Shown: positions 1 to 64,000 of the stretch, piece after piece
How the letters are laid out: the number at the start of each line of letters is the position of its first letter
Position numbering within the stretch: position 1 is the first letter of the stretch
Origin: Escherichia phage vB_vPM_PD06
Sequence record: NC_052653.1
Strand: one strand, 5' to 3'
Length of the DNA stretch: 64,000 bases
The notes under the pieces: generated by a model
Seen by the model: only the letters and a program-made list of their open reading frames with translations
Database searches by the model: none
Told to the model about the DNA's origin: nothing
Translations under genes and position numbers: made by a program

Positions 1-465
1 GAACTTAACCGTTATCCTAATGACAAATTCTCTGATGCACTTGCATTAATGGGTATCAGTATTACTGAACACGGCTATGCTGCAAAAGAAGTTAAACTTC
101 TGAAAGTTAACGGTGTAGATCGTACAGCAGATGTTTCGTCAGATACCGATATTGACGGTATGACAGCACAAGGTTTGTTTAGCGGTAATCGTTATGTTGT
201 AGCTGTAGATCATAAGTCAGGAGAAGAGCATCTTCCTGAAATGGAAGGGATTGTTACCGTAGAAGATAAAGATGAAGAAGGTGACTACTACTGGGGTGTA
301 GACCGTATCTTGCTAACGTATGATGAAAAACACATTCGTACAATGGGTGGTGACGGTTATCACTTTATGTTCACCGATGATAAAGGTAACAACATTGAAG
401 TTGTTATTAAAAACAAAGAACGTAAAAACTACACAGAGTATGTGTTTGGTGGTCGTTCTTACTAA
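1..465 (+). CDS. hypothetical protein, 5' end outside window
   Basis: Reading frame is open from position 1 and continuous with the listed ORF 49..465; no recognisable motif. Confidence 0.45.
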   Translation, partial: ELNRYPNDKFSDALALMGISITEHGYAAKEVKLLKVNGVDRTADVSSDTDIDGMTAQGLFSGNRYVVAVDHKSGEEHLPEMEGIVTVEDKDEEGDYYWGVDRILLTYDEKHIRTMGGDGYHFMFTDDKGNNIEVVIKNKERKNYTEYVFGGRSY

Positions 466-474
466 GTGATAAAA

Positions 475-497
475 GGAGGCGAAAGCCTCCTTTATTT
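475..497 (+). terminator. putative rho-independent terminator
   Basis: Inverted repeat GGAGGC-GAAA-GCCTCC followed by TTTATTTAT, directly after the stop at 465. Confidence 0.5.
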
Positions 498-499
498 AT

Positions 500-703
500 A
501 TGGAGGGTATTATGGATCATTATTTTGTTTTTAAAGATAAAGTTGATACAGCAGGTGGTCACGTTGCTAAAAATGATCGTGACATTAAAGAAGTATTAGG
601 AGATCTGATTAACATTTTAGAACAAAAAGAGTTGCTTTTAGATAAGGATATTGCTAGACTTCTTGGTGTGGGGACAAGTGATATACAAAGATTACCATTC
701 TAA
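500..703 (+). CDS. hypothetical small protein
   Basis: ORF track; GGAGGG lies 3 nt before an internal ATG at 512, so the true start may be 512. Confidence 0.35.
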   Translation: MEGIMDHYFVFKDKVDTAGGHVAKNDRDIKEVLGDLINILEQKELLLDKDIARLLGVGTSDIQRLPF

Positions 704-872
704 AGGGGAAGAAAATGCTTACAGATGATGAATATAAAGCTATCCAGGAAAAACTAACGGAGCTTGAAACTCTTGCTGCAAATCTTAAAGATCAATCACA
801 TGCTGGAAAGTTACTACGTCAAGAGATTAATAAAATTAAGCAGATGATATTCTTTTGGACGGAGGATTAAAA

Positions 873-1529
873 ATGACTGTTAAGCATATTTCTTTTGATG
901 TATGGAATACTCTTATTACTGCTAATCCTTTGTATGCAGAAGAACGCAACAAGGTTATTGCCGAGTATACCTCTTGTTCTGAGGCAGAAGCAGCTACCGT
1001 ATATAAAGAGGTAAAAACTCTCCTGGATTTAAAAGCAGAAAAAGGCGTTTGTGGAACGTCTAGGAATGCTTGGGAAACACTTTCTACTCGTTTGAACATT
1101 GATCTTGATAAGGTGGATGGATTAAAAAGAGACTGTTTAGCAATGTTTATAAAACATCCTCCAATATTGAACCCTGAGCTTTGCAAGAAGTTGGAAGAGC
1201 TAAGTTCAACCTATTCTTTGAGTATTAAGAGCAATACTAATTTTGTACCAGGTAGTTTCTTAGCTGTATATTCTGGCTTAACAAAATTACCATTTGACTT
1301 TATGCATTTTTCTGATGAGTTTTGCTTGTGTAAACCAGATCCTAGGTTTTTTAAACTCTCTTTTGATGAAATGGTAACGTTTGATCTCGCACCAGAGGAG
1401 ATTTTACACGTTGGAGATAGTTTGATCTATGATGGAAAAGCTGTTGACATAGGGATGAAGTTCTGTCATATTATTAATCCAGAAGATTTGTTGGCTAAAC
1501 TTAAAAAAGAGGAACTTATTAATGCGTAA
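873..1529 (+). CDS. HAD-superfamily-like hydrolase/phosphatase
   Basis: GGAGGA RBS at 861-866 before ATG 873 (listed ORF starts at 855). N-terminal FDVWNTL resembles HAD motif I (DxDGTL-like); C-terminal HVGDSLIYDGKAVDIG resembles HAD motif IV. Confidence 0.5.
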   Translation: MTVKHISFDVWNTLITANPLYAEERNKVIAEYTSCSEAEAATVYKEVKTLLDLKAEKGVCGTSRNAWETLSTRLNIDLDKVDGLKRDCLAMFIKHPPILNPELCKKLEELSSTYSLSIKSNTNFVPGSFLAVYSGLTKLPFDFMHFSDEFCLCKPDPRFFKLSFDEMVTFDLAPEEILHVGDSLIYDGKAVDIGMKFCHIINPEDLLAKLKKEELINA

Positions 1530-2379
1530 TCAAATTCAACATTTTGCTAATACTTTTACTAACCTGAAGGAAGCAAAATTTAACATTGCAGATTATTCCA
1601 AACTAAAGTTTGGTAGTAACCAGGCAGCAAAAAGAATGGGACGCATTCTGGCTGAAAGTTTCTTTTCTAAATATGAAGAACGACTAGTAAATGAAAGTTT
1701 TGTTGTTATTCCATCTCCATACAACTATGTGAAAAATGCAGCTACAGTGTTATCTGAACATTTTGTAGATCACCTCAACTACCTAATCTCTATCAAAGGA
1801 GGTAAAGCAGTAGAGTGGGATATCGTTCATCGTAAAGTGAGTTATATCAATGATTATGGATTTCTTAGCAAAGAAGATCGTAAGGCTTTGATCGATGGTG
1901 ACACTTTCTCTATCAATCGTGATTTCTGGGGTAATAAAACTCTGATTTTCATTGATGATGTTAATATTACAGGAACACACGAAGAAAAACTTATTGAAAT
2001 TTTAGACAAAGAAGGTGTTGAAAACGATACGTTTTTCCTGTACTTTGCAAAGTATGAAGGTACAGAAGCCAACACCGAAGCTGCGCTTAACTTCAACTAT
2101 ATCAATAACTTGGCAGCTTTTATTAAAATGATTAAGCAAGAAACTGATGCTAAATGTTTGGTTCGTCCTATTAAGTATCTAATGAGTCAAAGCGAAGTTG
2201 ATTTTAAAATTGCACTTTCACAACTTCCTTTGTATTATGTAGAACAACTGTTCTTTGGTTGCCTTGCAGAAGGTTACAATAATATTGAAAAATACAAAGA
2301 GAACTTTGATTTCCTGCGTCAATTTTTTGAAAGCAACATTATCAACAAATCTAATGTTAAAGGGGATTATTATGTCTAA
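1522..2379 (+). CDS. phosphoribosyltransferase-fold protein
   Basis: TLIFIDDVNITGTH matches the PRPP-binding loop of type I phosphoribosyltransferases (hydrophobic run, DD, then T-G-T). Start overlaps the upstream stop by 8 nt. Confidence 0.55.
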   Translation: MRNQIQHFANTFTNLKEAKFNIADYSKLKFGSNQAAKRMGRILAESFFSKYEERLVNESFVVIPSPYNYVKNAATVLSEHFVDHLNYLISIKGGKAVEWDIVHRKVSYINDYGFLSKEDRKALIDGDTFSINRDFWGNKTLIFIDDVNITGTHEEKLIEILDKEGVENDTFFLYFAKYEGTEANTEAALNFNYINNLAAFIKMIKQETDAKCLVRPIKYLMSQSEVDFKIALSQLPLYYVEQLFFGCLAEGYNNIEKYKENFDFLRQFFESNIINKSNVKGDYYV

Positions 2380-3088
2380 TAAAGTGACGACTTTCGGAGA
2401 TCCTATCACCAATATTACAGAAAAAGATTTTGGGCGTGTAGCAACAGATAAAGATGGTGTCTTAAGAATTCGTGTACAAGGCATTACAGCACAGGATGAA
2501 TATGCTGTGTATGTTTCAGGTCTTAATTATATTGATGATCGCATTACACAAAACTTTGCACTGATCGGTGGTGTAGAGAAAATGTACTGGGAAGATGAAA
2601 TTGTAACAAGTTATCCAGCAGGTATCATTGAGGTACACGGTGATCTTTTAGCAGCAGCCGAGAGAGGCGATATAGACGCTATAGCACACTGCTGTAACTG
2701 TTTTTGCACTATGGGTAGTGGTATTGCACCAAAAATTAAAAGCAAGTGGCCTGGTGCGTTTAAAGCAGATTGTGCCACTAAGCGTGGTGATTATAAAAAA
2801 TTAGGTACGTTTACTAAGTATACAGAAAACAATTTGACAATTTATAATTTATATGGACAATATGGTTATAGTCGTCGTGAGGAAGGTAAGCGTGACCTGA
2901 ATTATGAAGCTATCTACAATGCGTTAGATAGTATGGGAGACGATGTTGTATCTTCAGGCGGTAAAATTGTAGGTTTACCAATGCTTGGTTGTGGTTTGGC
3001 TGGAGGTTCTTGGAATATTGTAAAACTTATGATCGAAGAAACTCTAGTGAACAAAGGTTTAAATGTAATTGTTTACAAACTGAAATAA
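2372..3088 (+). CDS. macro-domain protein (ADP-ribose binding/processing family)
   Basis: Start set at internal ATG 2372 (listed ORF 2255 overlaps the upstream gene). AIAHCCNCFCTMGSGIA and GKIVGLPMLGCGLAGGSWNIV resemble the two glycine-rich macro-domain loops. Confidence 0.5.
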   Translation: MSNKVTTFGDPITNITEKDFGRVATDKDGVLRIRVQGITAQDEYAVYVSGLNYIDDRITQNFALIGGVEKMYWEDEIVTSYPAGIIEVHGDLLAAAERGDIDAIAHCCNCFCTMGSGIAPKIKSKWPGAFKADCATKRGDYKKLGTFTKYTENNLTIYNLYGQYGYSRREEGKRDLNYEAIYNALDSMGDDVVSSGGKIVGLPMLGCGLAGGSWNIVKLMIEETLVNKGLNVIVYKLK

Positions 3089-3097
3089 GGAGAAAGT

Positions 3098-3304
3098 ATG
3101 GCAGGTGTTTTAGCAGTATTAGGTTGTTTTATTGTTGTATTCTTGATTGTGTTAATCCCTAGTTGGCTACTGCTTTTAGCATACAACTATATGATTGACA
3201 TTATCGGTTTAGACTGGCATCATGTTCCTGTAACGTTTTGGAGTGTAGTCTGTGTGACGTTCATTCTTGCGGTACTTCGTGGTATCTTTCAATCTAACAA
3301 ATAA
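3098..3304 (+). CDS. small membrane protein, two predicted transmembrane helices
   Basis: 68 aa, two long hydrophobic stretches; RBS GGAGAAAG upstream. Confidence 0.4.
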   Translation: MAGVLAVLGCFIVVFLIVLIPSWLLLLAYNYMIDIIGLDWHHVPVTFWSVVCVTFILAVLRGIFQSNK

Positions 3305-3318
3305 GAGAGGATCTTTAT

Positions 3319-3567
3319 ATGCGTAAAGTAAATGTTGAAGTGCTTGAAAAATTTAAAAACACTCGTGATTGTACTATTGGTAAGGTTTATGAGGCTATTC
3401 TCCTTGAAGATGGAGATATTGTTCCTGCCCCGTATCACGCCTTTAATGGTCAGGTTAGCAAAGTGGAAGGTGGTCTTGCTGTTTGCTTTATTGATGATGT
3501 AGGTGATGCTGTAGCTTTCCCTATCATTAACAAAGAAGATAAACTTAAAATTACAGAACTGAACTAG
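3319..3567 (+). CDS. hypothetical protein
   Basis: ORF track; RBS GAGAGG upstream. Confidence 0.4.
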   Translation: MRKVNVEVLEKFKNTRDCTIGKVYEAILLEDGDIVPAPYHAFNGQVSKVEGGLAVCFIDDVGDAVAFPIINKEDKLKITELN

Positions 3568-3595
3568 TTGACTTTCTTTAAAAACAGTTTATAGT
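3568..3595 (+). promoter_or_regulatory. sigma70-like promoter (TTGACT, 16 nt, TATAGT)
   Basis: -35 TTGACT at 3568-3573 and -10 TATAGT at 3590-3595; followed by a hairpin GCGGAGG-ATTGT-CCTCCGC at about 3607-3626 in the leader of the TerC-like gene. Confidence 0.45.
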
Positions 3596-3644
3596 ATACG
3601 ACATATAGCGGAGGATTGTCCTCCGCATTAAAGAGGAGAAAAGA

Positions 3645-4622
3645 ATGCAACTGGGTTTCCCAATTATTGATGTGGTTGTTTTAGTGGGTATTTTAGTCTT
3701 GTCGATTTGTATTGATTTCTTCGGACACAGAGAAAACAAAGAAATCTCATTTAAATCTGCAATTGGCTGGTCAATTTTCTGGATTGGGGTATCATTAGCC
3801 TACTATGGTTTTGTATACTTCCAACACGGTGCTGATTTCGCGAGCTTGTTCTTGAGTGGGTATGTGTTGGAGAAATCTCTTTCTGTAGATAACTTAGTAG
3901 TATTTGTGGCAGTATTCGCAAGTTTTGGTATTAAAAGCACACACTTGCAACACAAGATTCTACTTTGGGGTATTGCAGGTGCGATTGTCTTCCGAGGTGT
4001 GTTTGTAGCAGTAGGCACTTACTTGTTGAGTTTGGGCTGGTATGTTAATATCTTCTTCGGTGCTGTCATCCTTTTCTGTGCAGCTAAAATGGTATTCGCT
4101 GGAGATAATGACGCAGAAGTTGATTACTCTAAACACTGGGCTACTCGCATTGTTCGTAAGCTGTTCCCTGTATCTGATCAGATGGATGGTGAGAAGTTCT
4201 TCACAATCAAAAATGGTGTTCGTGTAGCAACTCCTGCATTGGTTTGTGTGTTTGTAATGGAAATGGTTGACGTAATCTTTGCAGTAGACTCTGTTCCAGC
4301 AGTAATTGCAGTGACACAAGAACCTCTGCTTGTATTTTCTTCAATGCTGTGTGCAATTTTAGGTCTACGTGCTCTGTTCTTTGTCCTTAGTGTTGCACTG
4401 AAATATTTGGTTCATCTGGAGAAAGCAGTTATCGTAGTCCTGGTATTTGTGGGTGTAAAACTGATGTATCACCCGTTTGCAGAAACTCTGCACGCAAAAG
4501 TGAGTTTCCTGCCAGCACACATTGATCCGACGATCAGTATGTATATTGTGTTAGGTACTCTGGGGCTGGGTGTTATTGCAAGTTTAATCTTCCCTGAAAA
4601 AGAAGACCAGGCTGTTGCTTAA
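3645..4622 (+). CDS. terC: TerC-family integral membrane protein
   Basis: Polytopic membrane protein of 325 aa containing SVDNLVVFVAVFASFG and a second acidic-then-hydrophobic block (EMVDVIFAVDSVPAVIAV), as in TerC-family proteins; RBS AAGAGGAG. Confidence 0.6.
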   Translation: MQLGFPIIDVVVLVGILVLSICIDFFGHRENKEISFKSAIGWSIFWIGVSLAYYGFVYFQHGADFASLFLSGYVLEKSLSVDNLVVFVAVFASFGIKSTHLQHKILLWGIAGAIVFRGVFVAVGTYLLSLGWYVNIFFGAVILFCAAKMVFAGDNDAEVDYSKHWATRIVRKLFPVSDQMDGEKFFTIKNGVRVATPALVCVFVMEMVDVIFAVDSVPAVIAVTQEPLLVFSSMLCAILGLRALFFVLSVALKYLVHLEKAVIVVLVFVGVKLMYHPFAETLHAKVSFLPAHIDPTISMYIVLGTLGLGVIASLIFPEKEDQAVA

Positions 4623-4630
4623 TTCATTAA

Positions 4631-4650
4631 GCCCCTTCGGGGGCTTTGTT
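4631..4650 (+). terminator. rho-independent terminator
   Basis: GCCCC-TTCG-GGGGC hairpin followed by TTTGTT. Confidence 0.55.
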
Positions 4651-4661
4651 GAGGTGATCTG

Positions 4662-4868
4662 ATGGTGGTTTTACGTGTTCTTTGGATTCTGTTTGAAAAT
4701 ATTTGTTTTGCTTTAGGGTTATTTTGTTTGATTTTTATCTTGACAACATACATTGATAACCATACAATTACTATCAACAGGAACGGAGAACAGATGTATT
4801 GTTTCTCTAGGGATTTTAAAAATTGTGTCGAGACTTTAAATGAGAGGGTTACAAATGAAAAACATTAA
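4662..4868 (+). CDS. hypothetical small hydrophobic protein
   Basis: ORF track; hydrophobic N-terminus; GAGGTG precedes the start. May be spurious. Confidence 0.3.
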   Translation: MVVLRVLWILFENICFALGLFCLIFILTTYIDNHTITINRNGEQMYCFSRDFKNCVETLNERVTNEKH

Positions 4869-5445
4869 ATCTTTTATTGTTGCAGTTGTTTTAGGTAGTG
4901 CATTGCTGGTAGGTTGTGATGATTCTGAAAATGTACAAAACCAACGTTACCAACAAACACCAAATCAGATGGTAGATGAACAATATGTAAATCAACCTGC
5001 ACCTCAAGTTGTTCAAGCAGCACCTGCACAACCTTCAACAGTTGTTGTGCAAGGAGGCGGTAGTGGTTCTTCTGGTGTAGGTGAATTTGCTACAGGTATG
5101 CTTCTTGGTCATATGTTGAGTGGTAATAGTGGCGGTGGTGGTTATAGAGATGGCGGTAGCAATACAACAATTATTAATAACAACGCTGCTCCTACAACTA
5201 ACAGTAAATCATATACAACACAAAAGCATAGTTTTTATGATAAACAAGGGAATACATATACAACAACTAAACAAAACACAATTAAGCAGCAAAGTGTACA
5301 AACGTATTCACGCCCATCAACAACAAAAGTGAATAGTGATTACTCTGCTCGTAAGTCTTACTCAAGCCCTATTAGCTCTTATAGTAAGTCTTCGAAAAGT
5401 TATTCTTCGTCGAAACGTAGTTTTAGTAGCTCACGTCGTCGTTAA
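4855..5445 (+). CDS. predicted lipoprotein with Ser/Tyr/Thr-rich low-complexity tail
   Basis: Start set at MKNIK (4855). Signal peptide ending in lipobox LLVGC, then Gly-rich and S/Y/T/K-rich sequence ending SSSRRR. Confidence 0.5.
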   Translation: MKNIKSFIVAVVLGSALLVGCDDSENVQNQRYQQTPNQMVDEQYVNQPAPQVVQAAPAQPSTVVVQGGGSGSSGVGEFATGMLLGHMLSGNSGGGGYRDGGSNTTIINNNAAPTTNSKSYTTQKHSFYDKQGNTYTTTKQNTIKQQSVQTYSRPSTTKVNSDYSARKSYSSPISSYSKSSKSYSSSKRSFSSSRRR

Positions 5446-5480
5446 TAATTTAATACAGATTAAATAAGAAGGAGAAACAG

Positions 5481-6332
5481 ATGAAACTAGAAGTTGGTAA
5501 AGTGTATCGCCTGGAAGGTTGGATCTTTAATCAAGAAATTCTTGAGAAGAATAAAGATGGTTTTGAGTTTGTTGGTACTACCAAAGAAAGTATGCACGAT
5601 GACGAATACTGTAAATTCGTTGGTAAAAATACAGGTCAAGAACAATTTTGCTTTAAAAGCGCAATCGGTGATTATGCTTCTGTAATGCCAACGCCAGAAA
5701 AAACTTCGAAACAATATACTGTCTTTGGTGTAAAACTTGAAGAGCTTGTAGAACACCCACGTTTTGAAGAGTTTAAGGTTGCTGCAATGTGCAAGCATTC
5801 TGAAATTAAGATACATAATTTGTTTGATTTAGAAGATCGGTTTGATATCTTTATGTATGATCGCAGGGGAAAGCATTTTGATGCAACGACTTCAAAATTT
5901 GCTGCAACAGAGGATATTAAAATCCTTGATGTTGATACCTTTCTTGAGAGTGTATCGTTTGTATTCATTCCTAAATACAAAAAACGTAGTGATCATAAAC
6001 GTGTGAAAGGAACTCCTCGTAAAAAACGTACTGTAAACAAAGCAACTTTGCACTTCACTTCTGGTGATAAATATACTCTCAAAGGGTTTGAAAGTGTTTT
6101 GTATGATGCGGGAACGGGTAATATCAAGTTTATCATTAAGGCAACCTACAAAGGTACGGTATTGCACGAAGAGGCTGTTACACTACCTGTATTCGATATC
6201 TCTCGTGTTGAGGTACGGGGTGTTAAAGAGTCCTTCGATCTGGATTTCTTAACCACTAATGCTACTGGTTATGTTAACCTGGAAGCAGATGGAGCATTTA
6301 TTACTACAAATTATTTAGATATGTTTGTTTAA
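5481..6332 (+). CDS. hypothetical protein
   Basis: ORF track; RBS AAGGAGAAAC; no motif recognised. Confidence 0.5.
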   Translation: MKLEVGKVYRLEGWIFNQEILEKNKDGFEFVGTTKESMHDDEYCKFVGKNTGQEQFCFKSAIGDYASVMPTPEKTSKQYTVFGVKLEELVEHPRFEEFKVAAMCKHSEIKIHNLFDLEDRFDIFMYDRRGKHFDATTSKFAATEDIKILDVDTFLESVSFVFIPKYKKRSDHKRVKGTPRKKRTVNKATLHFTSGDKYTLKGFESVLYDAGTGNIKFIIKATYKGTVLHEEAVTLPVFDISRVEVRGVKESFDLDFLTTNATGYVNLEADGAFITTNYLDMFV

Positions 6333-6400
6333 TACTTAATTTGTGTTATGATGGTGGTACAGAGGTATCACCATCTACTAAAGAATATGGAGGAAATTGA

Positions 6401-7504
6401 ATGTCCAGTCCTTTTATCAGTGCCGTAAAAAGCAAACCGTCTGAAACGAGTGTATTCACGGCAACAACAGAAAAAAGTAAGTCTTTGTTTGCTCCAAGTG
6501 CTATGGATGCAAGCCCTGTATATGCCCCTGCTGTTGCACGACCTGTACAAATGCTGCCTCCAATGTCTCGTGAAGAGATTGAACAGGTTGGTGCTGATGC
6601 AGGACTTACTCTTCGTAACCTTAATGCGGAAGTGCTTAAACACCAGCGTTCATCTCAGGGAGATGAAATGAGTGAGCGTTTAACCGCACTTATTAAGCAA
6701 GCAAAGCAACTTGATCCTAATTCTATTAAACAATCTAAAGGTTTAGGTAAGCTAGTTAAGAAAGTATTAGGTATGAAAGAAGATTTGTTTGGAGAATTTG
6801 ACACCATCAATAATCGTATTGAAGGTTTGGTAAAGACACTCCAAACAGACTTGAAAAAAGAAGAAGATTCTTTACGATATCTGCAACGTTTAGAAGAGGC
6901 TATTGCAAAATATGCTCTTAGCTTAAACAGGGATATAGAGCTTCTAACAGCTACTTATGAAAAAGAAGAAGTTCACCTTAATACACTACCTGAAAATGAA
7001 GTAGAAGAGCGTCAACGTACTCGTGATACTATGGATCTGCTTGAAATTCGTATTGCAGACCTGAAAGCCTTGCGTTTACTGTGTGTTCAGATGGGGCCAC
7101 GTGTACAAAGTATGCAGAAAGTATCTGCAAGTTTGATGCGATCAGCCCGTAATATTGTGAATAATGTTATTCCTGCTTACTCTGCAAACTTTTCTATGTA
7201 TATTGAAAGTCTACGCCAGAAGAAAGCAGCCGATACACAGAACAATGTACTGAATGAATTTAATGCTGCTATTGCAATGGGTAGTGATCTGGCTGCACAA
7301 AACCAAATTGAAGCTACACAACTTGCTAATCGTCAAGTATTGGATATTGAGACATTACGTCGCGATCAAGAAAACTTAGTTAAAATGTTGGAAGAAACTA
7401 ATCGGATCAACACTGAAGCCCGTGCTGCTCGTATTGATTACATTCAAGAAGTGCAATCTCTTGAAGATGGTATGATTCAAACTGTTAAACGTGGTCTACT
7501 TTAA
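6401..7504 (+). CDS. TelA-like (toxic anion resistance family) protein, tentative
   Basis: 367 aa, largely helical/coiled-coil sequence of the size expected for TelA/KlaA proteins; call rests mainly on co-location with TerC-like, TerD-like and vWA genes. Confidence 0.4.
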   Translation: MSSPFISAVKSKPSETSVFTATTEKSKSLFAPSAMDASPVYAPAVARPVQMLPPMSREEIEQVGADAGLTLRNLNAEVLKHQRSSQGDEMSERLTALIKQAKQLDPNSIKQSKGLGKLVKKVLGMKEDLFGEFDTINNRIEGLVKTLQTDLKKEEDSLRYLQRLEEAIAKYALSLNRDIELLTATYEKEEVHLNTLPENEVEERQRTRDTMDLLEIRIADLKALRLLCVQMGPRVQSMQKVSASLMRSARNIVNNVIPAYSANFSMYIESLRQKKAADTQNNVLNEFNAAIAMGSDLAAQNQIEATQLANRQVLDIETLRRDQENLVKMLEETNRINTEARAARIDYIQEVQSLEDGMIQTVKRGLL

Positions 7505-7517
7505 GGAGAAATATATT

Positions 7518-7724
7518 ATGAATATTAAAATTTACAAACTGTCTGGTTCTATGATCGCTGTCCAGTACGACAATGAAGATCGTTATGTTCTCCTCCAGGA
7601 TGCTTGGTTAGATGATCCTAATGTATTTACTGTCCTGCGAGAACTACGTTCTGTCTATACCTATTCTTCTAAAGATGGTTTTGATAGTTCAACGATGGAT
7701 TTGGTAAAAGAGGAGAATGTGTAA
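7518..7724 (+). CDS. hypothetical small protein
   Basis: AGGAG RBS before internal ATG 7518 (listed ORF 7491). Confidence 0.4.
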   Translation: MNIKIYKLSGSMIAVQYDNEDRYVLLQDAWLDDPNVFTVLRELRSVYTYSSKDGFDSSTMDLVKEENV

Positions 7725-7927
7725 TGAATAAAGATATTCACTTAACTCGTGAAGAATTACAAACCATTATGGAAGATGCTTTCATTGATGGTTGGAAACA
7801 ATGTCAAGAGTCAAATTGGTATGATGCCGAAAACTTTTTGTATTATCATATGACTGCACCTGTAGACGAGCCAACACATTCTGAAACAACTTTGGCCTTA
7901 ATTGATCTTAAGGCTGGTGTATTTTAG
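7724..7927 (+). CDS. hypothetical small protein
   Basis: ORF track; AGGAG at 7711-7715. Confidence 0.4.
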   Translation: MNKDIHLTREELQTIMEDAFIDGWKQCQESNWYDAENFLYYHMTAPVDEPTHSETTLALIDLKAGVF

Positions 7928-8011
7928 TTGTAACTATCTCTTTAAACGAGTTACAAAAGATCACCAGAGAGGCTTTCTATTTAGGCTGGAGGGCAGGTAA
8001 AGGAGAAGACA

Positions 8012-8281
8012 GTGCTTAAATTTAATATCAAAGACGATAAATCAGATGAACCTAAATGTTTTGGAGAACTTGACGCAGGTGATACATTCGTATATTATGT
8101 TGCGTATCAAGATTCTGGTTTAGATACGTTCAGAAACTTAGTGTTTATTAAAGTTAATACAAACCAAGCAATGTGTCTGAACGGTTCACAAAGAGGTCAA
8201 CTTAGCTGTATTTCATATGATACAGAAATGGTAGAAGTGGATTTAGAAGTTACTAACATTACACTCAGAAAGGAGAAATAA
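8012..8281 (+). CDS. hypothetical small protein
   Basis: GTG start with AGGAG at 8001-8005. Confidence 0.4.
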   Translation: MLKFNIKDDKSDEPKCFGELDAGDTFVYYVAYQDSGLDTFRNLVFIKVNTNQAMCLNGSQRGQLSCISYDTEMVEVDLEVTNITLRKEK

Positions 8282-8282
8282 T

Positions 8283-9077
8283 ATGTCCAATAAAATCAGT
8301 CTTAAAAAACGTCAAGAAACTCTTACTGTATCTCTGCGTAAGAAAAAGATTAACGATGTTGTTCTTCGTGTCGGTAGCGCCTTAGATATTTCGGGTAGTA
8401 TGTGTGAGCTGTATCGTGATGGCACTGTTAGTGATTTTGTAGGTAAACTGCTGCCGTTTGGTATGAAGTTTGATGACAATGCACAGATTGACATGTGGGC
8501 TTTCAATAGTTCTTCTTTTGAACTGCCTCCTGCAACGGCTGATGTGTATGATGATTATGTCGGCTCTTGCATGTCTAATGTTTGCATCAACGGTGGTACT
8601 GCTTATGCTCCAGTAATGCAAGAGATCTATGATACATACTTCGGTAGTGTACCTATGAAAAATATTACACGCGAAGTCGTTGAGTATGAAGAAGTCCCGG
8701 CTAAGGGTTTCCTTGCTAAACTAACTGGTAAAAAAGAACTTGTAGAAGTAACACGTACTATTGTAGAACAGGTTGTAGATACTGATGCACAAGTTGATCG
8801 TACTCCTGCAATGATTTTCTTCCAAACTGACGGGGAAAACATGGATACTTCAGCAGTACGTAGCTTACTGAACAAACACCGCAATACGCCTGTTTACTGG
8901 TTTATGGTTGGTGTAGGTAATGCAAACTTTAAATTCCTGAAAGACTTGGCAAAAGAGTACGATAATGTTGATTTTATCGGTATTGCAGATTTGTCCTTGT
9001 CTGATGAAGAACTTTACGATAAACTGTTATCCGAAGAGTTTGGTGAGTGGGTTAAAAAATTCGGAGCAAAAGCGTAA
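8283..9077 (+). CDS. von Willebrand factor A (vWA) domain protein, TerY/TerF-like
   Basis: MIDAS-like DISGSM (DxSxS) near the N-terminus, downstream threonine-containing and acidic blocks; N-terminal ISLKK..VSLRKK echoes the start of the TerD-like protein. Confidence 0.55.
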   Translation: MSNKISLKKRQETLTVSLRKKKINDVVLRVGSALDISGSMCELYRDGTVSDFVGKLLPFGMKFDDNAQIDMWAFNSSSFELPPATADVYDDYVGSCMSNVCINGGTAYAPVMQEIYDTYFGSVPMKNITREVVEYEEVPAKGFLAKLTGKKELVEVTRTIVEQVVDTDAQVDRTPAMIFFQTDGENMDTSAVRSLLNKHRNTPVYWFMVGVGNANFKFLKDLAKEYDNVDFIGIADLSLSDEELYDKLLSEEFGEWVKKFGAKA

Positions 9078-9084
9078 AAAACGC

Positions 9085-9112
9085 TTGACTTTGTAGAAAA
9101 GATTAGTAAAAT
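9085..9112 (+). promoter_or_regulatory. sigma70-like promoter (TTGACT, 16 nt, TAAAAT)
   Basis: -35 TTGACT at 9085-9090 and -10 TAAAAT at 9107-9112, upstream of the TerD-like gene. Confidence 0.4.
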
Positions 9113-9149
9113 AGACAACGTAAATTAACAACAAAGGAGATAATAAATT

Positions 9150-9746
9150 ATGACTCAGAAAATTTCCCTGAAAAAAGGTTCTAGCGAAAAAGTTTCTCTG
9201 AAAAAGATCGCACCAGCACTGAAACGCATTCGTCTGGAATTCTCTTGGAAATCTAACGAAAAACTGGATCTGGATGTTAGTGCTCTGATTTGCCGACACA
9301 ATGCATCTGGTCTGCCGGAACTGTTGTCTCCTCGTCACCTGGTGTGCTACGCGCAGAAATTTGATCCTGAACGTTCTACTTTTGCAGGTGAAGATGTTCG
9401 TGATGGTGTAGGACAGATGGAGCAGATTGATGTTACACTGGATAATATCTCTGCTGAAGCACAGGAAATTGCATTCGTAATTACTATTGATGACGAAACG
9501 GGTAAGAAACGCCTTGGTCACGCTACCGAAGGTTTCCTTAAAATCTTCGATGATGAACGTAATGTTGAACTGCTGGACTTTGACTTCTTGGCTCCAGAAC
9601 TTGCAGGTAACACCATTTGCCACGTTGCCTCCCTGGTGCGAGAAGATAGCGAATGGAAACTGAAAGCGTATGGTGTAGGTAAAGCTGGGCTTGACATTTA
9701 CGATGTAGTTAAAGCGTTTGGCGCTGGCGACGATTGGTTCGAGTAA
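9150..9746 (+). CDS. terD: TerD-domain protein
   Basis: N-terminal ISLKKGSSEKVSLKK, LDLDVSALIC and acidic clusters (FAGEDVRDGVGQMEQIDVTL) match the TerD/TerZ/TerE fold pattern. Codon usage is conspicuously CTG/CGT/CCG/GAA-rich compared with neighbours. Confidence 0.7.
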   Translation: MTQKISLKKGSSEKVSLKKIAPALKRIRLEFSWKSNEKLDLDVSALICRHNASGLPELLSPRHLVCYAQKFDPERSTFAGEDVRDGVGQMEQIDVTLDNISAEAQEIAFVITIDDETGKKRLGHATEGFLKIFDDERNVELLDFDFLAPELAGNTICHVASLVREDSEWKLKAYGVGKAGLDIYDVVKAFGAGDDWFE

Positions 9747-9767
9747 TACGTCAAGTAATAAATCATA

Positions 9768-9790
9768 GCGCCCTTCGGGGCGCATATTTT
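9768..9790 (+). terminator. rho-independent terminator
   Basis: GCGCCC-TTCG-GGGCGC hairpin followed by ATATTTT. Confidence 0.55.
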
Positions 9791-9810
9791 AAATAAAAGA
9801 GGAGAAAACA

Positions 9811-10413
9811 ATGGGTATTACTTTAGAAGGTCAAAAACTTATTCGTAGCGGCAATTTTCTTGTAGATATTGACAACAATGAAGATTATGCTTTAGAAGTT
9901 AGTGATGTGCTGTTTGATGCTTTGCAGTCTGGTTTCAATTTTGAAGTTTATGAAGTAATCCGTGGAACTAAACTCAGAGAAACCCTTGGATCATCTAGTG
10001 ATGTTTATCCGGCAATCTGGCAATATTTCGGGTTGATGGAGGGTAAGACATATCTTACTGATAGTTATTCTGAAGATGTTGTTTATCTTGATATGGAAGA
10101 GTTTCGTCGTCTGTTCAAAAGTGAAGAAAATGAAGAAGAGGGTGAACTTTTTGAAGGAATTACTCTCGAAGGTAATGTTGAAATTGTGTACAAAGCAGGA
10201 AAAACATTCCACCTACGCGAAAACGGTAAAGCAAAAGTTGATTTTGTAAACAAGACAGTGACAACTGAACATAATTATCTTAAAGATGGTCAACCAGCTT
10301 TTGAGCGTGTAAAAATTAAATTTAAAGTGTTGTCTGCACTAGTTACGGATCAAGAACGTATTGATTTTGTAGAAGATGGTGTAGTAACTCATACAAAGGT
10401 TTACAATATCTAA
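9811..10413 (+). CDS. hypothetical protein
   Basis: ORF track; RBS AGAGGAG. Confidence 0.5.
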   Translation: MGITLEGQKLIRSGNFLVDIDNNEDYALEVSDVLFDALQSGFNFEVYEVIRGTKLRETLGSSSDVYPAIWQYFGLMEGKTYLTDSYSEDVVYLDMEEFRRLFKSEENEEEGELFEGITLEGNVEIVYKAGKTFHLRENGKAKVDFVNKTVTTEHNYLKDGQPAFERVKIKFKVLSALVTDQERIDFVEDGVVTHTKVYNI

Positions 10414-10505
10414 CAGAGTGTAAGAGGGGGATAATCCCCCTCCACTTGCAAAATAGCCTCTTCTGTGTTACAATAAAAGTTCGTTTAACAAAATAGGAGG
10501 CAAGT

Positions 10506-11015
10506 TTGTCAATAAAAACCTTTGTCGCAATTGCGTTACTATCCTTAACTGCTTTTACATTTACACCTGTTGTGGCGCAAGCCGAAGCTGCAAACGTAAA
10601 AACTGCTAAAGTAGTTCACAAGTGTACAAAGCGTGATAGTAAAGAAAATCTATTAGCTTGTGCAATCTATGCAGAAAGTCGTAATCAAGGAAAGCGCGGT
10701 ATGTCTGCTGTTGGTAATGTAGTATTGAATAGGGCTAGAGATTCATATTTCCCTGATACTATAAAAGAAGTTTTGTTTCAGAAAGGACAATTCTCTTACA
10801 CGAAGACATTCAACGTTATGGAACACGATAAGTGGAAGGAAGCTAAGGCTATAGCAGAACGTCTACTTTATCTCGATAACCATTTTCCAGAACTACGAAT
10901 TGCATTAGATATTACAAAAGGAGCATTATACTTTAAAAAATCTACAATAAGAGCACACTGGGAAAAAGATATGGTTCTAGTGTACCGCTACAAAGAACAT
11001 CAATTCTATCGCTAA
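10506..11015 (+). CDS. secreted SleB-type cell-wall hydrolase; endolysin candidate
   Basis: TTG start after AGGAGG; N-terminal signal peptide (AFTFTPVVAQAEA); CAIYAESRNQGKRGMSAVGNVVLNRA and QKGQFS resemble the SleB/Hydrolase_2 family. Confidence 0.55.
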   Translation: MSIKTFVAIALLSLTAFTFTPVVAQAEAANVKTAKVVHKCTKRDSKENLLACAIYAESRNQGKRGMSAVGNVVLNRARDSYFPDTIKEVLFQKGQFSYTKTFNVMEHDKWKEAKAIAERLLYLDNHFPELRIALDITKGALYFKKSTIRAHWEKDMVLVYRYKEHQFYR

Positions 11016-11025
11016 GGAGATATAG

Positions 11026-11304
11026 ATGAAAGATGGCGTTATCGTTGCAAGTTATCTTGTTATTGGTCTTACAGAAGAGGATGTACATTACATTAGGAAA
11101 CATTTAGAACAGTTTGCAATGATGTTCATCGAAGACGAAGACAATGTGGATGTTTATTCAATTGAAATGATCAATGATAACGTCTATCCTTGTATAGCTT
11201 TACGAGTCGATGAAGATGTTTGGGAACGTTTTTCACGTAGTCACGATAATGTTGAATGTTCTATGGTTATGTCACAAAACAACATACTGGGAGTGTTACA
11301 CTGA
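11026..11304 (+). CDS. hypothetical protein
   Basis: ORF track; RBS AAGGAG. Confidence 0.4.
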   Translation: MKDGVIVASYLVIGLTEEDVHYIRKHLEQFAMMFIEDEDNVDVYSIEMINDNVYPCIALRVDEDVWERFSRSHDNVECSMVMSQNNILGVLH

Positions 11305-11534
11305 TGGCTGATGTTATTGAAGTTAACTTTAAAACAAAAAAGAAAGTTGATAAGTATACAATCTTAAAAAATATTTGCGTTGTGTGCTTCAATTCTGTAA
11401 TATATGACTCACGTAAGGGCGAAGATGAAAATGAACCTTACATCCAGATTTCTAAAGGTAAAGGGCAGTGTATCTGCAAAAACTGTGCTGTAGCAATTAA
11501 GGAGGTTGTAGATGAAAACCATTGGGATCAATGA
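11304..11534 (+). CDS. hypothetical Cys-rich small protein (possible zinc ribbon)
   Basis: Start set at internal ATG 11304; contains CVVC and CICKNC pairs. Confidence 0.35.
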   Translation: MADVIEVNFKTKKKVDKYTILKNICVVCFNSVIYDSRKGEDENEPYIQISKGKGQCICKNCAVAIKEVVDENHWDQ

Positions 11535-11706
11535 TACTGGTGAAGTTGTAAAATCTTGGGATGATCTTAGTGGTATCCCTACAGATAAACTGATTAAACT
11601 GCGTGATGTTTGTCGTGATCATCTTAATGAAACATATAAAGAGTATATGGAAGCACGAGATCACAGTTTAGCTATCCAAATGGAACTCGCAAAACGTAAT
11701 CAATAG
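11512..11706 (+). CDS. hypothetical small protein
   Basis: ORF track; RBS AAGGAGG. Confidence 0.4.
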   Translation: MKTIGINDTGEVVKSWDDLSGIPTDKLIKLRDVCRDHLNETYKEYMEARDHSLAIQMELAKRNQ

Positions 11707-11763
11707 GTAAAACCATTTGGACTTTTTAGTCTAAAAATGCTAAAGTAATAATACGGAGGGAGT

Positions 11764-12327
11764 ATGATATTTCACATAACTCCCTATCTTTCTGGAGATA
11801 TTGGAAAAGGTATCAATGACACAATAAGTGTCTTACCAGAAGATAGTTGGATTTGCCTAAGAGACATTGATACAATGTTTCTTCTTCCAGAACAACCTGC
11901 TTGGTTGGAATCAATAGTCCGTTCAAATCCTGATTTTGATGTTCTTGGTGCATCTTGTAATAGATTGGGATCAACATATCAATTATTTAATAATGAAAGA
12001 AGTGAAGATCCAAATATATTACACCACATTGAGATTGCAAAAAGAGCACATCTAGAATGGGGAAACTCAATAGAGGAAGTACCTACAGATGCTATCTTAG
12101 CAGGATTCTTTCTTCTCTTTCGTAAGAGTCTGTGGAATGAAATCCCTTTTGAGGAAAGATCAATACAGTTTGATATAATTTTCTCTAAAGCATTACACGC
12201 TAACAATAAAAGGCTAGGTTTACTACGTGGGTTATATTTATTTCACACATACCGTTTAGGTAATGATGATCCTAGAAAAGCTGTTTCACACCTTTTACAT
12301 TGTCAAGACATGAATAAAATTATTTAA
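11764..12327 (+). CDS. hypothetical protein
   Basis: ORF track; RBS GGAGGGAG. Confidence 0.45.
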   Translation: MIFHITPYLSGDIGKGINDTISVLPEDSWICLRDIDTMFLLPEQPAWLESIVRSNPDFDVLGASCNRLGSTYQLFNNERSEDPNILHHIEIAKRAHLEWGNSIEEVPTDAILAGFFLLFRKSLWNEIPFEERSIQFDIIFSKALHANNKRLGLLRGLYLFHTYRLGNDDPRKAVSHLLHCQDMNKII

Positions 12328-12336
12328 GGAGTTATT

Positions 12337-13023
12337 TTGGAAAATACAAAAATTGGTGTTGGTGTTATTACTGTAGGTAAGCGTCCTCTTAAAGATTATC
12401 TTGTGACTGATCCTAATGCTACTTTTGTTGTGCAGTATGATCGGGAACGAAAAGGTGTTGCATATGCCCGTAATGAACTGATGAAAAAGTTTTATGATGA
12501 AGGGTATGATTACTGGTTTATTTTTGATGATGATTGCTATCCGGTTGTGCCAGGTTGGGAAACATATTTTGTAAAACAGGCTAAGGAAAATGGTTGGGAT
12601 TTCTTTGGTATGCCTGAATATTTTAAAGATAAAGTAAAAGGTATTGAGGGTGAAGTGGTTATTTGGGAACTAGGTATGTGTCAGTTTGGTATGTATTCCC
12701 GTGCAGTTATTGAGAAAGCTGGCTATTTCCGCTCATACACCCACGGTTATGGATATGAAGATGCAGAGTGGATTCAGCGCGTTCCACTGGCAGGTTTGAA
12801 CCGAGGTATTCAGGGCGTACCATGTCCTATTCGAATTATGGCGTTTATCCATCCTGACGATGTGTTTGGAGATAATCCTTTACCTTTTGCGAATCTGTCA
12901 AAAGAAGAGAAAGAACAGGGGATTGGTGTAAACTGGGAACAATATAAACAATCACTGGAGGATCTTCGCAATGGTAAAACTTTTATCTCTTATGAGGAGG
13001 CTCAAAAATATGGTAAGTGCTAA
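12337..13023 (+). CDS. hypothetical protein, possible DXD-type glycosyltransferase
   Basis: TTG start with AAGGA RBS; DYWFIFDDDCYP could be a DXD motif. Weak call. Confidence 0.3.
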   Translation: MENTKIGVGVITVGKRPLKDYLVTDPNATFVVQYDRERKGVAYARNELMKKFYDEGYDYWFIFDDDCYPVVPGWETYFVKQAKENGWDFFGMPEYFKDKVKGIEGEVVIWELGMCQFGMYSRAVIEKAGYFRSYTHGYGYEDAEWIQRVPLAGLNRGIQGVPCPIRIMAFIHPDDVFGDNPLPFANLSKEEKEQGIGVNWEQYKQSLEDLRNGKTFISYEEAQKYGKC

Positions 13024-13984
13024 TACTCCTGTACTTAAGTGTGATAATAAGTTAGGCAGTGGTTGTGATTACCATCGTATTGTAATGCCGTTTGCGGGAA
13101 ATACGTTCAAACCTAAGAAAGACGTTTTAGTTTTTAATAGAGTGTACTCTCGTGGATCAGACGAGGTTAAACGCCTGAAGGCACAAGGTGTTAAGATTAT
13201 TGTTGACTTAGATGACTTTTATTCACTTAATCCTGAACATTATATGGCTGGCGTATTTACTAATCACTCAAAGACTATTGTAGAGATGGTTAAGTTAGCA
13301 GATGTTGTTACAGTAACAACAGAATACCTGGCTTACAAAATTCGTCATTTAAACCGTAATGTTGTCGTTATTAGAAACGCACTACCTTACGACGAAGGTC
13401 AATTTACTTTGACAAAAGACCGTTATTCTGACACGCCTATTATTTGGGCTGGAGGAGCAAGCCATGAACCTGATTTATCTCTTGTAGCTAATACATTTGA
13501 TGATACACTATTGACAATTGCAGGGTATGAAGTGTATCCTTCTGCACCTGTTGGAAATAATAGTCAGTATCTAACTACTGCGGAGTGGGTTAAAATAAAA
13601 CGTAAAATTCCAAATGCACAGTATAAACCAGCTATTAAAAATTTAGGTGAGTATATGTCTGTGTATGACGGTCACAGTATTGCAATTGCTCCTCTGGTAG
13701 ATAATGACTTCAACAACTGTAAAAGCAATTTGAAGATTTTGGAAGCAGGTGCAAAGGGTCTTCCTATTATCTGTTCTCCTGTGCTGCCGTACTTCAATCC
13801 GGTAGATGCAAAGGCTGTTATTTATGCAGACTCTAAAGCATCTTGGCATTATGAAGTTGTCAAGCTAATGAGGAACCCTAGATACACAGAAGATCGTGGT
13901 ATGATGCTTGCAGAACACGTTCGTCTTAATTATAATCTTGCAGATGCCAATGAACTGCGTCGTCAAGTTATTGAAAGTCTTTAA
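13010..13984 (+). CDS. glycosyltransferase-like protein, paralog 1
   Basis: Start set at ATG 13010 (GAGGAGG RBS). Shares blocks with the next gene (CDYHRIVMPF vs CDFHRIILPY; IAPLVDNDFNNCKSNLKILEAGAKGLPIICSP vs IAPLVNNHFNNAKSNLKILEAGAKGLPLVCSP); the last block resembles the C-terminal E..G motif of GT-B glycosyltransferases. Confidence 0.45.
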   Translation: MVSANTPVLKCDNKLGSGCDYHRIVMPFAGNTFKPKKDVLVFNRVYSRGSDEVKRLKAQGVKIIVDLDDFYSLNPEHYMAGVFTNHSKTIVEMVKLADVVTVTTEYLAYKIRHLNRNVVVIRNALPYDEGQFTLTKDRYSDTPIIWAGGASHEPDLSLVANTFDDTLLTIAGYEVYPSAPVGNNSQYLTTAEWVKIKRKIPNAQYKPAIKNLGEYMSVYDGHSIAIAPLVDNDFNNCKSNLKILEAGAKGLPIICSPVLPYFNPVDAKAVIYADSKASWHYEVVKLMRNPRYTEDRGMMLAEHVRLNYNLADANELRRQVIESL

Positions 13985-13995
13985 CAAGGAGCCAT

Positions 13996-14940
13996 ATGCC
14001 TAATATTATTCTTGACACACGTGGACATGAGAGGTATAGTGTATGTGATTTTCATAGAATCATTTTGCCATATAAACGCAAACTGACCATTAATCCTAAG
14101 CATAATATTTTTGTGTTCAATGGAGTACCAACTCGTGGAAAGCCAGGTTTCCTGGCTCTTAAACAACTTGGGTTTAAATTGGTAATGGATCTGGATGATT
14201 CTTTAATTATTCCTGAAGGGCATATGCTTGAAGGATTATTTGAAAATCAAATCCGAGATGACCTAAAATGGTTCCTTGAAAGAAGCGATCTTGTAACTAC
14301 AACAACTCCAGCATTAAAGGTTGAATTAAGCCAATACAATGATAATGTACATATTGTGCCTAACGGACTACCTTTTGATGAAGGACAGTTTGTTCTTACG
14401 AAAGATCGTTATTCTAAAAGTCCACTGGTTTGGGCGGGAAGTGAAACACATAAACATGATTTAGCAATTCTCCCTGCTTTTGGTAAAGAGTTAACTTTAT
14501 GTGGATTTCGTAGAGATCACGAAGAGTTAAGTAGTGCTCAATGGTTGCAAATTAAAGAAGAGATTCAACCAGATTGTGTTTATGAAGGTATTCGTCCTTA
14601 TGAGTGTTATATGGAAGCATACGATGGTCATCAAATCTCCATAGCTCCATTAGTAAATAATCATTTTAATAATGCCAAAAGTAATTTAAAAATTCTTGAA
14701 GCTGGTGCTAAAGGTTTGCCACTCGTTTGTTCACCAAGAGAGAACTATTATACTGAAGAGTTTAAAGATCTAATCTTCTTTGCTGATTCAGTTAAAGAGT
14801 GGAAAGATATTGTAGAATACTTAATCGAATCTCCTGATGTTTGTATTGAGAAAGGATTGGCTCTTGCTAAGTATGTAAGAGATAACTACAATATTGATGA
14901 TTTAAATGAAACCCGCAGACTGCTTATCGAGGATTTATAA
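13996..14940 (+). CDS. glycosyltransferase-like protein, paralog 2
   Basis: Tandem paralog of 13010..13984 with the same conserved blocks; RBS AAGGAG. Confidence 0.45.
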   Translation: MPNIILDTRGHERYSVCDFHRIILPYKRKLTINPKHNIFVFNGVPTRGKPGFLALKQLGFKLVMDLDDSLIIPEGHMLEGLFENQIRDDLKWFLERSDLVTTTTPALKVELSQYNDNVHIVPNGLPFDEGQFVLTKDRYSKSPLVWAGSETHKHDLAILPAFGKELTLCGFRRDHEELSSAQWLQIKEEIQPDCVYEGIRPYECYMEAYDGHQISIAPLVNNHFNNAKSNLKILEAGAKGLPLVCSPRENYYTEEFKDLIFFADSVKEWKDIVEYLIESPDVCIEKGLALAKYVRDNYNIDDLNETRRLLIEDL

Positions 14941-15209
14941 TGAACACTTTTGATTTTGAGTATAAACAAGATAATAAAGAACCTATTATTGTTGAAGTAG
15001 ATTACTATTATGAAGAACCTAATCCTTTCTCACGAGAAAGTGATTGGGATTATTATGGTGGCCTTATTGTTGATGGTATTAGGTTCTATTCTGGTACAAA
15101 AGAACTTTTTGATATAGATATTTCCCCATCGGAAATTGTTTACCAATTTAAGAAACATATGGAAGATTTGGAAATGCAATATATTATGGAGACAAACGAA
15201 TCATTTTAG
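14940..15209 (+). CDS. hypothetical acidic small protein
   Basis: ORF track; ATG overlaps the upstream stop. Confidence 0.4.
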   Translation: MNTFDFEYKQDNKEPIIVEVDYYYEEPNPFSRESDWDYYGGLIVDGIRFYSGTKELFDIDISPSEIVYQFKKHMEDLEMQYIMETNESF

Positions 15210-15221
15210 TAGGAGAATCAT

Positions 15222-16994
15222 GTGTCTTATGTTGTAAATAAATATGGGTATAACATTGACCTAAGTCAAGAAGGACATACTGGGTGTCCTCGTTGTATGA
15301 AAGGAGGGCGTGATCGATCACAAAACAATTTGATGGTATACGGCTTAGATGCCGATGAAGACCATCGAGGCGCACATTGTTTTTCTTGTGGCTTTACTAT
15401 CCCTGATCAAAAATGGTTAAATGCACACGGCGAAGAAATTGAAGAGGAGGATATCTTGGGTAGTGAGTTTAATCCAGAAGTACATGATAAACTAAAAGCC
15501 AGCACTGGAACTAATCCAAAAGGTTATCGCGGTATTCGTGAAGATATCTCTAAACCTTTCGGTGTACGCTATATGTACGATGAAGCTACTGGCGAAGTAA
15601 TTTCAACACTATACCCTACAACTAAAGATTACAATATTGCTGGGTATAAACAACGTATTGATCCAAAAGATTTTTCGCATCCTATCGGTGAAACAGGAAA
15701 GGATTGTGATCTCTTTGGGGAGTTTAAATATCGTAACCACAGCGGTACTATTCTAATCGTTGGTGGTGAACACGATATGCTGGCTGCAACACAGATGCTA
15801 AAAGATTATAACAAGGGCGGTAAATATCCTGTTCCTGCTGTAGTATCTGGTACTTGTGGCGAAACATCTCTGCATAAGCAGCTTCAACATCGTTATAAAT
15901 TCTTAGATCAATTTAAAAAGATTGTTCTGTGTATGGATAATGATGAAGCTGGACGTGCAGCAGTTGAGAAATGTGTTAAAATCTTACCACGTAATAAAGT
16001 TTACGTGATGGAACTAACAGATGTTAAAGATCCTAACCAGGCACTAGTAGAAGGAAAAATTGATCACTTTCTTGATCGCTTTTTCAAAGCTAAACTGTAC
16101 ACACCTGCTGGTGTTTATGCTTCTAACGTACTGTATGAAGCAGCCTTGGAATGTCTGGAAGCTAAAATGATTACTCTTCCTCCATTCATGCGTGTTGCTT
16201 CTAATATGTTAGGTGGAGGCTTGGTAGAAGAAGAAATTACTGTTATACTTGCAAAAACAAGTATTGGTAAGACACTGTTGGTTAACGAGATTACGAAACA
16301 CATTATTCTTGCACACCCAGAACATACTCTTGGTATTTTATCTTTGGAGGCAACGTATAAGAAGTATTCTCGTAACTTACTGTCTTCATTCTTGCACATC
16401 CCTCTTCACCGTAAAACAAAAGAAGAGAAGGAAAAGATTTTAAAAGATAATGAAGAAAAGATTCGTGATTTTTACGAACGAGAAGATGGAACACCACGTT
16501 TCTATGTTTGTGATGATCGTGGAGCTAACGTAGATGTGATTAAAGAGAAGGTTCTGGAAATGATTATTTATTTCGGAGTAACCATTCTTGTTATCGACCC
16601 TTATTCTGATTTGCTTTCTGGTATGGACGTGTCACAACAAGAGGAACTTGCGACGTGGCTCAAACGCATTATGAAAGAGTACGCAATTACCATTGTTGTA
16701 ATTTCACACGTTAAAAAGTCTTCTAACAATAGTAATGAACATATTGTAGAAGATGATGCAATGGGTAGTAGCTTCCTTGCTAAAGGTGCTGGTATCACAA
16801 TTGCGCTGGAGCGTGATAAACAAGCTGAAGATCCTATGGAACGTAACCGCACATATTGCTACATTCTAAAGAACCGTGAGTTCTCAGAGACTGGTGCAGC
16901 AGGTAGTTTCTTCTATGAGATTAAAACAGCTACACTTCACGATTACGATCAATACACAAGTAACCCAGAGAATATTCCTGATGGTTCTTATTAA
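15222..16994 (+). CDS. DNA primase-helicase (zinc ribbon, TOPRIM and DnaB-like helicase domains)
   Basis: GTG start after AGGAGA. N-terminal Cys4 zinc ribbon (CPRCMKGG...CFSCGF); TOPRIM-like acidic blocks (IVGGEHD, CMDNDEAG); P-loop AKTSIGKT; Walker-B-like ILVIDPYSD. Confidence 0.75.
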   Translation: MSYVVNKYGYNIDLSQEGHTGCPRCMKGGRDRSQNNLMVYGLDADEDHRGAHCFSCGFTIPDQKWLNAHGEEIEEEDILGSEFNPEVHDKLKASTGTNPKGYRGIREDISKPFGVRYMYDEATGEVISTLYPTTKDYNIAGYKQRIDPKDFSHPIGETGKDCDLFGEFKYRNHSGTILIVGGEHDMLAATQMLKDYNKGGKYPVPAVVSGTCGETSLHKQLQHRYKFLDQFKKIVLCMDNDEAGRAAVEKCVKILPRNKVYVMELTDVKDPNQALVEGKIDHFLDRFFKAKLYTPAGVYASNVLYEAALECLEAKMITLPPFMRVASNMLGGGLVEEEITVILAKTSIGKTLLVNEITKHIILAHPEHTLGILSLEATYKKYSRNLLSSFLHIPLHRKTKEEKEKILKDNEEKIRDFYEREDGTPRFYVCDDRGANVDVIKEKVLEMIIYFGVTILVIDPYSDLLSGMDVSQQEELATWLKRIMKEYAITIVVISHVKKSSNNSNEHIVEDDAMGSSFLAKGAGITIALERDKQAEDPMERNRTYCYILKNREFSETGAAGSFFYEIKTATLHDYDQYTSNPENIPDGSY

Positions 16995-17004
16995 GGAGAG
17001 AAAT

Positions 17005-17400
17005 ATGAAAGACAACGAAAATATCCTCTATGGGGTATCCCCTTCTGCGTTAGGGTATGATTATACGAAAACTGTTGCTAAGTTTAAATTTCAAGATGGA
17101 TCGGAGTTAGAACCATATGGTTATGCTTATGGTGAACATTTGTGGTTTGAGGATGGTTGCCTATACCTTCTCATTCAAACTACCAGTGGTTTTGTGGGAG
17201 AGCTTGTAGATCGTATGCTGAAAAATGTTAGTGATAAAGTTGTTCTTGATATCGCTAGTAAGGATGAAAACATTAATAACATTGTTTCCACTTTTAGTGG
17301 CTTAACAGGGACAGTTAAAATTGACCGTGTAGGCTTGAGAAATACCAATGGTGTCCCTAATTGCCTTATTAAAGTACAATTAAGTGCTGACAATAAATAA
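17005..17400 (+). CDS. hypothetical protein
   Basis: Start set at ATG 17005 (GGAGAG RBS); listed ORF 16876 overlaps the primase-helicase. Confidence 0.45.
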   Translation: MKDNENILYGVSPSALGYDYTKTVAKFKFQDGSELEPYGYAYGEHLWFEDGCLYLLIQTTSGFVGELVDRMLKNVSDKVVLDIASKDENINNIVSTFSGLTGTVKIDRVGLRNTNGVPNCLIKVQLSADNK

Positions 17401-17404
17401 CAAG

Positions 17405-17425
17405 AAGGGGCGAAAGCCCCTTTAC
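17405..17425 (+). terminator. rho-independent terminator (GGGGC-GAAA-GCCCC)
   Basis: Perfect hairpin followed by TTT; the same hairpin recurs at 28570-28583. Confidence 0.5.
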
Positions 17426-17490
17426 AAAACAATTAATTTATGGTACAGTATTAACAAATTAAGACTTTAGAAATATTTTAAGGAGGGAGA

Positions 17491-20400
17491 ATGGGAGCTT
17501 TTACTTTCGACATTGAAAGTAACAACTTGCTTAATGACGAAAGTGTAGATTACTTGGCAAGTCCATATCGTTTAAAAGATAGTTTTGCAATGCACTGTAT
17601 TGTGTGCGAAAGTCATGATACTGGAGAGATTATTGCTTTCCATGATGGTGATAAATATCTTTTCGATGGTCGTCCGTATATTGAGACTGACGGAAAGTAT
17701 GAATACCGACTGGAGGAATATGAGCATTTAGAATATACCCATTTCCCTCTTAAAGATTTTCCTGATTTTGTAAATGGAACAGGTAAATTTAAAGGTAATT
17801 CAAACTATAAAATTACCAAAGTAGTTGGACACAACATCATTAACTTCGACTTACTGGCAATTAAATTATTTTTTAAACTCAACTACAGTATTAAGTACAA
17901 TACTTGGGGTAATAGTAACATTGAAATTTGTGATACTATGATCTTAAGTAAGACACTAAACCCTGATCGCTTCGGTGGTCATAGTCTGGCAGAGTTATCT
18001 AAGAAAGCTGGAGGGGATGTTAAAATTGATTTTAGAAAAAACATTCCTGAAACTGAAAGATTTAGAACATTTGCAGCAGATATGCTGTATTACTGTATTT
18101 ACGATAACAAAGCTAACACCGCAGTGTTCCGTTATTTGATGGAAGAGTGGGGTGATTATAACAAGTGGTCTGAACCATTTAACTTAGAACAACGTGTAGC
18201 TGATATTATTACACGTCAAGAGCACCGTGGCTTTGCTTTCAATATGAAACAAGCAGAAGATAATATTCGTGATCTGGATGCTCGAATGGAAGCATGTCGT
18301 TTAGAGGCAGAACCTGTGCTACCTCCTAAACCTGCTACTAAAGGTTATTTGAAATCATTCATTCCACCTAAACTACAGTTTAAAAAGAATGGTGAGCCTT
18401 CAAGTAACATGATAAAGTTTGCAGAGAAACATTCTGGTGAACTTGTACAAAAAGAAGATGGTTGGTGGTTATTTGCATTAGGTAAAGAGTTTAAACTACC
18501 TATTCCAGCAGAAGAACCTATTTGTGATCCTACAGTACCTGCTACTTTAGACGACACTACACATATTAAAAATTGGTTAGTTGGTTTAGGTTGGAGTCCA
18601 TCTGAATATAAAGATAAAGATATCACTCTTAAATCTGGCACTAAGATTAAGAAAGATGAAGCACAAATGGAGAAAGCTATTCGTGACTATGTTGATCAAA
18701 CATTAGCATCTAACTTCTGCCAGGATAGATGTGATCATCTGGAGTGCACACCAGAAACTTTGGAATGGAAACTAAGAGATCGTATTGCTAAAGCTAAAGG
18801 TCGTGGTGTTAAAGTGCTTACTAACCCTTCCTTTACAAAAGGGCAAGAGAAGGATATTTGTCCTAACTTGGAAGCACTGGGTGAAAAGTTCCCTTATGCT
18901 ACGCAGATTGTGCAGTATCTTACGTATAAACATCGTAGAAACTCTATTCTAGGTGGTGGTGCTGATTGGGAAGAGGATGAAGAGGATTACGATAAAGGTT
19001 ATCTGGCGGCAGTAAGAGCTGATGGTCGTATACCAACTCCTGCTGCAACGTGTGATGCAGCTACGTCTCGTATGAAACATAGGTTAGTAGCAAATATCCC
19101 ACGTGTAACATCTCTGTACGGATATGAAATGCGTAACTTATTTGGTGTAGAAGTTCCAAAATACTTCCAAATTGGTTATGACTTTGATTCTCTTGAGGCA
19201 AAAATAGAATCACACTACTGTGTACCTATGGATGCACAAGCACTAACCCGTAAAGGTTGGGTTGGTTATCACGATCTACAAGAAGGGGATGAAATCTTAG
19301 GATATAACCCAGAAACAGGACTTAAAGAATGGACTAAAGTAAAAGGTAAGGTCTTCTATAAAAATAGTAAGACGTTTGAGATTAAAGGAAAATCCCATAC
19401 TTATCGTGCAACAGCAGATCACCGTTGGTATGTTAATACTCGTAGTACAGGGAATACTTATGTGCCTAAAGTCAGAACAACTGCCGAGCTTTGCACAGGA
19501 GATAACATTATTTGTAATGCTCCATTTAACATGGAACAAGATCAAGTAAATAGTTTAACTTCTGTTCAACAAGGTAAATGGGATGTTCCGTGGGTAGAAC
19601 GTGTAGTTAATATGTCTCATGCCGAGCGTGTGGCTTTCTTGGAAGGTTTTTTGATTGCGGATGGTTACTGGCACAAACATAAACAAAAACCTGTTTGGCG
19701 CTGGGCGCAGAACCCAGGAGAACTTTTTGAAGCAGCCTTAACTGCCTCATACCTGGTTCATGGGGGTAATATTTCTGTAGCCTTCAATACGAAAGACCAG
19801 AAAGTAAAAGTGGCAACGTTGGCTAACCGCTCTCACATCCCTGTTCAAAGTCTGACTATTGAAGAATGGGGTGTAGAAGATGTTTGGTGTCCACAAACAG
19901 AACTCGGTACATGGGTTATGCGTCAGAAAGACTGCATCACGATTACAGGGAATTGTTGGCGGTACGAGCAGGAACCACACGAATATTGTAATGCTCTATT
20001 GTTGGAAAAACCTAATGATGTTCATACAATGATGGCTCGACGTATTTCTGACACTATTGGTCGTAAGTTTGAACGAAGCCCTGCTAAATCTGTTAAGTAT
20101 GGTATTACTTATGGTGCTCAAGCTGCAAAAGTAGCAAAAACTATAGGTAGTGATATGTATACAGGACAGCTTGTATACGATGCTTTCTGGGAAGCTGCAA
20201 AACCTCTTGCGCTTCTTAAAGAACGTCTGCATGACTTTTGGGTTAAAACAGGTAAGAAATACATTCTTGGTATTGATGGTAGGAAAGTACCTACACGATC
20301 TGCACACGCAATACTTAACTCTCTGTTCCAGAGTGGTGGTGTTATTTGTGCAAAAAGAGCAATGGTTATCTACGATGATCTTATCGAAGAAGAAGGATTA

Positions 20401-20805
20401 GCTGTTGACTTTTTTGTTGATGACTGGAAAAATAAGTCATTCGTTCAACAAATGATTGCATATCACGATGAAGCACAGCTTGAAGTAACTCGTGATCTGG
20501 TGCATTTTAAATGGTTCTCTAAAGAATCTTTAGGTTGGACTCAAGTTGATGATCCAGAAGAACAAAAGAAAATTGATAAAGAATGTTTGGATAAAGTTAA
20601 TGCCTGGAAAGAAGAGGAAGAGAAACGTACTGGCAAGATTTGGGCTAACGTACATGAATCTCCGAAAGGTGGTTGGTTTACAGCCTACAGTCGTGCTGGA
20701 GAATTAGCATCTATCGCTGTTAATAAAGCTGGTGAGTATTACAATCTTAATGTACCTCTAACTGCTGGTTACGATGTTGGTAGTTCATGGTCAACTTGTC
20801 ACTGA
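17491..20805 (+). CDS. family A DNA polymerase with 3'-5' exonuclease domain, interrupted by an intein
   Basis: FDIESN (Exo I DxE); polymerase motif A DFDSLEAKIESHY; motif B RRISDTIGRKF...KYGITYGA; motif C AYHDEAQLE. A 245-aa Hint/LAGLIDADG insertion lies between motifs A and B. Confidence 0.85.
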   Translation: MGAFTFDIESNNLLNDESVDYLASPYRLKDSFAMHCIVCESHDTGEIIAFHDGDKYLFDGRPYIETDGKYEYRLEEYEHLEYTHFPLKDFPDFVNGTGKFKGNSNYKITKVVGHNIINFDLLAIKLFFKLNYSIKYNTWGNSNIEICDTMILSKTLNPDRFGGHSLAELSKKAGGDVKIDFRKNIPETERFRTFAADMLYYCIYDNKANTAVFRYLMEEWGDYNKWSEPFNLEQRVADIITRQEHRGFAFNMKQAEDNIRDLDARMEACRLEAEPVLPPKPATKGYLKSFIPPKLQFKKNGEPSSNMIKFAEKHSGELVQKEDGWWLFALGKEFKLPIPAEEPICDPTVPATLDDTTHIKNWLVGLGWSPSEYKDKDITLKSGTKIKKDEAQMEKAIRDYVDQTLASNFCQDRCDHLECTPETLEWKLRDRIAKAKGRGVKVLTNPSFTKGQEKDICPNLEALGEKFPYATQIVQYLTYKHRRNSILGGGADWEEDEEDYDKGYLAAVRADGRIPTPAATCDAATSRMKHRLVANIPRVTSLYGYEMRNLFGVEVPKYFQIGYDFDSLEAKIESHYCVPMDAQALTRKGWVGYHDLQEGDEILGYNPETGLKEWTKVKGKVFYKNSKTFEIKGKSHTYRATADHRWYVNTRSTGNTYVPKVRTTAELCTGDNIICNAPFNMEQDQVNSLTSVQQGKWDVPWVERVVNMSHAERVAFLEGFLIADGYWHKHKQKPVWRWAQNPGELFEAALTASYLVHGGNISVAFNTKDQKVKVATLANRSHIPVQSLTIEEWGVEDVWCPQTELGTWVMRQKDCITITGNCWRYEQEPHEYCNALLLEKPNDVHTMMARRISDTIGRKFERSPAKSVKYGITYGAQAAKVAKTIGSDMYTGQLVYDAFWEAAKPLALLKERLHDFWVKTGKKYILGIDGRKVPTRSAHAILNSLFQSGGVICAKRAMVIYDDLIEEEGLAVDFFVDDWKNKSFVQQMIAYHDEAQLEVTRDLVHFKWFSKESLGWTQVDDPEEQKKIDKECLDKVNAWKEEEEKRTGKIWANVHESPKGGWFTAYSRAGELASIAVNKAGEYYNLNVPLTAGYDVGSSWSTCH
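19219..19953 (+). mobile_element. intein with LAGLIDADG homing-endonuclease domain, inside the DNA polymerase
   Basis: Starts at Cys (CVPMDAQALTRKGWVGYHDLQEGDEIL, Hint block A), block B TADHRWYV, LAGLIDADG-like ERVAFLEGFLIADGYW, ends ...ITGN followed by Cys. 735 nt = 245 codons. Removal joins motif A directly to CWRYEQ. Confidence 0.7.
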
Positions 20806-20832
20806 CATCTCTTTGATTTTAAAGGAGTTTTT

Positions 20833-21429
20833 ATGCTTACCGTGTATGGTGAAGGTATTAATGATTTGGAAGGCGAGAGTACACTACCTGGTAGTAAGAA
20901 ACTAACGCCGCATTATATGAAATGGATGGCTATGTTGGGGAGGTGTTACTCCCCTTGTCAACAAGAACGTGATCCTTGTTATAAGGGGGTGACGGTTTGT
21001 GAAGAATGGAAGTTGTTCTCCAATTTCTATTCCTGGTTGCAAACTTGGGATAACTGGGAAAACTTAGAACTTGATAAAGATATTATAGGAGGGAGAGTTT
21101 ACTCTCCCGATACCTGTCTTTTAGTAACAGGAGATCTTAATAAGTTCTTAGCTTATAGAGTAAGTAAAAGATCTCATGGGACTATGGTAGGCTGTAGTTA
21201 CGAGAAAGATCGTAAAAAGTATAAAGCCAACATAAAAGTAGGCAGTCGCATGAAAACGCTGGGACGTTTTAATACTGAAATTGAAGCGCATCTTTGCTGG
21301 TTGAAAGCTAAGGCAGAGCAGCTTACAAAATTCTTTGAAACTGAAGATGAAAGAGTTGTTCCACATCTTAAAGCACTATGTAATGAAATGCTTGAGCATG
21401 TAGAACAACATAAAGAGTGGACACGATAG
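20833..21429 (+). CDS. hypothetical protein, possible DNA-binding/HNH-associated domain
   Basis: W..M..RC...Y..V.VCEEW..F..F pattern is reminiscent of DNA-binding modules of phage homing endonucleases; no clear HNH catalytic motif seen. Confidence 0.35.
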   Translation: MLTVYGEGINDLEGESTLPGSKKLTPHYMKWMAMLGRCYSPCQQERDPCYKGVTVCEEWKLFSNFYSWLQTWDNWENLELDKDIIGGRVYSPDTCLLVTGDLNKFLAYRVSKRSHGTMVGCSYEKDRKKYKANIKVGSRMKTLGRFNTEIEAHLCWLKAKAEQLTKFFETEDERVVPHLKALCNEMLEHVEQHKEWTR

Positions 21430-21437
21430 GAGAAAAT

Positions 21438-22031
21438 ATGAATATTGAAGATCAAAAAGTACGAGCTTTAGAAGTATTACGTATGTGCCAACTGGTAGAT
21501 CCGTTTGCAATTGTAGCTGGCGGCGCTGTACGCGACTGGCGATTAGAAACACCTGCGCAAGATATTGACATTTACTTGCGTATGCCTAACCACAATACAA
21601 CCGTACTGGTAGAGAAATTTTTGATGTTGGGTGTTGGTGCACGTAATGTTAAACAACTTACTAAGCAAACAGAACACACTTATGCCGAACTACCACATTT
21701 GAAATGGGTATTTGAAGCATACTATAAAGATCTTAAGTTTAACTTTATGATCATGGAAGAAGGTGTACGCAGTGAAATCGTATGGAACTTTGACGTAGCT
21801 ATTTGCCTGTGTTACTGGGATGGTCTAAATTATGTATATCATCCAGATTTTGAATTTGCATTGAAAACTAATATTTGCACTATTAATCACCGATACACAG
21901 GTAAAGAAGCACACGTCCGTAAAATGGCAGAACGTTTCCCTATGTTCCGCTTTGTAAAAGACGTTTTCATTCCCAAAGAACCAGAAGTACGTACACTGGA
22001 TTCGTTTAACAACGAAGAATTTAAGATTTAA
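21438..22031 (+). CDS. hypothetical protein
   Basis: Start set at ATG 21438 (AGGAGAAAAT RBS). Confidence 0.45.
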   Translation: MNIEDQKVRALEVLRMCQLVDPFAIVAGGAVRDWRLETPAQDIDIYLRMPNHNTTVLVEKFLMLGVGARNVKQLTKQTEHTYAELPHLKWVFEAYYKDLKFNFMIMEEGVRSEIVWNFDVAICLCYWDGLNYVYHPDFEFALKTNICTINHRYTGKEAHVRKMAERFPMFRFVKDVFIPKEPEVRTLDSFNNEEFKI

Positions 22032-22033
22032 GT

Positions 22034-22063
22034 GTTGACAAACCTTACAATTATGTGTTATTA
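22034..22063 (+). promoter_or_regulatory. strong sigma70-like promoter (TTGACA, 18 nt, TATTAT)
   Basis: -35 TTGACA at 22034-22039 and -10 TATTAT at 22058-22063, 12 nt upstream of ATG 22075. Confidence 0.5.
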
Positions 22064-22074
22064 TGAGGACTTGA

Positions 22075-22473
22075 ATGACAGACAATCGTTCTAAAATCTT
22101 AGTCGAGACGTTCTACAGTAGAGAAACTAATCGTCTTGAACTAACTAAAAAAGATGTTGAACCTCAAGATAATACCTTTTTTATTCAAATACTATGTCTC
22201 TTTGGTGGATACAACCGTTTAACAGTGCGGGTAGAAGACAAAGAGATATCTGAAACCACTATCACAAAACGTGAACTAATGCTACTACAGGACACAATAC
22301 GAGATGTTTTGGACAATCCTGGAAAAGCAAAAGTAATTAACCTTGGTGGAGAAAAGATACAAATTCTCCATTTTGAAAGTGGTGAAATAGGATTTGGTAT
22401 TGGTCTTGGTAAATACCTGTTGGAAGAAACTGACGCTACTCTTTTACGAGAGTTTTGTGTTAAAGTAATGTAA
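22075..22473 (+). CDS. hypothetical protein
   Basis: ORF track; GAGGA RBS. Confidence 0.45.
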   Translation: MTDNRSKILVETFYSRETNRLELTKKDVEPQDNTFFIQILCLFGGYNRLTVRVEDKEISETTITKRELMLLQDTIRDVLDNPGKAKVINLGGEKIQILHFESGEIGFGIGLGKYLLEETDATLLREFCVKVM

Positions 22474-22489
22474 TTATAGAGGAGAATTT

Positions 22490-23437
22490 ATGCCAGTAAT
22501 TAATTCTGAAATCGACCGTCGTACTAAAAAAGAAGCATTCTGGGCTGAAGGTATTGTCGAATATGTCAAACTAGATAAGTTTGATGAAATGAAAGTCTCT
22601 TATATTAAGGTTGCAGGTCAACCAGATAAGAAAATTGAATCAACTCACAAAGCATCTCTGCTTATTAAAGAGAAAGGTGCTGGTGCTGATGATAAAGGTG
22701 TTTGGGTTAGCCTAGGTGAAGTTAAACTGCACCCAGAACATGAAAACCTGCAAGTTAAAGATGGTGATAAGTGGGTTACTATCGAAAAAGGTGTAGAATT
22801 AACTATGGATGTTAAACCTTCCGAATGGAATGGCAAAACATACTACAATTCCTCTAAAGGTAAAATCACTATTCTTTCAACAGAAGGTGTTCAGCAAGCA
22901 CAATCCTCTTCAAAAGGTGGAAATAAGCCATCTAATAATGACGGTAGCAAGCCTAACTACAAAAAACGTGATACCGTAGGGATTGAAACAGGACACGCTG
23001 TAAACGGCGCTCTGGAGCTTCTACGTGCTGGTGTGAAAGGTGATGCTTTCGACTTGGCTGGTGTGGTACAATCTGCAACTGTTACTCTGAAAGCTGAAAT
23101 TGCTAAAGATCGTGGCGTTGATGTGACTGATTATGATCTTGGTGCTTCAGTTGGACACGCAATTCTTAACGCTTGTCGTGATCATACAGGTAAAACTGTA
23201 ACGGCAGAAGAGATTATTGAAGCTGCTCGTGAAGTTCTTGCTTTGTCTGATAAAGTAGCTGCTGCTATCCGTGGAATGTCTACTCCAGTACAAGAAGTTA
23301 AGAAAGAAACTAAAAAAGTAGAGAAGAAAGAGCCAGCACCGAAAGAACCAGAACCTGTTGTTCAAGATTTCGATGATGATATCCCATTTGCTCCTATTGG
23401 TTTGCAATATGGTCGAAACTTCCTGCACTGTTTCTAA
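22490..23437 (+). CDS. single-stranded DNA-binding protein-like
   Basis: Gly/Ser/Asn-rich flexible linker followed by DFDDDIPF, identical to the acidic C-terminal tip of E. coli SSB; here 15 more residues follow the tip. RBS GAGGAG. Confidence 0.5.
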   Translation: MPVINSEIDRRTKKEAFWAEGIVEYVKLDKFDEMKVSYIKVAGQPDKKIESTHKASLLIKEKGAGADDKGVWVSLGEVKLHPEHENLQVKDGDKWVTIEKGVELTMDVKPSEWNGKTYYNSSKGKITILSTEGVQQAQSSSKGGNKPSNNDGSKPNYKKRDTVGIETGHAVNGALELLRAGVKGDAFDLAGVVQSATVTLKAEIAKDRGVDVTDYDLGASVGHAILNACRDHTGKTVTAEEIIEAAREVLALSDKVAAAIRGMSTPVQEVKKETKKVEKKEPAPKEPEPVVQDFDDDIPFAPIGLQYGRNFLHCF

Positions 23438-23461
23438 TAGTTAAATATTGTGTGAATATAA

Positions 23462-23485
23462 GGAGCCTAACGGCTCCTTTTCTTT
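23462..23485 (+). terminator. rho-independent terminator
   Basis: GGAGCC-TAAC-GGCTCC followed by TTTTCTTT. Confidence 0.55.
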
Positions 23486-23497
23486 GAAGGAGATATA

Positions 23498-24229
23498 ATG
23501 AGCGAATTTGTAAACAACACTGCATTAAACTACCTGCAAACCCTCGAAAGCAATAGTGTAGATTTGATTCTTACTGACCCACCATATGCTATTTCTCGTG
23601 ACACAAATTTTCAATCTGGAGAGCCTACTGGAAAAGATACGGATAGATTCCGTGTATCTTACAACTTTGGTGACTGGGACGTTGTAGATATTCCTTACTT
23701 TAAAGAAGTATTCAAAGAAGCCTATAGGGTGCTTAGAAAAGGTGGTACTTGCATAGTTTGGTATGATATCTGGAAGATCCAGGAGCTACGTGAAATCCTT
23801 GAACCGCTTGGTTTTCGTATGTTCCGTACTATTGAATGGATTAAAACAAACCCTGTACCCATCAACAGTGGTGTTAACTACCTTAGTAACGCTAAAGAGA
23901 TGGCTATTGTTTGTGTTAAAGGTTCGAAGCCAACCTTCAATGCTTCCTACCATAAGGGTGTGTTTGAGTATCCTATCTATCAAGGAGCAGATCGTTTTCA
24001 TCCGACACAAAAACACTTGACTTTGTTTTGTGACCTTATTAATATACATACCAACGAAGGAGATGTAGTCTTAGACTTCTTCTCTGGAAGTGCAACAACA
24101 CAAGTTGCGGCACTTTTAACAGGTAGAGAATACTTAGGCTGTGAAGCCGATGTAAATATTTTTAAGCAAGCGGAGGAACGACTAAATGAGTACACTGAAC
24201 AGCAAAATCACCCTGAAAGCACTGATTAA
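23498..24229 (+). CDS. DNA methyltransferase (N6-adenine or N4-cytosine, beta class)
   Basis: DPPY catalytic motif (LILTDPPYAI) near the N-terminus and FxGxG-like AdoMet motif (DFFSGSATT) near the C-terminus; this motif order is typical of beta-class amino-methyltransferases. Confidence 0.7.
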   Translation: MSEFVNNTALNYLQTLESNSVDLILTDPPYAISRDTNFQSGEPTGKDTDRFRVSYNFGDWDVVDIPYFKEVFKEAYRVLRKGGTCIVWYDIWKIQELREILEPLGFRMFRTIEWIKTNPVPINSGVNYLSNAKEMAIVCVKGSKPTFNASYHKGVFEYPIYQGADRFHPTQKHLTLFCDLINIHTNEGDVVLDFFSGSATTQVAALLTGREYLGCEADVNIFKQAEERLNEYTEQQNHPESTD

Positions 24230-24617
24230 CAACGGTATGAATTTGGACTCTGGTCTGTCTCCAAAGATTTCTATGGCACGACTGGAACAAGTTACTGGTC
24301 TTCGTCAAGTAAGTAATGGCGGTAAGATTATTCGTGATGACGCTGTACCTTTTAATAAATTTCAGATTGAACGTCACTACGATCCTGTAACTGCAAGTCT
24401 TACTGGTGTAACTTTCTCAGGTTATCGTACTGCTGGATACCAACGTAAGGTTGTAGCTGAACGTATTAAGAGTCGCAAACAGAAAATTGCAACATTGAAG
24501 AAACTGGTAGAGAAAGATGTTTCAGAACTTCTTAACTTGTATGAAACTCTTGAAACAAAAGGTGAAAATCATAAACTCTTCTCTAAAGAAGATGTGAGCG
24601 TAATTTTCACTGATTAA
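24186..24617 (+). CDS. hypothetical protein
   Basis: ORF track; GGAGGA RBS; overlaps the methyltransferase 3' end by 44 nt. Confidence 0.4.
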   Translation: MSTLNSKITLKALINNGMNLDSGLSPKISMARLEQVTGLRQVSNGGKIIRDDAVPFNKFQIERHYDPVTASLTGVTFSGYRTAGYQRKVVAERIKSRKQKIATLKKLVEKDVSELLNLYETLETKGENHKLFSKEDVSVIFTD

Positions 24618-24629
24618 GATAAAAGAAAA

Positions 24630-24654
24630 GGAGCCAATAGGCTCCTTTTTGTTT
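24630..24654. terminator. bidirectional terminator between convergent early and late arms
   Basis: GGAGCC-AATA-GGCTCC hairpin flanked by an A-run upstream and a T-run downstream; separates the last plus-strand gene (ends 24617) from the first minus-strand gene (ends 24653). Confidence 0.55.
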
Positions 24655-26539
24655 ATGTAACATTGACTGTAAATCTGACAAGAGGTGATAACACGTCATT
24701 ATCAGCATCATAATGTGCAACATCAAACACTGCTGTACCTGCTGCAAACCCGTATTGTTCAACCTGATCTGCATAAGTAAATGTGTAAGTGTTAGTATCA
24801 AGAGTTTGTTCTGTAAGAATTGCTGCTGTGAGGACGTTTACATTTCGGAAGTAATGTTTGGTATATCCTGCTGGTTCCCAAGAAATAATTGCATCTTGGT
24901 TAGCTTGTCTTACAGCGGCTCCTCCTGTTGGAACAGCCATATCAACCCAAACAGGTGACGTTGATGTTAGGTCTGTACCGTCTGCTGCTGATTTAGCAAG
25001 TTTTGTAGCTGCTGTCTGGTATATAGAAGAAATATAATGGATACGACCATCAATACCTTCTTCATAAACATAACCACTGTAGCGTTCAGCACCATCCACC
25101 CAAGAACCAATGATAACATCGTCACGTGCTGTAGAGATGGTTCTTTGTACATTTCTGTATTTCTGCCAATCCACACCATTAACTTCTACACCATATAGAT
25201 AAGAACGTCCTAGGATCTGCCAAACAATTTTTGCTTGAGAAGCAGGAACTATTGTACGCATCTTATCAAAGATAGCTATCGTAGCATCATGGTAACGTGT
25301 AGTGTTACTGTATCTACCTGCAACAGTCGAAGATGCTGATACAGCATCATTTTCACCTTGTCCCCAAATAATTGCTTTAACCTTACTTGCATAAGGTGTG
25401 ACTTTAGTGATAAAGTTAGTTAAGCATGGCCCGTCTGCTGTGTTATCCAGATCATACCAGTAGTTGTCTGGTGTACCTGTTCCGGCTTTATCATCTGCAT
25501 ATTTATCTGCTGCTGACGATCCAGAAGCTGCATTTAACGGAAGAACTTCAGCATTTGCTAAACCACGTTGCGTAGCATATGCATTACGGGTTGTTGTGCT
25601 ACTCATTGCTGCTTTATTTGCACCAGATAATTCTGTAAAGTGTGCATTTACGTTATCTTGTCCAGCAAAGACAATAACTTCTTTAATGAATGAATCATCT
25701 GTAGCTATTGAGTTATTAAAGATAACGGCTGCTGCTTTGGTGCTCTTAACGCTAATTTTAAGGTATGTTGGAGCAAACCCATAAAGAGGAATAGAGTCAG
25801 AGATATCAAAGTAGGCGTAAGTATTCGTGGTTGTTGTAGTCCACTGGACACTGTTATTACTTAAATCTAATACTTCTACAGTATAAGTATCACCATCTAG
25901 CGGATCAGCTACATCCCAAGCAACACGAATGTCTCCATAGCTGTTTGCCACGGCTGTTACATTAGAAATAACAGGAACAGCATTAACACCTAAATAAGAA
26001 CTATCAGAGGCCACCACTGTTCCTTGATAAGTTGCAGTGCAACCTATACGGCAACTGCCATCTTTAAGAGCAGTTATTAATCCTGTAGGACTTACAGTAG
26101 CTACTTCTGGATCTGTTGTGGTGTACGTAATTACCATATCTGGAAGGTCTTTAGCACCTTCTGGACTGATTGTAGCAACCAATTGTTGAGTAGTTCCTGC
26201 ATCCATAGCAGACAGACTTTCAGTGTACACACTTAATTCTGAAGCATAGCCACCAGATTGATCAGTTAAGACAGCACCTAAATTATTTTTAGCTGTCATT
26301 ATTGCATCAAAACCGCCTTCAGCAACAAACTCCATCATACCGTTATTATCTATAACCATTTTGGTATTATCTGAAGATGAAAAAGCTATATCAAATAACG
26401 CACCATCTTCTGGTGAAACTGTGTATGTCAGTTGCTTTTTACTACCAACTATTGCAATACCAATAGAGGAAGTGGTTATAGATGTAGCTGTTACTACTGA
26501 AGCTGATGTTGTTGACATAAATAAAGGAATAGGATACAT
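24653..26539 (-). CDS. tail fibre/spike protein with Ig-like (Big_2-like) repeats and an SGNH/SASA-like esterase domain
   Basis: N-terminal Ig-like repeats (LTYTVSPEDG..., VATISPEGA...VITYTTTDPEVATVSPTGLITALKDG); central blocks FAGQDNVNAH, IIWGQGENDA and DGRIHY resemble sialate-O-acetylesterase/SGNH blocks, but Asp replaces the expected Ser in the first block. Confidence 0.5.
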   Translation of the reverse strand: MYPIPLFMSTTSASVVTATSITTSSIGIAIVGSKKQLTYTVSPEDGALFDIAFSSSDNTKMVIDNNGMMEFVAEGGFDAIMTAKNNLGAVLTDQSGGYASELSVYTESLSAMDAGTTQQLVATISPEGAKDLPDMVITYTTTDPEVATVSPTGLITALKDGSCRIGCTATYQGTVVASDSSYLGVNAVPVISNVTAVANSYGDIRVAWDVADPLDGDTYTVEVLDLSNNSVQWTTTTTNTYAYFDISDSIPLYGFAPTYLKISVKSTKAAAVIFNNSIATDDSFIKEVIVFAGQDNVNAHFTELSGANKAAMSSTTTRNAYATQRGLANAEVLPLNAASGSSAADKYADDKAGTGTPDNYWYDLDNTADGPCLTNFITKVTPYASKVKAIIWGQGENDAVSASSTVAGRYSNTTRYHDATIAIFDKMRTIVPASQAKIVWQILGRSYLYGVEVNGVDWQKYRNVQRTISTARDDVIIGSWVDGAERYSGYVYEEGIDGRIHYISSIYQTAATKLAKSAADGTDLTSTSPVWVDMAVPTGGAAVRQANQDAIISWEPAGYTKHYFRNVNVLTAAILTEQTLDTNTYTFTYADQVEQYGFAAGTAVFDVAHYDADNDVLSPLVRFTVNVT

Positions 26540-26559
26540 TTAATCTCCTTAAATAATAA

Positions 26560-26576
26560 GCCCCCGAAGGGGCTTT
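26560..26576 (-). terminator. hairpin with T-run on minus strand
   Basis: GCCCC-CGAA-GGGGC inverted repeat; on the minus strand it is followed by TTATTATTT, downstream of the collagen-like fibre gene. Confidence 0.4.
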
Positions 26577-26578
26577 GA

Positions 26579-28549
26579 TTATGTGCGTTTAGCAACAATA
26601 GCATCCACGTAATCGCCAACACCACAATATGTTAGTTGTAGTATTGTTACTCCGTTAGGATCTGTATTAATATCACTGGAACCAATTACTTTGTAAGATG
26701 GATCTAAAGTAACAGTACGACCTCCAGTGGCATCTTGGATAAGATAAACTATTGCAGAGAATGGTTTAGGTTTTGTACTATCTTCGACACCAGGCCATGC
26801 TTTTATAGTAGCGTTACCAGTAAGATTCAACACATTCATGTTATGTGTTCCTGGAGGTGTCCAGTCCCCTGTAACAGAATTGTTGGTATATGCTGTAACC
26901 TCTATAAAATTAGTTGTTACTTTTGTTGGAACTATATCTTGACCATCTACAGAATTAGTGAGTTCTTCCCATGCCCCATCTTTACGAGCATAAGTCTTAC
27001 CATCACTAGGTGCATCTGTGATACTAGGTAGTGTACCTTGAGAAGTCCAGACAGTTGCAGATGTTTTTAAGAACACCTCGCCAGTGGAGATATTAAAGGC
27101 ATAATCACCTTGTTTACCATCACTAGAGATTGGATCTGTTGTTTTAACAATCCAAGTTGCACCGTCTGTACCGTTAGTACCAGCGTCACCTTTCTCACCT
27201 TTTTCACCCTTATCACCTTTCAAACTACCCATATCTACATATTCAGCAGTTTGAGTTTGTTCATTATAGGTGTAAATGTAAAGATGACCTGTATCTTCCG
27301 TCAGATAAGCATCACCGTAATTGGCTGTAGGAGGAAGCGCACTTGCAGACGCAACGTGTCCTTTTGCAGTGATTGGAGTACCAGCTAAACGACCAACATT
27401 TGTCCACTCTGTGGCTCCTTGCAACCAGACCCAAAGTTCATTATTGATCAGATAACCATCACCCTCTTCTCCAGTTTGTGGTAGTTCAGAAGTGTTAGTC
27501 AGAATGTCAATAATGGTCAACCCTGCACCAGTTGGCCCCGTCAAGCCTTGTATACCCTGTGCACCTTGATCACCCTTGTCTCCCTTATCACCTTTTTCTC
27601 CTTTCAGAGAGGCAATATATTCGTCAATAGTACCAACGTTACCAGCATTTAACCAGACTTGATAAGCTGAATCACCAGTGTTACCCTTATCACCTTTGTC
27701 GCCTTTATCTCCTTTTGGCCCCACTATAGCACCCATATTGATCCATTCTACACCGTTTGACACGTATAGATATGTACCAACACTCCATGCTTGAGATGTG
27801 TTTCCATGAGATGCAGAAGGAAGATCTGAAACGGAATTAGCTGCGCCTTGGTAATCAAAACCATTAGCATTATTACCTGGCACACCTTGTGGCCCCTCTG
27901 GGCCAGGCTCCCCTTTATCACCTTTAATTGAAGCAAGATAATCTAGTTCTGTACCTTCATTTCCTGCTGCAAGCCATACTTCATAAGCAGATTTACCTTC
28001 TGGCCCCTGTGAGTTTACTTTTCTCCAAGCAGTACCATCCCAAGCATACATATTCTCGCCTACAATCCATGCATCCCCTGCATTGTTTCCACTTGTAGGT
28101 AATTGGTTGGTATTAGATAGTGTCCCTAATAGCTTTAATGGAGCACCTGGATCACCTTTTAAAGAAGCCAACCACTGTGTCTCAGTACCTTGGAAACCAT
28201 TGTCTACGGCAATCTGGTAAGCTGATTTACCAGCTTCTGGGATGGATTCTCTAAGATCTTCAATTTCAGCTTCAATAGCATCTAATTCTGATTCTATTTG
28301 AGCAATGTCATCTGCATTACCCACATTTTTCCAAGCTGTATCTGAAATCCCTCCAGTAGATGTAGGAGTAGAGTTAGCAGGTACAACTTTAGGTAGAGAA
28401 CCTTTCCACTGATAGTAGTTACCGTCAGCTTCAAAGAGCAATGCTTCACGAGCATCTCTTAAGGTAAAACCACTTGCAAAACTTCTACGCTTTCTATAGC
28501 GAGACTCTACCATGTCTGCAATGGCACTATTTGGACGTGTTAAAATCAC
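26579..28549 (-). CDS. tail fibre protein with collagen-like G-X-Y tracts and internal repeats
   Basis: G-X-Y tracts GPKGDKGDKGDKGNTGD, KGEKGDKGDKGDQGAQGIQGLTGPTGAG and LKGDKGEKGEKGDAGTNG; three copies of a SAY(Q/E)VWL.AGN.GT...Y(L/I)AS(L/I)KG module; four copies of an LP..G....W..G module. Confidence 0.7.
   Translation of the reverse strand: MILTRPNSAIADMVESRYRKRRSFASGFTLRDAREALLFEADGNYYQWKGSLPKVVPANSTPTSTGGISDTAWKNVGNADDIAQIESELDAIEAEIEDLRESIPEAGKSAYQIAVDNGFQGTETQWLASLKGDPGAPLKLLGTLSNTNQLPTSGNNAGDAWIVGENMYAWDGTAWRKVNSQGPEGKSAYEVWLAAGNEGTELDYLASIKGDKGEPGPEGPQGVPGNNANGFDYQGAANSVSDLPSASHGNTSQAWSVGTYLYVSNGVEWINMGAIVGPKGDKGDKGDKGNTGDSAYQVWLNAGNVGTIDEYIASLKGEKGDKGDKGDQGAQGIQGLTGPTGAGLTIIDILTNTSELPQTGEEGDGYLINNELWVWLQGATEWTNVGRLAGTPITAKGHVASASALPPTANYGDAYLTEDTGHLYIYTYNEQTQTAEYVDMGSLKGDKGEKGEKGDAGTNGTDGATWIVKTTDPISSDGKQGDYAFNISTGEVFLKTSATVWTSQGTLPSITDAPSDGKTYARKDGAWEELTNSVDGQDIVPTKVTTNFIEVTAYTNNSVTGDWTPPGTHNMNVLNLTGNATIKAWPGVEDSTKPKPFSAIVYLIQDATGGRTVTLDPSYKVIGSSDINTDPNGVTILQLTYCGVGDYVDAIVAKRT
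27163..27721 (-). repeat. collagen-like triplet-repeat coding tracts
   Basis: On the plus strand, runs of CACCTTT/CACCCTT/ATCACC units (reverse complement of GGT GAT AAA GGT) at about 27671-27721, 27521-27604 and 27163-27223. Confidence 0.6.
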
Positions 28550-28567
28550 TTTACTACTCCTTTTATA

Positions 28568-28590
28568 AAGGGGCGAAAGCCCCTTTTAAT
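28568..28590 (-). terminator. hairpin GGGGC-GAAA-GCCCC between tail fibre genes
   Basis: Same hairpin as at 17405-17425, with A/T-rich flanks on both sides. Confidence 0.4.
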
Positions 28591-31004
28591 TAAGCATTAT
28601 TGACAGTAACAAAAGTAACAGGGTTCAGAGCTTTAATTTGTGTATTCTCTGCTGTAGGTGTTACAATTGGATCTGCAATATCTATTGTGTACAAACTATT
28701 TGTCACATATGTAGCACGTGCTATAGTTGTCACAAGATCGCCGCCATTTGCACCTGCACCTGGAATAACAATCTTAGTACCTGCTGCTTTAGCGTAGCCA
28801 TTACTAGCCCAGTTTAAAGCATTAGACTGTAGATAGGTTTGACCTGTAACAGTTGCTTTTATTTTCTCATTATCACTAAAGAAAGCACCACCTGCTGTAA
28901 CAACGTGTTTTTTACCGCTTGCACAATGAATAACTGTTCCAGTAGGGAAGTCACGCCCACCTGGGAATTCATCATAATCTGTAAAATATTGTTCAGAAAT
29001 AGTGGTTAAGACTGGCCCACGATGACCTGTACCATCAACAGCAGTTGGAACACCAAAGTTATTTCCAACCTGATCGCAACGATCCGTGTAGATTTTAGCA
29101 AAAGAAACTGTTGTTTCATCTCCGCTAAGTGCTGTACATCCTACCCACTTCATATAAGTGAATTGGCTGCGAGTATAGAAACCGCCACCACTTCCTTCTC
29201 CGCTCCCGTGTTGACCAATAAAGTCAATACTACGGCAACGAATATTATTAAAAGTAGAGCTAGATGGTAGCCCACGCCATTTAAAATCATTACAATTGAT
29301 GTTACTAACAATTGTAGAGTTTTCCCAGGCGTCTGATCCAGCCGTTGCAATCTCAATCGAAGATTCTGGAATATCCAAATTCTTAATTGTAAAGTTAATT
29401 GGTGGCCCCGCATATCTTCCACCGTTAACACCCCAGTCAATAAAGACCATGCGTGTTGAAACAGACGGATCATTAAGCAGATAACCAGTTAAACCATCAA
29501 CTTCAAAGTCTTGGCATCCGTATAATGCAACACCACAAGTAGTTAAACCTGTACCTGTTGAAACTGCTGTGTTAGGATAAACTTCGTTATCACGTATTGT
29601 GAAGTTTTTACCCATTTCAACGTGTAGACATTGACGGCAATTGTAAACTCTATTTCCAACGATACTGAAGTTACGTACATATTGTGAATCAGGAGCATCA
29701 ACACCATATGGGCCACTACCTGCTACACCAATACCAATACCCCAGTTTGCACCTTGTCCAGAAGCATCTACGTTAGCAATGTGGTTATTCTCGATGATCA
29801 AACCTTCAGTGTAGTGTCTTTGAACTACGTTAAGTTCAATAGCATCACCTTTAATATCGTGAATATAGTTGTTAGAGTAACGCCCATAGGTCATTACTTC
29901 TCCAGTACCTTGTTGCAGGATCGCATATTTACAACCATACATTTCGTTGTAACTGAAGTCCAACGTACCTTCACTTGTCATTGCTTGCATTAAAAATGCT
30001 GCTGTAGATGTTGCGTTGGAGAAGATATTACGATAGAATCGGCAATCACCACCTAACATCTTAACATAACATTTTTCAAAGCGAACGTTTTCAATCCAAC
30101 AGGACACAGTAGAAATCATTGTTCCACCGTTACCAGTGAATGTACCACCATACCAACGAATACCAGACATAGCAATTGAGCTTGTGAATCTATAATTCTT
30201 ATCTGCACGTACTTGAATGTTATTCGTGTTAGCGAAAGTAATGGTTTTTAGAATTGCTTGAGTATCATCGGTAACTCCATCACCAATTGCACCAAACTGC
30301 TCAGGCGTTACAAAGTATTGAGCTTGTAACAGGTTGCCTCCAGATGGAAGACCAACCATTGCTGCACCAGTGGTAGATGACAAAAGGTTTTTCTCTACGT
30401 AAGAAGTAGAGGCTGTTGTTTTACCAATAAAAGCAAACAATTTGTTAGGTAGACCAGTAGACGGATCTAAACCTAATGGTTCTGCCAGAATAATTTTACT
30501 ATCTTTGATAGTAAATGCTTCACCTTGAATCTGAATTACACCGTTAATGGTGACAATAGCATTATCAAAGATATAAGGAGGACTGATTTCTGTTTCATAT
30601 CCTGTAGCACCTTTAAAATACCAAGGATACACATCTGAAGCTAACTGTTCAGTTTTAAGAGCGTACAGAGTCCAGTTACTGTCCCCTACAGGTGTGCCCC
30701 GCATAGGTACAGGGTTCGCAGTAGTGGCAGATGGGGCATAATAGTACCCACTCAAGATACCGTTTTCAAAATAACGTAACTGGTTAAATACAGTTTCAGT
30801 TGATCCTGCTGACCAAGCAACAGGACTCTTAAAGAAGAAGTTATCAACAAGTGCTTTACGCAGTGTAGGTATTAAACCTGTTTCGGTTTCTACAGTTGCT
30901 GTAGCATCCCCATTAATAACATCATGCATCTGGTTAGACGAGAATATAACCAGATCAACACCTTGTTCTAGTGTCGTAGCAGGATATGTTGGAAAATTCG
31001 CCAT
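28590..31004 (-). CDS. tailspike protein with parallel beta-helix (pectate-lyase-like) fold; depolymerase candidate
   Basis: 804 aa with periodic short Gly/Asn/Val/Ile-rich repeats typical of right-handed beta-helices (NNYIHDIKGDAIELNV, IIENNHIANVDASG, FSIVGNRVYNC, FTIRDNEVYPN). Confidence 0.55.
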   Translation of the reverse strand: MANFPTYPATTLEQGVDLVIFSSNQMHDVINGDATATVETETGLIPTLRKALVDNFFFKSPVAWSAGSTETVFNQLRYFENGILSGYYYAPSATTANPVPMRGTPVGDSNWTLYALKTEQLASDVYPWYFKGATGYETEISPPYIFDNAIVTINGVIQIQGEAFTIKDSKIILAEPLGLDPSTGLPNKLFAFIGKTTASTSYVEKNLLSSTTGAAMVGLPSGGNLLQAQYFVTPEQFGAIGDGVTDDTQAILKTITFANTNNIQVRADKNYRFTSSIAMSGIRWYGGTFTGNGGTMISTVSCWIENVRFEKCYVKMLGGDCRFYRNIFSNATSTAAFLMQAMTSEGTLDFSYNEMYGCKYAILQQGTGEVMTYGRYSNNYIHDIKGDAIELNVVQRHYTEGLIIENNHIANVDASGQGANWGIGIGVAGSGPYGVDAPDSQYVRNFSIVGNRVYNCRQCLHVEMGKNFTIRDNEVYPNTAVSTGTGLTTCGVALYGCQDFEVDGLTGYLLNDPSVSTRMVFIDWGVNGGRYAGPPINFTIKNLDIPESSIEIATAGSDAWENSTIVSNINCNDFKWRGLPSSSTFNNIRCRSIDFIGQHGSGEGSGGGFYTRSQFTYMKWVGCTALSGDETTVSFAKIYTDRCDQVGNNFGVPTAVDGTGHRGPVLTTISEQYFTDYDEFPGGRDFPTGTVIHCASGKKHVVTAGGAFFSDNEKIKATVTGQTYLQSNALNWASNGYAKAAGTKIVIPGAGANGGDLVTTIARATYVTNSLYTIDIADPIVTPTAENTQIKALNPVTFVTVNNA

Positions 31005-31345
31005 TAATTTTTGTCCTTACTTTGTGTGCGCTTTGTAATCTCCTCTAGCATTAATTGAACAGGAGCATTTTTTAAATCCATTATTTTTTCAATCTTCTGT
31101 TCTAAGGCAGTATTATTTGCCATTAATGTAGAGTTGATCTGGTTAAGCATTTGAGCAAGTTCTGCTTTGGTAGCATAAGTGGATTCAACAAACACCAACT
31201 TCTTTTCTAGTTCACGGTATTTCTCTTCCATTTTGTCCAAATCACTTGCCATATCATCTATCTTCTGTTTGAAGACCACCCAGATTACACCAATAAGAGG
31301 GATAATCGCCTCTTTAGCGATATCCCATACTTCTGTTAGCTCCAT
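31004..31345 (-). CDS. hypothetical protein with N-terminal transmembrane helix and coiled coil
   Basis: AIIPLIGVIWVVF hydrophobic segment followed by a charged helical region. Confidence 0.4.
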   Translation of the reverse strand: MELTEVWDIAKEAIIPLIGVIWVVFKQKIDDMASDLDKMEEKYRELEKKLVFVESTYATKAELAQMLNQINSTLMANNTALEQKIEKIMDLKNAPVQLMLEEITKRTQSKDKN

Positions 31346-31354
31346 ACATTACCC

Positions 31355-31906
31355 CTATTTCTTAGGTCTTGTAGGCCAAGTTATATTAGGTGCATCTTCA
31401 ACGTTAATTTGAATCAGTGTTGCACGATATAGTTTAACTTTTCCTAACCAATCTTTTTGTTCTTGAGATAAACCTTGTAATTCCTCTAAATCTTGAATCG
31501 CAGACACTTGATTCGTAGCCCAAGTTAACTCCTTTTCTAACTTAAGAGTAGCATCTTCAATAGCAAGACTATTGTGAGGAACAAATTTACCTTCAACATA
31601 TTGCCAAGAGCCAATATTACTTTCATCTTCTATTTTATCTGGTGCATTATATGTAACTAAAATAGATTGTCCGGCAGGGAAATAGGTAGTAACATCTTTA
31701 GTAGCACCACGTACAATATTATTATCATCTAAGGTAATGAAATAAGCGTCGGGATATTCAGCCATCAAAGTTTTTTGAAGTTGATACCAATCATTACCAT
31801 CCTTGTCTTGCAAAAAACCACCGCCAACAGAAAGATAAAGAATGTTCTCCTCTGTTAATTCCGGTTCGTACAATTCAAAACCTGTAAAAATAACATCTTT
31901 TTTCAT
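31355..31906 (-). CDS. hypothetical protein (tail-associated by position)
   Basis: ORF track and location among fibre genes. Confidence 0.4.
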   Translation of the reverse strand: MKKDVIFTGFELYEPELTEENILYLSVGGGFLQDKDGNDWYQLQKTLMAEYPDAYFITLDDNNIVRGATKDVTTYFPAGQSILVTYNAPDKIEDESNIGSWQYVEGKFVPHNSLAIEDATLKLEKELTWATNQVSAIQDLEELQGLSQEQKDWLGKVKLYRATLIQINVEDAPNITWPTRPKK

Positions 31907-31915
31907 AGACTCTCC

Positions 31916-32899
31916 TTATGAAACGTTGGTTACTGTTATCCAGCTACCATTAATATAATATTGTAGCGGGGCTGACCAATACCAAGCACCACGAAGTTCT
32001 TTCTTATCACCAAAGCCCCAACCTGTGATCACGTGACCAGCATAGAAACGAGACTCGGACACACCAGCTTGGATACGTGCTCCTAGACGGATAGAAGACA
32101 CAACAGAAGAAACTCTATTGTTAATGTTATTAATTTGGCCTTGCAAGTTGCTATTAACGTTGTTAATATTATTTTGCAGTGTACTTTGCAATGAGTTTAG
32201 TCTTGAGTTAAGATAATCTAATCTTACAAGAGCATTACCATTGCCAGTATCTTGACCAGAATTAGAACGAGGATTGTCTATTAAAACATAACCTGCATCA
32301 TACAAACGGACTCCACAAGATGTTCCTCCAGTAGATGGATTTATTCTATAAATATAGAGTTGACCACCTGCACCTGGTTCAGAAGACATATTGCCTACTG
32401 TTTGTCCATTATAGTTTCTAAAAAATAATGTTGCAGGATCTGTAGCACCTGTACCACAAGTGTAAATATCACCTGCATAGATAGCACCACCATTATCACG
32501 CTTAACAAGGACATTCCCTACAACTTGGCTTGATGTTGCGTCTGTAATGTTAGCTGATAAGTGATTGTGACTGTTATCTACGACTTGAATAGATAATGTT
32601 ACAGCAGCATTACCATTCCATGTAACTTCACCTGTAGCATCACCTGCCATTGTAATTTTAGTACCGACTATAGGAAGATATGTCGTAGGCAATGTTGGGA
32701 AGAATTCATCTTGCATATAGCGAATCCAAGACCCAATATTGTTTAAGATCCAGTTCATTTCTTCACAAGTCATAATCTGACCAAAGTCCATACCGACATT
32801 ACGGATGGTTTCTTTTGGTCTAATCTTGTTTGTGTTTCCCGTTCCTGGGAGGGTTACTGTTTGTGTCGCCCAGTCAGGGTAGTATTGTGGCTTTGCCAT
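31916..32899 (-). CDS. putative tail fibre protein
   Basis: Asn/Gln/Ser-rich coiled segment (NINNVNSNLQGQINNINNRVSSVVS) and Gly-rich beta-like regions. Confidence 0.45.
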   Translation of the reverse strand: MAKPQYYPDWATQTVTLPGTGNTNKIRPKETIRNVGMDFGQIMTCEEMNWILNNIGSWIRYMQDEFFPTLPTTYLPIVGTKITMAGDATGEVTWNGNAAVTLSIQVVDNSHNHLSANITDATSSQVVGNVLVKRDNGGAIYAGDIYTCGTGATDPATLFFRNYNGQTVGNMSSEPGAGGQLYIYRINPSTGGTSCGVRLYDAGYVLIDNPRSNSGQDTGNGNALVRLDYLNSRLNSLQSTLQNNINNVNSNLQGQINNINNRVSSVVSSIRLGARIQAGVSESRFYAGHVITGWGFGDKKELRGAWYWSAPLQYYINGSWITVTNVS

Positions 32900-32912
32900 T
32901 AAGGGTAACTCC

Positions 32913-33542
32913 TTATTCTATTTGAGCTATCAGCATAGTCATTCGCCCTGTATCATCTCCTTCAGCCTCTGTGTAAAGAGAACCTAAACCACCTATACCA
33001 TGAGGTGGATTTGTGGCATAATAGGAAGTGAAACCAAAGGCTGAACCCGCTTTCGCACCTAAGCGATAACTACTTAGGATCGGGAAAACGTTAAGTAACT
33101 GTGCTACTGCCTGATCGGATTGTAGACACAAATTATAAAAGAATACGTCGAATGTTTTATTTAATCCAACGTATGTATTAATCGTTTCTTTTTCTGTTCC
33201 TGTAAAACGAGCGAACATATCAATGATATCATCTCGCGTACCAGAAGACGCAACACGATAAGCCCTGATTTTTAATATTGTACGATACTCTTCATCTGTA
33301 GCACCATTTCTTTCCATCCCCATTTCTTCACCAATAAGATCTAAATACTTACCAGTTGCAGTAGAGATTAAGCGGTGTTTGGCAAGATAGATCATTGCCT
33401 GATCTATCTTTTGTTTTTCGCTAGAAATGATATAGAGTAGTTTGACAATGTTCGGAGAAGATTTAAAATCTTCAATCAGTAGGTCTTTAACATCTTCATT
33501 GATACTATCCCACGTTGTCACATGGTCAACACTCACTGCCAT
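32913..33542 (-). CDS. hypothetical structural protein
   Basis: ORF track; late module. Confidence 0.4.
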   Translation of the reverse strand: MAVSVDHVTTWDSINEDVKDLLIEDFKSSPNIVKLLYIISSEKQKIDQAMIYLAKHRLISTATGKYLDLIGEEMGMERNGATDEEYRTILKIRAYRVASSGTRDDIIDMFARFTGTEKETINTYVGLNKTFDVFFYNLCLQSDQAVAQLLNVFPILSSYRLGAKAGSAFGFTSYYATNPPHGIGGLGSLYTEAEGDDTGRMTMLIAQIE

Positions 33543-33544
33543 TT

Positions 33545-35032
33545 TTAGACTCCGTACTCGTAGGAAATATTATCAAGGTCAAAGGATGGTACAACATTGT
33601 ACGCTGGAGTAATATCTCCCTCATTATATTTACTGTCATCCTCAGTATTAAGTTTAACATAAACACGGAGAGAAGTCAAGCGTCCGAACGCAAGTGCAGA
33701 ATAAATTACACCTTTTATCTGATCGTTAGTTACTGTTGACCCTAATTCAAAATAAGCCTGTAAGTTTGCAAGAGCAGAAACAATATTTTCCCTTTCTGTT
33801 GTACTTAACACACTACCATTGCCAGTTTGATACACCAGTTTAAGCGAGTATTCCGCATTATCCCCAGGAGAAAAACGAATTACTTCTTGACCACCATCTT
33901 CTGTTATGATAGTAATTGCTGTTGTACCATAGGTTAAGGTGTTAATAGGCTTAGTATTATAAATAACCTGTGCAACTTCTTCTGCTGTACCACCATACAC
34001 AATAGTCTGGAATGTCATAGCTGGAGCATGTTCCTGATCATGTAGTGTAGGGTTATCATAAATCTTAACCTTTGTCACACCATCTGTCAGTAGTAGAGCT
34101 TTAACAATAGCAGCACGAGTAGCAGCATTAGCTTCATCCATATTATCATTGAAACGAGAGCGGAATTCTGCATCTGTTTCAACATCCGTACCTGGAGAGA
34201 ATGGATAGAAGTTACCTGTATCTAAAAAGCCTGTAAACGTTGAAGAAATACCTGTAATACTTTCTGTACCTACTGGATTATAACCAACGTCTGAACACGT
34301 AACTGGAATTTCACTCCATTTTGTACCAATTGCAATAGATGCGTAAAATTTCACTGGTGTTACTAGACCTATTGGGTTAACATTATCTTCTGGATTATAA
34401 CCCATATAAACATTACTAGCATCATTCCATACTAAAGCACGATCTGTTGTTGATACGTTAGCTTTAATGAAATTCGTGAGATCTAAAATAAAGTTTGTAT
34501 TGCTAGGACTTAATGTTTTACTGTTAAGACCACCATCAATAGCACTTTGAATGTAGAAAGTAATAGAAGTTTCACCAGAAGCTGTTGCGTTTGCTTTAGA
34601 AATGGTGTATGCTCCAATCTTAGCATTCAACATTGTTGGTGCACTGACATAATATGTCAAATCGTTATCGGCATTAAAATAAACATCTGTGCTTAGCTCA
34701 TAAGTCCAAGCTGCCTTATTGTTAGATTTAACATAAGCATGACCACTACCAGCAGAAGCAGCTTTACGATAAAAACCTCTTTTAGAGAAGATTTCATCAA
34801 GGTAAATACCTTCTGCACCATCTAAGGTTTGGGTATTGTAAACACCTTGCATACCTTCCCAAAGGGTGTAATCTGTGTATGCAATAATACGGAACAGTTG
34901 ACCAAAGACAGTATCTTCAGATGTAGCTGTATCTGCACCGAAAGTGTTTTTCAATGCTGTCATATAATTATTTAAAATATCATCAAACGTTGGAATTACA
35001 AAACCAGCATCTGTTAAACCATAATCTGCCAT
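33545..35032 (-). CDS. hypothetical baseplate/tail structural protein
   Basis: 495 aa; translationally coupled to the next gene; late module. Confidence 0.4.
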   Translation of the reverse strand: MADYGLTDAGFVIPTFDDILNNYMTALKNTFGADTATSEDTVFGQLFRIIAYTDYTLWEGMQGVYNTQTLDGAEGIYLDEIFSKRGFYRKAASAGSGHAYVKSNNKAAWTYELSTDVYFNADNDLTYYVSAPTMLNAKIGAYTISKANATASGETSITFYIQSAIDGGLNSKTLSPSNTNFILDLTNFIKANVSTTDRALVWNDASNVYMGYNPEDNVNPIGLVTPVKFYASIAIGTKWSEIPVTCSDVGYNPVGTESITGISSTFTGFLDTGNFYPFSPGTDVETDAEFRSRFNDNMDEANAATRAAIVKALLLTDGVTKVKIYDNPTLHDQEHAPAMTFQTIVYGGTAEEVAQVIYNTKPINTLTYGTTAITIITEDGGQEVIRFSPGDNAEYSLKLVYQTGNGSVLSTTERENIVSALANLQAYFELGSTVTNDQIKGVIYSALAFGRLTSLRVYVKLNTEDDSKYNEGDITPAYNVVPSFDLDNISYEYGV

Positions 35033-35277
35033 TAATTATCCTCCTTATCAGGGGCAGGTGATCTGCCCCAACGTAAATCTATTAAATTCTTCATTAGTCT
35101 GGATGGTGTGATCATAAAAACAAAAGCCCAGCCCATCCATTCAGGAATTTCTTTATCAATTCCCAAATAAATAAACATACTGGACATAACAATCATACCA
35201 ATAGCATTCCAAACTTTAGTAGAACTGACTTTATTATCAGGATATGTACAAAACATACCTATTAAAAATTTTCTCAT
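35032..35277 (-). CDS. small membrane protein, two predicted transmembrane helices
   Basis: 81 aa with two hydrophobic segments; could be holin-like, unproven. Confidence 0.35.
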   Translation of the reverse strand: MRKFLIGMFCTYPDNKVSSTKVWNAIGMIVMSSMFIYLGIDKEIPEWMGWAFVFMITPSRLMKNLIDLRWGRSPAPDKEDN

Positions 35278-35582
35278 GGTGCGTTCTCATTACTTTTTAA
35301 ATCACGATATACAGCTAATTCCCCAAGGTCTACAGAACCCGCTGAATGCACAAGTACAGCAGCACTAAGACTAATGGCAGTAGTACCTGGGGCAATATCA
35401 GCAGGTAGGGAATACGCCCTTTGCGTCTCCTTATCATAGATAACCTTATACCCACCCAAATCCACACCAACTGAGAAGTAAACAACCTCAGATTGTTTAA
35501 CTCCAAAGTGACGGGCTACTGCTTGTTTATTGGTTAAGATTCCGGTTGAACCTTTACCACCTTGGGAGAACATTTCGTTCAT
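35274..35582 (-). CDS. hypothetical protein
   Basis: ORF track; overlaps the next gene by 4 nt. Confidence 0.4.
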   Translation of the reverse strand: MNEMFSQGGKGSTGILTNKQAVARHFGVKQSEVVYFSVGVDLGGYKVIYDKETQRAYSLPADIAPGTTAISLSAAVLVHSAGSVDLGELAVYRDLKSNENAP

Positions 35583-35829
35583 AACAACCTCTTTGTTTTT
35601 CTAAGTAAGCCCCTCTTTGGAGGGGCTTGCAGTGGTAGTGACAACACTTTGAGTTAGTACGATAGTAACTAAAGACAAGATTAACCCTGCTACGATATGT
35701 TTTCATCATTTTATCACATGGCGATGACATGCGCTTGCAGGACATAGTTTGTATGGGTTGTGCGGAATGCCATTTTTGGCCTCTTGTCATCAATAAGTAA
35801 GTATTCATTTCCCCCGCCGAAGCGGGGTT

Positions 35830-37947
35830 TTATATTAAACCATACACTACATTGTGTATTGTTAAACTGCCAATCGAGTTCCCAACATTAAAATTCACCT
35901 CAGCCTTGTATGCTCCTTGAGGGACTGAATCCACTAAAGCATAAAAATTGAATGTGTCGCCTACTGGGATGTTATACCCTATGGAATCCGCAACAGCATT
36001 TCCTTGCTGGTCCAGGAATCTAATTGACGCCAGGGTTGTTGTTAGATTTTTAGCCCAAAAACCAAGCTGAAAATAACGACCAGGCTCACAATCAATGATT
36101 GTTTGGGTGAAATTAGCTGCTGCCTCAGCTGATGGTACAGATAAAACAAAAGAAGTTGAAAACATTAAATCATTAGGAACATCGTTTGCTGTAGTAGCAG
36201 TGACAACTCCTGTTCCAGTTTGCGATAGTGTCCAGTTAGATGTGTTTAAAAACTGTCCTGAGCCATTACTGATGCTATTAATATAAGGGCTTACAATGCT
36301 CCCTAAATTCCAGTTACTTGTGATAAATCCTGCCCGTGGATAGCACCCTCTGGACATTACTTTTTTGCTCGCGCCACCTATCAACTGTCTTGTGGGAAAT
36401 CCAGTAGCAATCGTTGTATTCCCATAGAGGGATAACGAGCAATTATTTAGGCTAACAACCCCATCGCCGTTGCTAACAATAGGTACACTGGTATACCCGT
36501 CTGGGAGTAGTATCGTCGAATTACTGACGGTTAATCGTGAACTGCCCTCCACAGTAAACCCAACGAAACTCTGACCAGGTTGGTACTCAATGTTACCGTT
36601 TGTGAAAACCACTGTTGCGTTATCGGATAGCGCAACAGCAGGGTCAAAATATCCTGATTTTTTACCTGCTGGCAGAGAGCAGCCATCGAATATAAATTGA
36701 CCATTAACAAATGTGAAAGGTCCACCGTTGTCAACCATCCAACAATGATTAAATCTTATAACTTCACCGGAATTTGCTGGTGAATTGAAAATAACAGAAT
36801 TTGTAAAACTTCTGGACAACGCACATTTATCAAAAAGAATACGATATGCATTATCAAGAAACTCAATCCCGGCAGTTGAGATAAACCCACTATTAGAGAT
36901 TCTTAACTCTGATACTTCACCACTGGTAGAACCACCGATAGCCAATTTCCTGGAACCTTTCCCGACGAATGACACACCACTAATCAAAGAAGTTGCGTTA
37001 ATTGCATCTCTGTTAGTGTAATCAGCGCCTGTATTAATGATGGTTAGGTAGTAGTCACCGGTTACAGATGAAGATTCTGTTAAAGTACATTTATTTTTTC
37101 CAATAAGTGCGCCTTTTGCTATGTCGAAAATAATTGGTGTTGTTATCTCTCCTGAAACAGGGACTACACAGTCAAACCCGGCAGCGTTTATTGTGTTGAT
37201 GAATACCGCCAAATCTTCGGTTCCAGTATAACCAGCATCATACACATCCACGGAACCATTGAAGAATTTTCTTTTCCATACCACACCGTTTCCGGGGAAG
37301 GTAACAATATTGTCTATAGCTGTATCCGCGCTAACAGCTACCATAATACCACCACCAAAGTTAAAACCGCTCACATACGAATCAAGTATTATGGAATCAC
37401 CAATTGATCCTGATATTGATGATAACTCAGAAACTGATGATGCAGTTCCTATATAAGACAAGCCATTTGTTTTATTTAAATCACCCCTCAGGGTGGCATC
37501 ACCAACACTAGCCCACGCACTAGGACCAACACCACCGGTTGATGTAGGGGTTGAGTCAGCGGGAACAGCTTTAGGGAAAGCACCACCCCATGTATAGCAC
37601 TGTCCACCTGCAATATACCAAACAGCATCAGTATTATTATTTAATGTAGCACCATCCTCAAAGCTACCATCAACAAGTGTTAACCCCGCTTCAGCAAGAC
37701 TACGACGCCACTGTTCACGATCATTAAGAAGATTGTTATTCAACTCTTCCTGAACAGTATTACCATTTGAGGATTGTATTAAATCTGCTCCATCTGTATC
37801 TTTCAACTGGGTGGCTAAAACCACCCCAGTGTCAGTAAGAAAATTAGAAACTGTGCTTTTAACGGTCTTATCAGGTTGGTCTAAAACTAGGTAATCAGAA
37901 CCATTAACTTTTGATGTTTCCGGTAAATTAGTAATTGTAGTTGACAT
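35830..37947 (-). CDS. tailspike protein (beta-helix-like) sharing an N-terminal motif with the collagen-like fibre
   Basis: CYTWGGAFPKAVPADSTPTSTGGVGPSAWASVG closely matches YYQWKGSLPKVVPANSTPTSTGGISDTAWKNVG in the 26579..28549 protein; the remainder is Gly/Asn/Ser/Thr-rich repetitive beta sequence. Confidence 0.55.
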   Translation of the reverse strand: MSTTITNLPETSKVNGSDYLVLDQPDKTVKSTVSNFLTDTGVVLATQLKDTDGADLIQSSNGNTVQEELNNNLLNDREQWRRSLAEAGLTLVDGSFEDGATLNNNTDAVWYIAGGQCYTWGGAFPKAVPADSTPTSTGGVGPSAWASVGDATLRGDLNKTNGLSYIGTASSVSELSSISGSIGDSIILDSYVSGFNFGGGIMVAVSADTAIDNIVTFPGNGVVWKRKFFNGSVDVYDAGYTGTEDLAVFINTINAAGFDCVVPVSGEITTPIIFDIAKGALIGKNKCTLTESSSVTGDYYLTIINTGADYTNRDAINATSLISGVSFVGKGSRKLAIGGSTSGEVSELRISNSGFISTAGIEFLDNAYRILFDKCALSRSFTNSVIFNSPANSGEVIRFNHCWMVDNGGPFTFVNGQFIFDGCSLPAGKKSGYFDPAVALSDNATVVFTNGNIEYQPGQSFVGFTVEGSSRLTVSNSTILLPDGYTSVPIVSNGDGVVSLNNCSLSLYGNTTIATGFPTRQLIGGASKKVMSRGCYPRAGFITSNWNLGSIVSPYINSISNGSGQFLNTSNWTLSQTGTGVVTATTANDVPNDLMFSTSFVLSVPSAEAAANFTQTIIDCEPGRYFQLGFWAKNLTTTLASIRFLDQQGNAVADSIGYNIPVGDTFNFYALVDSVPQGAYKAEVNFNVGNSIGSLTIHNVVYGLI

Positions 37948-37955
37948 TTTTACTC

Positions 37956-40115
37956 CTATATATAAAATTTTTGTGTTGTTACTAAATCTTCTCCAGATTT
38001 AGTGGCTAATGTAATTCCACTTATAGTGGCAATCTCAACATTTACCTGTTTAAGAGTGATATCTTGCAAGTAGCAATTCAAAGGCACATTACCCATATAA
38101 AACACTTGGGATTTTGAATTAAGAACAGTTATTGAATCATGCATTATTTGTGGGTAAGCCCATATGTATTGATATAAACCAACAAACTTCTGATCATTCA
38201 ATACAATATTACCTATAATCATTTTCCACAAATATGTTCTGTAGTCTGATTCAGGATCAAAGCCATATAATGGTGCTAGAGTTGCGTCTGGAACAAACCC
38301 TGCAAGATAATGTATCTTATCATAACTAAAACCTAGTTGCTCATTAGGTATTTTGATAGCGTCGAAAGATCTTTCCATCTGACCTTCCAACAACCAGTCA
38401 TAACATTCTGAACAATAAAAGTCAAAGTTTTCTGGGATATAATAATCTTTAGGGAAGTTAACAAACTCCATCATACCGTTACCTAAAATGGATGGCACAA
38501 ATGGTAATAATGTAACTTTAGCTCCAGGATAGGCTAATTTAGTATCTGTTGCAAATTTAGCAACACGCAGTCCTAATGTTTTAGATAGGAATGCATAATA
38601 TTCATCATATGGTGTACCAGTTTTATAATTCTTAACTGTACCAACATCTTGTGCATATAATCCAGTTTCATTATTAAATGCAACTTTGGTTGCATAATCA
38701 TAAATACACGGGAGATTGGTAGCTGTGTTATACCACCACCACGGTTCACCAACCTGAATAATAACAGGAAGATCATTGGCAGCGGATATAGAAGCTATCT
38801 TATTTATTACACCTTGTAAATAATTCATCCCTTCATCAATTGAAGGAGATAAAACATAACTTGGTGGCTCATAACCTGTAGCAGCCAGATCATCATTCCA
38901 AGTATGTTGTACCCATTCTACAGGACACACTGTACTCATAAGTTCAAAACTTAAGGAGTTCATTACTGTGTAGCCCATAGCTTTTGCATTAGCGTGGAAA
39001 TTATCAAACCAGGCTTCTGTTGCTGGGTTTAAATATTCTGTTCTATTCAAAGCCCATTTATTAGATCCAGCATCCCAACTAAATTGATAATAGTGTGACA
39101 TACCATTATAATGGTTAATCATATCTCTATAACCTAATCTATAGGTGTTAGAAATAACTCGCTCTGGGGTTAGGTTATACATATCATCATAAGATGTACA
39201 CATTCTTATGGTGTGTGCTGGAACATTTAAATTACCCATATTCATCATACTATAACCCGTATCAGGTTCCAGTATGGTAAACTTAAAGGAAAGATCCTCA
39301 TTGTCTACAGGAATAATATCTTCAATTTCTTGATACCTTGTGGAGATCAAGGAGAAGAACATATTATCTATCTGTGTAGTGTCAACAACAATATCATTTT
39401 CTGGCCCAGATTTTAAATTTGAGAAATCTAATTTTATTGTTGCTGTTTTACCATCCTCTGAAACTTCTTCTGCATAAAAGTTTAGAGATACATAATGAAC
39501 TGTTTCATCCTTCAGTGTCACTGTTAAGGATGGCAATAATTTTTCTTCTTTTAATCCAGGAACACCTTGACTAAGTTCCATTTTAAACCAAAGTTTCTCT
39601 TTACTTAAGTCAGAATGTTCTTGGTAGCCTAATCCTTTGTGATCATATTTATCGTAAGTTGACCAAATAATCCCAGCAAGACCAGCCACTGTCCTATTAA
39701 CCATTCTTGCTGTGAAAGAATCACCATTAGAGATAATAGAACAACTTTCTGTTGCTTGAGAATCTATTGTCCAAAACTTAGGATCAAACATTCTAGACTT
39801 CACAACAGGCCAAGTTAGCGGGGTTGTATTCGATTGATTAGTCGTAATAACACAACGAATTTCTTCATTGATCATCATGTTATTTTGACTTATGCTAGTA
39901 ATCTCAAGAGTAAAATAAAGATCTAAAGAGTTTGCCGGACGTTCATATACATCAACCACCACAGTAGCAGAATCTGCATCAGAAGGGAACGTTACTGTTC
40001 CCTGTTTAGCTACATAATCTCTACCAGCGACCGCCGTTCCATCGACGGTCTTATAGCTGAATGAACTGGCATTTACTCTCGTATTTCGAGTTACAGTAAA
40101 AATAGCCTGTTTCAT
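37956..40115 (-). CDS. large hypothetical structural protein
   Basis: 719 aa; late module. Confidence 0.45.
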   Translation of the reverse strand: MKQAIFTVTRNTRVNASSFSYKTVDGTAVAGRDYVAKQGTVTFPSDADSATVVVDVYERPANSLDLYFTLEITSISQNNMMINEEIRCVITTNQSNTTPLTWPVVKSRMFDPKFWTIDSQATESCSIISNGDSFTARMVNRTVAGLAGIIWSTYDKYDHKGLGYQEHSDLSKEKLWFKMELSQGVPGLKEEKLLPSLTVTLKDETVHYVSLNFYAEEVSEDGKTATIKLDFSNLKSGPENDIVVDTTQIDNMFFSLISTRYQEIEDIIPVDNEDLSFKFTILEPDTGYSMMNMGNLNVPAHTIRMCTSYDDMYNLTPERVISNTYRLGYRDMINHYNGMSHYYQFSWDAGSNKWALNRTEYLNPATEAWFDNFHANAKAMGYTVMNSLSFELMSTVCPVEWVQHTWNDDLAATGYEPPSYVLSPSIDEGMNYLQGVINKIASISAANDLPVIIQVGEPWWWYNTATNLPCIYDYATKVAFNNETGLYAQDVGTVKNYKTGTPYDEYYAFLSKTLGLRVAKFATDTKLAYPGAKVTLLPFVPSILGNGMMEFVNFPKDYYIPENFDFYCSECYDWLLEGQMERSFDAIKIPNEQLGFSYDKIHYLAGFVPDATLAPLYGFDPESDYRTYLWKMIIGNIVLNDQKFVGLYQYIWAYPQIMHDSITVLNSKSQVFYMGNVPLNCYLQDITLKQVNVEIATISGITLATKSGEDLVTTQKFYI

Positions 40116-40123
40116 TATTTTCC

Positions 40124-43000
40124 TTATTTGGTTACATCAACACTAATATCATTCATAGTTAGAACAGTTAGTGTTGGTATGTTACTATTATCCAAAATTG
40201 GTAAAGCGTTTTGAGGGTTTAGTTTACGATACAAGGCATATAAACCAAAACCACGTAATAGTTCTCCAGCATGGAAACCAAAGAACATTCCGTTATCTGA
40301 ATCTGGGCGTGGTGCAACACTCCAGGAACCATTCATCGGATGGTTAGGGGAAAGCACAATATAGTTTTGCTGAATCAGATCAAAACATCTGTCTGCTACA
40401 ATACCAATGTTTGGAATTTGTGAATCATAACCTGCCAAGCCCATGATTGAACAACCCGCCATAAACAGTGCAGACATATGACTAGTAAAGTCATCTATAG
40501 GTGCAAGAACTGTACCATCTGGATTAAAGATAGTTGGTGTTCTTCCATCATTATTGTCTTGGAACCATTTAAGGTAGTTGATCCAATTTTTACAAACAGT
40601 TACTAGTTTTTCAGGAGGTGTTTCTCCTCTTTGTACAAGTTCGTATACAGCATGACAAGCACAGTAGAATGCACGAGCTTCATAACCATCCCACGCTTTT
40701 TCATTCCAGTGTTTCATTGTAAACGTATTAGGTTCACCGTATTTTCTTGCATCCCAACGATCCCACACATATGCTTGTGCCATAGGCCCAGGCATCACAG
40801 GATCAAACGTGTTATAAAACCACATTTGAGCATCATACAAGAAATCAATACTGTTGTTTAAACGTGTCCAATCAATATCCCTACCTGCGAAACAGTATAA
40901 GGAAGGATACTGGTATCCTGGGTATGGAATACCACGCCATCCATCGTATAATGCAGTGTTTGGGTCACTGATATTAGAGAATGGAATTATTCCTGGTGTG
41001 TAATTAAGACTATTTAACTTATAGTCAATAATAGTACAATCACCTAACTTAGCAGTATGAGGATTTGAAGCCTGTACAGTAATACGGAAGTACATGGTAT
41101 AATCATCACCAGAAGATGACGAATATCTTTCAGGTACATCGTTAATACAATAGAAATCTATTGTTCCTGTTAAACCATTGACAGGAGCCGTATCAAGAAC
41201 TAAATTTACCTGATCTACAGCAGTAAGATTTATTGCTGAAGGTTTAGGATCTGTTTCTGGATGATTAGGCTGGTAAGCACTTAACTTAAAAGCAGAGGCT
41301 GATAAAGTCTTCGTACTCCATGCCCCTTGCGTTTTAGGCAGCATAGCCCACCATCTCCAACCTTGAGCATCCGTGATAGTCATGTTAAAGTCATCTTCAT
41401 ATGTTCTATATGTAATAGACTTAACATTAGCTTTTGATGTAGGAGTTAACCAAAAACCAACAGTGATACCACCATCCGTATCCATTGATGCAGTAACAAT
41501 CTGGTCATTATTAGTTCCAGCAATACCTGTTACATACTTATATTGTACCACAGTATTGTCACCCCAGTCAACAATAATTCGCGGATCTGCGATAATATAT
41601 GTTCCACCACTAGGAGGGGTACTTCTCATAAAGCTGGATAGTGGAATATCCATGCTTGTCATATTAGCTGTACCTAGTGGTAAGCCACAACGGTAAGTTA
41701 CTGTGTTATTTTCATCTTTGGTCTTACTTAATTCCAACTCTGGACGGAAAAGAATACCATGTCCTGCGTCATCTACACCTTGAAACTGAACTCGTAATTT
41801 AGAGTTCTGATCAACTTTAAACCAAATGGATTGCTGTTCTAATGTTGTTTGAGCAGCAACATCTTGTCTAATAACAATATAACCTAAAGTATCTCTTGAA
41901 TATTTAGGTATTGCTGTAGATGGATACGAATAATCGTAAGAGATGCCATCTGTAAACGGAATAGTTGCATATGTAGACTTACGGAAGAATTTATCAAACA
42001 TATCAATGTTTGAGTAATCTTGACACACTAACAGTGAAGATTGCCAGCATAGCCAATATTTTCTTTCTCCTGTAATTTGGTACATCAGGTAATTAGCATC
42101 ACACCACCAAGTTTCGGCATCTGACGCATTATCCTGAAAGCCAATTTCTACCGGAACGTTAACTGGTCTGTTATGCCACATAGTGTTACGCTCCATTAAA
42201 TAACCACCGTGTTCAACAGGGTTACAAGTCGCATAGTTAAATTTATATGTACCGTTTACAGAAGTATTTTTTAGTTGAACTGTTCCGTATTGAGATGTTG
42301 GAAAACCTTCTTCTAAGATATTTCCATCCCAATCAACTTTACGTCCTAGACGATCAATGATCCAATCAACATCCCATTGATCTCCATTCTTAGACCAATC
42401 TGTTGTACCATCTGCATTAACAGCATATACTGTAGCGTTTACAGAGTTCCATCCTAGATTACCATTAAAAGCAAACCATGCTTTATCAAGGTATTCTCCC
42501 CAATGTGGAGCACCATGAGGAATAACTGTTCTACCGTTAGTCCACGTCATTAAGCTACCCTTAAAACCTCCGTGTGTAGGGTAGCCATCATCTGTAAGAG
42601 GATAGTGTGCAAGACGTGGTTCTTTACCGTTAATAATCCAGTTAGGGCGATATTTTGCTGGCGGATCTGGGATAGGTTGACCACCAAAGAAGTAATCTAT
42701 ATAGGCTTGCCAATATTTTTTAGCAGAGTCTAAATACTTTGTATCGCCGGAAGCCAGGTATGCATAAGCGCAACCAAGAATAAGCACGGATTGACCTTCT
42801 GTTGTAGCATCCCCGTTTGGTTGCCCTTCTTGAGCAGTCCAGTTTATAAAGTGTCTGTTATTAGCTAGAACGTTTTGTGGGTTTAATACATAGTGTTGCA
42901 CTGTAGGATCTACAGTTAAACCTGTATTACGATCTAAGAACTGAATATGTCCATCGATCAGTTGAAAAACATTGTCAATTCTGTGCTTAATTCTTGACAT
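40124..43000 (-). CDS. large hypothetical structural protein (baseplate/tail)
   Basis: 958 aa, Trp/Tyr/Asn-rich; late module. Confidence 0.45.
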   Translation of the reverse strand: MSRIKHRIDNVFQLIDGHIQFLDRNTGLTVDPTVQHYVLNPQNVLANNRHFINWTAQEGQPNGDATTEGQSVLILGCAYAYLASGDTKYLDSAKKYWQAYIDYFFGGQPIPDPPAKYRPNWIINGKEPRLAHYPLTDDGYPTHGGFKGSLMTWTNGRTVIPHGAPHWGEYLDKAWFAFNGNLGWNSVNATVYAVNADGTTDWSKNGDQWDVDWIIDRLGRKVDWDGNILEEGFPTSQYGTVQLKNTSVNGTYKFNYATCNPVEHGGYLMERNTMWHNRPVNVPVEIGFQDNASDAETWWCDANYLMYQITGERKYWLCWQSSLLVCQDYSNIDMFDKFFRKSTYATIPFTDGISYDYSYPSTAIPKYSRDTLGYIVIRQDVAAQTTLEQQSIWFKVDQNSKLRVQFQGVDDAGHGILFRPELELSKTKDENNTVTYRCGLPLGTANMTSMDIPLSSFMRSTPPSGGTYIIADPRIIVDWGDNTVVQYKYVTGIAGTNNDQIVTASMDTDGGITVGFWLTPTSKANVKSITYRTYEDDFNMTITDAQGWRWWAMLPKTQGAWSTKTLSASAFKLSAYQPNHPETDPKPSAINLTAVDQVNLVLDTAPVNGLTGTIDFYCINDVPERYSSSSGDDYTMYFRITVQASNPHTAKLGDCTIIDYKLNSLNYTPGIIPFSNISDPNTALYDGWRGIPYPGYQYPSLYCFAGRDIDWTRLNNSIDFLYDAQMWFYNTFDPVMPGPMAQAYVWDRWDARKYGEPNTFTMKHWNEKAWDGYEARAFYCACHAVYELVQRGETPPEKLVTVCKNWINYLKWFQDNNDGRTPTIFNPDGTVLAPIDDFTSHMSALFMAGCSIMGLAGYDSQIPNIGIVADRCFDLIQQNYIVLSPNHPMNGSWSVAPRPDSDNGMFFGFHAGELLRGFGLYALYRKLNPQNALPILDNSNIPTLTVLTMNDISVDVTK

Positions 43001-43473
43001 TAAATCACTCCTGCCATCACTAAACTACCTATCCAGGTAGCTCCATTATCATAACTAACAAATTCAAAAATATCTGTAGCTCCCTGTTTATAACTCAAAA
43101 CAGGAGCTCGACCAAAACTCCATTTAACAGATTGAGGCCACGTTACTTTATTTGCTCCACTTCCTTGACGTAGGGATAGAGTAAAGTTTTGAACAATGTT
43201 AGTTGTAACTGGAACATTACTAAATGAAATACTGCAAGTTGGACTAGATAAAGTGGCAGAGAAATACTCTGCCGTGCTAATATCTAAAGCTAGGGTATTT
43301 GTAACAGTACCCCTTGCAGAAAGACGATTTCGTGTAACACCAGCACCAGCAAGAAGAACACGTAATGATGTTTTCTTAGTGATGCCTGATTGATCTGTTA
43401 CAAAATAATCTGTGTCTGAAACAGATGTTGTTACAGGTAGATCAGACACCTTGATTGTAGTTAAATCAGCCAT
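43000..43473 (-). CDS. hypothetical structural protein
   Basis: ORF track; start overlaps the upstream stop. Confidence 0.4.
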   Translation of the reverse strand: MADLTTIKVSDLPVTTSVSDTDYFVTDQSGITKKTSLRVLLAGAGVTRNRLSARGTVTNTLALDISTAEYFSATLSSPTCSISFSNVPVTTNIVQNFTLSLRQGSGANKVTWPQSVKWSFGRAPVLSYKQGATDIFEFVSYDNGATWIGSLVMAGVI

Positions 43474-44101
43474 TATTATTTGTAGCTCCCATTGTTGCTG
43501 TTATAGCATAGTTGTAATTGGTTGCAAGACCTTTATTGGCTTCGTTAACAAGGTATTTTTCAAGCAATGCCTCGTTAGACCACTCATTCCACCAAGTAGA
43601 ATAAGTATCTTTAGGAAGACCAACAATGTTAATAAAGCGATAGAGTCTATTTGCAGATTCAACAATTTCAAATGCTTCACAAGTGATTGCTGCATTATCA
43701 TCACCAGCCTCTGGATAGATATATTCTTCAGACGGCTGTGTACTGAATAGAGCACTAACAACTTGTTCACCAACTGTAACAGTAACGTTCATTGAGTAAT
43801 ACCTATCATCTCTATCATAAGAGGATGTGTAGGAATTAATATTATCTATATAAACATTACTTGCGATAGTTGATAAGAAAATGCGATCAACAATCTCTTT
43901 CTTCTTGGCAACACCAATAATCTCTTGCAGATATGGAACCCCAAAATTAGAGTTGAGGAACCATTCTCCACGGAAAGTTCTAAGTGTTATTCCAAGCGTC
44001 TGTGCTGCAATTTCACTTTTAGTTGTGGTTAGTGTTAAATCACCATCCACCATTACTAAATCGTTAGAACCATCAAGTTTTAAATCAAATGGTATTCCCA
44101 T
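43466..44101 (-). CDS. hypothetical baseplate protein
   Basis: ORF track. Confidence 0.4.
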   Translation of the reverse strand: MGIPFDLKLDGSNDLVMVDGDLTLTTTKSEIAAQTLGITLRTFRGEWFLNSNFGVPYLQEIIGVAKKKEIVDRIFLSTIASNVYIDNINSYTSSYDRDDRYYSMNVTVTVGEQVVSALFSTQPSEEYIYPEAGDDNAAITCEAFEIVESANRLYRFINIVGLPKDTYSTWWNEWSNEALLEKYLVNEANKGLATNYNYAITATMGATNNNG

Positions 44102-44104
44102 CTG

Positions 44105-44842
44105 TTAACCTCCATTTGGTTTGTCGGAAGTAACAGTGCTACCACCAGTTTCAACACCGCGTACAGGGTGTGTATGTGTGTGTAAACCAATGCCGCCACT
44201 ATCTTTCATACGACCGTCAGGTGTGATTGTTAAACCGTTTAAATTTACAGTGCCACCTTTATATGTCATAGTCCCACCTTGCAGTGTAAGTTTTCCTCCT
44301 CCTGCATCAGTAAGAACGATACTGTCTGGTGTCATATCTATTTTCATACCTTGTGTGTTGTACACAGATATATTACCGTTAGGATCAAACGAAGCGTAAG
44401 TTTGCTTATTATTTGAGATAACAACTTTTTCAGAATCTACTTCTTCTGAAGAATCTGTAGCTGTTGCTATCTTAGGAATAAAACAGGCTGGATACAAACC
44501 ACAAGGTTGAATTAATGTTCCGCTGCTGGCTGTATCCCCGTCTGTCTGGAAAGCATTCGACGGATCTCTTTCTGAAAAGACAACAACACCAATATCTCCT
44601 GCTTTAATTGGAAATGAAATTCTACCTGTACCACCACCATTTACCATAAAAGGAACATCGTGGAATGTTGGGTAATCTATTTCATCTTCAGTAGATCTGG
44701 TATTTTTTACGATAGATTCTAAAGTTACTGTCTTAGATCCATAATCTACACCAATTACCCTTACAGGTAAAGATGTATGTACTTCCGCAACTTGCTCGTT
44801 GATTAATCCACGGATTGCTGTTACAAAATTTAAAGCATCCAT
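44105..44842 (-). CDS. putative baseplate spike/assembly protein
   Basis: Gly-rich beta-type C-terminus (KLTLQGGTMTYKGGTVNLNGLTITPDG); position among baseplate genes. Confidence 0.4.
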   Translation of the reverse strand: MDALNFVTAIRGLINEQVAEVHTSLPVRVIGVDYGSKTVTLESIVKNTRSTEDEIDYPTFHDVPFMVNGGGTGRISFPIKAGDIGVVVFSERDPSNAFQTDGDTASSGTLIQPCGLYPACFIPKIATATDSSEEVDSEKVVISNNKQTYASFDPNGNISVYNTQGMKIDMTPDSIVLTDAGGGKLTLQGGTMTYKGGTVNLNGLTITPDGRMKDSGGIGLHTHTHPVRGVETGGSTVTSDKPNGG

Positions 44843-44844
44843 TT

Positions 44845-45855
44845 CTAGCCCTTCTTAATAATTGCAGATACAGATACAGACTCTACTTCAGTTGTCCAGT
44901 CTTTACCTTCCCTATCTCCTGTATGAACAACAGATACTACCTTAAAACCACCATCGTAGTTATGGCTCTTGAGCCAAACAGTTTTTTCTGGTAGGATAGC
45001 ACCGTTCATTTCACATCTGAACTTAACACCATCTGTAGGCTTTTTAGCTTTCTTAGAAGATTTAGTTACTTTTTGTGTCGGTTTAATATCGTTGTGGAAA
45101 GGTTCTGGACTACCAATTAAACCTGTTTCTGCACTAATATATGCGCATCTTGCACTAGACATTTGTGATCTTGGTGTTACGTAAACAGATCCGTCTTGTA
45201 TTGACACATTATGATCAATACCTTTACAGATACTTTCTAAGTAATGTGATGTGTTCCCACACATAGCTGTTGCAGATGATAAAGTTTTCTCTGTGTCTAC
45301 GTGAATATTACCTTCTGTAGTACCTAAATCTTTAACTAAATCTTTAACAACCTTACTTACTTTTGTACCTTTCGGATAACTTCTGCTTGTCCTTGCTTCG
45401 GAGATGTTAATACCACCATCCAGACAATGTAACACTGTACGTCTGTCTGTATTGTTAAAGGTATCACTCACCCATTGCACCGTTCCCTTAAAGATCATAA
45501 TTAACTCTTGACCTTCATAACCTACCGCTAAAGCAACAGCCAAGTTGTTACGAATACCTTTGTTAATATAATTAACAGTATCATCACTTAGGTTATAAAT
45601 AGTTATCTCGGCTTGATTAGGATCTTTGTTATTATCTTTTCTTATTGTGAAAGATATTTGGTGCTCCGTAATAACATACAAGTTAGGGGTTGATTTTTTA
45701 GCATCCCCTAGTTTAGTATCTAAGTCTACTGTAGATTTGAAAGAGGAATTTTTTGTCCTTTTTTCTTTAGTATTAGTAGCTGTACCTATTAACAGTTTGT
45801 ATGCTCTGTTTAGATTTGGTGCAGGAGCTTTTGTGTAATTTCTTTCTTCTGCCAT
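44845..45855 (-). CDS. hypothetical baseplate protein
   Basis: ORF track. Confidence 0.4.
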   Translation of the reverse strand: MAEERNYTKAPAPNLNRAYKLLIGTATNTKEKRTKNSSFKSTVDLDTKLGDAKKSTPNLYVITEHQISFTIRKDNNKDPNQAEITIYNLSDDTVNYINKGIRNNLAVALAVGYEGQELIMIFKGTVQWVSDTFNNTDRRTVLHCLDGGINISEARTSRSYPKGTKVSKVVKDLVKDLGTTEGNIHVDTEKTLSSATAMCGNTSHYLESICKGIDHNVSIQDGSVYVTPRSQMSSARCAYISAETGLIGSPEPFHNDIKPTQKVTKSSKKAKKPTDGVKFRCEMNGAILPEKTVWLKSHNYDGGFKVVSVVHTGDREGKDWTTEVESVSVSAIIKKG

Positions 45856-45870
45856 TTAAAACTCCTTTTA

Positions 45871-46290
45871 TCATGCTTGATATGGAAGAGCGTCGATATA
45901 AACCAAAGCAAATCTTTTATCTACACCTGTGTCATAGTAATTAGGTCTACCGTTTATTTTAACAGTATCTACCAAATAGAGTTGACCATCCGGTACAGAT
46001 TCTATATACTTATATGGTTCTAGAAGATCTAAACCATTGGTTACTTTAAAAGTTACACTAGGATTGTCTCCTGATAATCCTAATTGCATTTGCCAGGATT
46101 GATCTCTTGTATTCCATCTCAAACGTATATCATAATCTACTCCATCGAGAGTTACCGTATATGTTTGGTCTGGGTACTGTTCTGTAGGTAAGTACCAAGA
46201 ATAATAACCTAAATTTCGATCAATAAATACTGCATTGTAGCCACTATTAGATGTGCTTCTACTGATCTTTGAATAAGATGAAATAGCCAA
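45871..46290 (-). CDS. hypothetical structural protein
   Basis: ORF track. Confidence 0.4.
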   Translation of the reverse strand: MAISSYSKISRSTSNSGYNAVFIDRNLGYYSWYLPTEQYPDQTYTVTLDGVDYDIRLRWNTRDQSWQMQLGLSGDNPSVTFKVTNGLDLLEPYKYIESVPDGQLYLVDTVKINGRPNYYDTGVDKRFALVYIDALPYQA

Positions 46291-46301
46291 AAATTTTCTC
46301 C

Positions 46302-47012
46302 TTATTTTTTACCATCTGCACTGTGATCACTAAGATGTTCTGTACCAGTTGCTTTCCCTGTTCTTGCATCCAAATCAGCATCTGGACTAGTACCTTTCTT
46401 GTTTTTAACACCTGTATTCTTATTTGGTTTTGTCTTAAGTGCAATAGCATTTGTTTCCCCGTAGGAAACTAATCTTACTTGTTCAAATTCCAAGTCAAAT
46501 TGCATTGCATATTCTGTTTGATATTCATATGATATGCCTTTCAAAATAACATTCTCATACACCTTATGTTCTGTTATTAAAATGATAGGCTGTCTTTCAT
46601 CAAATATTTTATCTAAGTAAGTAATTGCTTGACTGATACGAGTACCGTTAACACCAGCACTATATAGCATATCTCGCATCAATCTCACAGGTGTCTCTGT
46701 AATCATTCCTGATAAAGAGAAAGTATTATTTTTAACTTGAACGTGATCAGATACGTTAGCTCCATTTTCTACAGGATAACTAGTTACATCTGCTTGACGT
46801 TTTACACCGATATTTGGAACAGCATCAAAAACTATAGCTTGGTAGTTTTGAATATATTGATCACTTGCACTATTGTAAACGCTTGCTAAAATACAAAAAC
46901 CATTCTCCCCTTTCACAGTAGAGGCAGAGTTATTTGTGTTTTTTGTAGAGTTTATATCTTGTTCCGCTTTATAAACCGCTTGAACGTGTTGTTCTGGAGT
47001 GTTTGCTGCCAT
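46302..47012 (-). CDS. hypothetical structural protein
   Basis: ORF track; first gene after the tape-measure terminator/promoter. Confidence 0.4.
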   Translation of the reverse strand: MAANTPEQHVQAVYKAEQDINSTKNTNNSASTVKGENGFCILASVYNSASDQYIQNYQAIVFDAVPNIGVKRQADVTSYPVENGANVSDHVQVKNNTFSLSGMITETPVRLMRDMLYSAGVNGTRISQAITYLDKIFDERQPIILITEHKVYENVILKGISYEYQTEYAMQFDLEFEQVRLVSYGETNAIALKTKPNKNTGVKNKKGTSPDADLDARTGKATGTEHLSDHSADGKK

Positions 47013-47059
47013 ATAATTTTACCTCTTAATGTGATAAGAAACATTCTCCCTTATCACTC

Positions 47060-47089
47060 ATTTTATCACGAAAAACAACTCTTTGTCAA
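47060..47089 (-). promoter_or_regulatory. sigma70-like promoter on minus strand (TTGACA, 18 nt, TAAAAT)
   Basis: Minus-strand reading: TTGACA (plus 47084-47089) and TAAAAT (plus 47060-47065), upstream of the 46302..47012 gene. Confidence 0.4.
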
Positions 47090-47100
47090 GACAAATAAAA

Positions 47101-47120
47101 AGCCCCGCCGAAGCGAGGCT
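47101..47120 (-). terminator. rho-independent terminator after tape-measure gene
   Basis: Minus-strand hairpin AGCCTCGC-TTCG-GCGGGGCT followed by TTTTATTTG. Confidence 0.5.
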
Positions 47121-47127
47121 TTATGCA

Positions 47128-49107
47128 TTAACCACCAGTAGAAGATTGTCCACTGCTTAACTGAAGAGTTAAACCTTGTGAGAAGTTACTAAAACTGGTA
47201 TTCATTGTCGCATCTAGATAATTACTAAAACCATAGCCATCTGGAATAACATTAATCTGGAATGCGTTGTCTGGGATAACAACCGTATTCTCTACACTTA
47301 ATGGTACTGGAACACCTTGGCGTGGTGTTAGCATAGATGCTGTTAAATCAGGTCTATTGTAACCGATACTAGAAGCACTTGGGTTTAAGGCACTAGTTAA
47401 GAAACTACTATCAAAGTCACCTAAAGGTTGATTTTCAGGTTTATGTTGATCTCTTCCAATAGGCCAATAAGCCCAAGGATTACCACCAACCTGTGCATCG
47501 TACCCATACTGCGTACCATTATAATAATCTCTTACAGCTTCTTTAGAATTGTTTTTTGGCCCAACCTTATTTGAAAAATCAAGGAAATATTTCGCAATTT
47601 TTGCAAGGCTACTTACAATACTACCAGACATTTCACCAAGACCACGAGCAGCTTCTTGGAAAGTTTTCATATTCTCTGCAAAATCTGGTGCAGATTTTAA
47701 ACCATCCATGAATCCTATAAGTAAGTTATTGGTAAAACCTTCTCCTGCTGCACTAATTTGTGCTCTTAGCTTAACAAAATCTTGTGCTGCTTTGATGTTT
47801 TCATCGTTAAGAGTTGCTCCTGAATTTTTTAACATATCCAAGACTTTCATGTACTCTTTACCGTTATCCAAAAACATACGTTGGTAGTGCATTAAGTCAT
47901 CACCAAGGTTTTCCATCAAACGACCAATTTGCGCGGAGTTCATTCCTCTTTTTTGACCTTCATTAACAAGTGCTTGAACAAAGTCTAAAGGTCTGTTCTG
48001 GAATTTAGCAACGTCTTCTTTCGACCAACCAAATTGGTTCATGATTTCATTAATACCACTATCTCCACCTTTCCATTTACCTGATTTTTCATCAAATTCG
48101 GAGTGGAGTACAGTATTACCTAAACGTTCACGAACGTCTTTAATATTGTCAATGGCTTTAATAATGCTGGCAGAGTCTACACCGTTCATCTCACCCCAAG
48201 TACGCATTGTTAAAATTGCATTAGGGTTTACCTGTACGTTCTGACCACCTTTACTAACCATATTAATACGTTCTGCCGCAGTTGTGATACTTTCAGCTAT
48301 TTTGCTTATACCTTGATATAAACCAGCACCTAAAAGAGCAGCACCAAACATAGCAGGGTTAAGAGCAATAGCAGCATTACCTACACCAGATAGCTTACGT
48401 TGTCTGTCGCGTTGTCTTGCTTCTTTTTCTCTTCTTTGCTGACGTTCGAAATCCTTTCTTTCTCTTTCTCGGATACGCTGTCTTCTTTTATCTTCTGCTT
48501 CTTGCAGACGGGCAATTCTACGTCTAGCTCTCTCTTCATCAAGAAGTTGTGCATTCTTCTCTTTATGAGATCTGCGTAGTTCTTCTAACTGTCTAGCCAA
48601 AGTATTATTCATTTGTTGGCTAGTGATCACACCTTTACGATAAAGTTCAACAGTTTCTTCTACAATCTTTTTAGATTTTTCTAGAATTCTGCTGTCTGCT
48701 TTTGTAAAAGGCATAGCTTTAAAACTAAAATCGTCTTGCTTCATATTAGCAAGTGCTGCACGTTTAGCGGCGGCTTCTGCGGCTCTTTCTTCTGGTGTTT
48801 TACGTCCTCCAGAAGATCCAGAACCACCTCTACCACTTCCTCCTTTTCCACCACCACTTGAACCTCCGGTTGGTGGGATTGGTGGAGGATTACCGCCGCC
48901 AAGACCTGACATTTGCTGCCTTATTCTTTTAGCATACTCTTCCATACTTTTAAACTGACGACGCATTTTAGTCATATTTAAAGATGGTTCAATAGATTCT
49001 GTAAAAGTTTTAAGGTTTTTAATTGCGTCTTTAGTATTTTTTAAACTGTCTTTATCTACAGTAAACGTTACTGTATTCTTAATCTTGGAAGTGTTAATTT
49101 CTAACAA
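47128..49107 (-). CDS. tail tape measure protein
   Basis: 659 aa; long charged coiled-coil region (EERARRRIARLQEAEDKRRQRIRERERKDFERQQRREKEARQRDRQRK), Gly-rich stretch (GGGNPPPIPPTGGSSGGGKGGSGRGGSG); sits after the tail chaperone pair. Confidence 0.65.
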   Translation of the reverse strand: MLEINTSKIKNTVTFTVDKDSLKNTKDAIKNLKTFTESIEPSLNMTKMRRQFKSMEEYAKRIRQQMSGLGGGNPPPIPPTGGSSGGGKGGSGRGGSGSSGGRKTPEERAAEAAAKRAALANMKQDDFSFKAMPFTKADSRILEKSKKIVEETVELYRKGVITSQQMNNTLARQLEELRRSHKEKNAQLLDEERARRRIARLQEAEDKRRQRIRERERKDFERQQRREKEARQRDRQRKLSGVGNAAIALNPAMFGAALLGAGLYQGISKIAESITTAAERINMVSKGGQNVQVNPNAILTMRTWGEMNGVDSASIIKAIDNIKDVRERLGNTVLHSEFDEKSGKWKGGDSGINEIMNQFGWSKEDVAKFQNRPLDFVQALVNEGQKRGMNSAQIGRLMENLGDDLMHYQRMFLDNGKEYMKVLDMLKNSGATLNDENIKAAQDFVKLRAQISAAGEGFTNNLLIGFMDGLKSAPDFAENMKTFQEAARGLGEMSGSIVSSLAKIAKYFLDFSNKVGPKNNSKEAVRDYYNGTQYGYDAQVGGNPWAYWPIGRDQHKPENQPLGDFDSSFLTSALNPSASSIGYNRPDLTASMLTPRQGVPVPLSVENTVVIPDNAFQINVIPDGYGFSNYLDATMNTSFSNFSQGLTLQLSSGQSSTGG

Positions 49108-49126
49108 GGGTAATCCTCCGTATTAC

Positions 49127-49354
49127 TTATGAATCTGGAATTAATTTTTTCATAGCCGTATCCAGTTCTCTTATTGTTCTCTGTTGACCACGTTTAATAT
49201 CCGCATCTTTAACGTGAAGATCTTGTACATAGTCTTCAAATGTTAAATATTCATAAATTTTAAGTAGATAATCTACACCATAATTATCTAACGAGGACAA
49301 GGTTTCGGAGGTATTCTTAATTACCTTACAAAGAATTACTTCATACCATGTCAA
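49127..49354 (-). CDS. tail assembly chaperone, -1 frame extension (T-like part)
   Basis: In the -1 frame relative to 49402..49884; this frame is open from the slippery site at 49465-49471 down to the stop at 49127. Confidence 0.55.
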   Translation of the reverse strand: MTWYEVILCKVIKNTSETLSSLDNYGVDYLLKIYEYLTFEDYVQDLHVKDADIKRGQQRTIRELDTAMKKLIPDS

Positions 49355-49401
49355 GCTAAGGGTTTGTGAGGCAATTTCAATTGCTGATTTAATTGCCGGA
49401 C

Positions 49402-49884
49402 TTAACTCTTCGCTAGAGTCTCTATTCCTTGAAATTGGGTCAACAGTTTTCCGAAACCTCGTTTGAAAAAAGGGGCATAGTTCACCTCAAGAACTTTTGC
49501 AGCTAAGTCAACAACTAATTCTGGGTGAGCAAAAAACAATTCATCAAAATTATCGGAAACACTGTGTCCTGCTTCTGTGTAAACTTCATCTAAAATTTTA
49601 CGTAAGAATGCAGCTAAGTTTTTTTCTTCCAGACCACTGAATAATTGGATCAGTGCCATAGCAATACGAGCTTCTAGATCTTCGTCTGCTGACATAAGAG
49701 CAGTATTATACATTGTCATAGGAACAGCCAGTACACTACCTAGTTCTGGAATCCTTTCAAAAACTTTAGTCGGACTCCACTTGAGAACTCTAAATTTTAC
49801 ACTGCGTCCTTCATCCAGATCAATTTCAACCATTACTTCTGGACGAGCAAATTTTGCAATAGTATTATCTTTTTGTTGTTCCAT
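49402..49884 (-). CDS. tail assembly chaperone (G-like)
   Basis: 160-aa ORF between the tail tube and tape measure genes; contains U_UUU_UUC heptamer about 20 codons before its stop. Confidence 0.55.
   Translation of the reverse strand: MEQQKDNTIAKFARPEVMVEIDLDEGRSVKFRVLKWSPTKVFERIPELGSVLAVPMTMYNTALMSADEDLEARIAMALIQLFSGLEEKNLAAFLRKILDEVYTEAGHSVSDNFDELFFAHPELVVDLAAKVLEVNYAPFFKRGFGKLLTQFQGIETLAKS
49465..49471 (-). other. candidate -1 programmed ribosomal frameshift site (T_TTT_TTC)
   Basis: Minus-strand CCT TTT TTC in frame 0 (plus-strand GAAAAAA at 49465-49471); slipping -1 reads PFFQTRFRK... with no stop until 49127. Confidence 0.55.
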
Positions 49885-49902
49885 TATTTCCTCTCTTTAA
49901 AA

Positions 49903-49930
49903 ATAAAGGGCATTTCTGCCCTTTTTATTA
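49903..49930 (-). terminator. hairpin with flanking A/T runs between tail tube and chaperone genes
   Basis: AAAGGGCA-TTTC-TGCCCTTT with T-run on the minus strand; possible attenuator. Confidence 0.4.
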
Positions 49931-50407
49931 CTGAATAGTTAGAGCACTAATAGAGTTAAGTGCGTTAACACCAACACCTACAGTAGAACGAAGTAGGCTT
50001 GCATCTTTAAGACCAATTACCCATTGGTTTTCTTGAATAGTTTCACCAATAGTATCGTCCGGTTGGCTTTGAATCCAACCAATTGTGCTGATATAATATC
50101 CGCGAGGGTCTTCCAGATATACGCTAAATGCTACTTGACGAGTAGAATACATCGTTTGTGCATAAGCAGCAAGGACTTCGTTTGCTGGAGAAGTACGTTG
50201 CAGTGACATTGTTAGCGTACCTAAACGGTTACGACTAAGCGCCAGGGAAACGTCACCATCAGTACCTGAATATGGGTTGATGATATCGTTAGTTTTGTTA
50301 ATAACAATTTTGGTATCTGCGGCGAAACCCCAAGGTTCCCAACCACCCAAAGACAGGATTACTTGAGAAGGATCATAGGCCATTACGCCAGTAAGCATTT
50401 TATCCAA
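49928..50407 (-). CDS. putative tail tube protein
   Basis: 159 aa; lies between the putative sheath and the chaperone/tape-measure genes. Confidence 0.45.
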   Translation of the reverse strand: MDKMLTGVMAYDPSQVILSLGGWEPWGFAADTKIVINKTNDIINPYSGTDGDVSLALSRNRLGTLTMSLQRTSPANEVLAAYAQTMYSTRQVAFSVYLEDPRGYYISTIGWIQSQPDDTIGETIQENQWVIGLKDASLLRSTVGVGVNALNSISALTIQ

Positions 50408-50465
50408 AGTGGATCTCCTTTTATACTACTTTTCATATAAGCGGGGTTTCCCCCGCTGCTTTTAA

Positions 50466-51872
50466 TTATGAAGATACAGTAGAGCTATTGGAATTCTGGC
50501 TATTTGCAGTGCGGTTCGTCAGAACGTTTACCTGCACTTTAACATAGTGGAAGAATCCAGCATATACGTATTCAATAACCATACCATCAACCAAACGTGC
50601 ATTGATTTGAGCATCAGTCATATCTGCACGAGATGGGATATAGATAGTAGGTTTAAGGCTTACCAGAAGTCCTGTTTCCTCTGAAGTTACTACCTCATTG
50701 GCAATAGAACCATTGTTAATACCTACTTGGATTGGGTTTGCAGTAACAGCCTGACGAATCAAAGCAAGACCAGCAGAAGTTGCTCTAACACCACTACCAA
50801 GCATAGATTGCTGTTTAAATAGAGCGAACAGAGATTCTTCTACGCGAGCTTTGAACCACAGAGCGTGTACCACATAGTCAACATAGAAACCACTAACCAT
50901 GAAACCATCACGGTAGAACAGAACACCGTGTTCTTTACGGTAAATATTACCATTCTGTTGAACGATAAAGTTTTCTGCTGTCTGACCAAGTTTTTCAATC
51001 TCGATACCAACAAGGGTTTTACCATGCAGGGTAGTAGTACCTGGTGTTGCAGAGCAGATAGAACCAACTACAGCAGCTTCTGGGAACACTGTATCAGCGT
51101 TAGTCATCCACAATGCCATACAAGTGTTATTGTAGCCCATATCACCTAAGCGTTCTAGAATGTTATCTTCTTGTTTAGTTAGAACACCTGGTTGCGAGGT
51201 AGAGAAGAAATACACTTTATCGTGCTCTTCTACATAACCTGCTAGATCGATAATATCTTGTTCTGCGTGAGAATCAGATAGTAACCAGAACCAACTGTTT
51301 TCATAATCTGCAATTTTAGCAATATCTTCTAAGATATCATTTGCATATTCTACTTTAGTTGTGAATCCTGAACTATCCATAGTAGCGTATTTACCTGCAA
51401 CTGGGGTTACAGTGATAACACTACCATCGTTTGACACAGTGAAGAATTCTTTATACACCATGTCTGCGTTGATCATTTCTGTTAAACCAACAACAATCTC
51501 TTGAGCAGTTGCAGTATCATCGGCAACAAACTTGAAGTCCTTGCTTTTTGAATTTGCTTTAATAGTGATAACGTAAGTTGCACTATCTTCAACTACTGGA
51601 GTTAGAGTTGTTTTAGAAACATCACGCTTACCGACGATAACTTGTTCTGGTGCGAACAGACCGTCAAATAGTAGTTTTGCCATTTTATAAGCTGGATCGG
51701 CAGTGCCAAAACCTGCTTGCAGAAGTGCGTCTGAAGAAGTGAAATAATCTACAAGATTGCCAGTAACGTTATGCCCTGTAAGAATTAGAGGGATATCAAA
51801 CTGTGTTTCACTAATTGAAGTAGCACCGTAGGTAAGGGTTACGGAAACTACCTTATCACGAAAAGTTGCCAT
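50466..51872 (-). CDS. putative contractile tail sheath protein
   Basis: 468 aa; directly upstream of the tube-chaperone-tape measure block. Call is by gene order, not a motif. Confidence 0.5.
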   Translation of the reverse strand: MATFRDKVVSVTLTYGATSISETQFDIPLILTGHNVTGNLVDYFTSSDALLQAGFGTADPAYKMAKLLFDGLFAPEQVIVGKRDVSKTTLTPVVEDSATYVITIKANSKSKDFKFVADDTATAQEIVVGLTEMINADMVYKEFFTVSNDGSVITVTPVAGKYATMDSSGFTTKVEYANDILEDIAKIADYENSWFWLLSDSHAEQDIIDLAGYVEEHDKVYFFSTSQPGVLTKQEDNILERLGDMGYNNTCMALWMTNADTVFPEAAVVGSICSATPGTTTLHGKTLVGIEIEKLGQTAENFIVQQNGNIYRKEHGVLFYRDGFMVSGFYVDYVVHALWFKARVEESLFALFKQQSMLGSGVRATSAGLALIRQAVTANPIQVGINNGSIANEVVTSEETGLLVSLKPTIYIPSRADMTDAQINARLVDGMVIEYVYAGFFHYVKVQVNVLTNRTANSQNSNSSTVSS

Positions 51873-51892
51873 TTATGCTCCTGTTAGAAACT

Positions 51893-52594
51893 TTATTCCA
51901 ATGAATTATCCGTTGGGATATACTTAATTAATGATCCATCATCAGTCGTCGTAAAGTAATAAGTTTTACTTCTGTGAGCAACAATGTAAATCTTATCCAA
52001 AGGAAGATCTATTGGAGTAGGATCATCGTAATCATCTCTGAACGAATGAATGTTCATATTAATTGCTTCAATTTCGGTAGTTACTAAATCCTCAATAACC
52101 ATCGTAGTATTGAATGTAAGAAATATTCTCGCTCTTTGTTCAGTTTTATCTCCATCCAGAACAGTGTTAGCCTGTGCAACATTTGTTGCAGACAAGAAGC
52201 TAATACCTTTGGAATAAAGATACTGGTATTTTAATTCATCTGCACCACGAAGTGCCGCAAGAACATAACTTAAAAGTGTCATTGGTCTTCCTCTAAAAGC
52301 CATAAGTTCTATTTCATACTTATTGTCCATTAGATATGAAAACGCATCTTCACTAAAAGAATATTTTTGTGACCAACCACCTGAATCATCAGATGATACA
52401 ATACGTAATGTCAGATATGGGGTTGTTGGTTTAACAAATGGTTTATCCATAACATAAACCGGAAGCCCCACGAGTCTTTGTAAGAACTTAGCGATATTTA
52501 ATAATATCGTATTTTCATACAATTCAATTTGTTCGTAGATATTAGCCAAAATTACCACCCTCCTCAGAATAAGAATAGGTGTTATTCTGGTCAT
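51893..52594 (-). CDS. hypothetical head-tail joining/tail completion protein
   Basis: ORF track; overlaps the upstream gene by 53 nt, so the true start may be downstream. Confidence 0.35.
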   Translation of the reverse strand: MTRITPILILRRVVILANIYEQIELYENTILLNIAKFLQRLVGLPVYVMDKPFVKPTTPYLTLRIVSSDDSGGWSQKYSFSEDAFSYLMDNKYEIELMAFRGRPMTLLSYVLAALRGADELKYQYLYSKGISFLSATNVAQANTVLDGDKTEQRARIFLTFNTTMVIEDLVTTEIEAINMNIHSFRDDYDDPTPIDLPLDKIYIVAHRSKTYYFTTTDDGSLIKYIPTDNSLE

Positions 52595-52958
52595 CTAGAA
52601 TAGCAACACAATGTGTGTGTATTAAGAAAGATGTTCTTGTCCAATCTTTCAAAGAATAAATGGAAAACCATTGTCCATCTATTAGTATTTGGTCAGATAA
52701 TTGATCTGATCCTTGCTGAATGCCTCTGATTTCTGTTTTTGTCCAGAAGCTATATTGTGCCTTAGATCTGTATCCTTCTGGCAGTGCTTGAAGTGTTCTA
52801 CCTGATATTGGTTGCAAACTTGCAGCCTCTATTGTAAAGTCTTCGTATGCTACTGTATTACCCATATTGGAAATTGGCGAATCAGGATCTTGAACATAGG
52901 TTCTTTTACGACCCTGATACGTTGTAAGATCAAGGAGAGTAAATTGGTCTAATAGCAT
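52542..52958 (-). CDS. hypothetical head-tail connector protein
   Basis: ORF track; position between capsid and tail genes. Confidence 0.4.
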   Translation of the reverse strand: MLLDQFTLLDLTTYQGRKRTYVQDPDSPISNMGNTVAYEDFTIEAASLQPISGRTLQALPEGYRSKAQYSFWTKTEIRGIQQGSDQLSDQILIDGQWFSIYSLKDWTRTSFLIHTHCVAILDDQNNTYSYSEEGGNFG

Positions 52959-53002
52959 TGTATCTCCTTTTTAGTATACATCAAAAACAGACTTATTGCA
53001 AG

Positions 53003-53491
53003 TTATTTTTTAGAACGACCCTTCTTGATTTCTGATTCAATACTGTTAATTAAGTGTCCAGTATCAATAAGAATATGAGAAGAGTAGTTACCTTTATCTC
53101 TACGGATTTTGATAGTCACAGGAGATAGTGGTCTATAACGTTGCAGAGCAATCGCTTTAGCAATAGATTCTCGTGAAACTTTTGCAATAGGTTCAAAGGC
53201 AGCTAAACCCCTTCCACGAAGTAAATAATCTCTAAACACTTCATCAAAATGTTTAGGTATTTCTTTGCTGGCGTGGACTGCACCATCCGTTAAAAACGGA
53301 CGTGCAGGAGTATTGTTTGTTTCATTACCAAACTGTTGTATGGCAGCAATTGCAGGGATAGTGAGATCTGATTCTGGATGGCGAACAGCAGTAAGAAAAC
53401 CAGCATCTATTTCTATATTATCCAGAGCCAGCATTTTACTAAAATATTCATCTAACGACATATCATCGCCACGTTTGATCTCACATTTCAT
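53003..53491 (-). CDS. hypothetical head-tail connector protein
   Basis: ORF track. Confidence 0.4.
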   Translation of the reverse strand: MKCEIKRGDDMSLDEYFSKMLALDNIEIDAGFLTAVRHPESDLTIPAIAAIQQFGNETNNTPARPFLTDGAVHASKEIPKHFDEVFRDYLLRGRGLAAFEPIAKVSRESIAKAIALQRYRPLSPVTIKIRRDKGNYSSHILIDTGHLINSIESEIKKGRSKK

Positions 53492-54039
53492 TATTTATCC
53501 CTTCTGTAGTAACCAATGGGGCCATAGTTTCTGGCATACTTGATATTTCTCGTATGTCGATCTACACTACCAACACCACCTAAACCATTTACTGAATTAG
53601 GATCACTGTTGACACGATCAATTTCACGAGCATCAACACCACCAACTAATACTTTACTCGTTACACCTCTACCAGAAGTACAACCAGGTATCATCATATC
53701 ACCATCAAGATATCCTTTATAGATATTTTCCCAAGGTGAGATGTATTCTGTCTGTCCAGTACCAAAGGTTACTTCAACCTGTACTTCGCCAACTTTCTCT
53801 TTTCTAGAAAGAGCACCACCTGTCTGTGTATTATGATTTAGTACGTCTGTATTCCACAAGTATTCAAGTACAGAGATCAGACTGTTCCACAATACGGCAC
53901 ATTTATTGGCATCATCATTTCCTAGCACATCTATCCACGTTTGAATGATCTGTTCAATCATTGCATCAGGAAGTGTTTCTTGTGAAGGATTAAACACCAA
54001 TATACGGATCATAGGTACAAGGTCACTAGCTACAAGCAT
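53491..54039 (-). CDS. hypothetical head-tail connector protein
   Basis: ORF track. Confidence 0.4.
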   Translation of the reverse strand: MLVASDLVPMIRILVFNPSQETLPDAMIEQIIQTWIDVLGNDDANKCAVLWNSLISVLEYLWNTDVLNHNTQTGGALSRKEKVGEVQVEVTFGTGQTEYISPWENIYKGYLDGDMMIPGCTSGRGVTSKVLVGGVDAREIDRVNSDPNSVNGLGGVGSVDRHTRNIKYARNYGPIGYYRRDK

Positions 54040-54051
54040 GTAAACCTCCTA

Positions 54052-54420
54052 TTACTTTTTAGTGCGCTGTGCACGTTTCTTTGCTGGTGTGTCTACTGCT
54101 TTAACTTCAATTTTATCTTGCGTTTTTAATTCTACAGGTGCATAATCTTCATAGCTAACGAGATAGTAACCAGGATGTTCTTCACTTCCGAAAGGATGAA
54201 CCTGAATTCCTGTCTCTTCACGTAGACGAACTAAGAAGTGAATAAAGTTACCGCCAAGGGCTACTCTACCATCTGTAGTATAGAATGACATAGGTGGAGC
54301 AACACTAAGTGTCTTACCTGCATCTAATGCAGGAGATAGTGAAGCAAAATCCATAATCATTTCATGGTAGCTAAAATATGTTTTCAGTACAGCGTTACCC
54401 ATAATCGTGTTTCCTCTCAT
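54052..54420 (-). CDS. hypothetical head-associated protein
   Basis: ORF track; first gene after the capsid-gene terminator. Confidence 0.4.
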   Translation of the reverse strand: MRGNTIMGNAVLKTYFSYHEMIMDFASLSPALDAGKTLSVAPPMSFYTTDGRVALGGNFIHFLVRLREETGIQVHPFGSEEHPGYYLVSYEDYAPVELKTQDKIEVKAVDTPAKKRAQRTKK

Positions 54421-54445
54421 TGTTAGTGGGACACATAATAAAAAA

Positions 54446-54466
54446 GCCCACCCGCAAGGGGCAGGC
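54446..54466 (-). terminator. rho-independent terminator after major capsid gene
   Basis: Minus-strand hairpin GCCTGCCCC-TTGC-GGGTGGGC followed by TTTTTTATT. Confidence 0.55.
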
Positions 54467-54487
54467 TTTTTAGAATCCCGTTAAGGA

Positions 54488-55489
54488 TTAAGCAGTAGTC
54501 AGTTTAACTACCAGTTCTGGACGGGTATTAACCGCCAGCAGGGAGAATTCAGACTGTAGCTGTACAGTGCGGTGTTCAGATACCATAAAGGTATACAGAT
54601 CACGAGCAACAGTGTTAGCCAGTTCTGGAGTATCCGCTGGAGCATAGTGCGCCTGGAACATATCTGGAATACCCATTGGCAGAACAAACGCTTCACCAGC
54701 AGGGATGTTACCGTGGATATCTTCGATGTAGGTTACACCATTCCATTCGAATACCTGAACGTCCATATTACCGCTTAGGCGGTCACGCAGAAGGTTCGGA
54801 GTACCTTGGAAGTATTGATAAGCCTGGCGAACAAACGGAGAGTTAACCAGAGAAGCAAAGAACTCACGAGAGCACAGAGCAACGATACGAGTAGCGGTAG
54901 AACCGTCTTGTTTCTGATCGATGATGTATGCACGAGCTTCTTTCTCAATGGTAGCAGCCGGAGAAACAGTAGTAGAAGCGAAGTCTACAGATACTGATTT
55001 CTGGGTAGCACCCCATTCGGTGTACCAGTTGTATGCAGAGTTAGCTGCACCACCAACACCATTGTATGCACGACCCATTACTGCTTCTGCAAAGATTTTT
55101 TCTTTAGTTTTTGCAACATCACGCAGGATTTGAGTCATATAGCGGTTAACAACTTCCGCTTCGGTACGCAGGTTATCATTGATGCCACCCATAGCGAAGC
55201 TACGGAAGGATTGAATATCCTGTGCCTTAATGTTCTTATCCAGAGGGAAGAACGGAATACGGAAGACTTTAACGCTTGGAGCGTCCATAGTCAGGAAGTT
55301 ACGCTCACCACCACGTTCACGTGCTGGGATCAGACCATCTGCATTTTTCTGTCTGCCAATTTCGATAGCAGTGGTAGCATGATACTGAACATCAAACAGG
55401 TTCAGACTTGCGATAAGTGTATCAGGAGTTTCTTGTAGCTCAATCATTGGGCTAAAGTCAACAACCTGATCTAAGATAATAGCTGGCAT
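54488..55489 (-). CDS. major capsid protein
   Basis: 333 aa, G+C-richer codon usage than neighbours; order portal, scaffold, small decoration-like protein, this gene, terminator mirrors lambda-like head modules. Confidence 0.6.
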   Translation of the reverse strand: MPAIILDQVVDFSPMIELQETPDTLIASLNLFDVQYHATTAIEIGRQKNADGLIPARERGGERNFLTMDAPSVKVFRIPFFPLDKNIKAQDIQSFRSFAMGGINDNLRTEAEVVNRYMTQILRDVAKTKEKIFAEAVMGRAYNGVGGAANSAYNWYTEWGATQKSVSVDFASTTVSPAATIEKEARAYIIDQKQDGSTATRIVALCSREFFASLVNSPFVRQAYQYFQGTPNLLRDRLSGNMDVQVFEWNGVTYIEDIHGNIPAGEAFVLPMGIPDMFQAHYAPADTPELANTVARDLYTFMVSEHRTVQLQSEFSLLAVNTRPELVVKLTTA

Positions 55490-55510
55490 GTATAAATCTC
55501 CTATTAAAAA

Positions 55511-55903
55511 TTAAGAAGTGAAAACAACTTTTTCAGTCAGTTTCAGATCGTGAGTTTCCAGTGCTGCAACGCCAGCGTCATCAATCAGATCACCACTCTT
55601 GTAGTAAACTGCATAACGGTTGAGAGTCAGGTCACGTACACCAACAACTGCGGTGAAAGTGTCACCTACTGCAACATCATCGATCCCGAACAGTGCGTCA
55701 GTCCACAGCAGAACTTTAACAGCTTCACCAGCAGAAGCAGCTTCTGTGTTGTCAGCTTTCAGTACAGAACCAATTTTCATGGTTGCAGTTTTAACCAGGT
55801 TCACTTCACGAACACAGTGACCTAGGTCAGAACTAAATACTCCACCCAGAACAAGGTGTCCAAATTCCTGGCGGTAGTTTGATAAAGAAATTCCAGTTGC
55901 CAT
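55511..55903 (-). CDS. putative head decoration protein
   Basis: 130 aa, immediately upstream of the major capsid gene; call by size and position. Confidence 0.4.
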   Translation of the reverse strand: MATGISLSNYRQEFGHLVLGGVFSSDLGHCVREVNLVKTATMKIGSVLKADNTEAASAGEAVKVLLWTDALFGIDDVAVGDTFTAVVGVRDLTLNRYAVYYKSGDLIDDAGVAALETHDLKLTEKVVFTS

Positions 55904-55921
55904 TAATTAAATCTCCTTAGA

Positions 55922-57037
55922 TTATTTCTGGGCTTTTTTAAGTTCAGCAGCTTTTTGACGAATCAGTTCAGAAGCAGATTTAGCAACAGGTTCTTTGTTT
56001 TCAACATCAACACCTACTTCTTTGCCAAATTCTTTCTTAACTGTTTCAACTTCTTCGCGAGCTTTTTCAAATGCAGTAACAACAGTTTCAGCAATTTCTT
56101 TGTTATCTACTAGGTATTTAACAAGTGCTTCAACTTTGTCTTCTTCAACATAGCCATAAGACTTAATTACATTGGTATAGTCTTCTTCGATACGAGCAAT
56201 TTCTGCTTTACGAAGTTCTTCGGCTTCTGCCTTAGCTTTGTTGATTTCTTCCTGTGCTTTAGCTTCTGCCTCTGCACGAGCTTCAGCAGCAGCTTTTTCT
56301 ACCGCTTCTGCAATCTGTGCTTTAATAAGGTCTTGCACCTCAGCAGATTTCAGGAATTCTTCTTTGTTAATATTTTCCAAAGGGGTATCTCCTTTATTTA
56401 TATCGGTTGTGTTTGCAGATTCAAGATCTGCTGGATTATCCTCTGCAATCACAGAGTCTTTATTAGTACGAGCTTCGTGAGCTTTTACTAAATAATCTTT
56501 TACGTGATCAAACTTAATTGCGCTCTTAACTAGATCACCTAGAGCATCATCAATCAAGTTATCAAAGAAATCCAGGGAAACTAAAACATCACCGTCTACT
56601 ACTTCATAGTCCGTTGTTTGTACTACTGGTTTTGCAACATCACCAACTTCAACAAGAAGTCCGTTAATGGTAAAATCAGTAGAGAACATTCCATAGTCAG
56701 AACAGAAAATAACAATGCCATTATCAAAATCGGCATCGACTACATAAACCCAATCCCAACCAGATTCGTATTTTTCACGAACGGCATCAGATAATGATCC
56801 CATAAGTTGGTTCATATATGATTTACGTAATTCAGTAACGTCTTCACCCATTTTTTCTAGAGCTTCTAATTTAGTGAAGCTAATGTCTGGGTTGTCGCCA
56901 GATTTAAAAAGTAGAGGGGTATTAAAGCCAGAAGCAGCACCACCTTGAAATTCGAAGGTGTAAGCAATGTGTGCTCCGCAAGAATCTTCCGTAGCTTTAC
57001 CCGAAAAGTCTACGTCAGCTAGATATGTATGTGCCAC
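55922..57037 (-). CDS. putative scaffolding protein (possibly with N-terminal protease-like domain)
   Basis: C-terminal half is Ala/Glu/Lys-rich coiled coil (AEAVEKAAAEARAEAEAKAQEEINKAKAEAEELRKAEIARIEE); sits between portal and capsid genes. Confidence 0.5.
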   Translation of the reverse strand: MAHTYLADVDFSGKATEDSCGAHIAYTFEFQGGAASGFNTPLLFKSGDNPDISFTKLEALEKMGEDVTELRKSYMNQLMGSLSDAVREKYESGWDWVYVVDADFDNGIVIFCSDYGMFSTDFTINGLLVEVGDVAKPVVQTTDYEVVDGDVLVSLDFFDNLIDDALGDLVKSAIKFDHVKDYLVKAHEARTNKDSVIAEDNPADLESANTTDINKGDTPLENINKEEFLKSAEVQDLIKAQIAEAVEKAAAEARAEAEAKAQEEINKAKAEAEELRKAEIARIEEDYTNVIKSYGYVEEDKVEALVKYLVDNKEIAETVVTAFEKAREEVETVKKEFGKEVGVDVENKEPVAKSASELIRQKAAELKKAQK

Positions 57038-57039
57038 AA

Positions 57040-64000: not shown

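Follow-up and report, generated by a model that had tools for sequence, protein, structure and literature searches.

A putative class 1 intein with a Thr-Gly-Asn end and a single LAGLIDADG domain in the DNA polymerase of a phi92-like coliphage

The polymerase gene and its insertion

The window analysed here is the whole stretch of 64,000 nucleotides from the phi92-like coliphage vB_vPM_PD06 (NC_052653.1). Its DNA polymerase gene is interrupted by an in-frame insertion of 245 codons, and a second, smaller insertion lies in the gene for the large terminase. The features discussed below are as follows, with the supporting evidence in brackets where several sources were combined.

17491-20805, plus strand: polymerase open reading frame, 1104 aa (ORF list)
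17491..19218, plus strand: N-extein, family A DNA polymerase, residues 1-576 (ORF list, intein-free alleles, T7 alignment)
19219..19953, plus strand: polymerase intein, 245 aa, Cys1-Asn245 (indel against intein-free alleles, AF2 model, Foldseek, GenBank)
19219..19515, plus strand: Hint N-lobe, residues 1-99, with block A (CVPMDAQALTRKGW) and block B (T65, H68, R69, W70) (family conservation, PDB profile match)
19516..19854, plus strand: single LAGLIDADG domain, residues 100-212, inserted between the Hint lobes
19855..19953, plus strand: Hint C-lobe, residues 213-245, with block F (DVWC224PQT...WVMRQ) and block G (ITIT243-G244-N245) (family conservation)
19954..20805, plus strand: C-extein with Cys+1, motif B (AKSVKYGITYG), motif C and the stop codon (Pfam, alignments)
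20833-21429: free-standing HNH endonuclease gene, 28 nt downstream of polA
60767..61240, minus strand: terminase mini-intein, 158 aa, in the Walker A loop of the large terminase (translation, family HMM, TerL alignment)

The host gene encodes a family A DNA polymerase. Pfam DNA_pol_A matches precursor residues 839-1002 with 41.4 bits (gathering score 34.3), and the match to T7 gp5 (E 7.6e-21) brings motifs A and B into register. The N-extein spans the exonuclease region and the palm through motif A (GYDFDSLEAKIESHY). In the T7 alignment GYDFDSLEAK is paired with GIDASGLELR, which places the junction 11 residues past the motif A aspartate, directly after the motif as the first-pass annotation had stated. 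The palm is thus divided by the insertion, with motif A on one side and motif B on the other. It comprises precursor residues 577-821 and reads CVPMDAQALT ... QKDCITITGN, followed by CWRYEQ in the C-extein; the translation therefore agrees with the earlier description of an insert that starts with Cys and ends in ITGN before another Cys. Because Cys flanks both ends, the boundary is ambiguous by one codon from sequence alone, and of the two options the one chosen in the first-pass annotation (Cys1 ... Asn, Cys+1) makes chemical sense.

Intein-free alleles define the insertion precisely. The polymerase of Justusliebigvirus alia, from the same genus, lacks the intein and has exteins 98% identical in DNA; its length of 859 aa is exactly that predicted for the spliced product. 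Both this polymerase and that of Phapecoctavirus dw-ec, from the sister genus, read ...IESHY/CWRYE... uninterrupted, the slash marking the junction, and the DNA of the empty junction in the alia or dw-ec allele is ...GAATCCCACTAC/TGTTGGCGGTACGAG... The presence/absence difference is a clean indel of 735 nt between alleles whose exteins are 98-99% identical, and the coordinates 19219-19953 proposed at first reading are right to the base. Alignments to alia, dw-ec and T7 run straight over the junction, the T7 DNA polymerase crossing it in one piece, so that the proposed boundaries hold against intein-free family A polymerases.

In the phage collection, which has about 130 related polymerases, 31 close copies of the intein were found. 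As an annotation the intein is not new: it was already marked, with the same sequence, in the GenBank records of PaulScherrer (MZ501100) and SD2 (PQ821640), an identical phage among them, although the mat_peptide 'intein' of MZ501100 is one codon out of register with the boundaries found here. In most records, the phi92 RefSeq entry included, the gene is named just 'DNA polymerase I' because standard domain models miss this intein family. According to a 2024 paper no coliphage inteins had been reported so far (PMC11162368), and our literature search found no experiment on the polymerase intein.

Fold and family of the intein

An AF2 model of the 245 residues is confident (pLDDT 80.5, pTM 0.78), and Foldseek relates it to many inteins with probability 1.00. 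The best whole-model matches are LAGLIDADG inteins (E 3e-8 to 4e-6), mini-inteins are matched with TM 0.70-0.75 (normalised to the target), and class 3 intein structures are among the top matches. By this model the insertion is an intein consisting of a Hint fold and one LAGLIDADG domain. Hint blocks A and B, as reported in the first-pass annotation, are both there, TADHRWYV being residues 65-72. The residues expected of an intein are present, namely Cys1, Thr65 and His68 of block B, Asn245 and a Cys at +1, while the typical but non-obligatory penultimate His (G:6) is absent and replaced by Gly244.

The curated collections fail to see it. Pfam Hint, Pfam Intein_splicing and the NCBIfam models gave no intein match at E<=1, the PHROGs scan left the intein unrecognised, and Pfam LAGLIDADG_3 matched below its cut-off. 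Unlike these models, a profile built from the intein's own family does match solved inteins; the best PDB match to the splicing-domain profile is AceL NrdHF (6zgq, E 4.5e-7), with HRW aligned to HRM. For actinophage inteins, endonuclease genes lying within the intein on the opposite strand or in another frame have been reported; antisense within the present intein there are only two short open reading frames, both with non-ATG starts (19297-19545 and 19747-19980, minus strand).

A word-indexed homologue search gave only nine proteins and was replaced by an exhaustive phmmer search, which returned 2255 cluster representatives at E<=1e-3. Among the best 150 of these 2255, 118 align end to end; all begin with Cys, 117 finish in TGN, and position +1 is Ser, Cys or Thr. 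Conservation was scored in 119 diverged relatives: Cys1, Thr65, His68, Cys224, Thr243 and Asn245 are invariant (100% each), Trp70 and Gly244 reach 99%, and in 94% position 69 carries Arg or Lys. Family relatives are 30-52% identical to the query and occupy at least five different insertion sites, and 108 of 163 inteins are 240-259 aa long. By these matches the intein is one member of a family, large in phages and metagenomes, whose hallmarks are Cys1, His-(Arg/Lys)-Trp, Cys at F:4 and Thr-Gly-Asn. The C-terminal Thr-Gly-Asn had been called non-canonical. The penultimate Gly is indeed there, but it is not peculiar to this copy, being invariant across the family. Measured against the textbook the ending is unusual; it is not new, because it is family-invariant and has experimental precedent (PMC7891396, PMC5050341). 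The element is ordinary in kind, and the features of its family are moderately interesting.

The terminase insertion corresponds to residues 43-200 of the open reading frame at 59282-61366 (minus strand). Its junctions read YGGAAG/CVSAE...FVTGN/SGKS, with EHRF and YCFET inside, and the Felixounavirus TerL spans the junction in one aligned piece. The family HMM matches it at E 8.9e-13 over residues 43-121 and 166-200, whose outer limits are exactly the insertion ends. The suspicion that the two elements are related is therefore borne out, and on the strength of the profile match the terminase mini-intein is a true relative of the polymerase intein. A scan of all open reading frames of the window with the family HMM found no third intein.

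Splicing, endonuclease and transfer

We favour, with a probability of roughly 80%, the reading that the insertion is a self-splicing intein of class 1 type (Cys1 ... Asn245, Cys+1) carrying a presumptive homing endonuclease, splicing being deduced from the residues present. The 1104-aa precursor would have to splice to yield an active 859-aa polymerase and a free intein of 28 kDa. Cys1 would perform the N-S acyl shift, aided by Thr65 and His68, and the N-extein would then move to Cys+1, possibly via the invariant block F Cys224. [quoted passage not shown] Gly244 may be kept because a bulkier side chain would clash with the block B arginine. In AceL NrdHF, Arg69 forms a hydrogen bond to the C-scissile carbonyl, and G145H kills activity by clashing with this arginine (PMC7891396). 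Splicing also goes to completion in a phage intein whose penultimate residue is Gly, and there a change to His slows the reaction (PMC5050341).

That the insert is never excised, and is instead a tolerated domain of a working 1104-aa enzyme, is highly improbable. Such a reading can appeal to the plain 'DNA polymerase I' of most GenBank records, but the insert would split the palm, the catalytic splice-junction residues are all family-invariant, the Foldseek result points to a Hint fold, and near-identical phages manage without the insertion. A more serious rival, still unlikely in our view, is a class 3 or hybrid route, in which Cys224 (F:4) would either attack the N-scissile bond itself or receive the acyl group passed on by the Cys1 thioester. 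A branched intermediate at block F would then form before transfer to Cys+1, and the conservation of Cys1 would have some other cause, such as a disulfide with Cys224 that responds to redox state. WCT inteins that retain an N-terminal nucleophile were reportedly tested by Tori and Perler in 2011. The full WCT signature (Trp B:12, Cys F:4, Thr G:5) is present in 99-100% of the 119 relatives, the closest solved relative, AceL NrdHF, is proven class 3, and class 3 structures rank among the best Foldseek matches. Cys224 moreover lies 21 residues ahead of Asn245, a spacing shared with class 3 DnaB inteins (Cys124-Asn145 in Mle/Mch DnaB; PMC5222942, PMC7664689), and three WCT inteins with Ser1 or Cys1 had been recorded in InBase (PMC2807308). 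What tells against this route is above all Cys1 itself, found in 119/119 relatives, whereas class 3 is defined by having no N-terminal nucleophile (PMC2807308, PMC7891396). Ordinary, polyphyletic class 1 inteins also carry Cys at F:4 (PMC3196547, PMC4031507), and WCT grafted on a class 1 intein failed to convert it to class 3 (PMC7664689).

The element had been described as a LAGLIDADG intein. A LAGLIDADG-like helix is indeed present (FLEGFLIADGYW, intein residues 140-151), but the intein is not of the canonical two-motif type and has a single domain. No second LAGLIDADG motif, completing the pair of blocks C and E, was found in the intein, and its sole motif aligns with the second of a 324-aa relative. 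In the models the domain forms one alpha-beta-beta-alpha-beta-beta unit with short strands of 5-8 residues. The motif helix AFLEGFLIADG terminates at D148-G149, giving a LAGLIDADG fold with an acidic residue ending the motif helix, and Q164 and R204 are in active-site-like positions. Among family relatives the acidic residue closing the motif is 97% and Q164 100% conserved, K/R204 in 74% only. Purifying selection is indicated by dN/dS ratios of 0.024 in the intein and 0.04 in the LAGLIDADG insert. From the conserved catalytic-type residues and this selection we infer that the domain is an active homing endonuclease; with a single motif it could not work as a monomer and would need to pair up as a dimer.

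Between the genera the intein has a dS of 0.44, as against 1.3-2.2 in the exteins, a ratio of ages that is rough because the extein values are near saturation. The intein is thus younger than its host gene, and the divergence pattern indicates that it has moved between Justusliebigvirus and Phapecoctavirus. The intein is 92.1% identical between the genera and the 3' extein, from the intein to the HNH gene, only 79.7%; the transfer was therefore intein-sized. Co-conversion of the flanks was sought and gave no signal, the EF1-1 flanks matching the intein-free dw-ec as well as any. The idea that the HNH gene tracks the intein was ruled out, since alia has the HNH gene without the intein. A working homing endonuclease would explain both the patchy distribution and the transfer.

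It is possible, though the less probable reading, that only the splicing domain works and the LAGLIDADG domain is no nuclease but a remnant kept for folding or splicing geometry. The intein would then spread only through the usual recombination between co-infecting phages, to which the downstream HNH endonuclease might contribute by breaking the DNA. The lone motif, where the 324-aa relative has two, the short strands, the sub-threshold LAGLIDADG_3 match and the HNH gene only 28 nt from polA are all compatible with this. So is the target site, in which the best centre of palindromic symmetry pairs 6 of 11 positions, a value equalled by 74% of random sites. On the other side, the acidic motif residue and Q164 persist at 30-52% identity and across at least five insertion sites, the lengths fall into a tight class, and omega in the insert is 0.04. 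The tract transferred is also intein-sized rather than a long HNH-driven co-conversion tract, and the presence of the HNH gene does not follow that of the intein. These points favour a working endonuclease; that our literature search found no intein-borne homodimeric enzyme counts against it.

A bolder combination, which we consider speculative and rather doubtful, would join a two-thioester relay (Cys1 to Cys224 to +1) and a homodimeric intein endonuclease in one stable architecture of ~250 aa. If the relay were true, the family would have a mechanism intermediate between class 1 and class 3 and would stand as a surviving link to the phage origin that has been proposed for class 3 inteins. 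On the intein reading, the phage's replicative polymerase and its terminase would both need protein splicing before working. [quoted passage not shown] Its single-motif domain raises the question of dimeric intein endonucleases, and inteins that are small, fast and His-free also have practical appeal for protein engineering.

Comparison with known systems

The closest parallel is AceL NrdHF-1-1 (6zgq; Hoffmann et al. 2020, PMC7891396). It shares H68-R69-x70, Cys at F:4 (its Cys124) and Thr-Gly-Asn with the polymerase intein, the numbering of the key residues nearly matches, and both lack the F:13 and G:6 histidines, for which Arg B:11 compensates in AceL NrdHF while Gly G:6 is required (PMC7891396). 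It differs in starting with Ala, in being proven class 3 and in having Met at B:12 (His-Arg-Met) where the polymerase intein has Trp. It is also naturally split, has no endonuclease domain and resides in a ribonucleotide reductase-related gene. The Bethlehem gp51 (RDF) intein of a mycobacteriophage (Kelley et al. 2016, PMC5050341) is a phage intein of class 1; it starts with Cys1, has Gly in the penultimate position, carries a LAGLIDADG endonuclease and splices to completion. The likeness considered here is one of features; its endonuclease has two motifs and its host gene is another one. Further phage class 1 inteins without the penultimate His were described in the same study (PMC5050341).

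Class 3 inteins (MP-Be DnaB, Msm DnaBi1, Mch DnaB1; Tori et al. 2010, PMC2807308) resemble the polymerase intein in the WCT triplet, the Cys-to-Asn spacing, the phage association and the Hint fold. They have no N-terminal nucleophile and usually keep the penultimate His, whereas in the present family Cys1 is invariant and G:6 is Gly. PI-SceI, TliVMA, PhoVMA and PI-PfuI, the best whole-model Foldseek matches, also carry an endonuclease between the Hint lobes. In these canonical LAGLIDADG inteins, however, two motifs are combined in a monomer that is built as a pseudo-dimer and measures some 200 aa or more, often together with an additional region for DNA recognition; the present intein has one motif in about 113 aa. 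The single-motif homodimers I-CreI, I-MsoI, I-CeuI and I-Tsp061I are free-standing, intron-encoded enzymes with longer DNA-binding strands that cut pseudo-palindromic sites, while the site of the polymerase intein shows no symmetry. Nearest in location is the 324-aa intein found in the same gene of Phapecoctavirus nieznany, ukendt, nepoznato and others, about 32% identical to the present one. It shares the CVP.D start, His-x-Trp, a VFC block F, VMRQ and Thr-Gly-Asn followed by Cys, but it sits at motif B (SVKYG/.../C-TYGAQ), has two LAGLIDADG motifs and carries Met at B:11.

An intein in the palm of the polymerase

The family A DNA polymerase is encoded as a precursor, within which the first-pass annotation had delimited an intein of 245 codons. 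The features concerned are listed below; slashes mark splice junctions.

17491-20805, plus strand: polymerase precursor ORF, 1104 aa
19219-19953, plus strand: polymerase intein, residues 577-821, CVPMDAQALT ... QKDCITITGN, then CWRYEQ; TADHRWYV at intein residues 65-72 and FLEGFLIADGYW at 140-151
20833-21429, plus strand: free-standing HNH homing endonuclease gene (phrog_953, E 2e-73), 28 nt downstream of the polymerase
60767-61240, minus strand: terminase mini-intein, 158 aa, in the Walker A loop, within the large terminase ORF 59282-61366

Both motifs quoted in that annotation are present. The polymerase region is 99.2-99.4% identical in Escherichia phages SD2, phi92, PD114 and PaulScherrer (genus Justusliebigvirus, subfamily Stephanstirmvirinae) and about 84% identical in Phapecoctavirus genomes. 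Natural intein-free alleles were found in Justusliebigvirus alia (OZ035770; polymerase of 859 aa, exteins 98.2% and 98.7% identical to the window in DNA) and Phapecoctavirus dw-ec (OL739525). Both read ...IESHY/CWRYE..., and the difference from the window is therefore exactly 735 nt, which bears out the proposed boundaries. Because a Cys codon stands at both ends, the sequence alone leaves an ambiguity of one codon, and for this reason the mat_peptide 'intein' of PaulScherrer (MZ501100) is offset by one codon; the first-pass placement, Cys1 ... Asn/Cys+1, fits the chemical requirement. T7 DNA polymerase spans the spliced junction as a single alignment (GIDASGLELRCLAHFMARF versus GYDFDSLEAKIESHYCWRY, with motif B downstream), and the insertion site thus lies in the palm, 11 residues past the motif A aspartate, in agreement with the original placement just after this motif.

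An AlphaFold2 model of the intein, built from 11 sequences, was confident (pLDDT 80.5, pTM 0.78). Its top Foldseek matches in the PDB were LAGLIDADG-containing inteins, namely TliVMA (3e-8), PI-SceI (1.2e-6), PhoVMA (1.3e-6) and PI-PfuI (4e-6), followed by mini-inteins with target-normalised TM-scores of 0.70-0.75, including the class 3 inteins AceL NrdHF, MchDnaB1 and MsmDnaB1. The sole Pfam match was LAGLIDADG_3, below threshold (E 0.084), and NCBIfam and PHROGs scans gave none; the gene is mostly annotated just as DNA polymerase I, probably because curated models miss the intein. Judged by sequence and predicted fold, the insertion is an intein of a known kind.

The finding is real and its interpretation essentially correct. 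The intein is already flagged in GenBank, where two records name the product 'intein-containing DNA polymerase precursor'. Inteins were identified in the BASEL collection through comparative annotation (PMC8594841), a 2024 paper states that none had been reported from coliphages (PMC11162368), and our literature search found no paper describing the polymerase intein. The present analysis adds a family-level signature, the combination of Cys1 with a WCT triplet, a structure-based account, by analogy, of the Thr-Gly-Asn end via the block B arginine, a single-motif LAGLIDADG domain under selection, and evidence of recent inter-genus transfer.

The Thr-Gly-Asn family

The polymerase intein was searched exhaustively with phmmer against 1.84 billion cluster representatives, giving 2255 proteins at E<=1e-3, of which 823 reached E<=1e-10. 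Among the best 150 of these 2255, 118 covered the intein over its whole length (228-263 aa). Cys is the first residue in every one of the 118, and 117 end in Thr-Gly-Asn, one having Thr-Ser-Asn; at +1 stands Ser in 51, Cys in 37 and Thr in 30. Extein contexts include the motif A site that the window's intein also occupies (in these relatives ...HY/.../TYKYDNG), polymerase motif B (AKTFIYA/.../TLYGAG), a TGRxS/SPNxQQIP motif and a small protein (FDVYP/.../SAYANGWA). In an alignment of 119 sequences, C1, T65, H68, C224, T243 and N245 are 100% conserved and W70 and G244 99%, while residue 69 is Arg or Lys in 94%. By this conservation, the Thr-Gly-Asn end is a signature of the family.

The terminase intein had been considered related, and indeed the family HMM matched the terminase at precisely both ends of the mini-intein (E 8.9e-13). 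The element (YGGAAG/CVSAE ... EHRF ... YCFET ... FVTGN/SGKS) has Cys1, His-Arg-Phe, Cys at F:4 and Thr-Gly-Asn/Ser, and Felixounavirus terminases span its junction as a single unbroken alignment. By these features it belongs to the same family. It is present in 57 of 57 close relatives and annotated in none, the label being just 'terminase large subunit'. In other phages, polymerases, terminases, portal and tape-measure proteins contain more distant N-lobe relatives (24-43% identity), and the family has therefore invaded many host genes. Such relatives were seen in Pseudomonas phages KIL1-KIL5 (e.g. NC_030934, 60198-60518) and in Gordonia phage TerL, portal and tape-measure genes.

A different intein of 324 aa occupies polymerase motif B in Escherichia phage nieznany (NC_052659, 2801-3772; SVKYG/C...LTGN/C-TYGAQ) and also occurs in ukendt, nepoznato, phiWec187 and AV126. 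At its site the +1 residue has changed from Ile to Cys. In the phages carrying it, the motif A site has Thr in place of Cys, and a more divergent stretch separates the two sites. Four records labelled Campylobacter phages A150, A145, C3 and A110a (MG065639, MG065645, MG065656, MG065689) have the nieznany-type polymerase intein and a terminase region about 99% identical to that of these coliphages; their Campylobacter jejuni host label looks doubtful. In Pseudomonas phage vB_PaeM_PS3 (OQ411628, 44898-45886) the homologous polymerase junction lies in two pieces, in two annotated CDSs, and the region exceeds that of related Pakpunaviruses by about 270 nt; either a split gene or a further insertion may be present here, at the site of the window's intein or close to it.

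Mobility and the single LAGLIDADG domain

Polymerases with 80% identity or more over the junction occur in about 130 phage records, of which 31 have a close copy of the intein; the distribution is patchy. Alleles with and without the intein stand side by side in both Justusliebigvirus and Phapecoctavirus, with exteins 98-99% identical. Between the window and Phapecoctavirus EF1-1, DNA identity is 92.1% in the intein (dS 0.44) and 76.0% and 79.7% in the flanking exteins (dS 2.17 and 1.34). The intein copies are thus much younger than the genes that harbour them, and a segment the size of the intein has therefore been transferred horizontally; we take these values as evidence for recent inter-genus transfer. 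The intein centre (19459-19638) shares 98.9% identity with the Phapecoctavirus copy and the ends 81-88%, with dS of 0.28 in the insert, 0.55 in Hint-N and 0.82 in Hint-C; this could be a mosaic from later exchange or nucleotide-level constraint.

The HNH gene is present in the intein-free alia, in EF1-1 and in nieznany, and absent from dw-ec. Compared across loci, it did not track with the intein, and because its presence pattern differs it represents a mobile element of its own, the second at this locus. The 3' extein separating intein and HNH gene lies outside the co-transferred segment. Both observations rule out hitch-hiking on the HNH gene as the main route of intein spread.

The original description as a LAGLIDADG intein holds for the motif at 140-151, with the amendment that this is the only one. 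In the AlphaFold2 model a single helix-strand-strand-helix-strand-strand unit lies between the Hint lobes (helices 134-148 and 168-180; strands 149-154, 157-164, 184-189 and 197-202). Comparison of this part gave 7.8 with TliVMA endonuclease, 7.7 with WhiA, 7.1 with I-Tsp061I, 6.0 with PI-SceI, 5.9 with both I-DmoI and I-CeuI, and 5.4 with I-MsoI. In contrast, the 324-aa relative has two motifs, GRFLGWLLSDGYY and AFLEAFWMADGH, the lone motif aligning to the second. In length the family is bimodal, with 108 of 163 inteins at 240-259 aa and about 35 at 300-360 aa. In the family alignment the motif closes on an acidic residue, Asp or Glu, in 97% of sequences; Gly149 is conserved in 99% and Gln164, which closes strand 2, in 100%, and 74% have a basic residue after strand 4. 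The insert differs between Justusliebigvirus and Phapecoctavirus copies by 17 synonymous and 3 non-synonymous changes (omega 0.04). Given this omega and the conserved motif residues, a one-motif form arising by decay looks unlikely. A LAGLIDADG enzyme with one motif must dimerise. Since symmetry was sought at the empty insertion site and none was seen, and a literature search found no report of an intein with a single-motif, dimerising enzyme, we infer endonuclease activity at even odds or slightly better.

Splicing class and a proposed role of the block B arginine

Class 3 inteins are defined by a 'WCT' triplet of Trp B:12, Cys F:4 and Thr G:5 (PMC2807308, PMC5222942), all of which the family possesses, and the 21 residues from Cys224 to the terminal Asn equal the Cys124-Asn145 spacing of the Mle and Mch DnaB inteins. 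A class 3 or hybrid route would account for both features. However, class 3 inteins by definition lack an N-terminal nucleophile (PMC2807308, PMC7891396), whereas Cys1 is invariant in the family, making such a route improbable. As 3 of 37 WCT inteins in InBase have Ser1 or Cys1 (Tori et al., PMC2807308) and a polyphyletic set of class 1 inteins has Cys at F:4 (PMC3196547, PMC4031507), Cys1 with WCT is rare in the curated literature, not unprecedented. Because of the invariant Cys1, a class 1 start is favoured, in which Cys224 would serve as helper or relay.

The best sequence match of the family splicing-domain profile in the PDB was the AceL NrdHF split intein (6zgq, E 4.5e-7), whose HRM aligned to the family HRW. 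AceL NrdHF has H68-R69-M70, Cys124 and T144-G145-N146 and lacks the F:13 and G:6 histidines; the polymerase intein has H68-R69-W70, Cys224 and T243-G244-N245, with no His in block F. In AceL NrdHF, Arg69 hydrogen-bonds to the C-scissile carbonyl, R69A slows splicing, and G145H, which would clash with Arg69, abolishes activity (Hoffmann et al., PMC7891396). By analogy, Arg69 of the polymerase intein would replace the penultimate histidine and Gly244 would leave space for it. The mycobacteriophage Bethlehem gp51 intein, which has a penultimate Gly, splices fully and is slowed by Gly-to-His (PMC5050341), lends independent support to this reading.

What the first reader, a model, noticed from the sequence alone, without database searches (positions are those of the whole stretch)
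22490..23437. SSB-like protein with the DFDDDIPF tip motif placed internally
The sequence DFDDDIPF matches the conserved acidic C-terminal tip of bacterial SSB that recruits partner proteins, but here it is followed by 15 further residues (APIGLQYGRNFLHCF). Either the phage SSB carries an extension that masks or modulates the tip, or there is a frameshift or sequencing error near the 3' end.
Basis: partly seen in the sequence, partly recalled or inferred. Interest (0 to 1): 0.4.

Follow-up and report, generated by a model that had tools for sequence, protein, structure and literature searches.

The report
Capped SSB tail on phage protein
The 15 residues after the SSB-like DFDDDIPF motif are real and conserved: they form a small portable "cap" found on many phage single-strand-DNA-binding proteins, sometimes arriving together with a selfish nuclease gene, and they bury a motif that is thought to need a free end.

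Summary
ORF 22490-23437 (315 aa, the phi92 gp156 orthologue) ends ...DFDDDIPF-APIGLQYGRNFLHCF*. It is not a sequencing error: 50 independent phage genomes carry the same tail.

The protein belongs to phrog_4477 and sits in the replication module. It is a homologue of Bas52_0087, the recently reported SSB-like trigger of the DRT10 defence. It has a beta-barrel that is OB-like but not proven, a four-helix domain and a disordered tail.

Most family members stop at ...IPF. About 20% carry a roughly 15-aa extension, A-P-[IV]-G-L-x-Y-x4-hydrophobic-x-x-hydrophobic, which changed state at least 15 times on the tree.

The same tip-plus-extension occurs on at least six unrelated phage ssDNA-binding scaffolds:
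- in 173 phage records;
- in prophage ssb genes of 411 of 5,426 complete E. coli genomes (one variant alone);
- only in prophage- or plasmid-like surroundings in every locus I examined.

The peptide is under purifying selection.

In several lineages the extension arrives as one block with an HNH-type homing endonuclease inserted exactly after the Phe codon (Bas54 versus Bas52). This window keeps only the first codons of that nuclease.

What the cap does is inferred, not shown: it most likely re-tunes or masks the tip. I found no description of it in the searchable literature.

The parts
22479..22484 (+). Shine-Dalgarno sequence GAGGAG, 5 nt upstream of the ATG
   Evidence: Read directly from the sequence.
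22490..23437 (+). CDS of 315 aa: phage SSB-like protein (phi92 gp156 orthologue; phrog_4477; Bas52_0087 family)
   Evidence: ORF list. phrog_4477 E=2.6e-101. 100 homologues. BLASTP to Bas52_0087 gives E=2e-15 and 3e-14. phi92 gp156 is 96.6% identical over the last 58 aa.
22490..22879 (+). N-terminal all-beta domain (aa 1-130), an OB-like barrel and the presumed ssDNA-binding part
   Evidence: AF2 pLDDT above 90. The domain-only model has pLDDT 93 and pTM 0.83. Foldseek lists are dominated by RPA32, RPA70C, STN1, MCM-N and phage p2 SSB, but none is significant.
22880..22969 (+). Disordered S/G/N/K-rich linker (aa 131-160)
   Evidence: pLDDT 49-60. Length and sequence vary in alignment A2.
22970..23269 (+). 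Four-helix domain (aa 161-260) with conserved D161, G164, H169, Y215, G218 and G222; a putative oligomerisation domain
   Evidence: AF2 helices 163-179, 186-208, 215-230 and 239-260 with pLDDT above 90. Conserved columns in A2. The DRT10 escape substitutions D252V and Y351C of Bas52_0087 map to D161 and A257 here.
23270..23365 (+). Disordered K/E/P-rich linker (aa 261-292)
   Evidence: pLDDT 51-71. Poorly conserved.
23366..23389 (+). SSB-tip mimic DFDDDIPF (aa 293-300), internal in this protein
   Evidence: Sequence. The only part of the family profile that matches solved SSB chains. Present in 98/98 homologues.
23390..23437 (+). 15-codon post-tip extension APIGLQYGRNFLHCF (aa 301-315) plus the TAA stop: the 'cap' module
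   Evidence: Motif A-P-[IV]-G-L-x-Y-x4-hydrophobic-x-x-hydrophobic in 20/98 family members. Also on at least 5 other scaffolds. All 5 differences from L004 are synonymous. It forms an island of 89% DNA identity between divergent flanks.
23409..23444 (+). Relic start of a homing-endonuclease ORF (MVETSCTVSNS*), in another frame and overlapping the extension
   Evidence: The first 6 codons equal the start of the phrog_2340 endonuclease that overlaps the same extension in nieznany/L004 (MVETSCIASKVCFKCG...). Coordinates read.
23460..23486 (+). Terminator-like hairpin AAGGAGCC-TAAC-GGCTCCTT followed by a T-run
   Evidence: The same stem follows the gene directly in homologues without the extension, L002 and L005.
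23498..24650 (+). Context only: N6_N4 DNA methyltransferase (23498-24229), a 143-aa ORF (24186-24617), and a second copy of the same hairpin (24625-24650). All three are absent from relatives L002/L005.
   Evidence: PF01555 E=1.9e-30. Hairpins. Gene maps of L002/L005.

Best explanation
The ORF encodes the SSB-like protein of the replication module of a phi92-like (Justusliebigvirus) phage. Its layout is an OB-like beta-barrel, a linker, a four-helix (probably oligomerisation) domain, and a disordered tail ending in a mimic of the host SSB tip.

The 15 residues after ...DDDIPF are translated and selected. They are a horizontally mobile 'cap' module that is always found directly after an SSB-type tip, on many unrelated ssDNA-binding proteins of phages and prophages of Gammaproteobacteria.

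In several lineages the cap's 45 nt and an HNH/EndoVII-type homing endonuclease gene form one block inserted exactly after the terminal Phe codon. The conserved tip-coding DNA therefore appears to serve as the landing site, and this is the likely vehicle for the cap's repeated spread. In this window the nuclease gene is gone and only its first codons remain inside the extension.

Mechanism (inferred, not shown): canonical SSB partners (ExoI, RecQ, PriA, chi, DnaG) dock the IPF side chains and the free alpha-carboxylate of the last Phe. The cap removes that carboxylate and offers a new non-polar C-terminus 15 residues further on. It should therefore weaken or re-specify the docking of host SSB-interacting proteins rather than simply abolish the tail's function. 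That the DDIPF motif stays conserved in capped proteins argues that tip and cap work as one composite motif.
For: Real and not an error:
- 50 phage genomes carry the same 58-aa C-terminus.
- 53 records match at 95% or more over 2.3 kb.

Family and context:
- phrog_4477 E=2.6e-101.
- The gene lies next to the primase-helicase, DNA polymerase A and nucleotidyltransferase genes.
- It is homologous to Bas52_0087, the published SSB-like DRT10 trigger (bioRxiv 10.64898/2026.04.29.721553).
- The AF2 domain layout is given.
- OB-fold proteins dominate the fold-search lists.

The cap as a module:
- 20/98 family members carry it, with G-L-x-Y kept in 19 of those 20.
- Fitch parsimony needs at least 15 changes, with a cap-less root.
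- The same tail occurs on classic SSBs, phrog_44, DUF669/phrog_9002, phrog_2544/32668 and phrog_3284.
- Length is 14-16 aa, and 15 in 40 unique DNA versions.
- 173 phage records carry tip plus cap.
- 411/5,426 complete E. coli genomes match the 3' end of the mEp235-type prophage ssb gene.
- Only 16 of 185,579 species-representative genomes match the strict pattern. At least 14 of those are clearly prophage- or plasmid-like, and none is next to a uvrA-sized ORF.

Selection on the peptide:
- 5/5 synonymous differences, window versus L004.
- Third-codon positions vary freely among cassettes that carry the nuclease, while the amino acids are kept.
- Within prophage clades without the nuclease, synonymous:nonsynonymous alternative codons are 6:4, 4:5 and 14:9, against roughly 1:3 expected if neutral.

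Link to the homing endonuclease:
- Bas54 versus Bas52 have about 98-99% identical flanks and one clean block of about 640 nt [cap + bas54_0088] placed after the Phe codon. Five substitutions cluster in the 27 nt upstream.
- The same block structure is seen in L004 versus L005 and in nieznany gp212/gp213.
- The window keeps the nuclease start as a relic.
Against: - No binding, processing or stability data exist for any capped tail. The masking or re-tuning step rests on published structures of tip-partner complexes (my own knowledge, plus the DnaG carboxylate contact in PMC5872125).
- AF2 gives the tail low confidence (pLDDT about 50) and shows no docking onto the body.
- ssDNA binding and the OB fold are not established (best Foldseek E = 0.11, TM no higher than 0.44; no Pfam or NCBIfam hit).
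- Most capped loci (roughly 130 of 141) have no adjacent nuclease gene. Homing therefore cannot be the whole story, and the direction could be reversed: the nuclease may have inserted into pre-existing caps.
- All searches for the cap included or implied the tip. 'Never without a tip' therefore partly reflects how the cases were found.
Confidence: 0.65

Rival explanations
1. Removable pro-tail or degron. The non-polar C-terminal 15-mer is recognised by a cytoplasmic protease (ClpXP, ClpAP, FtsH or Lon). It is either trimmed to regenerate the free ...IPF end (an activation switch) or it drives turnover of the protein (a timer).
For: - The last five residues are always non-polar (FLHCF, AIYVI, LINVI, LLNCM, AIHAI). 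By the classic rule for C-terminal determinants of degradation (Parsell, Silber and Sauer 1990; own knowledge) such ends destabilise proteins, whereas ...DDDIPF does not.
- The F-A-P junction is nearly invariant.
- DDIPF stays conserved under the cap, which fits a tip that is exposed later.
- The tail is disordered and therefore accessible.
Against: - A simple non-polar degron does not explain the strict A-P-I-G-L-x-Y core or the fixed 15-aa length.
- No known cytoplasmic endoprotease site matches F|AP.
- Processive proteases would be expected to degrade the whole disordered tail, tip included.
- There are no experimental data.
Confidence: 0.15
2. Independent docking peptide. The cap is a second short linear motif that recruits a specific partner to ssDNA, while the internal tip is merely tolerated. 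The partner could be a conserved host protein, a phage protein, or the co-transferred endonuclease itself.
For: - Strong position-specific conservation across at least six scaffolds.
- The cap travels with a phrog_2340/1035 nuclease in five lineages.
- Precedent: phage SSB tails recruit cognate recombinases (HK620 SSB NDYPPF and Sak4; PMC5928155).
Against: - No phage-encoded neighbour is shared by capped loci. The neighbours vary: Erf, Sak4-like, RecT-like, YqaJ, DnaQ-like exonuclease, methyltransferases, integrases.
- Most capped loci lack the nuclease.
- A free-standing motif would be expected at least sometimes without a tip, but every case seen follows D-D-[IV]-P-F directly, although the searches were biased towards that.
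Confidence: 0.12
3. Neutral scar. The extension is only read-through into the 5' edge of a homing-endonuclease cassette (or another recombination junction), left behind when the nuclease gene was lost. On this reading it has no role in the protein.
For: - Clean [cap + nuclease] blocks inserted after the Phe codon.
- The relic nuclease start in the window.
- At least 15 scattered changes of state in one family, with a cap-less root.
Against: - Amino-acid-level conservation with free synonymous change, both in cassettes and in prophage clades without the nuclease.
- Constant length of 14-16 aa, always closing with a stop at the same place.
- Persistence in hundreds of loci without the nuclease, including 411 E. 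coli genomes.
- A neutral read-through would decay or acquire early stop codons.
Confidence: 0.06
4. Sequencing or assembly error, or a frameshift near the 3' end. The true protein would then end at ...DDDIPF.
For: Most homologues do end at IPF.
Against: - The identical tail is present in 50 independently sequenced phage genomes.
- There is no stop codon directly after TTT in any frame.
- The same motif is found in distant homologues and in unrelated proteins.
- The differences from L004 are synonymous only.
Confidence: 0.01

Closest known systems
E. coli SSB C-terminal tip (SSB-Ct, ...PPMDFDDDIPF-COOH), the docking hub for ExoI, RecQ, PriA, chi, DnaG, RecO and others
   Same: The acidic-hydrophobic motif is identical (DFDDDIPF; many relatives even have EPPMDFDDDIPF). 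It sits at the end of a long disordered linker.
   Different: Here the motif is internal: 15 more residues follow, so the alpha-carboxylate of the Phe is not free. The body is not a PF00436 SSB. Among the bacterial genome loci examined, the cap was found only in prophage- or plasmid-like surroundings.
Bas52_0087 (QXV84166.1, Vequintavirus RudolfGeigy), the SSB-like phage protein reported as the trigger of the DRT10 (UG17) reverse-transcriptase defence (bioRxiv 10.64898/2026.04.29.721553)
   Same: It is a homologue: the N-terminal barrel is 41% identical and the helical domain 32%. It occupies the same replication-module position and has the same tip. The escape residue D252 corresponds to the conserved D161 here.
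   Different: Bas52_0087 has an extra middle domain (408 aa) and ends exactly at ...SFDDDIPF*, with no cap. The preprint text I searched does not mention any post-tip extension.
Phage SSB tails that recruit cognate partners (T7 gp2.5 ...DGDF; HK620 SSB ...NDYPPF with Sak4; T4 gp32 acidic C-domain)
   Same: An acidic disordered C-terminal tail on a phage ssDNA-binding protein serves as a protein-interaction handle (PMC5928155; T7 and T4 from my own knowledge).
   Different: In those cases the aromatic residue is the last residue. No conserved non-polar 15-mer follows it.
Free-standing homing endonucleases of large lytic phages (T4 seg/mob-type genes) and inteins, as selfish elements that sit in or next to conserved genes
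   Same: A nuclease gene is present or absent between near-identical sister genomes at a precise junction beside a highly conserved coding stretch. Substitutions cluster next to the junction.
   Different: The inserted block extends the neighbouring gene's reading frame by a conserved peptide, and the nuclease start codon lies inside that extension (29-nt overlap). Cleavage and homing have not been demonstrated.
C-terminal non-polar degradation tags (ssrA ...YALAA; the MuA C-terminus)
   Same: A short disordered C-terminal peptide ending in non-polar residues. Some variants end ...YAL...YAI or ...HAI.
   Different: There is no sequence match to ssrA or to known ClpX motifs. The core APIGLxY has no counterpart. 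No degradation data exist.

Membership tests
Bacterial-type SSB (Pfam PF00436) | Significant match to the SSB family profile | tested here: not met
   Pfam-A gives 0 families at E up to 1. NCBIfam gives 0. A family-profile search against PDB sequences matches SSB chains only through the last ~26 tail positions.
Bacterial-type SSB (Pfam PF00436) | OB-fold ssDNA-binding domain | tested here: inconclusive
   A confident all-beta model (pLDDT 93, pTM 0.83). Foldseek hits are mostly OB-fold ssDNA binders (RPA32 prob 0.98, STN1, MCM-N, phage p2 SSB), but the best E is 0.11 and TM is no higher than 0.44. Full-length model: best E 4e-3.
Bacterial-type SSB (Pfam PF00436) | Disordered linker ending in an acidic tip whose Phe is the C-terminal residue | tested here: not met
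   The linker and the DFDDDIPF motif are present, but 15 residues follow the Phe.
Bacterial-type SSB (Pfam PF00436) | Binds ssDNA; forms homo-oligomers | not testable with these tools
   No biochemical data. Oligomerisation through the helical domain is only proposed for the homologue Bas52_0087.
phrog_4477 / Bas52_0087-type phage SSB-like proteins | Profile match and pairwise homology | tested here: met
   phrog_4477 E=2.6e-101. 99 of the 100 database hits at E up to 1e-3 are body homologues; the 100th, P0100, shares only the tail. BLASTP to Bas52_0087 gives E=2e-15 and 3e-14.
phrog_4477 / Bas52_0087-type phage SSB-like proteins | N-terminal barrel plus helical domain with conserved D161, G164, H169, Y215, G218 and G222 | tested here: met
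   Alignment A2. AF2 model.
phrog_4477 / Bas52_0087-type phage SSB-like proteins | Located in the replication module, downstream of the primase-helicase and family A DNA polymerase genes | tested here: met
   BME3 annotation. L002, L004 and L005. Bas52.
phrog_4477 / Bas52_0087-type phage SSB-like proteins | Triggers DRT10 or interferes with SbcB | not testable with these tools
   Shown only for Bas52_0087, which has no cap.
Tip-plus-cap tail module (defined here) | D-D-[IV]-P-F followed directly by A-P-[IV]-G-L-x-Y, 14-16 residues in all, with a non-polar end | tested here: met
   The window tail is DDDIPF-APIGLQYGRNFLHCF. Family consensus.
Tip-plus-cap tail module (defined here) | Occurs on unrelated scaffolds, in mobile-element surroundings | tested here: met
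   Classic SSB, phrog_44, phrog_9002/DUF669, phrog_2544/32668, phrog_3284 and phrog_4477. Of the 16 genome loci, at least 14 are clearly prophage- or plasmid-like, and none is next to a uvrA-sized ORF.
Homing-endonuclease cassette (phrog_2340/1035 nuclease plus cap) | Nuclease gene directly 3' of, and overlapping, the cap | tested here: not met
   In the window only an 11-codon relic remains (23409-23444). A terminator and a methyltransferase gene follow. The nuclease is present in L004/nieznany, Bas54, L117, L093 and mEp554.
Homing-endonuclease cassette (phrog_2340/1035 nuclease plus cap) | Site-specific cleavage of cassette-less alleles and biased inheritance | not testable with these tools
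   Only the presence/absence polymorphism with a clean junction and clustered flanking substitutions is seen.

The most novel reading that the evidence does not exclude
A family of HNH-type homing endonucleases uses the near-universal SSB-tip codons (...GAY GAY GAY ATH CCN TTY-stop) as a landing site shared by unrelated ssDNA-binding genes. It brings along a selected 15-residue peptide that caps the tip. The peptide either keeps the interrupted tail working (a harm-minimising device, as with inteins) or changes which host SSB partners are engaged. The second effect could stop the phage protein from titrating ExoI/SbcB, and so alter sensing by guard-type defences such as DRT10, whose known trigger is the uncapped homologue.
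Probability: 0.3. Interest if true: 0.8.

Novelty: new variant of a known kind. Interest (0 to 1): 0.6.

Why it matters
The free C-terminal Phe of SSB is the textbook docking point for more than a dozen genome-maintenance proteins, and C-terminal additions are generally regarded as inactivating. Here a conserved peptide buries that end in hundreds of phage and prophage SSB-type proteins. These include prophage ssb genes in about 7% of complete E. coli genomes, which annotation pipelines label plainly as 'ssb'.

If the cap re-tunes partner choice, it is a natural tool for dissecting the SSB interactome. It would also be a likely player in phage-host conflict: an uncapped family member triggers the DRT10 defence, which is controlled by the tip-binding nuclease SbcB.

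If the endonuclease link holds, the SSB tip codons would be a homing site shared across unrelated genes. That would be an unusual way for a selfish element to reach many phage lineages. Both ideas can be tested directly with existing BASEL phages: Bas52 versus Bas54, and JohannJBalmer and EmilieFrey.

Tried and rejected
1. Sequencing error or frameshift: rejected.
2. Programmed frameshift or read-through producing both forms: there is no slippery heptamer at CCA TTT GCT, and no nearby stop in the -1 or +1 frames (read).
3. Beta-clamp-binding motif (QL[SD]LF or QLxLxL) in GLQYGRNF: rejected. The Q is replaced by P or M in most variants (GLPYPRH, GLMYPRH), and the hydrophobic positions do not fit.
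4. 'The extension always comes with extra downstream cargo genes': true for the window and L004, false for Klebsiella K54lambda1.1.1 and PVP-SE1-type loci, where a terminator follows directly.
5. A single phage-encoded neighbour as binding partner: clustering the ORFs around 119 capped loci found none shared by all.
6. Sequence-level literature search for PIGLQY and DDIPFA: 0 papers.
7. Extension-only profile search (X-padded alignment A5), to look for caps without a tip: the tool returned only 22 short SSB fragments, all with the tip, so it was uninformative for full-length proteins.
8. Pfam on the overlapping nucleases: no hit. PHROGs was needed.
9. Remnant of the nuclease body downstream of the window's stop codon: an ungapped comparison gives 8/20 matches, which is not distinguishable from chance (sequences).
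10. Per-phage DRT10 sensitivities, to correlate with cap presence: these are only in a figure and could not be read.
Full report
**1. What is there**

The window carries an ORF at 22490-23437 (+), 315 aa. It is preceded by GAGGAG five bases upstream of the ATG and followed by a terminator-like hairpin at 23460-23479. The protein ends ...EPEPVVQ-DFDDDIPF-APIGLQYGRNFLHCF*. DFDDDIPF is residues 293-300 (nt 23366-23389) and the extension is residues 301-315 (nt 23390-23434). It is the only acidic SSB-tip-like motif in the six-frame translation of the window.

The window is a phi92-like Justusliebigvirus. 53 phage records match 22000-24300 at 95% identity or more. 50 records contain the last 58 residues at 96.6-100% identity, including phi92 gp156 and two BASEL phages. 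A sequencing or frameshift artefact is therefore excluded.

**2. What the protein is**

Pfam and NCBIfam give nothing. PHROGs gives phrog_4477, 'unknown function', at E=2.6e-101. In annotated relatives the gene sits at the end of the replication module, after the primase-helicase, an endonuclease/hydrolase, DNA polymerase A, a nucleotidyltransferase and a small ORF. Some records call it an SSB.

AlphaFold2, run with a 43-sequence alignment, gives this layout:
- a confident all-beta domain (aa 1-130);
- a disordered linker (131-160);
- a confident four-helix domain (163-260);
- a disordered tail (261-315; pLDDT about 50 over the tip and extension).

A domain-only model of aa 1-135 has pLDDT 93 and pTM 0.83. 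Foldseek finds no significant structural neighbour: best E is 0.11 and TM no higher than 0.44 for the domain, and 4e-3 for the whole model. The hit lists are nevertheless dominated by OB-fold ssDNA binders: RPA32, RPA70-C, STN1, the MCM N-terminal domains, lactococcal phage p2 SSB, Rim1 and PrgE. The viral library returns homologues plus weak SSB, DUF669 and DUF2815 hits. I therefore call the fold 'OB-like, not proven'.

A profile of the family matches solved SSB chains only through the tail.

A 2026 preprint (bioRxiv 10.64898/2026.04.29.721553) identifies Bas52_0087 as the trigger of the DRT10 reverse-transcriptase defence. It describes Bas52_0087 as an SSB-like phage protein with a C-terminal FDDDIPF tip, and reports that DRT10 is restrained by the tip-binding exonuclease SbcB. 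I fetched that gene. It is a homologue of the window protein: the barrel is 41% identical and the helical domain 32%. It has an extra middle domain. Its escape substitution D252V falls on the near-invariant D161 of the window protein. Bas52_0087 ends exactly at ...DDDIPF*.

**3. The extension is a module, not a quirk**

Among the 98 family members compared (the first 98 of the 100 database hits), all have the tip. 78 stop at or within one residue of ...IPF, and 20 carry a 14-17-residue extension. These 20 were found through body homology, so their tails are an unbiased sample. G-L-x-Y is kept in 19 of the 20, A-P precedes it in most, and the end is always non-polar.

On a neighbour-joining tree of the bodies, Fitch parsimony needs at least 15 changes of state, with a cap-less root. 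P0032 is 63% identical in the body but has the identical extension. At the DNA level, tip plus extension form an 89%-identity island between a roughly 45% linker and an unrelated downstream region. The 5 differences within the 45 nt are all synonymous.

A profile of the tails, searched against 5.8 billion proteins and against 1.84 billion cluster representatives, finds the same tip-plus-extension elsewhere. It occurs on classic SSBs and on members of phrog_44, phrog_9002/DUF669, phrog_2544/32668 and phrog_3284.

About 109 of these are ordinary 150-245-aa SSBs in prophage-like recombination modules. tblastn finds tip plus extension in 173 phage records, including PVP-SE1 gp39, mEp235 and Vibrio, Klebsiella and Providencia phages. 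The 3' end of the mEp235-type ssb gene (extension APVTLPFPRHAIHAI) is present in 411 of 5,426 complete E. coli genomes, where it is annotated simply as 'ssb'.

In 185,579 species-representative genomes the strict pattern occurs only 16 times. These are in Proteus, Providencia, Moellerella, Vibrio, Pseudoalteromonas, Oceanisphaera, Glaciecola and one Parasphingorhabdus MAG. At least 14 of the 16 sit in clearly prophage- or plasmid-like surroundings, and none is next to a uvrA-sized gene.

The extension is 15 aa in 40 distinct DNA versions. Within prophage clades that lack any nuclease neighbour, alternative codons at positions 8-15 are synonymous:nonsynonymous 6:4, 4:5 and 14:9, against roughly 1:3 expected if neutral. 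The peptide is therefore under purifying selection, and so is the DDIPF in front of it.

**4. How it moves**

In several lineages an endonuclease gene overlaps the end of the extended ORF:
- nieznany gp212/gp213, which is the same arrangement as L004 (29-nt overlap);
- BASEL phage Bas54, bas54_0087/0088 'putative homing endonuclease' (29-nt overlap);
- mEp554_23/24;
- viral contigs L117 (classic SSB) and L093 (phrog_44 SSB).

Four of these nucleases belong to phrog_2340 (E = 1e-41 to 1e-49). The fifth belongs to phrog_1035 and shares the N-terminal Cys-rich module.

The sister phages Bas52 and Bas54 are about 98-99% identical on both sides. They differ by one clean block of about 640 nt, consisting of the 45-nt extension plus the nuclease gene, inserted exactly after the Phe codon. 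Five substitutions cluster in the 27 nt upstream, changing YSFDDDIPF to YDFCDDIPF. L004 versus L005 shows the same block between the Phe codon and the shared terminator.

This is the pattern expected of a free-standing homing endonuclease whose landing site is the conserved tip-coding DNA. It would explain four observations: the repeated gains, the identical caps on divergent bodies, the cap's presence on scaffolds that share nothing but the tip, and its restriction to mobile elements. Cleavage and homing have not been demonstrated.

The window itself has no nuclease gene. It does keep an ATG inside the extension (23409) followed by MVETSC..., the first six codons of the nieznany nuclease, before a stop at 23442-23444.

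About 130 of 141 capped loci have no nuclease next to them. Either the nuclease is frequently lost while the cap is retained by selection, or the nuclease secondarily colonised pre-existing caps. I cannot tell which.

**5. What the cap does (inferred)**

Published structures of tip-partner complexes show the IPF side chains in a hydrophobic pocket and the terminal carboxylate held by a basic residue. This rests on my own knowledge for ExoI, RecQ, chi and RecO; the DnaG R452-carboxylate contact is in PMC5872125.

The cap removes that carboxylate, so canonical docking should be weakened or changed. Tip and cap are conserved together, the junction F-A-P is nearly invariant, and the length is fixed. 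I therefore favour a composite motif that re-tunes partner choice over a simple block.

The alternatives are given as rivals: a removable pro-tail or degron (the last five residues are always non-polar); an independent docking peptide; and a neutral scar (disfavoured by the selection signal). AlphaFold gives no intramolecular docking of the tail.

One speculative extension is that capping avoids titrating SbcB and so alters DRT10-type sensing. This is weakened by the report that DRT10 also protects against Stephanstirmvirinae, although per-phage values were not readable.

**6. Novelty and verdict**

The protein family itself is known in outline: some records annotate it as an SSB, and a homologue is published as the DRT10 trigger. 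The post-tip cap, its breadth, and its link to an endonuclease cassette are not mentioned in anything I could search. The motif strings appear in 0 papers. The DRT10 preprint and the HK620 SSB paper discuss only terminal tips.

I classify it as a new variant of a known kind. Interest is 0.6. The mechanism is open but directly testable with existing phages.

Noticed in passing
window 23460-23479 and 24625-24650: Two terminator-like hairpins with the same GGAGCC/GGCTCC stem bracket the N6_N4 DNA methyltransferase (23498-24229) and a 143-aa ORF (24186-24617, overlapping the methyltransferase gene by 44 nt). Relatives L002 and L005 have a single such hairpin directly after the SSB-like gene and none of these genes. 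This suggests a cassette of about 1.2 kb inserted between duplicated terminators.
   Followed up: partly
window 23409-23444: An 11-codon relic ORF, MVETSCTVSNS*, in a second frame inside and after the extension. Its first six codons equal the start of the phrog_2340 endonuclease that overlaps the same extension in phage nieznany/L004.
   Followed up: yes
L126:46700-47500 versus L145:1050-2500 (BASEL phages Bas52 and Bas54): The flanks are near-identical and there is one clean block of about 640 nt (45-nt extension plus the homing endonuclease bas54_0088) after the Phe codon of the SSB-like gene. Five substitutions cluster in the 27 nt upstream. This is a ready-made experimental pair, since Bas52_0087 is the published DRT10 trigger.
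   Followed up: yes
L143:2081-2587 (phage mEp235) and E. coli genomes: A classic 168-aa prophage SSB in an Erf-SSB-exonuclease-anti-RecBCD module ends ...DFDDDIPFAPVTLPFPRHAIHAI. Its 3' end is found in 411 of 5,426 complete E. coli genomes and is annotated simply as 'ssb'.
   Followed up: partly
phage records MG065639, MG065645, MG065656 and MG065689: Four records named 'Campylobacter phage' (host given as C. jejuni) are about 98% identical to this E. coli phi92-like phage across 22000-24300. They are probably mislabelled or contaminant genomes.
   Followed up: no
window 22035-22064: A sigma-70-like promoter match (TTGACA, 18-nt spacer, TATTAT; 11 of 12, with an extended -10 TG) just upstream of the 132-aa ORF 22075-22473, which precedes the SSB-like gene. 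The overall number of promoter-like sites in the region is no higher than in shuffled sequence.
   Followed up: no
L078 and L088 (viral contigs): An extension APIGLQYGKSRIHALS is overlapped by a 116-aa ORF. Its first ~8 residues (MEKAESTH...) resemble the endonuclease N-termini (MAKVESTH..., MENIESTR...), but the rest is unrelated. It looks like a nuclease gene replaced after its start.
   Followed up: no
window 21417-22031: The upstream 204-aa ORF, annotated as a nucleotidyltransferase in relatives, gives only a sub-threshold match to the poly(A) polymerase head domain (PF01743, E=0.0016, below the gathering score). In L002 its counterpart carries a weak Gad2 hit.
   Followed up: no

Follow-up and report, generated by a model that had tools for sequence, protein, structure and literature searches.

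A D2 (Tail_spike_N) module shared by a fibre and a tailspike of a phi92-like phage, a probable joint and crossover zone for receptor-binding bodies

The collagen-like fibre and the 705-aa tailspike of Escherichia phage vB_vPM_PD06 share a block that is the Pfam domain PF18668 (Tail_spike_N), known as subdomain D2 in the "head" of the CBA120 TSPs. We consider it probable that D2 acts in the spike as a joint and crossover zone, placed between an anchor of 40 to 54 residues and a body of the O78 type. The window, the whole 64,000-nucleotide stretch analysed (NC_052653.1), matches Escherichia phage vB_vPM_PD114 (MH675927), a phi92-like Justusliebigvirus, at 99.4% identity and has the gene order of phi92 and PaulScherrer. 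We identify the region as the locus for multivalent adsorption in a phi92-like myophage of the genus Justusliebigvirus that is essentially PD114.

Identification of the shared block

BLASTP aligns residues 23-79 of the fibre with residues 95-151 of the spike (29/57 identical, 51%; E 3e-13), which places the similarity far above chance, and no other similarity emerged when 14 proteins of the locus were compared all against all. The two proteins score 75 and 66 bits against PF18668, for which the cut-off is 25; the block is not a common low-complexity motif. Of the 369 open reading frames in the window, a D2 HMM built without the window's own sequences matches only the spike (E 7e-45) and the fibre (E 7e-24), and the frame ranking third has E 0.8. 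The module comprises a helix and a small chitin-binding-like β-sandwich. AlphaFold2 (AF2) models, which are monomers of trimeric domains and have low confidence for spike residues 1-40, show a confident β-sandwich for D2 that matches crystal structures.

The sequence-only reading had called the block near-identical, which overstates the likeness: a direct count gives 20/32 identical residues in the D2 core, and the DNA is identical at 103/171 positions (~60%), a value that rules out a recent internal duplication. A preceding RRS stretch, also proposed as shared, is not collinear, with RRS lying 27 residues ahead of the conserved tryptophan in one protein and 39 in the other, while BLAST, HMMER and MAFFT alike align S23-F24 of the fibre with S95-F96 of the spike. 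The description of an N-terminal module holds for the fibre but not for the spike, where 74 other residues precede the block.

Organization of the adsorption locus

The four large fibre and spike genes proposed from the sequence are all present on the minus strand at the proposed coordinates, and with them several distinct receptor-binding proteins. The count of "at least four" is nevertheless low, as the locus holds seven receptor-binding-type genes, including a short fibre (31916-32899) and the genes at 37956-40115 and 40124-43000. The phi92-type "Swiss army knife" set of fibres and spikes (Justusliebigvirus, Stephanstirmvirinae) is already well described (Schwarzer et al. 2012; PMC13450770), and phi92 has its genes from gp141 to gp151 in the same order as here.

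The 958-aa tail protein (40124..43000, minus strand; phrog_2871) is the gp141 counterpart by gene order; Pfam and PDB sequence searches gave no match for it, and its counterpart in PaulScherrer is annotated as lateral tail fiber. Next to it lies a 719-aa protein of the gp142 type (37956..40115, minus strand), N4 gp65-like, with Calx-beta, NCTSP_N and TIM-barrel domains (PF23845, E 4e-82; PF23844, E 5e-21). The 705-aa tailspike (35830..37947, minus strand) occupies the gp143 slot. Baseplate wedge proteins of 495 and 209 aa (32913..35032, minus strand) are of the gp145 and gp146 types, according to Baseplate_J and DUF2612 matches and the phi92 annotation. A short tail fibre of the gp147 type (327 aa) and its assembly chaperone (183 aa) follow at 31355..32899 on the minus strand (phrog_4465; Caudo_TAP, E 1e-9). 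In phi92, gp147 forms fibre III and fibre I is attached to the C-terminal domain of gp145 (PMC13450770). The placement of the individual fibres on the virion is inferred; in the phi92 cryo-EM study (PMC13450770, 2026), fibres I and II were not built and gp151 was not placed.

The colanidase tailspike (804 aa; 28590..31004, minus strand) is a homologue of phi92 gp150 (phrog_6117, colanic acid degradation), and its residues 180-804 match the gp150 crystal structure 6e0v with 1418 bits. Residues 1-118 (30651..31004, minus strand) form an N-terminal anchor of the phiTE long-fibre N-domain type, matching residues 15-130 of 9cuy_g (E 2.4e-18); PF26208 is found on homologues of this anchor, and residues 14-171 of the phiTE fibre have been modelled on the baseplate. 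A β-sandwich domain at residues 122-196 (30417..30641, minus strand) is a candidate T4 gp10-like (XD) branching domain. The colanidase N-terminus is the best structural match to TSP4-N, the anchor/XD region of CBA120 TSP4, a likeness that may be a new by-product of this analysis. Directly after the stop codon, the sequence contains a hairpin, GGGGC-TTTC-GCCCC, followed by TTTAT (28570..28583, minus strand), which is where PMC10408124 places its conserved downstream terminator, "motif three".

The collagen-like fibre (656 aa; 26579..28549, minus strand) is a gp151 homologue, with PF18668, collagen repeats (PF01391) and a full-length phrog_15437 match; its counterpart in PD114 is annotated "Phi92_gp151". 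From the N-terminus it consists of the D2 module, a coiled coil, a shaft of collagen and other repeats, a foldon-like motif and a phiTE-type tip. D2 (residues 11-79; 28313..28519, minus strand; PF18668 E 4e-21 over residues 11-77) is its only globular N-terminal domain and matches the D2 regions of 9vvr, 9occ, 5w6h and 4oj5. The tip (residues 545-652; 26594..26917, minus strand) is homologous to the C-terminal end of the long tail fibre of phiTE (9cuy_g residues 686-790, E 1.4e-6), and PF26209 (Phage_phiTE_241_C) is found on a 60%-identical orthologue of the fibre.

In the window, a 628-aa tail protein (24653..26539, minus strand) comes after the collagen-like fibre, beyond a GC-rich, terminator-like hairpin (26558..26575, minus strand). 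It has Ig-like domains (Big_2, E 2e-12 in Pfam), a C-terminal β domain and a candidate SASA-type carbohydrate esterase domain, the latter with a weak PF03629 signal (E 0.004, under Pfam's cut-off) accompanied by GQDN and WGQGEND motifs. The protein is homologous to an N4 gp65-type sheath protein (9lc0, "non-contractile tail sheath", E 1e-24). It is a short allele of the 939-aa PaulScherrer protein, being 94% identical to residues 1-628.

The 705-aa spike and its exchangeable body

The spike, which has the same sequence as the tail protein of vB_vPM_PD06 (P0059; 100% identity), can be divided into three parts, all on the minus strand. Residues 1-54, with a core at residues 1-40, form a lineage-specific anchor (37786..37947) that is invariant in 33 alleles. 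The D2 module (residues 75-152; 37492..37725), a helix and β-sandwich, is the left-hand crossover zone, and the remainder (35833..37491) is a neck and a β-helix receptor-binding or enzymatic body of the CBA120 TSP4 type. Residues 91-705 match TSP4 (5w6h) with 1125 bits, and identity rises from ~50% over residues 91-145 to ~90% from about residue 146 on. TSP4 has been shown experimentally to hydrolyse the O78 O-antigen, and PMC10408124 assigns the PD06 spike to O78, cutting the anchor at residue 151. On the strength of the ~90% identity to TSP4, the 705-aa spike is predicted to be an O78 O-antigen hydrolase. The phi92 slot, in contrast, holds an endosialidase. A hairpin (CCCCGC-TTCG-GCGGGG; 35812..35827, minus strand) directly follows the stop codon.

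We compared 33 spike alleles, among which 30 different distal parts are represented. Column conservation does not fall below 0.96 up to residue 100 and is 0.75-0.93 over residues 101-150; it is 0.54 and 0.35 in the two following blocks and below 0.2 from residue 171. The breakpoints lie at residues 120-166, so that the alleles diverge inside or just past D2. In agreement with the sequence-only reading, the block is situated where a conserved N-terminus gives way to exchangeable distal domains. Over residues 1-100 the PaulScherrer allele differs from the spike by only 2 substitutions, but it has nothing in common with it past about residue 160. The same motif has been published as a candidate recombination hotspot, and the Justusliebigvirus spikes covered there include the PD06 spike (PMC10408124, Virol J 2023).

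Compared with phi92, the window has an additional ~250 nt and a 102-aa stand-alone D1 domain with its own RBS (35274..35582, minus strand) downstream of the gp143-slot spike. This D1 stub matches residues 1-95 of 4oj5 (E 4e-49) and 4qnl (E 5e-44), is ~88% identical in nucleotide sequence to the 5' end of orf210 in CBA120, contains a mosaic breakpoint relative to PaulScherrer and is absent from phi92 in a genome comparison. Upstream of it lies a hairpin, AGCCCCTC-CAAA-GAGGGGCT (35608..35627, minus strand), and CBA120 has a hairpin at the corresponding position, between orf211 and orf210. We propose that the stub is the right-hand homology arm, or a scar, of spike-cassette exchange, which may be a new by-product. 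The words remnant, truncated, pseudogene and vestig- do not occur in the main text of PMC10408124, where neither a second, coding homology arm in the form of the D1 stub nor a further copy of D2 in the fibre of the gp151 type appears to be described.

The TSP "head" domains of the branched tailspike complexes of Kuttervirus CBA120 (TSP1-4) and G7C (gp66/gp63.1) are homologous to both D2 modules and to the D1 stub; a physical complex of this kind in the present phage would be putative. TSP1, TSP3 and gp63.1 begin with D1-D2, whereas no window protein does, D1 being present only as the 102-aa frame. Furthermore, the spike anchor consists of 40-54 genus-specific residues, and no XD domains are detectable by sequence in the window proteins, unlike in CBA120 and G7C.

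Role of the D2 module

The proposal that D2 is a common attachment domain, by which spike and fibre, with their different distal parts, both plug into sockets of the same kind on the baseplate or a primary fibre, accounts for its place close to both N-termini, with only ~10 residues ahead of it in the fibre. The literature calls D1-D2 a head-binding or assembly region, Pfam names the PF18668 domain "receptor binding N-terminal", and the TSP4-N-like region of the colanidase could supply a socket. However, alleles without D2 fill the spike slot: phi92 gp143, which the literature regards as a tailspike of the virion (PMC13450770), has only residues 1-54 in common with our spike (94% identical), and the L006 allele only residues 1-40. 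Mapped contacts also lie upstream of D2, as in CBA120 the D1 subdomain of TSP1, not D2, binds TSP4 XD3, and in the Sf11 virion gp13 makes contact through residues 4-59, ahead of the D2-homologous block. In two relatives (P0192 and P0198), D1-D2 is internal, behind a phiTE-type anchor, and the anchors of the other spikes differ, with the N-terminus of the colanidase matching both the phiTE fibre and TSP4-N. An identity of 51% is moreover low for plugs fitting one socket. Attachment through D2 is accordingly unsupported for the spike, and we regard a shared plug as unlikely. The spike slot is the only one for which D2 is shown not to be the anchor; in the fibre, which practically begins with the block, D2 may itself dock. 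Studies of CBA120 handle D1 and D2 as a single "head", and the mapping of TSP3 binding goes no further than this head.

If D2 were retained chiefly as a recombination signal in the DNA, as an evolvability element with no structural role of its own in the protein, this would agree with the clustering of breakpoints at D2 and with the 44-95 nt DNA motif at this position, which six lytic genera share and which was proposed as a hotspot (PMC10408124). We find this improbable, given that the two copies in the genome retain the protein motif at only 60% DNA identity, that D2 folds confidently, and that the invariant residues F96, G99, Y118, W120 and P134 (spike numbering) are typical of a fold core rather than a nucleotide signal. 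For the fibre, D2 might instead be a vestige of a colanidase cassette that cut a phiTE-type long fibre gene in two, leaving a 656-aa downstream half that either has a functionless D2 or is never assembled into virions. The colanidase N-terminus and the fibre C-terminus do match the two opposite ends of one phiTE fibre chain (gp241; 9cuy, PF26208/PF26209) and of one PHROG profile. Whereas phiTE has both ends in one 793-aa protein, the window has them in two adjacent genes, separated by the colanidase body, the terminator-like hairpin and the D2 module; this arrangement may be another new by-product. The fibre gene, however, has a strong RBS (AAGGAG) upstream of its GTG start, and the protein is of full length, with a conservation, N-terminus included, of 96-99% within the genus and 60-72% among Phapecoctavirus-like relatives, which argues for function and makes a vestige very improbable.

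We therefore return to D2 as joint and crossover zone. The phage, whose group is known to recognize hosts broadly and multivalently, would carry on one baseplate several trimeric fibres and spikes with N-terminal anchors of different types. The 705-aa spike would be anchored to this baseplate by its first 40-54 residues, and D2 would be the structural joint between this anchor and the helical neck bearing the receptor-binding body. D2 recurs with conserved sequence in many unrelated phages (1612 phage records, among podo-, sipho- and myoviruses), and for this reason it would double as the site where homologous recombination swaps receptor-binding bodies. With the crossover inside D2, everything distal of it would be a horizontally acquired O78 O-antigen hydrolase of the CBA120 TSP4 type.

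Gene content and order of the adsorption locus

From end to end, the 13.3-kb interval (24653–37947) shares 99.4% identity with Escherichia phage vB_vPM_PD114 (Justusliebigvirus, Stephanstirmvirinae). In 27 records, a single region aligns with 80% or more of the query, and the best of these, like many other phi92-like phages, match about 81–86% of its length at 96–98% identity. The gene order is the same in the window, PD114, PaulScherrer, and phi92. On the minus strand, the genes for a 958-aa and a 719-aa tail protein come first, followed by the variable spike (705 aa here) in the slot of phi92 gp143, small ORFs, wedge proteins of the gp145/146 types, and a Mu gpS/gp147-type short fibre accompanied by a lambda gpK-type chaperone (gp147/148 types). 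A lipoprotein gene separates this chaperone from the gp150-type colanidase, and the collagen-like fibre, annotated as Phi92_gp151, and a 628-aa Ig/esterase-like protein complete the series.

The four large genes named in a sequence-only reading of this DNA are all present, at 35830–37947 (spike), 28590–31004 (colanidase), 26579–28549 (fibre, 656 aa), and 24653–26539 (628-aa protein). The two products taken for beta-helix tailspikes are near-identical to the crystal structures of phi92 gp150 (6e0v, colanidase aa 180–804) and CBA120 TSP4 (5w6h, spike aa 91–705), and the collagen-like character of the fibre is borne out by its collagen repeats. For the 628-aa protein, the Ig-like part was recovered as Big_2, whereas the esterase part amounts to a weak SASA-type signal (E = 0.004) under the Pfam cut-off; the protein also shows homology to the N4 gp65-type sheath protein. 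The locus joins synteny with phi92, several fibres and spikes including a gp150 colanidase (6e0v match), and a variable spike in the gp143 slot, as in phi92-like multivalent loci. The interpretation given in that reading is supported in part, there being several receptor-binding proteins and modular exchange.

Most of this has been described before. The phage has a GenBank record, the multivalent tail of phi92-like phages is a textbook case, the shared block is listed as a domain in Pfam, and both the hotspot and the O78 assignment of this very spike have been published. The gp143 position has been noted to hold differing spikes in PD06, PD114, and others (PMC7552041). In the literature, phages of the phi92-like group are described as a "Swiss army knife" with several co-expressed spikes and fibres, and the co-presence of adsorption proteins on the virion together with a broad host range is documented there from phi92 and the BASEL isolates.

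Several further observations concern neighboring genes. The 628-aa protein corresponds to the first 628 residues of a 939-aa protein of PaulScherrer (94% identity), with the 311-aa C-terminal module missing; its gene (24653–26539, minus strand) stops at a bidirectional hairpin (24626–24649), with a convergent gene 35 nt away. The 628-aa and 719-aa genes each match the N4 gp65-type "non-contractile tail sheath" (phrog_15324), in different parts of it. The 628-aa protein matches PDB 9lc0, and the 719-aa protein (37956–40115, minus strand) carries PF23844/PF23845 and a Calx-beta domain. No Pfam or PDB sequence match was found for the 958-aa protein. A sigma-70 promoter scan gave 57 sites against 60.7 in shuffled sequence, that is, no excess. 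Upstream of the locus, a 1104-aa ORF on the plus strand (17491–20805) corresponds to the annotated intein-containing DNA polymerase of PaulScherrer and is labelled only hypothetical in PD114 (Phi92_gp159).

The block shared by spike and fibre is the D2 subdomain

The sequence-only reading described a near-identical N-terminal module common to the fibre and the spike. The shared block is real (BLASTP, 29/57 identities, E = 3e-13), but an identity of about 51%, with 20/32 in the core, does not amount to near-identity. It is N-terminal in the fibre, where it starts at about residue 11, but not in the spike, where it starts at about residue 75. The second stretch said to be shared, RRS.A..G.TL.D, sits 12 residues out of register in one protein relative to the other and lies outside the homologous alignment; being non-collinear, it was dropped as shared homology. 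A recent intragenomic duplication of the block was likewise discarded, the DNA copies being 60% identical. An all-versus-all comparison of 14 locus proteins revealed no similarity in any pair other than fibre and spike.

Both copies score well above the gathering cut-off (25 bits) of PF18668 (Tail_spike_N), with 75.2 bits for fibre aa 11–77 and 65.7 bits for spike aa 93–150. An HMM of D2 built without the window sequences matched two of the 369 window ORFs, the spike (E = 7e-45) and the fibre (E = 7e-24), the next value being 0.8. The domain described by PF18668 is D2, a part of the tailspike "head". This head comprises, in CBA120 TSP1, D1 (residues 12–96) and D2 (97–154), the latter likened to a chitin-binding domain, and is followed by a helical neck (155–165). 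The fibre and spike matches both fall on D2 of TSP1, TSP3, TSP4, G7C gp63.1, and several newer structures.

Modelling of spike aa 1–175 with AlphaFold2 gave a helix (65–86), a confident beta-sandwich (90–148) at pLDDT 87–95, and a neck helix (150–158). This is the arrangement of TSP1 residues 97–154, an alpha-helix and then a small antiparallel beta-sandwich. A helical neck follows in the spike, where the homology to 5w6h runs on through the predicted helix; in the fibre, a heptad-like stretch, DDIAQIESELDAIEAEIEDLRESI, can be read from the sequence directly after D2. D2 is widespread: a tblastn search found it in 1612 phage records, which include myo-, sipho-, and podoviruses with hosts such as Salmonella, Escherichia, and Klebsiella.

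D2 as a probable joint in the spike slot

The shared block had been proposed as a common attachment domain carrying different distal domains. Five independent grounds show that D2 is not the attachment domain of the spike slot. The endosialidase phi92 gp143, which occupies the same slot and has been placed by inference at the tip of fibre I (2026 cryo-EM study, PMC13450770), has only aa 1–54 in common with the spike, at 94% identity, and has no D2; the allele of a second compared genome, L006, shares only aa 1–40. Among 33 alleles with 30 differing distal parts, mostly from contigs of 140–152 kb, conservation per alignment column stays at or above 0.96 through aa 100 and is 0.75–0.93 over aa 101–150. 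Past aa 150 it falls to 0.54 and then 0.35 in two successive blocks, and to below 0.2 from aa 171, with individual alleles breaking at aa 120–166. In CBA120, analytical ultracentrifugation placed the contact between TSP1 and TSP4 at D1 and XD3 (XD, a T4 gp10-like branching domain). In the virion of siphophage Sf11, the distal tail protein is bound by spike residues 4–59, and the D2-like part lies beyond this contact, with a hinge at residue 162. Finally, Phapecoctavirus-like relatives carry D1-D2 in the middle of a 1017–1060-aa colanidase, behind a differing anchor, in the same order as in CBA120 TSP4.

Taken together, these grounds favor a joint and crossover point over an attachment function. 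D2 is best read as a conserved joint leading from a lineage-specific anchor to the neck, and as the left-hand crossover zone for the exchange of spike bodies. With a colanidase N-terminus of the phiTE-fibre type and a short fibre of the Mu gpS/gp147 type, the locus holds several attachment solutions, not one.

The spike body and O78

From about aa 146 to its end, the spike is approximately 90% identical to CBA120 TSP4, which cleaves the E. coli O78 O-antigen, and the homology to this O78-active glycosidase covers the whole beta-helix body. The spike is 100% identical to the PD06 tail protein, which has been assigned to the O78 subtype, by way of horizontal transfer, and whose anchor was cut at aa 151. 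The same body is found behind P22-type, T7-type, Kagunavirus, Gamaleyavirus, and Kuttervirus N-termini. The identity to TSP4 and the published placement of PD06 together make O78 specificity of the spike a strong prediction.

A stand-alone D1 downstream of the spike

Downstream of the spike, a 102-aa ORF (35274–35582, minus strand) with its own RBS and a hairpin at 35608–35627 encodes D1 alone. Over the first 94 codons of CBA120 TSP1, the identity of this D1 stub is about 93% for the protein and about 88% for the DNA, with 19 synonymous and 6 non-synonymous codon changes; the stub is also close to G7C gp63.1. The similarity to CBA120 starts beside a hairpin in the equivalent position, takes in the RBS region, and goes no further than the D1/D2 boundary, where it ends exactly. 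Compared with PaulScherrer, nt 139–309 of the stub are identical but for two substitutions, whereas nt 1–138 are much more divergent. This contrast places the right-hand boundary of the exchanged cassette inside the stub, at about nt 139. In other genomes, the match begins at other points in or around the stub.

A spike with D2 and a D1 stub occur together in the window and PD114, in PaulScherrer, and in the compared genome L005. In phi92 and L006, the spike lacks D2 and the stub is absent, and Escherichia phage outra (L008) has neither spike nor stub. PHB05 combines a spike with D2 and only the last ~34 nt of the stub, so a strict rule by which D2 in the spike entails a downstream stub fails. 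From this handful of genomes, the simplest reading of the sequences is that the cassettes were captured from tandem spike arrays, the stub being a scar that could be used as a second homology arm. The main text of the paper on the motif (PMC10408124) uses no terms like remnant or truncated.

Two further features of the slot were observed. The 247-nt gap between spike and stub contains an 84-aa ORF (35554–35808, minus strand) that is unannotated in PD114 and matches nothing in PHROG or Pfam; in all probability it does not code for protein and is cassette filler. The DNA of this gap is common to only a few phages (ZCKP1, DIJ07P2, dw-ec). In outra (Justusliebigvirus; 1414–3746), a gp142-type gene is followed directly by a small membrane-protein gene, with no spike in the gp143 slot, which makes the slot dispensable, at least on K-12.

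The colanidase and the collagen-like fibre

The N-terminus of the colanidase is homologous over aa 12–126 to that of the phiTE long tail fibre (9cuy_g, E = 2e-18), of which residues 14–171 have been built on the phiTE baseplate; the anchor of the colanidase, aa 1–118, is encoded at 30651–31004 on the minus strand. The tip of the collagen-like fibre (26594–26917, minus strand) is homologous to the C-terminus of the same chain (9cuy_g aa 686–790, E = 1.4e-6). Adjacent genes therefore carry both ends of one phiTE-type fibre, with the colanidase body, a hairpin, and the start of D2 between anchor and tip. The pair has the look of one fibre gene into which a spike cassette was inserted, splitting it.

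In the fibre, about 10 residues precede D2, which is followed by the coiled-coil-like stretch, collagen and repeat units, a foldon-like motif, and the tip. The motif, GKTYARKDGAWEEL (26954–27001, minus strand; fibre aa 517–532), matches Fibritin_C (E = 0.0012) and foldon fusions in the PDB. It resembles the foldon of T4 fibritin and is likely a trimerisation motif directly ahead of the tip domain. The fibre, its N-terminus included, is conserved in 138 phage records, and an orthologue at 60% identity carries PF26209. A homologue search with fibre aa 1–137 returned mostly short collagen-repeat proteins and one D2 match, and no useful alignment.

In the known branched complexes (Ackermannviridae TSP1–4, G7C gp66/gp63.1, KP32 RBP1/RBP2), the secondary receptor-binding protein starts with D1 or with a conserved docking peptide. 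In contrast, neither the spike nor the fibre contains D1. A genus-specific segment opens the spike, D2 opens the fibre, and D1 is found here only as the separate 102-aa ORF. The fibre lacks both an N-terminal D1 and a docking peptide, a defining mark of known secondary spikes. When the N-terminus of a Kuttervirus TSP4 was used to search the 369 window ORFs for XD, the colanidase was the only match, at a marginal E value of 0.042. By fold comparison, the colanidase N-terminus is TSP4-N-like, with a putative branching domain. It is a reasonable hypothesis that the fibre N-terminus docks on this domain. Such docking would fit the joining of fibre II to the fibre I base in phi92, where maps show fibre II attached at this point (PMC13450770).

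Implications for phi92-like phages

We tentatively consider a reading that joins these elements, although we regard it as rather unlikely as a whole: a two-armed landing pad at the spike slot, combined with a primary and a secondary fibre. The pad would have the D2 block as its left border and, as its right border, the retained, translatable D1 stub, a copy of the beginning of the following spike gene in the tandem arrays of Kuttervirus and Gamaleyavirus. Homologous recombination could then bring in whole "D2-body-terminator-D1" cassettes from unrelated phages. The gp150-type colanidase would be the primary fibre, anchored to the baseplate and equipped with a gp10-like domain for branching. 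The secondary fibre would be the collagen-like one, whose gene lies just downstream and which would dock on the colanidase via its N-terminal D2. A single phiTE-type long fibre, divided by a spike cassette, would be the ancestor of both. If this is true, the pair would be the fibre I/fibre II branch of phi92.

For host-range engineering, the analysis tells the true anchor of the variable slot (aa 1–40/54) apart from the portable joint (D2) and indicates where to cut. What may be new is limited to three points: the proposed role of the stub as the arm on the right, the resemblance of the colanidase N-terminus to TSP4-N, and the apparent division of a phiTE-type fibre between two genes. Which genes build the three fibres of phi92 is stated as an open question in reviews and in the 2026 cryo-EM study (PMC13450770). 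The stub with its internal breakpoint, the colanidase N-terminus, and the split fibre make this question more testable, and together they yield a concrete proposal, open to test, of how fibres I and II branch in phi92-like phages.

Follow-up and report, generated by a model that had tools for sequence, protein, structure and literature searches.

The 64,000-nt window analysed here, a stretch of the genome of Escherichia phage vB_vPM_PD06 (NC_052653.1), comes from a phi92-like myovirus (Justusliebigvirus) with a contractile tail. The leftwards-transcribed ORF with which we are concerned (Table 1) is the final gene of the tail-fibre module, located downstream of the genes for a colanidase tailspike and a collagen-like fibre, and it starts with an ATG codon just preceded by AAGGAG. 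The GC-rich hairpin between the fibre gene and this ribosome-binding site may attenuate read-through, and so lower expression of the ORF relative to that of the fibre. Comparison with 53 phage records shows 90-99% DNA identity to the gene, with ECGD1 (99.2%) the closest, and an NCBIfam search with it gave no match. The neighbouring 656-aa fibre (26579-28549, minus strand; the phi92 gp151 equivalent) has a Tail_spike_N anchor, collagen-like G-x-x repeats and a fibritin-C-like end, and the 804-aa tailspike (28590-31004, minus strand; the gp150 equivalent) is colanic-acid-degrading. We also note that four unannotated 146-kb records listed as 'Campylobacter phage' A150, A145, C3 and A110a (MG065639, MG065645, MG065656 and MG065689), with C. 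jejuni given as the host, match this gene of an E. coli phi92-like phage at ~97% identity; these are probably coliphage contaminants or mislabelled.

Table 1. Features of the ORF, its flanks and the gene for its evolutionary partner, in window positions.
Feature	Position	Strand	Basis and remarks
Terminator-like hairpin, bidirectional	24625..24650	.	Separates the ORF from the convergent plus-strand ORF 24186..24617
Whole ORF, 628 aa and stop	24653..26539	-	Orthologue of the phi92 gp152/gp153 region; full-length match to PHROG 32204; 'tail protein' of Justusliebigvirus
C-terminal FN3-like sandwich, aa 536-628	24656..24934	-	Predicted model; matches the repeated C-terminal sandwiches of N4 gp65
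SASA/SGNH-fold esterase-like domain, aa 275-535	24935..25717	-	Profile alignments and predicted model
H501, block V histidine (G498-R-I-H501-Y)	25037..25039	-	Alignments
Block III, W392-G-Q-G-E-N-D398	25346..25366	-	Conforms to xQGExD
G340, block II glycine (A-S-G-S-S-A)	25520..25522	-	Aligns with the family consensus GGS; compare xGGSxx in 1ZMB, 2APJ and NanS
D295, codon GAT, nucleophile position of block I (G293-Q294-D295-N296)	25655..25657	-	Alignments; predicted model
FN3-like beta-sandwich, aa ~191-274	25718..25969	-	All-beta, pLDDT >90; aligns with the inter-domain sandwiches of N4 gp65; deleted in phi92
Two Big_2 (bacterial Ig-like) domains, aa 1-190	25970..26539	-	Pfam Big_2 (E=2e-12); PHROG tail-protein and Ig-domain families
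GC-rich hairpin with TTCG loop, AAGCCCCTTCGGGGGCTT	26558..26575	-	Separates the ribosome-binding site of the ORF from the collagen-like fibre gene that precedes it
719-aa partner protein, Calx-beta, NCTSP_N and NCTSP TIM barrel	37956..40115	-	phi92 gp142 equivalent

The original prediction described the product as a tail fibre with a central esterase-like domain in which the expected catalytic Ser is Asp. The designation as a tail fibre is not supported; unlike its two upstream neighbours, the protein gives no Tail_spike_N, collagen, fibritin or beta-helix signal in Pfam, and the predicted model instead shows Ig-like, FN3-like and SGNH domains strung together, with a relationship to the sheath subunit of coliphage N4. 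The Big_2 region is presumed to be an attachment or spacer arm, and model confidence is low in aa 1-104 because the alignment did not reach there. The esterase-like character of the central domain, on the other hand, is borne out, as it has the three-layer alpha/beta/alpha SGNH fold of the SASA-type esterases, with Asp at the nucleophile position. Its Pfam SASA (PF03629) score of 15.0 bits is below the gathering cut-off of 24.8, which the Ser-bearing homologue L007 clears with 29.1 bits. A word-indexed protein search recovered two fragments with the domain alone and 20 proteins with a profile, and an exhaustive HMMER search was used instead. With so distant a resemblance to SASA, the sialate or O-acetyl specificity that had been suggested cannot be inferred. 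Sialic acid was considered as a target since phi92 infects K1 and K92 hosts, and was set aside for the same reason; there is no endosialidase Pfam match in the tailspike set of the window.

The three blocks that drew attention to the domain begin at aa 291 (FAGQDNVNAH), 390 (IIWGQGENDA) and 497 (DGRIHY), and we follow the SGNH block definitions of PMC10792757. Block I reads GQDN rather than GQSN, as originally noted, and in the predicted model a strand (residues 287-293) is followed by a helix (295-301). The corresponding residue is Ser in 1zmb, 2apj, 7kmm and NanS; of the 91 related domain copies compared, 66 have Ser, 7 a gap and 18 another residue. Every catalytic-block residue other than Ser is intact in the phi92-like lineage (G293, Q294, N296, G340, Q394, G395, E396, D398 and H501). 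In block V the residue three positions before the His is G498, and the Ser-bearing close relatives are alike in this (GWIHY); the situation is comparable to that in NanS, in which the role of the acid is filled by a main-chain carbonyl (PMC10792757). As judged from the alignments, block V has the His and lacks the acid, which appears not to be universal in the SASA subtype. The Asp of DGRIHY, put forward as the triad acid, is a poor candidate and we have rejected it; D497 is four positions before the His and is not conserved among relatives.

Among known systems, the SASA or 'putative acetylxylan esterase-like' SGNH hydrolases (PF03629; 1ZMB, 2APJ, 7KMM, and NanS 3PT5) differ from this domain in having Ser, and the domain is further set apart by its sub-threshold Pfam score and its location between FN3-like sandwiches of a phage tail protein. 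The SGNH esterase tailspikes of G7C (gp63.1; PDB 4QNL) and Moo19/B2 are trimeric, have an intact Ser and demonstrated activity, and unlike the domain here are GDSL-type and not of the SASA subtype. Asp occupies the nucleophile position in just one solved SGNH fold, the OSK domain of Oskar (PDB 5A4A; GDDFM), which is a non-enzymatic binding module (PMC10792757). OSK is unrelated in sequence and in biology (insect germ plasm, RNA binding), and has lost the whole triad, whereas the phage domain keeps the His and all of the other blocks.

The phi92-like proteins have the Asp; over aa 282-315, 37 of their records are identical and a further 15 differ at a single residue, the substitution being identified in VEcB alone (A311V). 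The Av-05-like proteins also have Asp, within a GGDN motif in all clusters. In a neighbor-joining tree (without bootstrap) the phi92-like and Av-05-like proteins form a single clade, sister to the Ser-bearing P0007 and P0008 and the Ala variant P0006, so that the change from Ser to Asp occurred once, in the common ancestor of the two lineages. Because Ser is encoded by TCN in the relatives and Asp by GAT, a path of single-nucleotide steps must go via Ala or Tyr. P0006 was entertained as an Ala intermediate in this path and discarded, since by its position in the tree, beside the Ser-bearing P0008, it lost the Ser separately. The Av-05-like orthologues (P0106 and P0107; locus L003, 7116-9059) have kept the Asp, yet both conserved Gln residues (the nucleophile-positioning Gln and that of block III) and the block II Gly are gone, and in P0106 and P0107, one of which has 82 members, the block V His is replaced by Gln (RIQY). 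When Ser and His are scored together across the family copies, 57 have both, 10 have neither, three have Ser only and two have His only; loss of Ser is thus accompanied by loss of His in 10 of 12 cases, and both of the 'His only' copies are the closest relatives of the query. The second SASA-like copy in N4 gp65 has lost the Ser, block III and the His, and loss of catalytic residues is recurrent across this phage family.

Coliphage N4 gp65 is the top solved relative by sequence (phmmer E=1.2e-24), and the structural match is also strong (Foldseek E=1e-30 over 482 columns, TM 0.60); gp65 is both the non-contractile tail sheath and a receptor-binding protein of N4 (PMC13434306). Residues ~192-613 of the ORF product match gp65 residues 619-1062, and residues 277-451 also match gp65 residues 428-603 (PDB 9lc0 and 9yf4, in which gp65 is a heterodimer with gp64). 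The two proteins are alike in being tail-associated, in coming from phages for which dependence on the NGR glycan has been reported, and in having damaged SASA-like sites. However, copy 1 of gp65 keeps the Ser (GES) and copy 2 has Gln, with Asp in neither, and the ORF product has Big_2 domains, a single complete SASA copy, and neither the NCTSP_N nor the NCTSP TIM-barrel domain by Pfam. Both of the latter are in the 719-aa protein encoded elsewhere in the window (Table 1), which has homology both to gp64 of N4 (E=6e-31) and to parts of gp65 near its N-terminus, and whose phi92 equivalent, gp142, has been identified in a 2026 preprint as the NGR-glycan-binding protein of Justusliebigvirus and Vequintavirus.

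In the closest homologues that have Ser (P0008, P0012, P0013 and L007) and in the Ala variant P0006, a single chain of about 1,100-1,800 aa carries NCTSP_N (PF23844) and the NCTSP TIM barrel (PF23845), followed by the SASA-like domain; these proteins are encoded in prophages of Xanthobacter and other Alphaproteobacteria. Judged by its domain order, the ORF product is the distal half (FN3-SASA-FN3) of a split N4-type sheath protein, and together with the 719-aa protein it makes up the domain content of the single-chain forms. Both halves are likewise present in Av-05 (Avunavirus). Published comparisons report gp65-gp142 similarity over 59-76 aa only, together with a deacetylase-like similarity involving gp64, and the ORF is not mentioned in the literature on the gp65/gp142 similarity that we searched. 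As the phage has a contractile tail, it is implausible that the ORF product itself forms a six-fold sheath around a short non-contractile tail.

In N4 itself (locus L002; gp65 at 3720-7868 and gp64 at 7901-9154), residues 431-601 of gp65 match blocks I-III only of the SASA-like profile. The remaining C-terminal third of the profile, with the block V His (GQIHF), is matched by gp64 residues 16-79 (E=4e-4). The NCTSP TIM-barrel profile is similarly divided, with positions 4-46 in gp65 (residues 374-416) and positions 60-347 in gp64 (residues 109-407). The N4 sheath heterodimer looks to have been stitched from split domains, and the gp65 Ser (GES) and gp64 His could form an inter-subunit site.

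A connection between the ORF and NGR is suggested by ancestry only. We know of no O-acetylation of E. coli NGR, and the NGR-dependent Vequintavirus phages do not have the ORF, so a role in NGR recognition is unsupported. The possibility that its product is the NGR binder was rejected on that absence, and the literature gives NGR binding to gp142.

The gene is under strong purifying selection and is functional in most phages, with dN/dS of 0.09-0.145 overall and 0.06-0.08 in the esterase-like domain, its most constrained part. Reference phage phi92 is an exception (locus L004, 2405-4067). Its copy lacks 226 nt (gene nt 590-815), so that the first FN3-like domain is missing and the frame is shifted, and further on there is a 2-nt insertion at about nt 1002; the annotated gp152 and gp153 are products of this damage, and block I is in neither of them. 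The gene is a pseudogene in phi92, and it is dispensable, given this disruption. The remaining pieces still have low dN/dS, and the disruption is therefore recent. Neither gp152 nor gp153 is mentioned in the 2026 cryo-EM study of phi92. A departure of a different type is found in phage alia (locus L005, 5179-7998; UniProt A0A6B9X4H6) and in an IMG/VR contig, which encode a long form of 939 aa; in alia the first 628 aa are ~95% identical to the ORF product (598/628), and an extra C-terminal domain of 311 aa, with no Pfam match, is appended. The extra domain is possibly a swapped-in distal binding domain, and the long form suggests that the C-terminus of the 628-aa protein is a free, modular end.

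Two explanations had been offered for the GQDN motif, an inactive domain derived from an esterase and an enzyme with a variant nucleophile, and we favor the first over the second. With a probability of about 0.58, we consider the SGNH domain to be a pseudo-esterase that no longer cleaves esters and is kept as a pocket-bearing binding module in an accessory arm. The ORF would then encode a non-essential accessory appendage, for which we infer a position on the tail, consisting of two Big_2 domains, an FN3-like sandwich, the SGNH/SASA-fold domain and a second FN3-like sandwich. It would derive from the splitting of the N4-type order (NCTSP_N, TIM barrel, FN3, SASA, FN3) into two genes in the phi92-like and Av-05-like phages. 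Ser was replaced by Asp in the common ancestor of both lineages. The domain most likely no longer hydrolyses esters, and would have been retained under strong purifying selection as a folded pocket that binds a surface glycan, or that at least shapes the arm. The Asp may have been kept as a structurally conservative small hydrogen-bonding side chain in the first turn of helix alpha-1, and not as a partner of the His. The further losses in the sister lineage (including the His in some clusters), the recurrent losses in the family and the non-enzymatic nature of OSK (PMC10792757) all argue for inactivity. Against this, the phi92-like lineage keeps all of the catalytic-block residues but Ser, and because loss of Ser usually brings loss of His, a His kept beside the Asp could mean that the pair is used.

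A second explanation, which we regard as improbable, is that the domain is still a hydrolase. D295 and H501 would act together as a water-activating general base, or D295 as a carboxylate nucleophile, with intact oxyanion-hole blocks. As the phage adsorbs, the protein would strip acetyl groups, or another acyl or ester decoration, from a glycan on the host surface, much as G7C gp63.1 does. All blocks besides the nucleophile are intact in 52 phi92-like genomes, the Asp is invariant in both lineages of the clade, and the low dN/dS of the domain and the retention of a His that is commonly lost along with Ser point in the same direction, as does the fact that swapping of the nucleophile among Ser, Cys and Asp is established in the unrelated alpha/beta-hydrolase fold. 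On chemical grounds, however, carboxylate attack on an O-ester would give an unfavorable anhydride, and the single-step mutational routes passed through Ala or Tyr. The Av-05-like relatives retain the Asp while both Gln residues, the block II Gly and some of the His residues have decayed, so it is not as half of a catalytic pair that the Asp is conserved; moreover, there is no known SGNH-fold enzyme with an Asp nucleophile, and the lone solved Asp case is a non-enzyme (PMC10792757). A working D295-H501 pair, with the carboxylate as base or nucleophile, is in our estimation highly doubtful. If true, it would be the first SGNH-fold hydrolase with a carboxylate in place of serine, and its substrate would possibly be altered, to an activated ester or to a cationic de-N-acetylated sugar produced by a gp142-like partner on the NGR glycan.

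A credible if rather unlikely alternative is that the domain has an architectural role only, as a stiff globular spacer within an arm built like beads on a string, and uses no ligand pocket; copy 2 in the N4 sheath may be such a spacer. Any contact with the receptor would then fall to other parts, for instance the C-terminal sandwich, the Big_2 domains or, in the long form, the added 311-aa domain. Copy 2 of N4 gp65 is still part of the sheath wall after the loss of all its catalytic blocks, most of the pocket-lining consensus residues are lost in the Av-05-like lineage, and the added distal domain in alia suggests that the business end may lie beyond the SASA-like domain. A mere spacer would have no need of the full set of pocket residues held by the phi92-like lineage, though, and a dN/dS as low as that of the domain, when set against the remainder of the protein, better fits a specific interaction.

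The orthologues carry a variety of GenBank labels, including 'tail protein', 'lateral tail fiber protein' and 'hypothetical protein', as well as 'tail carbohydrate esterase' (KMB37 and ALITA) and 'non-contractile tail sheath' (KKE7M). The enzyme and sheath labels are not justified by sequence and should not be used at face value, although their existence means that the resemblance in fold was already implicitly known. Within the literature we searched, we found no earlier account of the Asp substitution or of its having arisen once, of the later decay of the site in the Av-05-like lineage, of the gene fission with respect to N4-type proteins, or of the pseudogene in phi92.

The phi92-like phages have been studied and used for their very broad host range, which is served by a 'Swiss army knife' of tail proteins, and the ORF encodes a hitherto uncharacterised one of these, whose gene is wrongly split in the reference genome of phi92. 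It is the missing half of an N4-type sheath/receptor-binding module, the other half of which, gp142, was recently named as the NGR-glycan binder, and this links the two receptor-recognition systems more deeply than does the reported similarity over 59-76 aa. The protein also offers a clean natural test of the effect of a Ser-to-Asp change where the SGNH site is intact in all other respects. Should it prove active, it would add to the chemistry known for a very large superfamily of enzymes; if it is a lectin-like pseudo-esterase, it may provide a probe for undefined NGR or other acetylated glycans.
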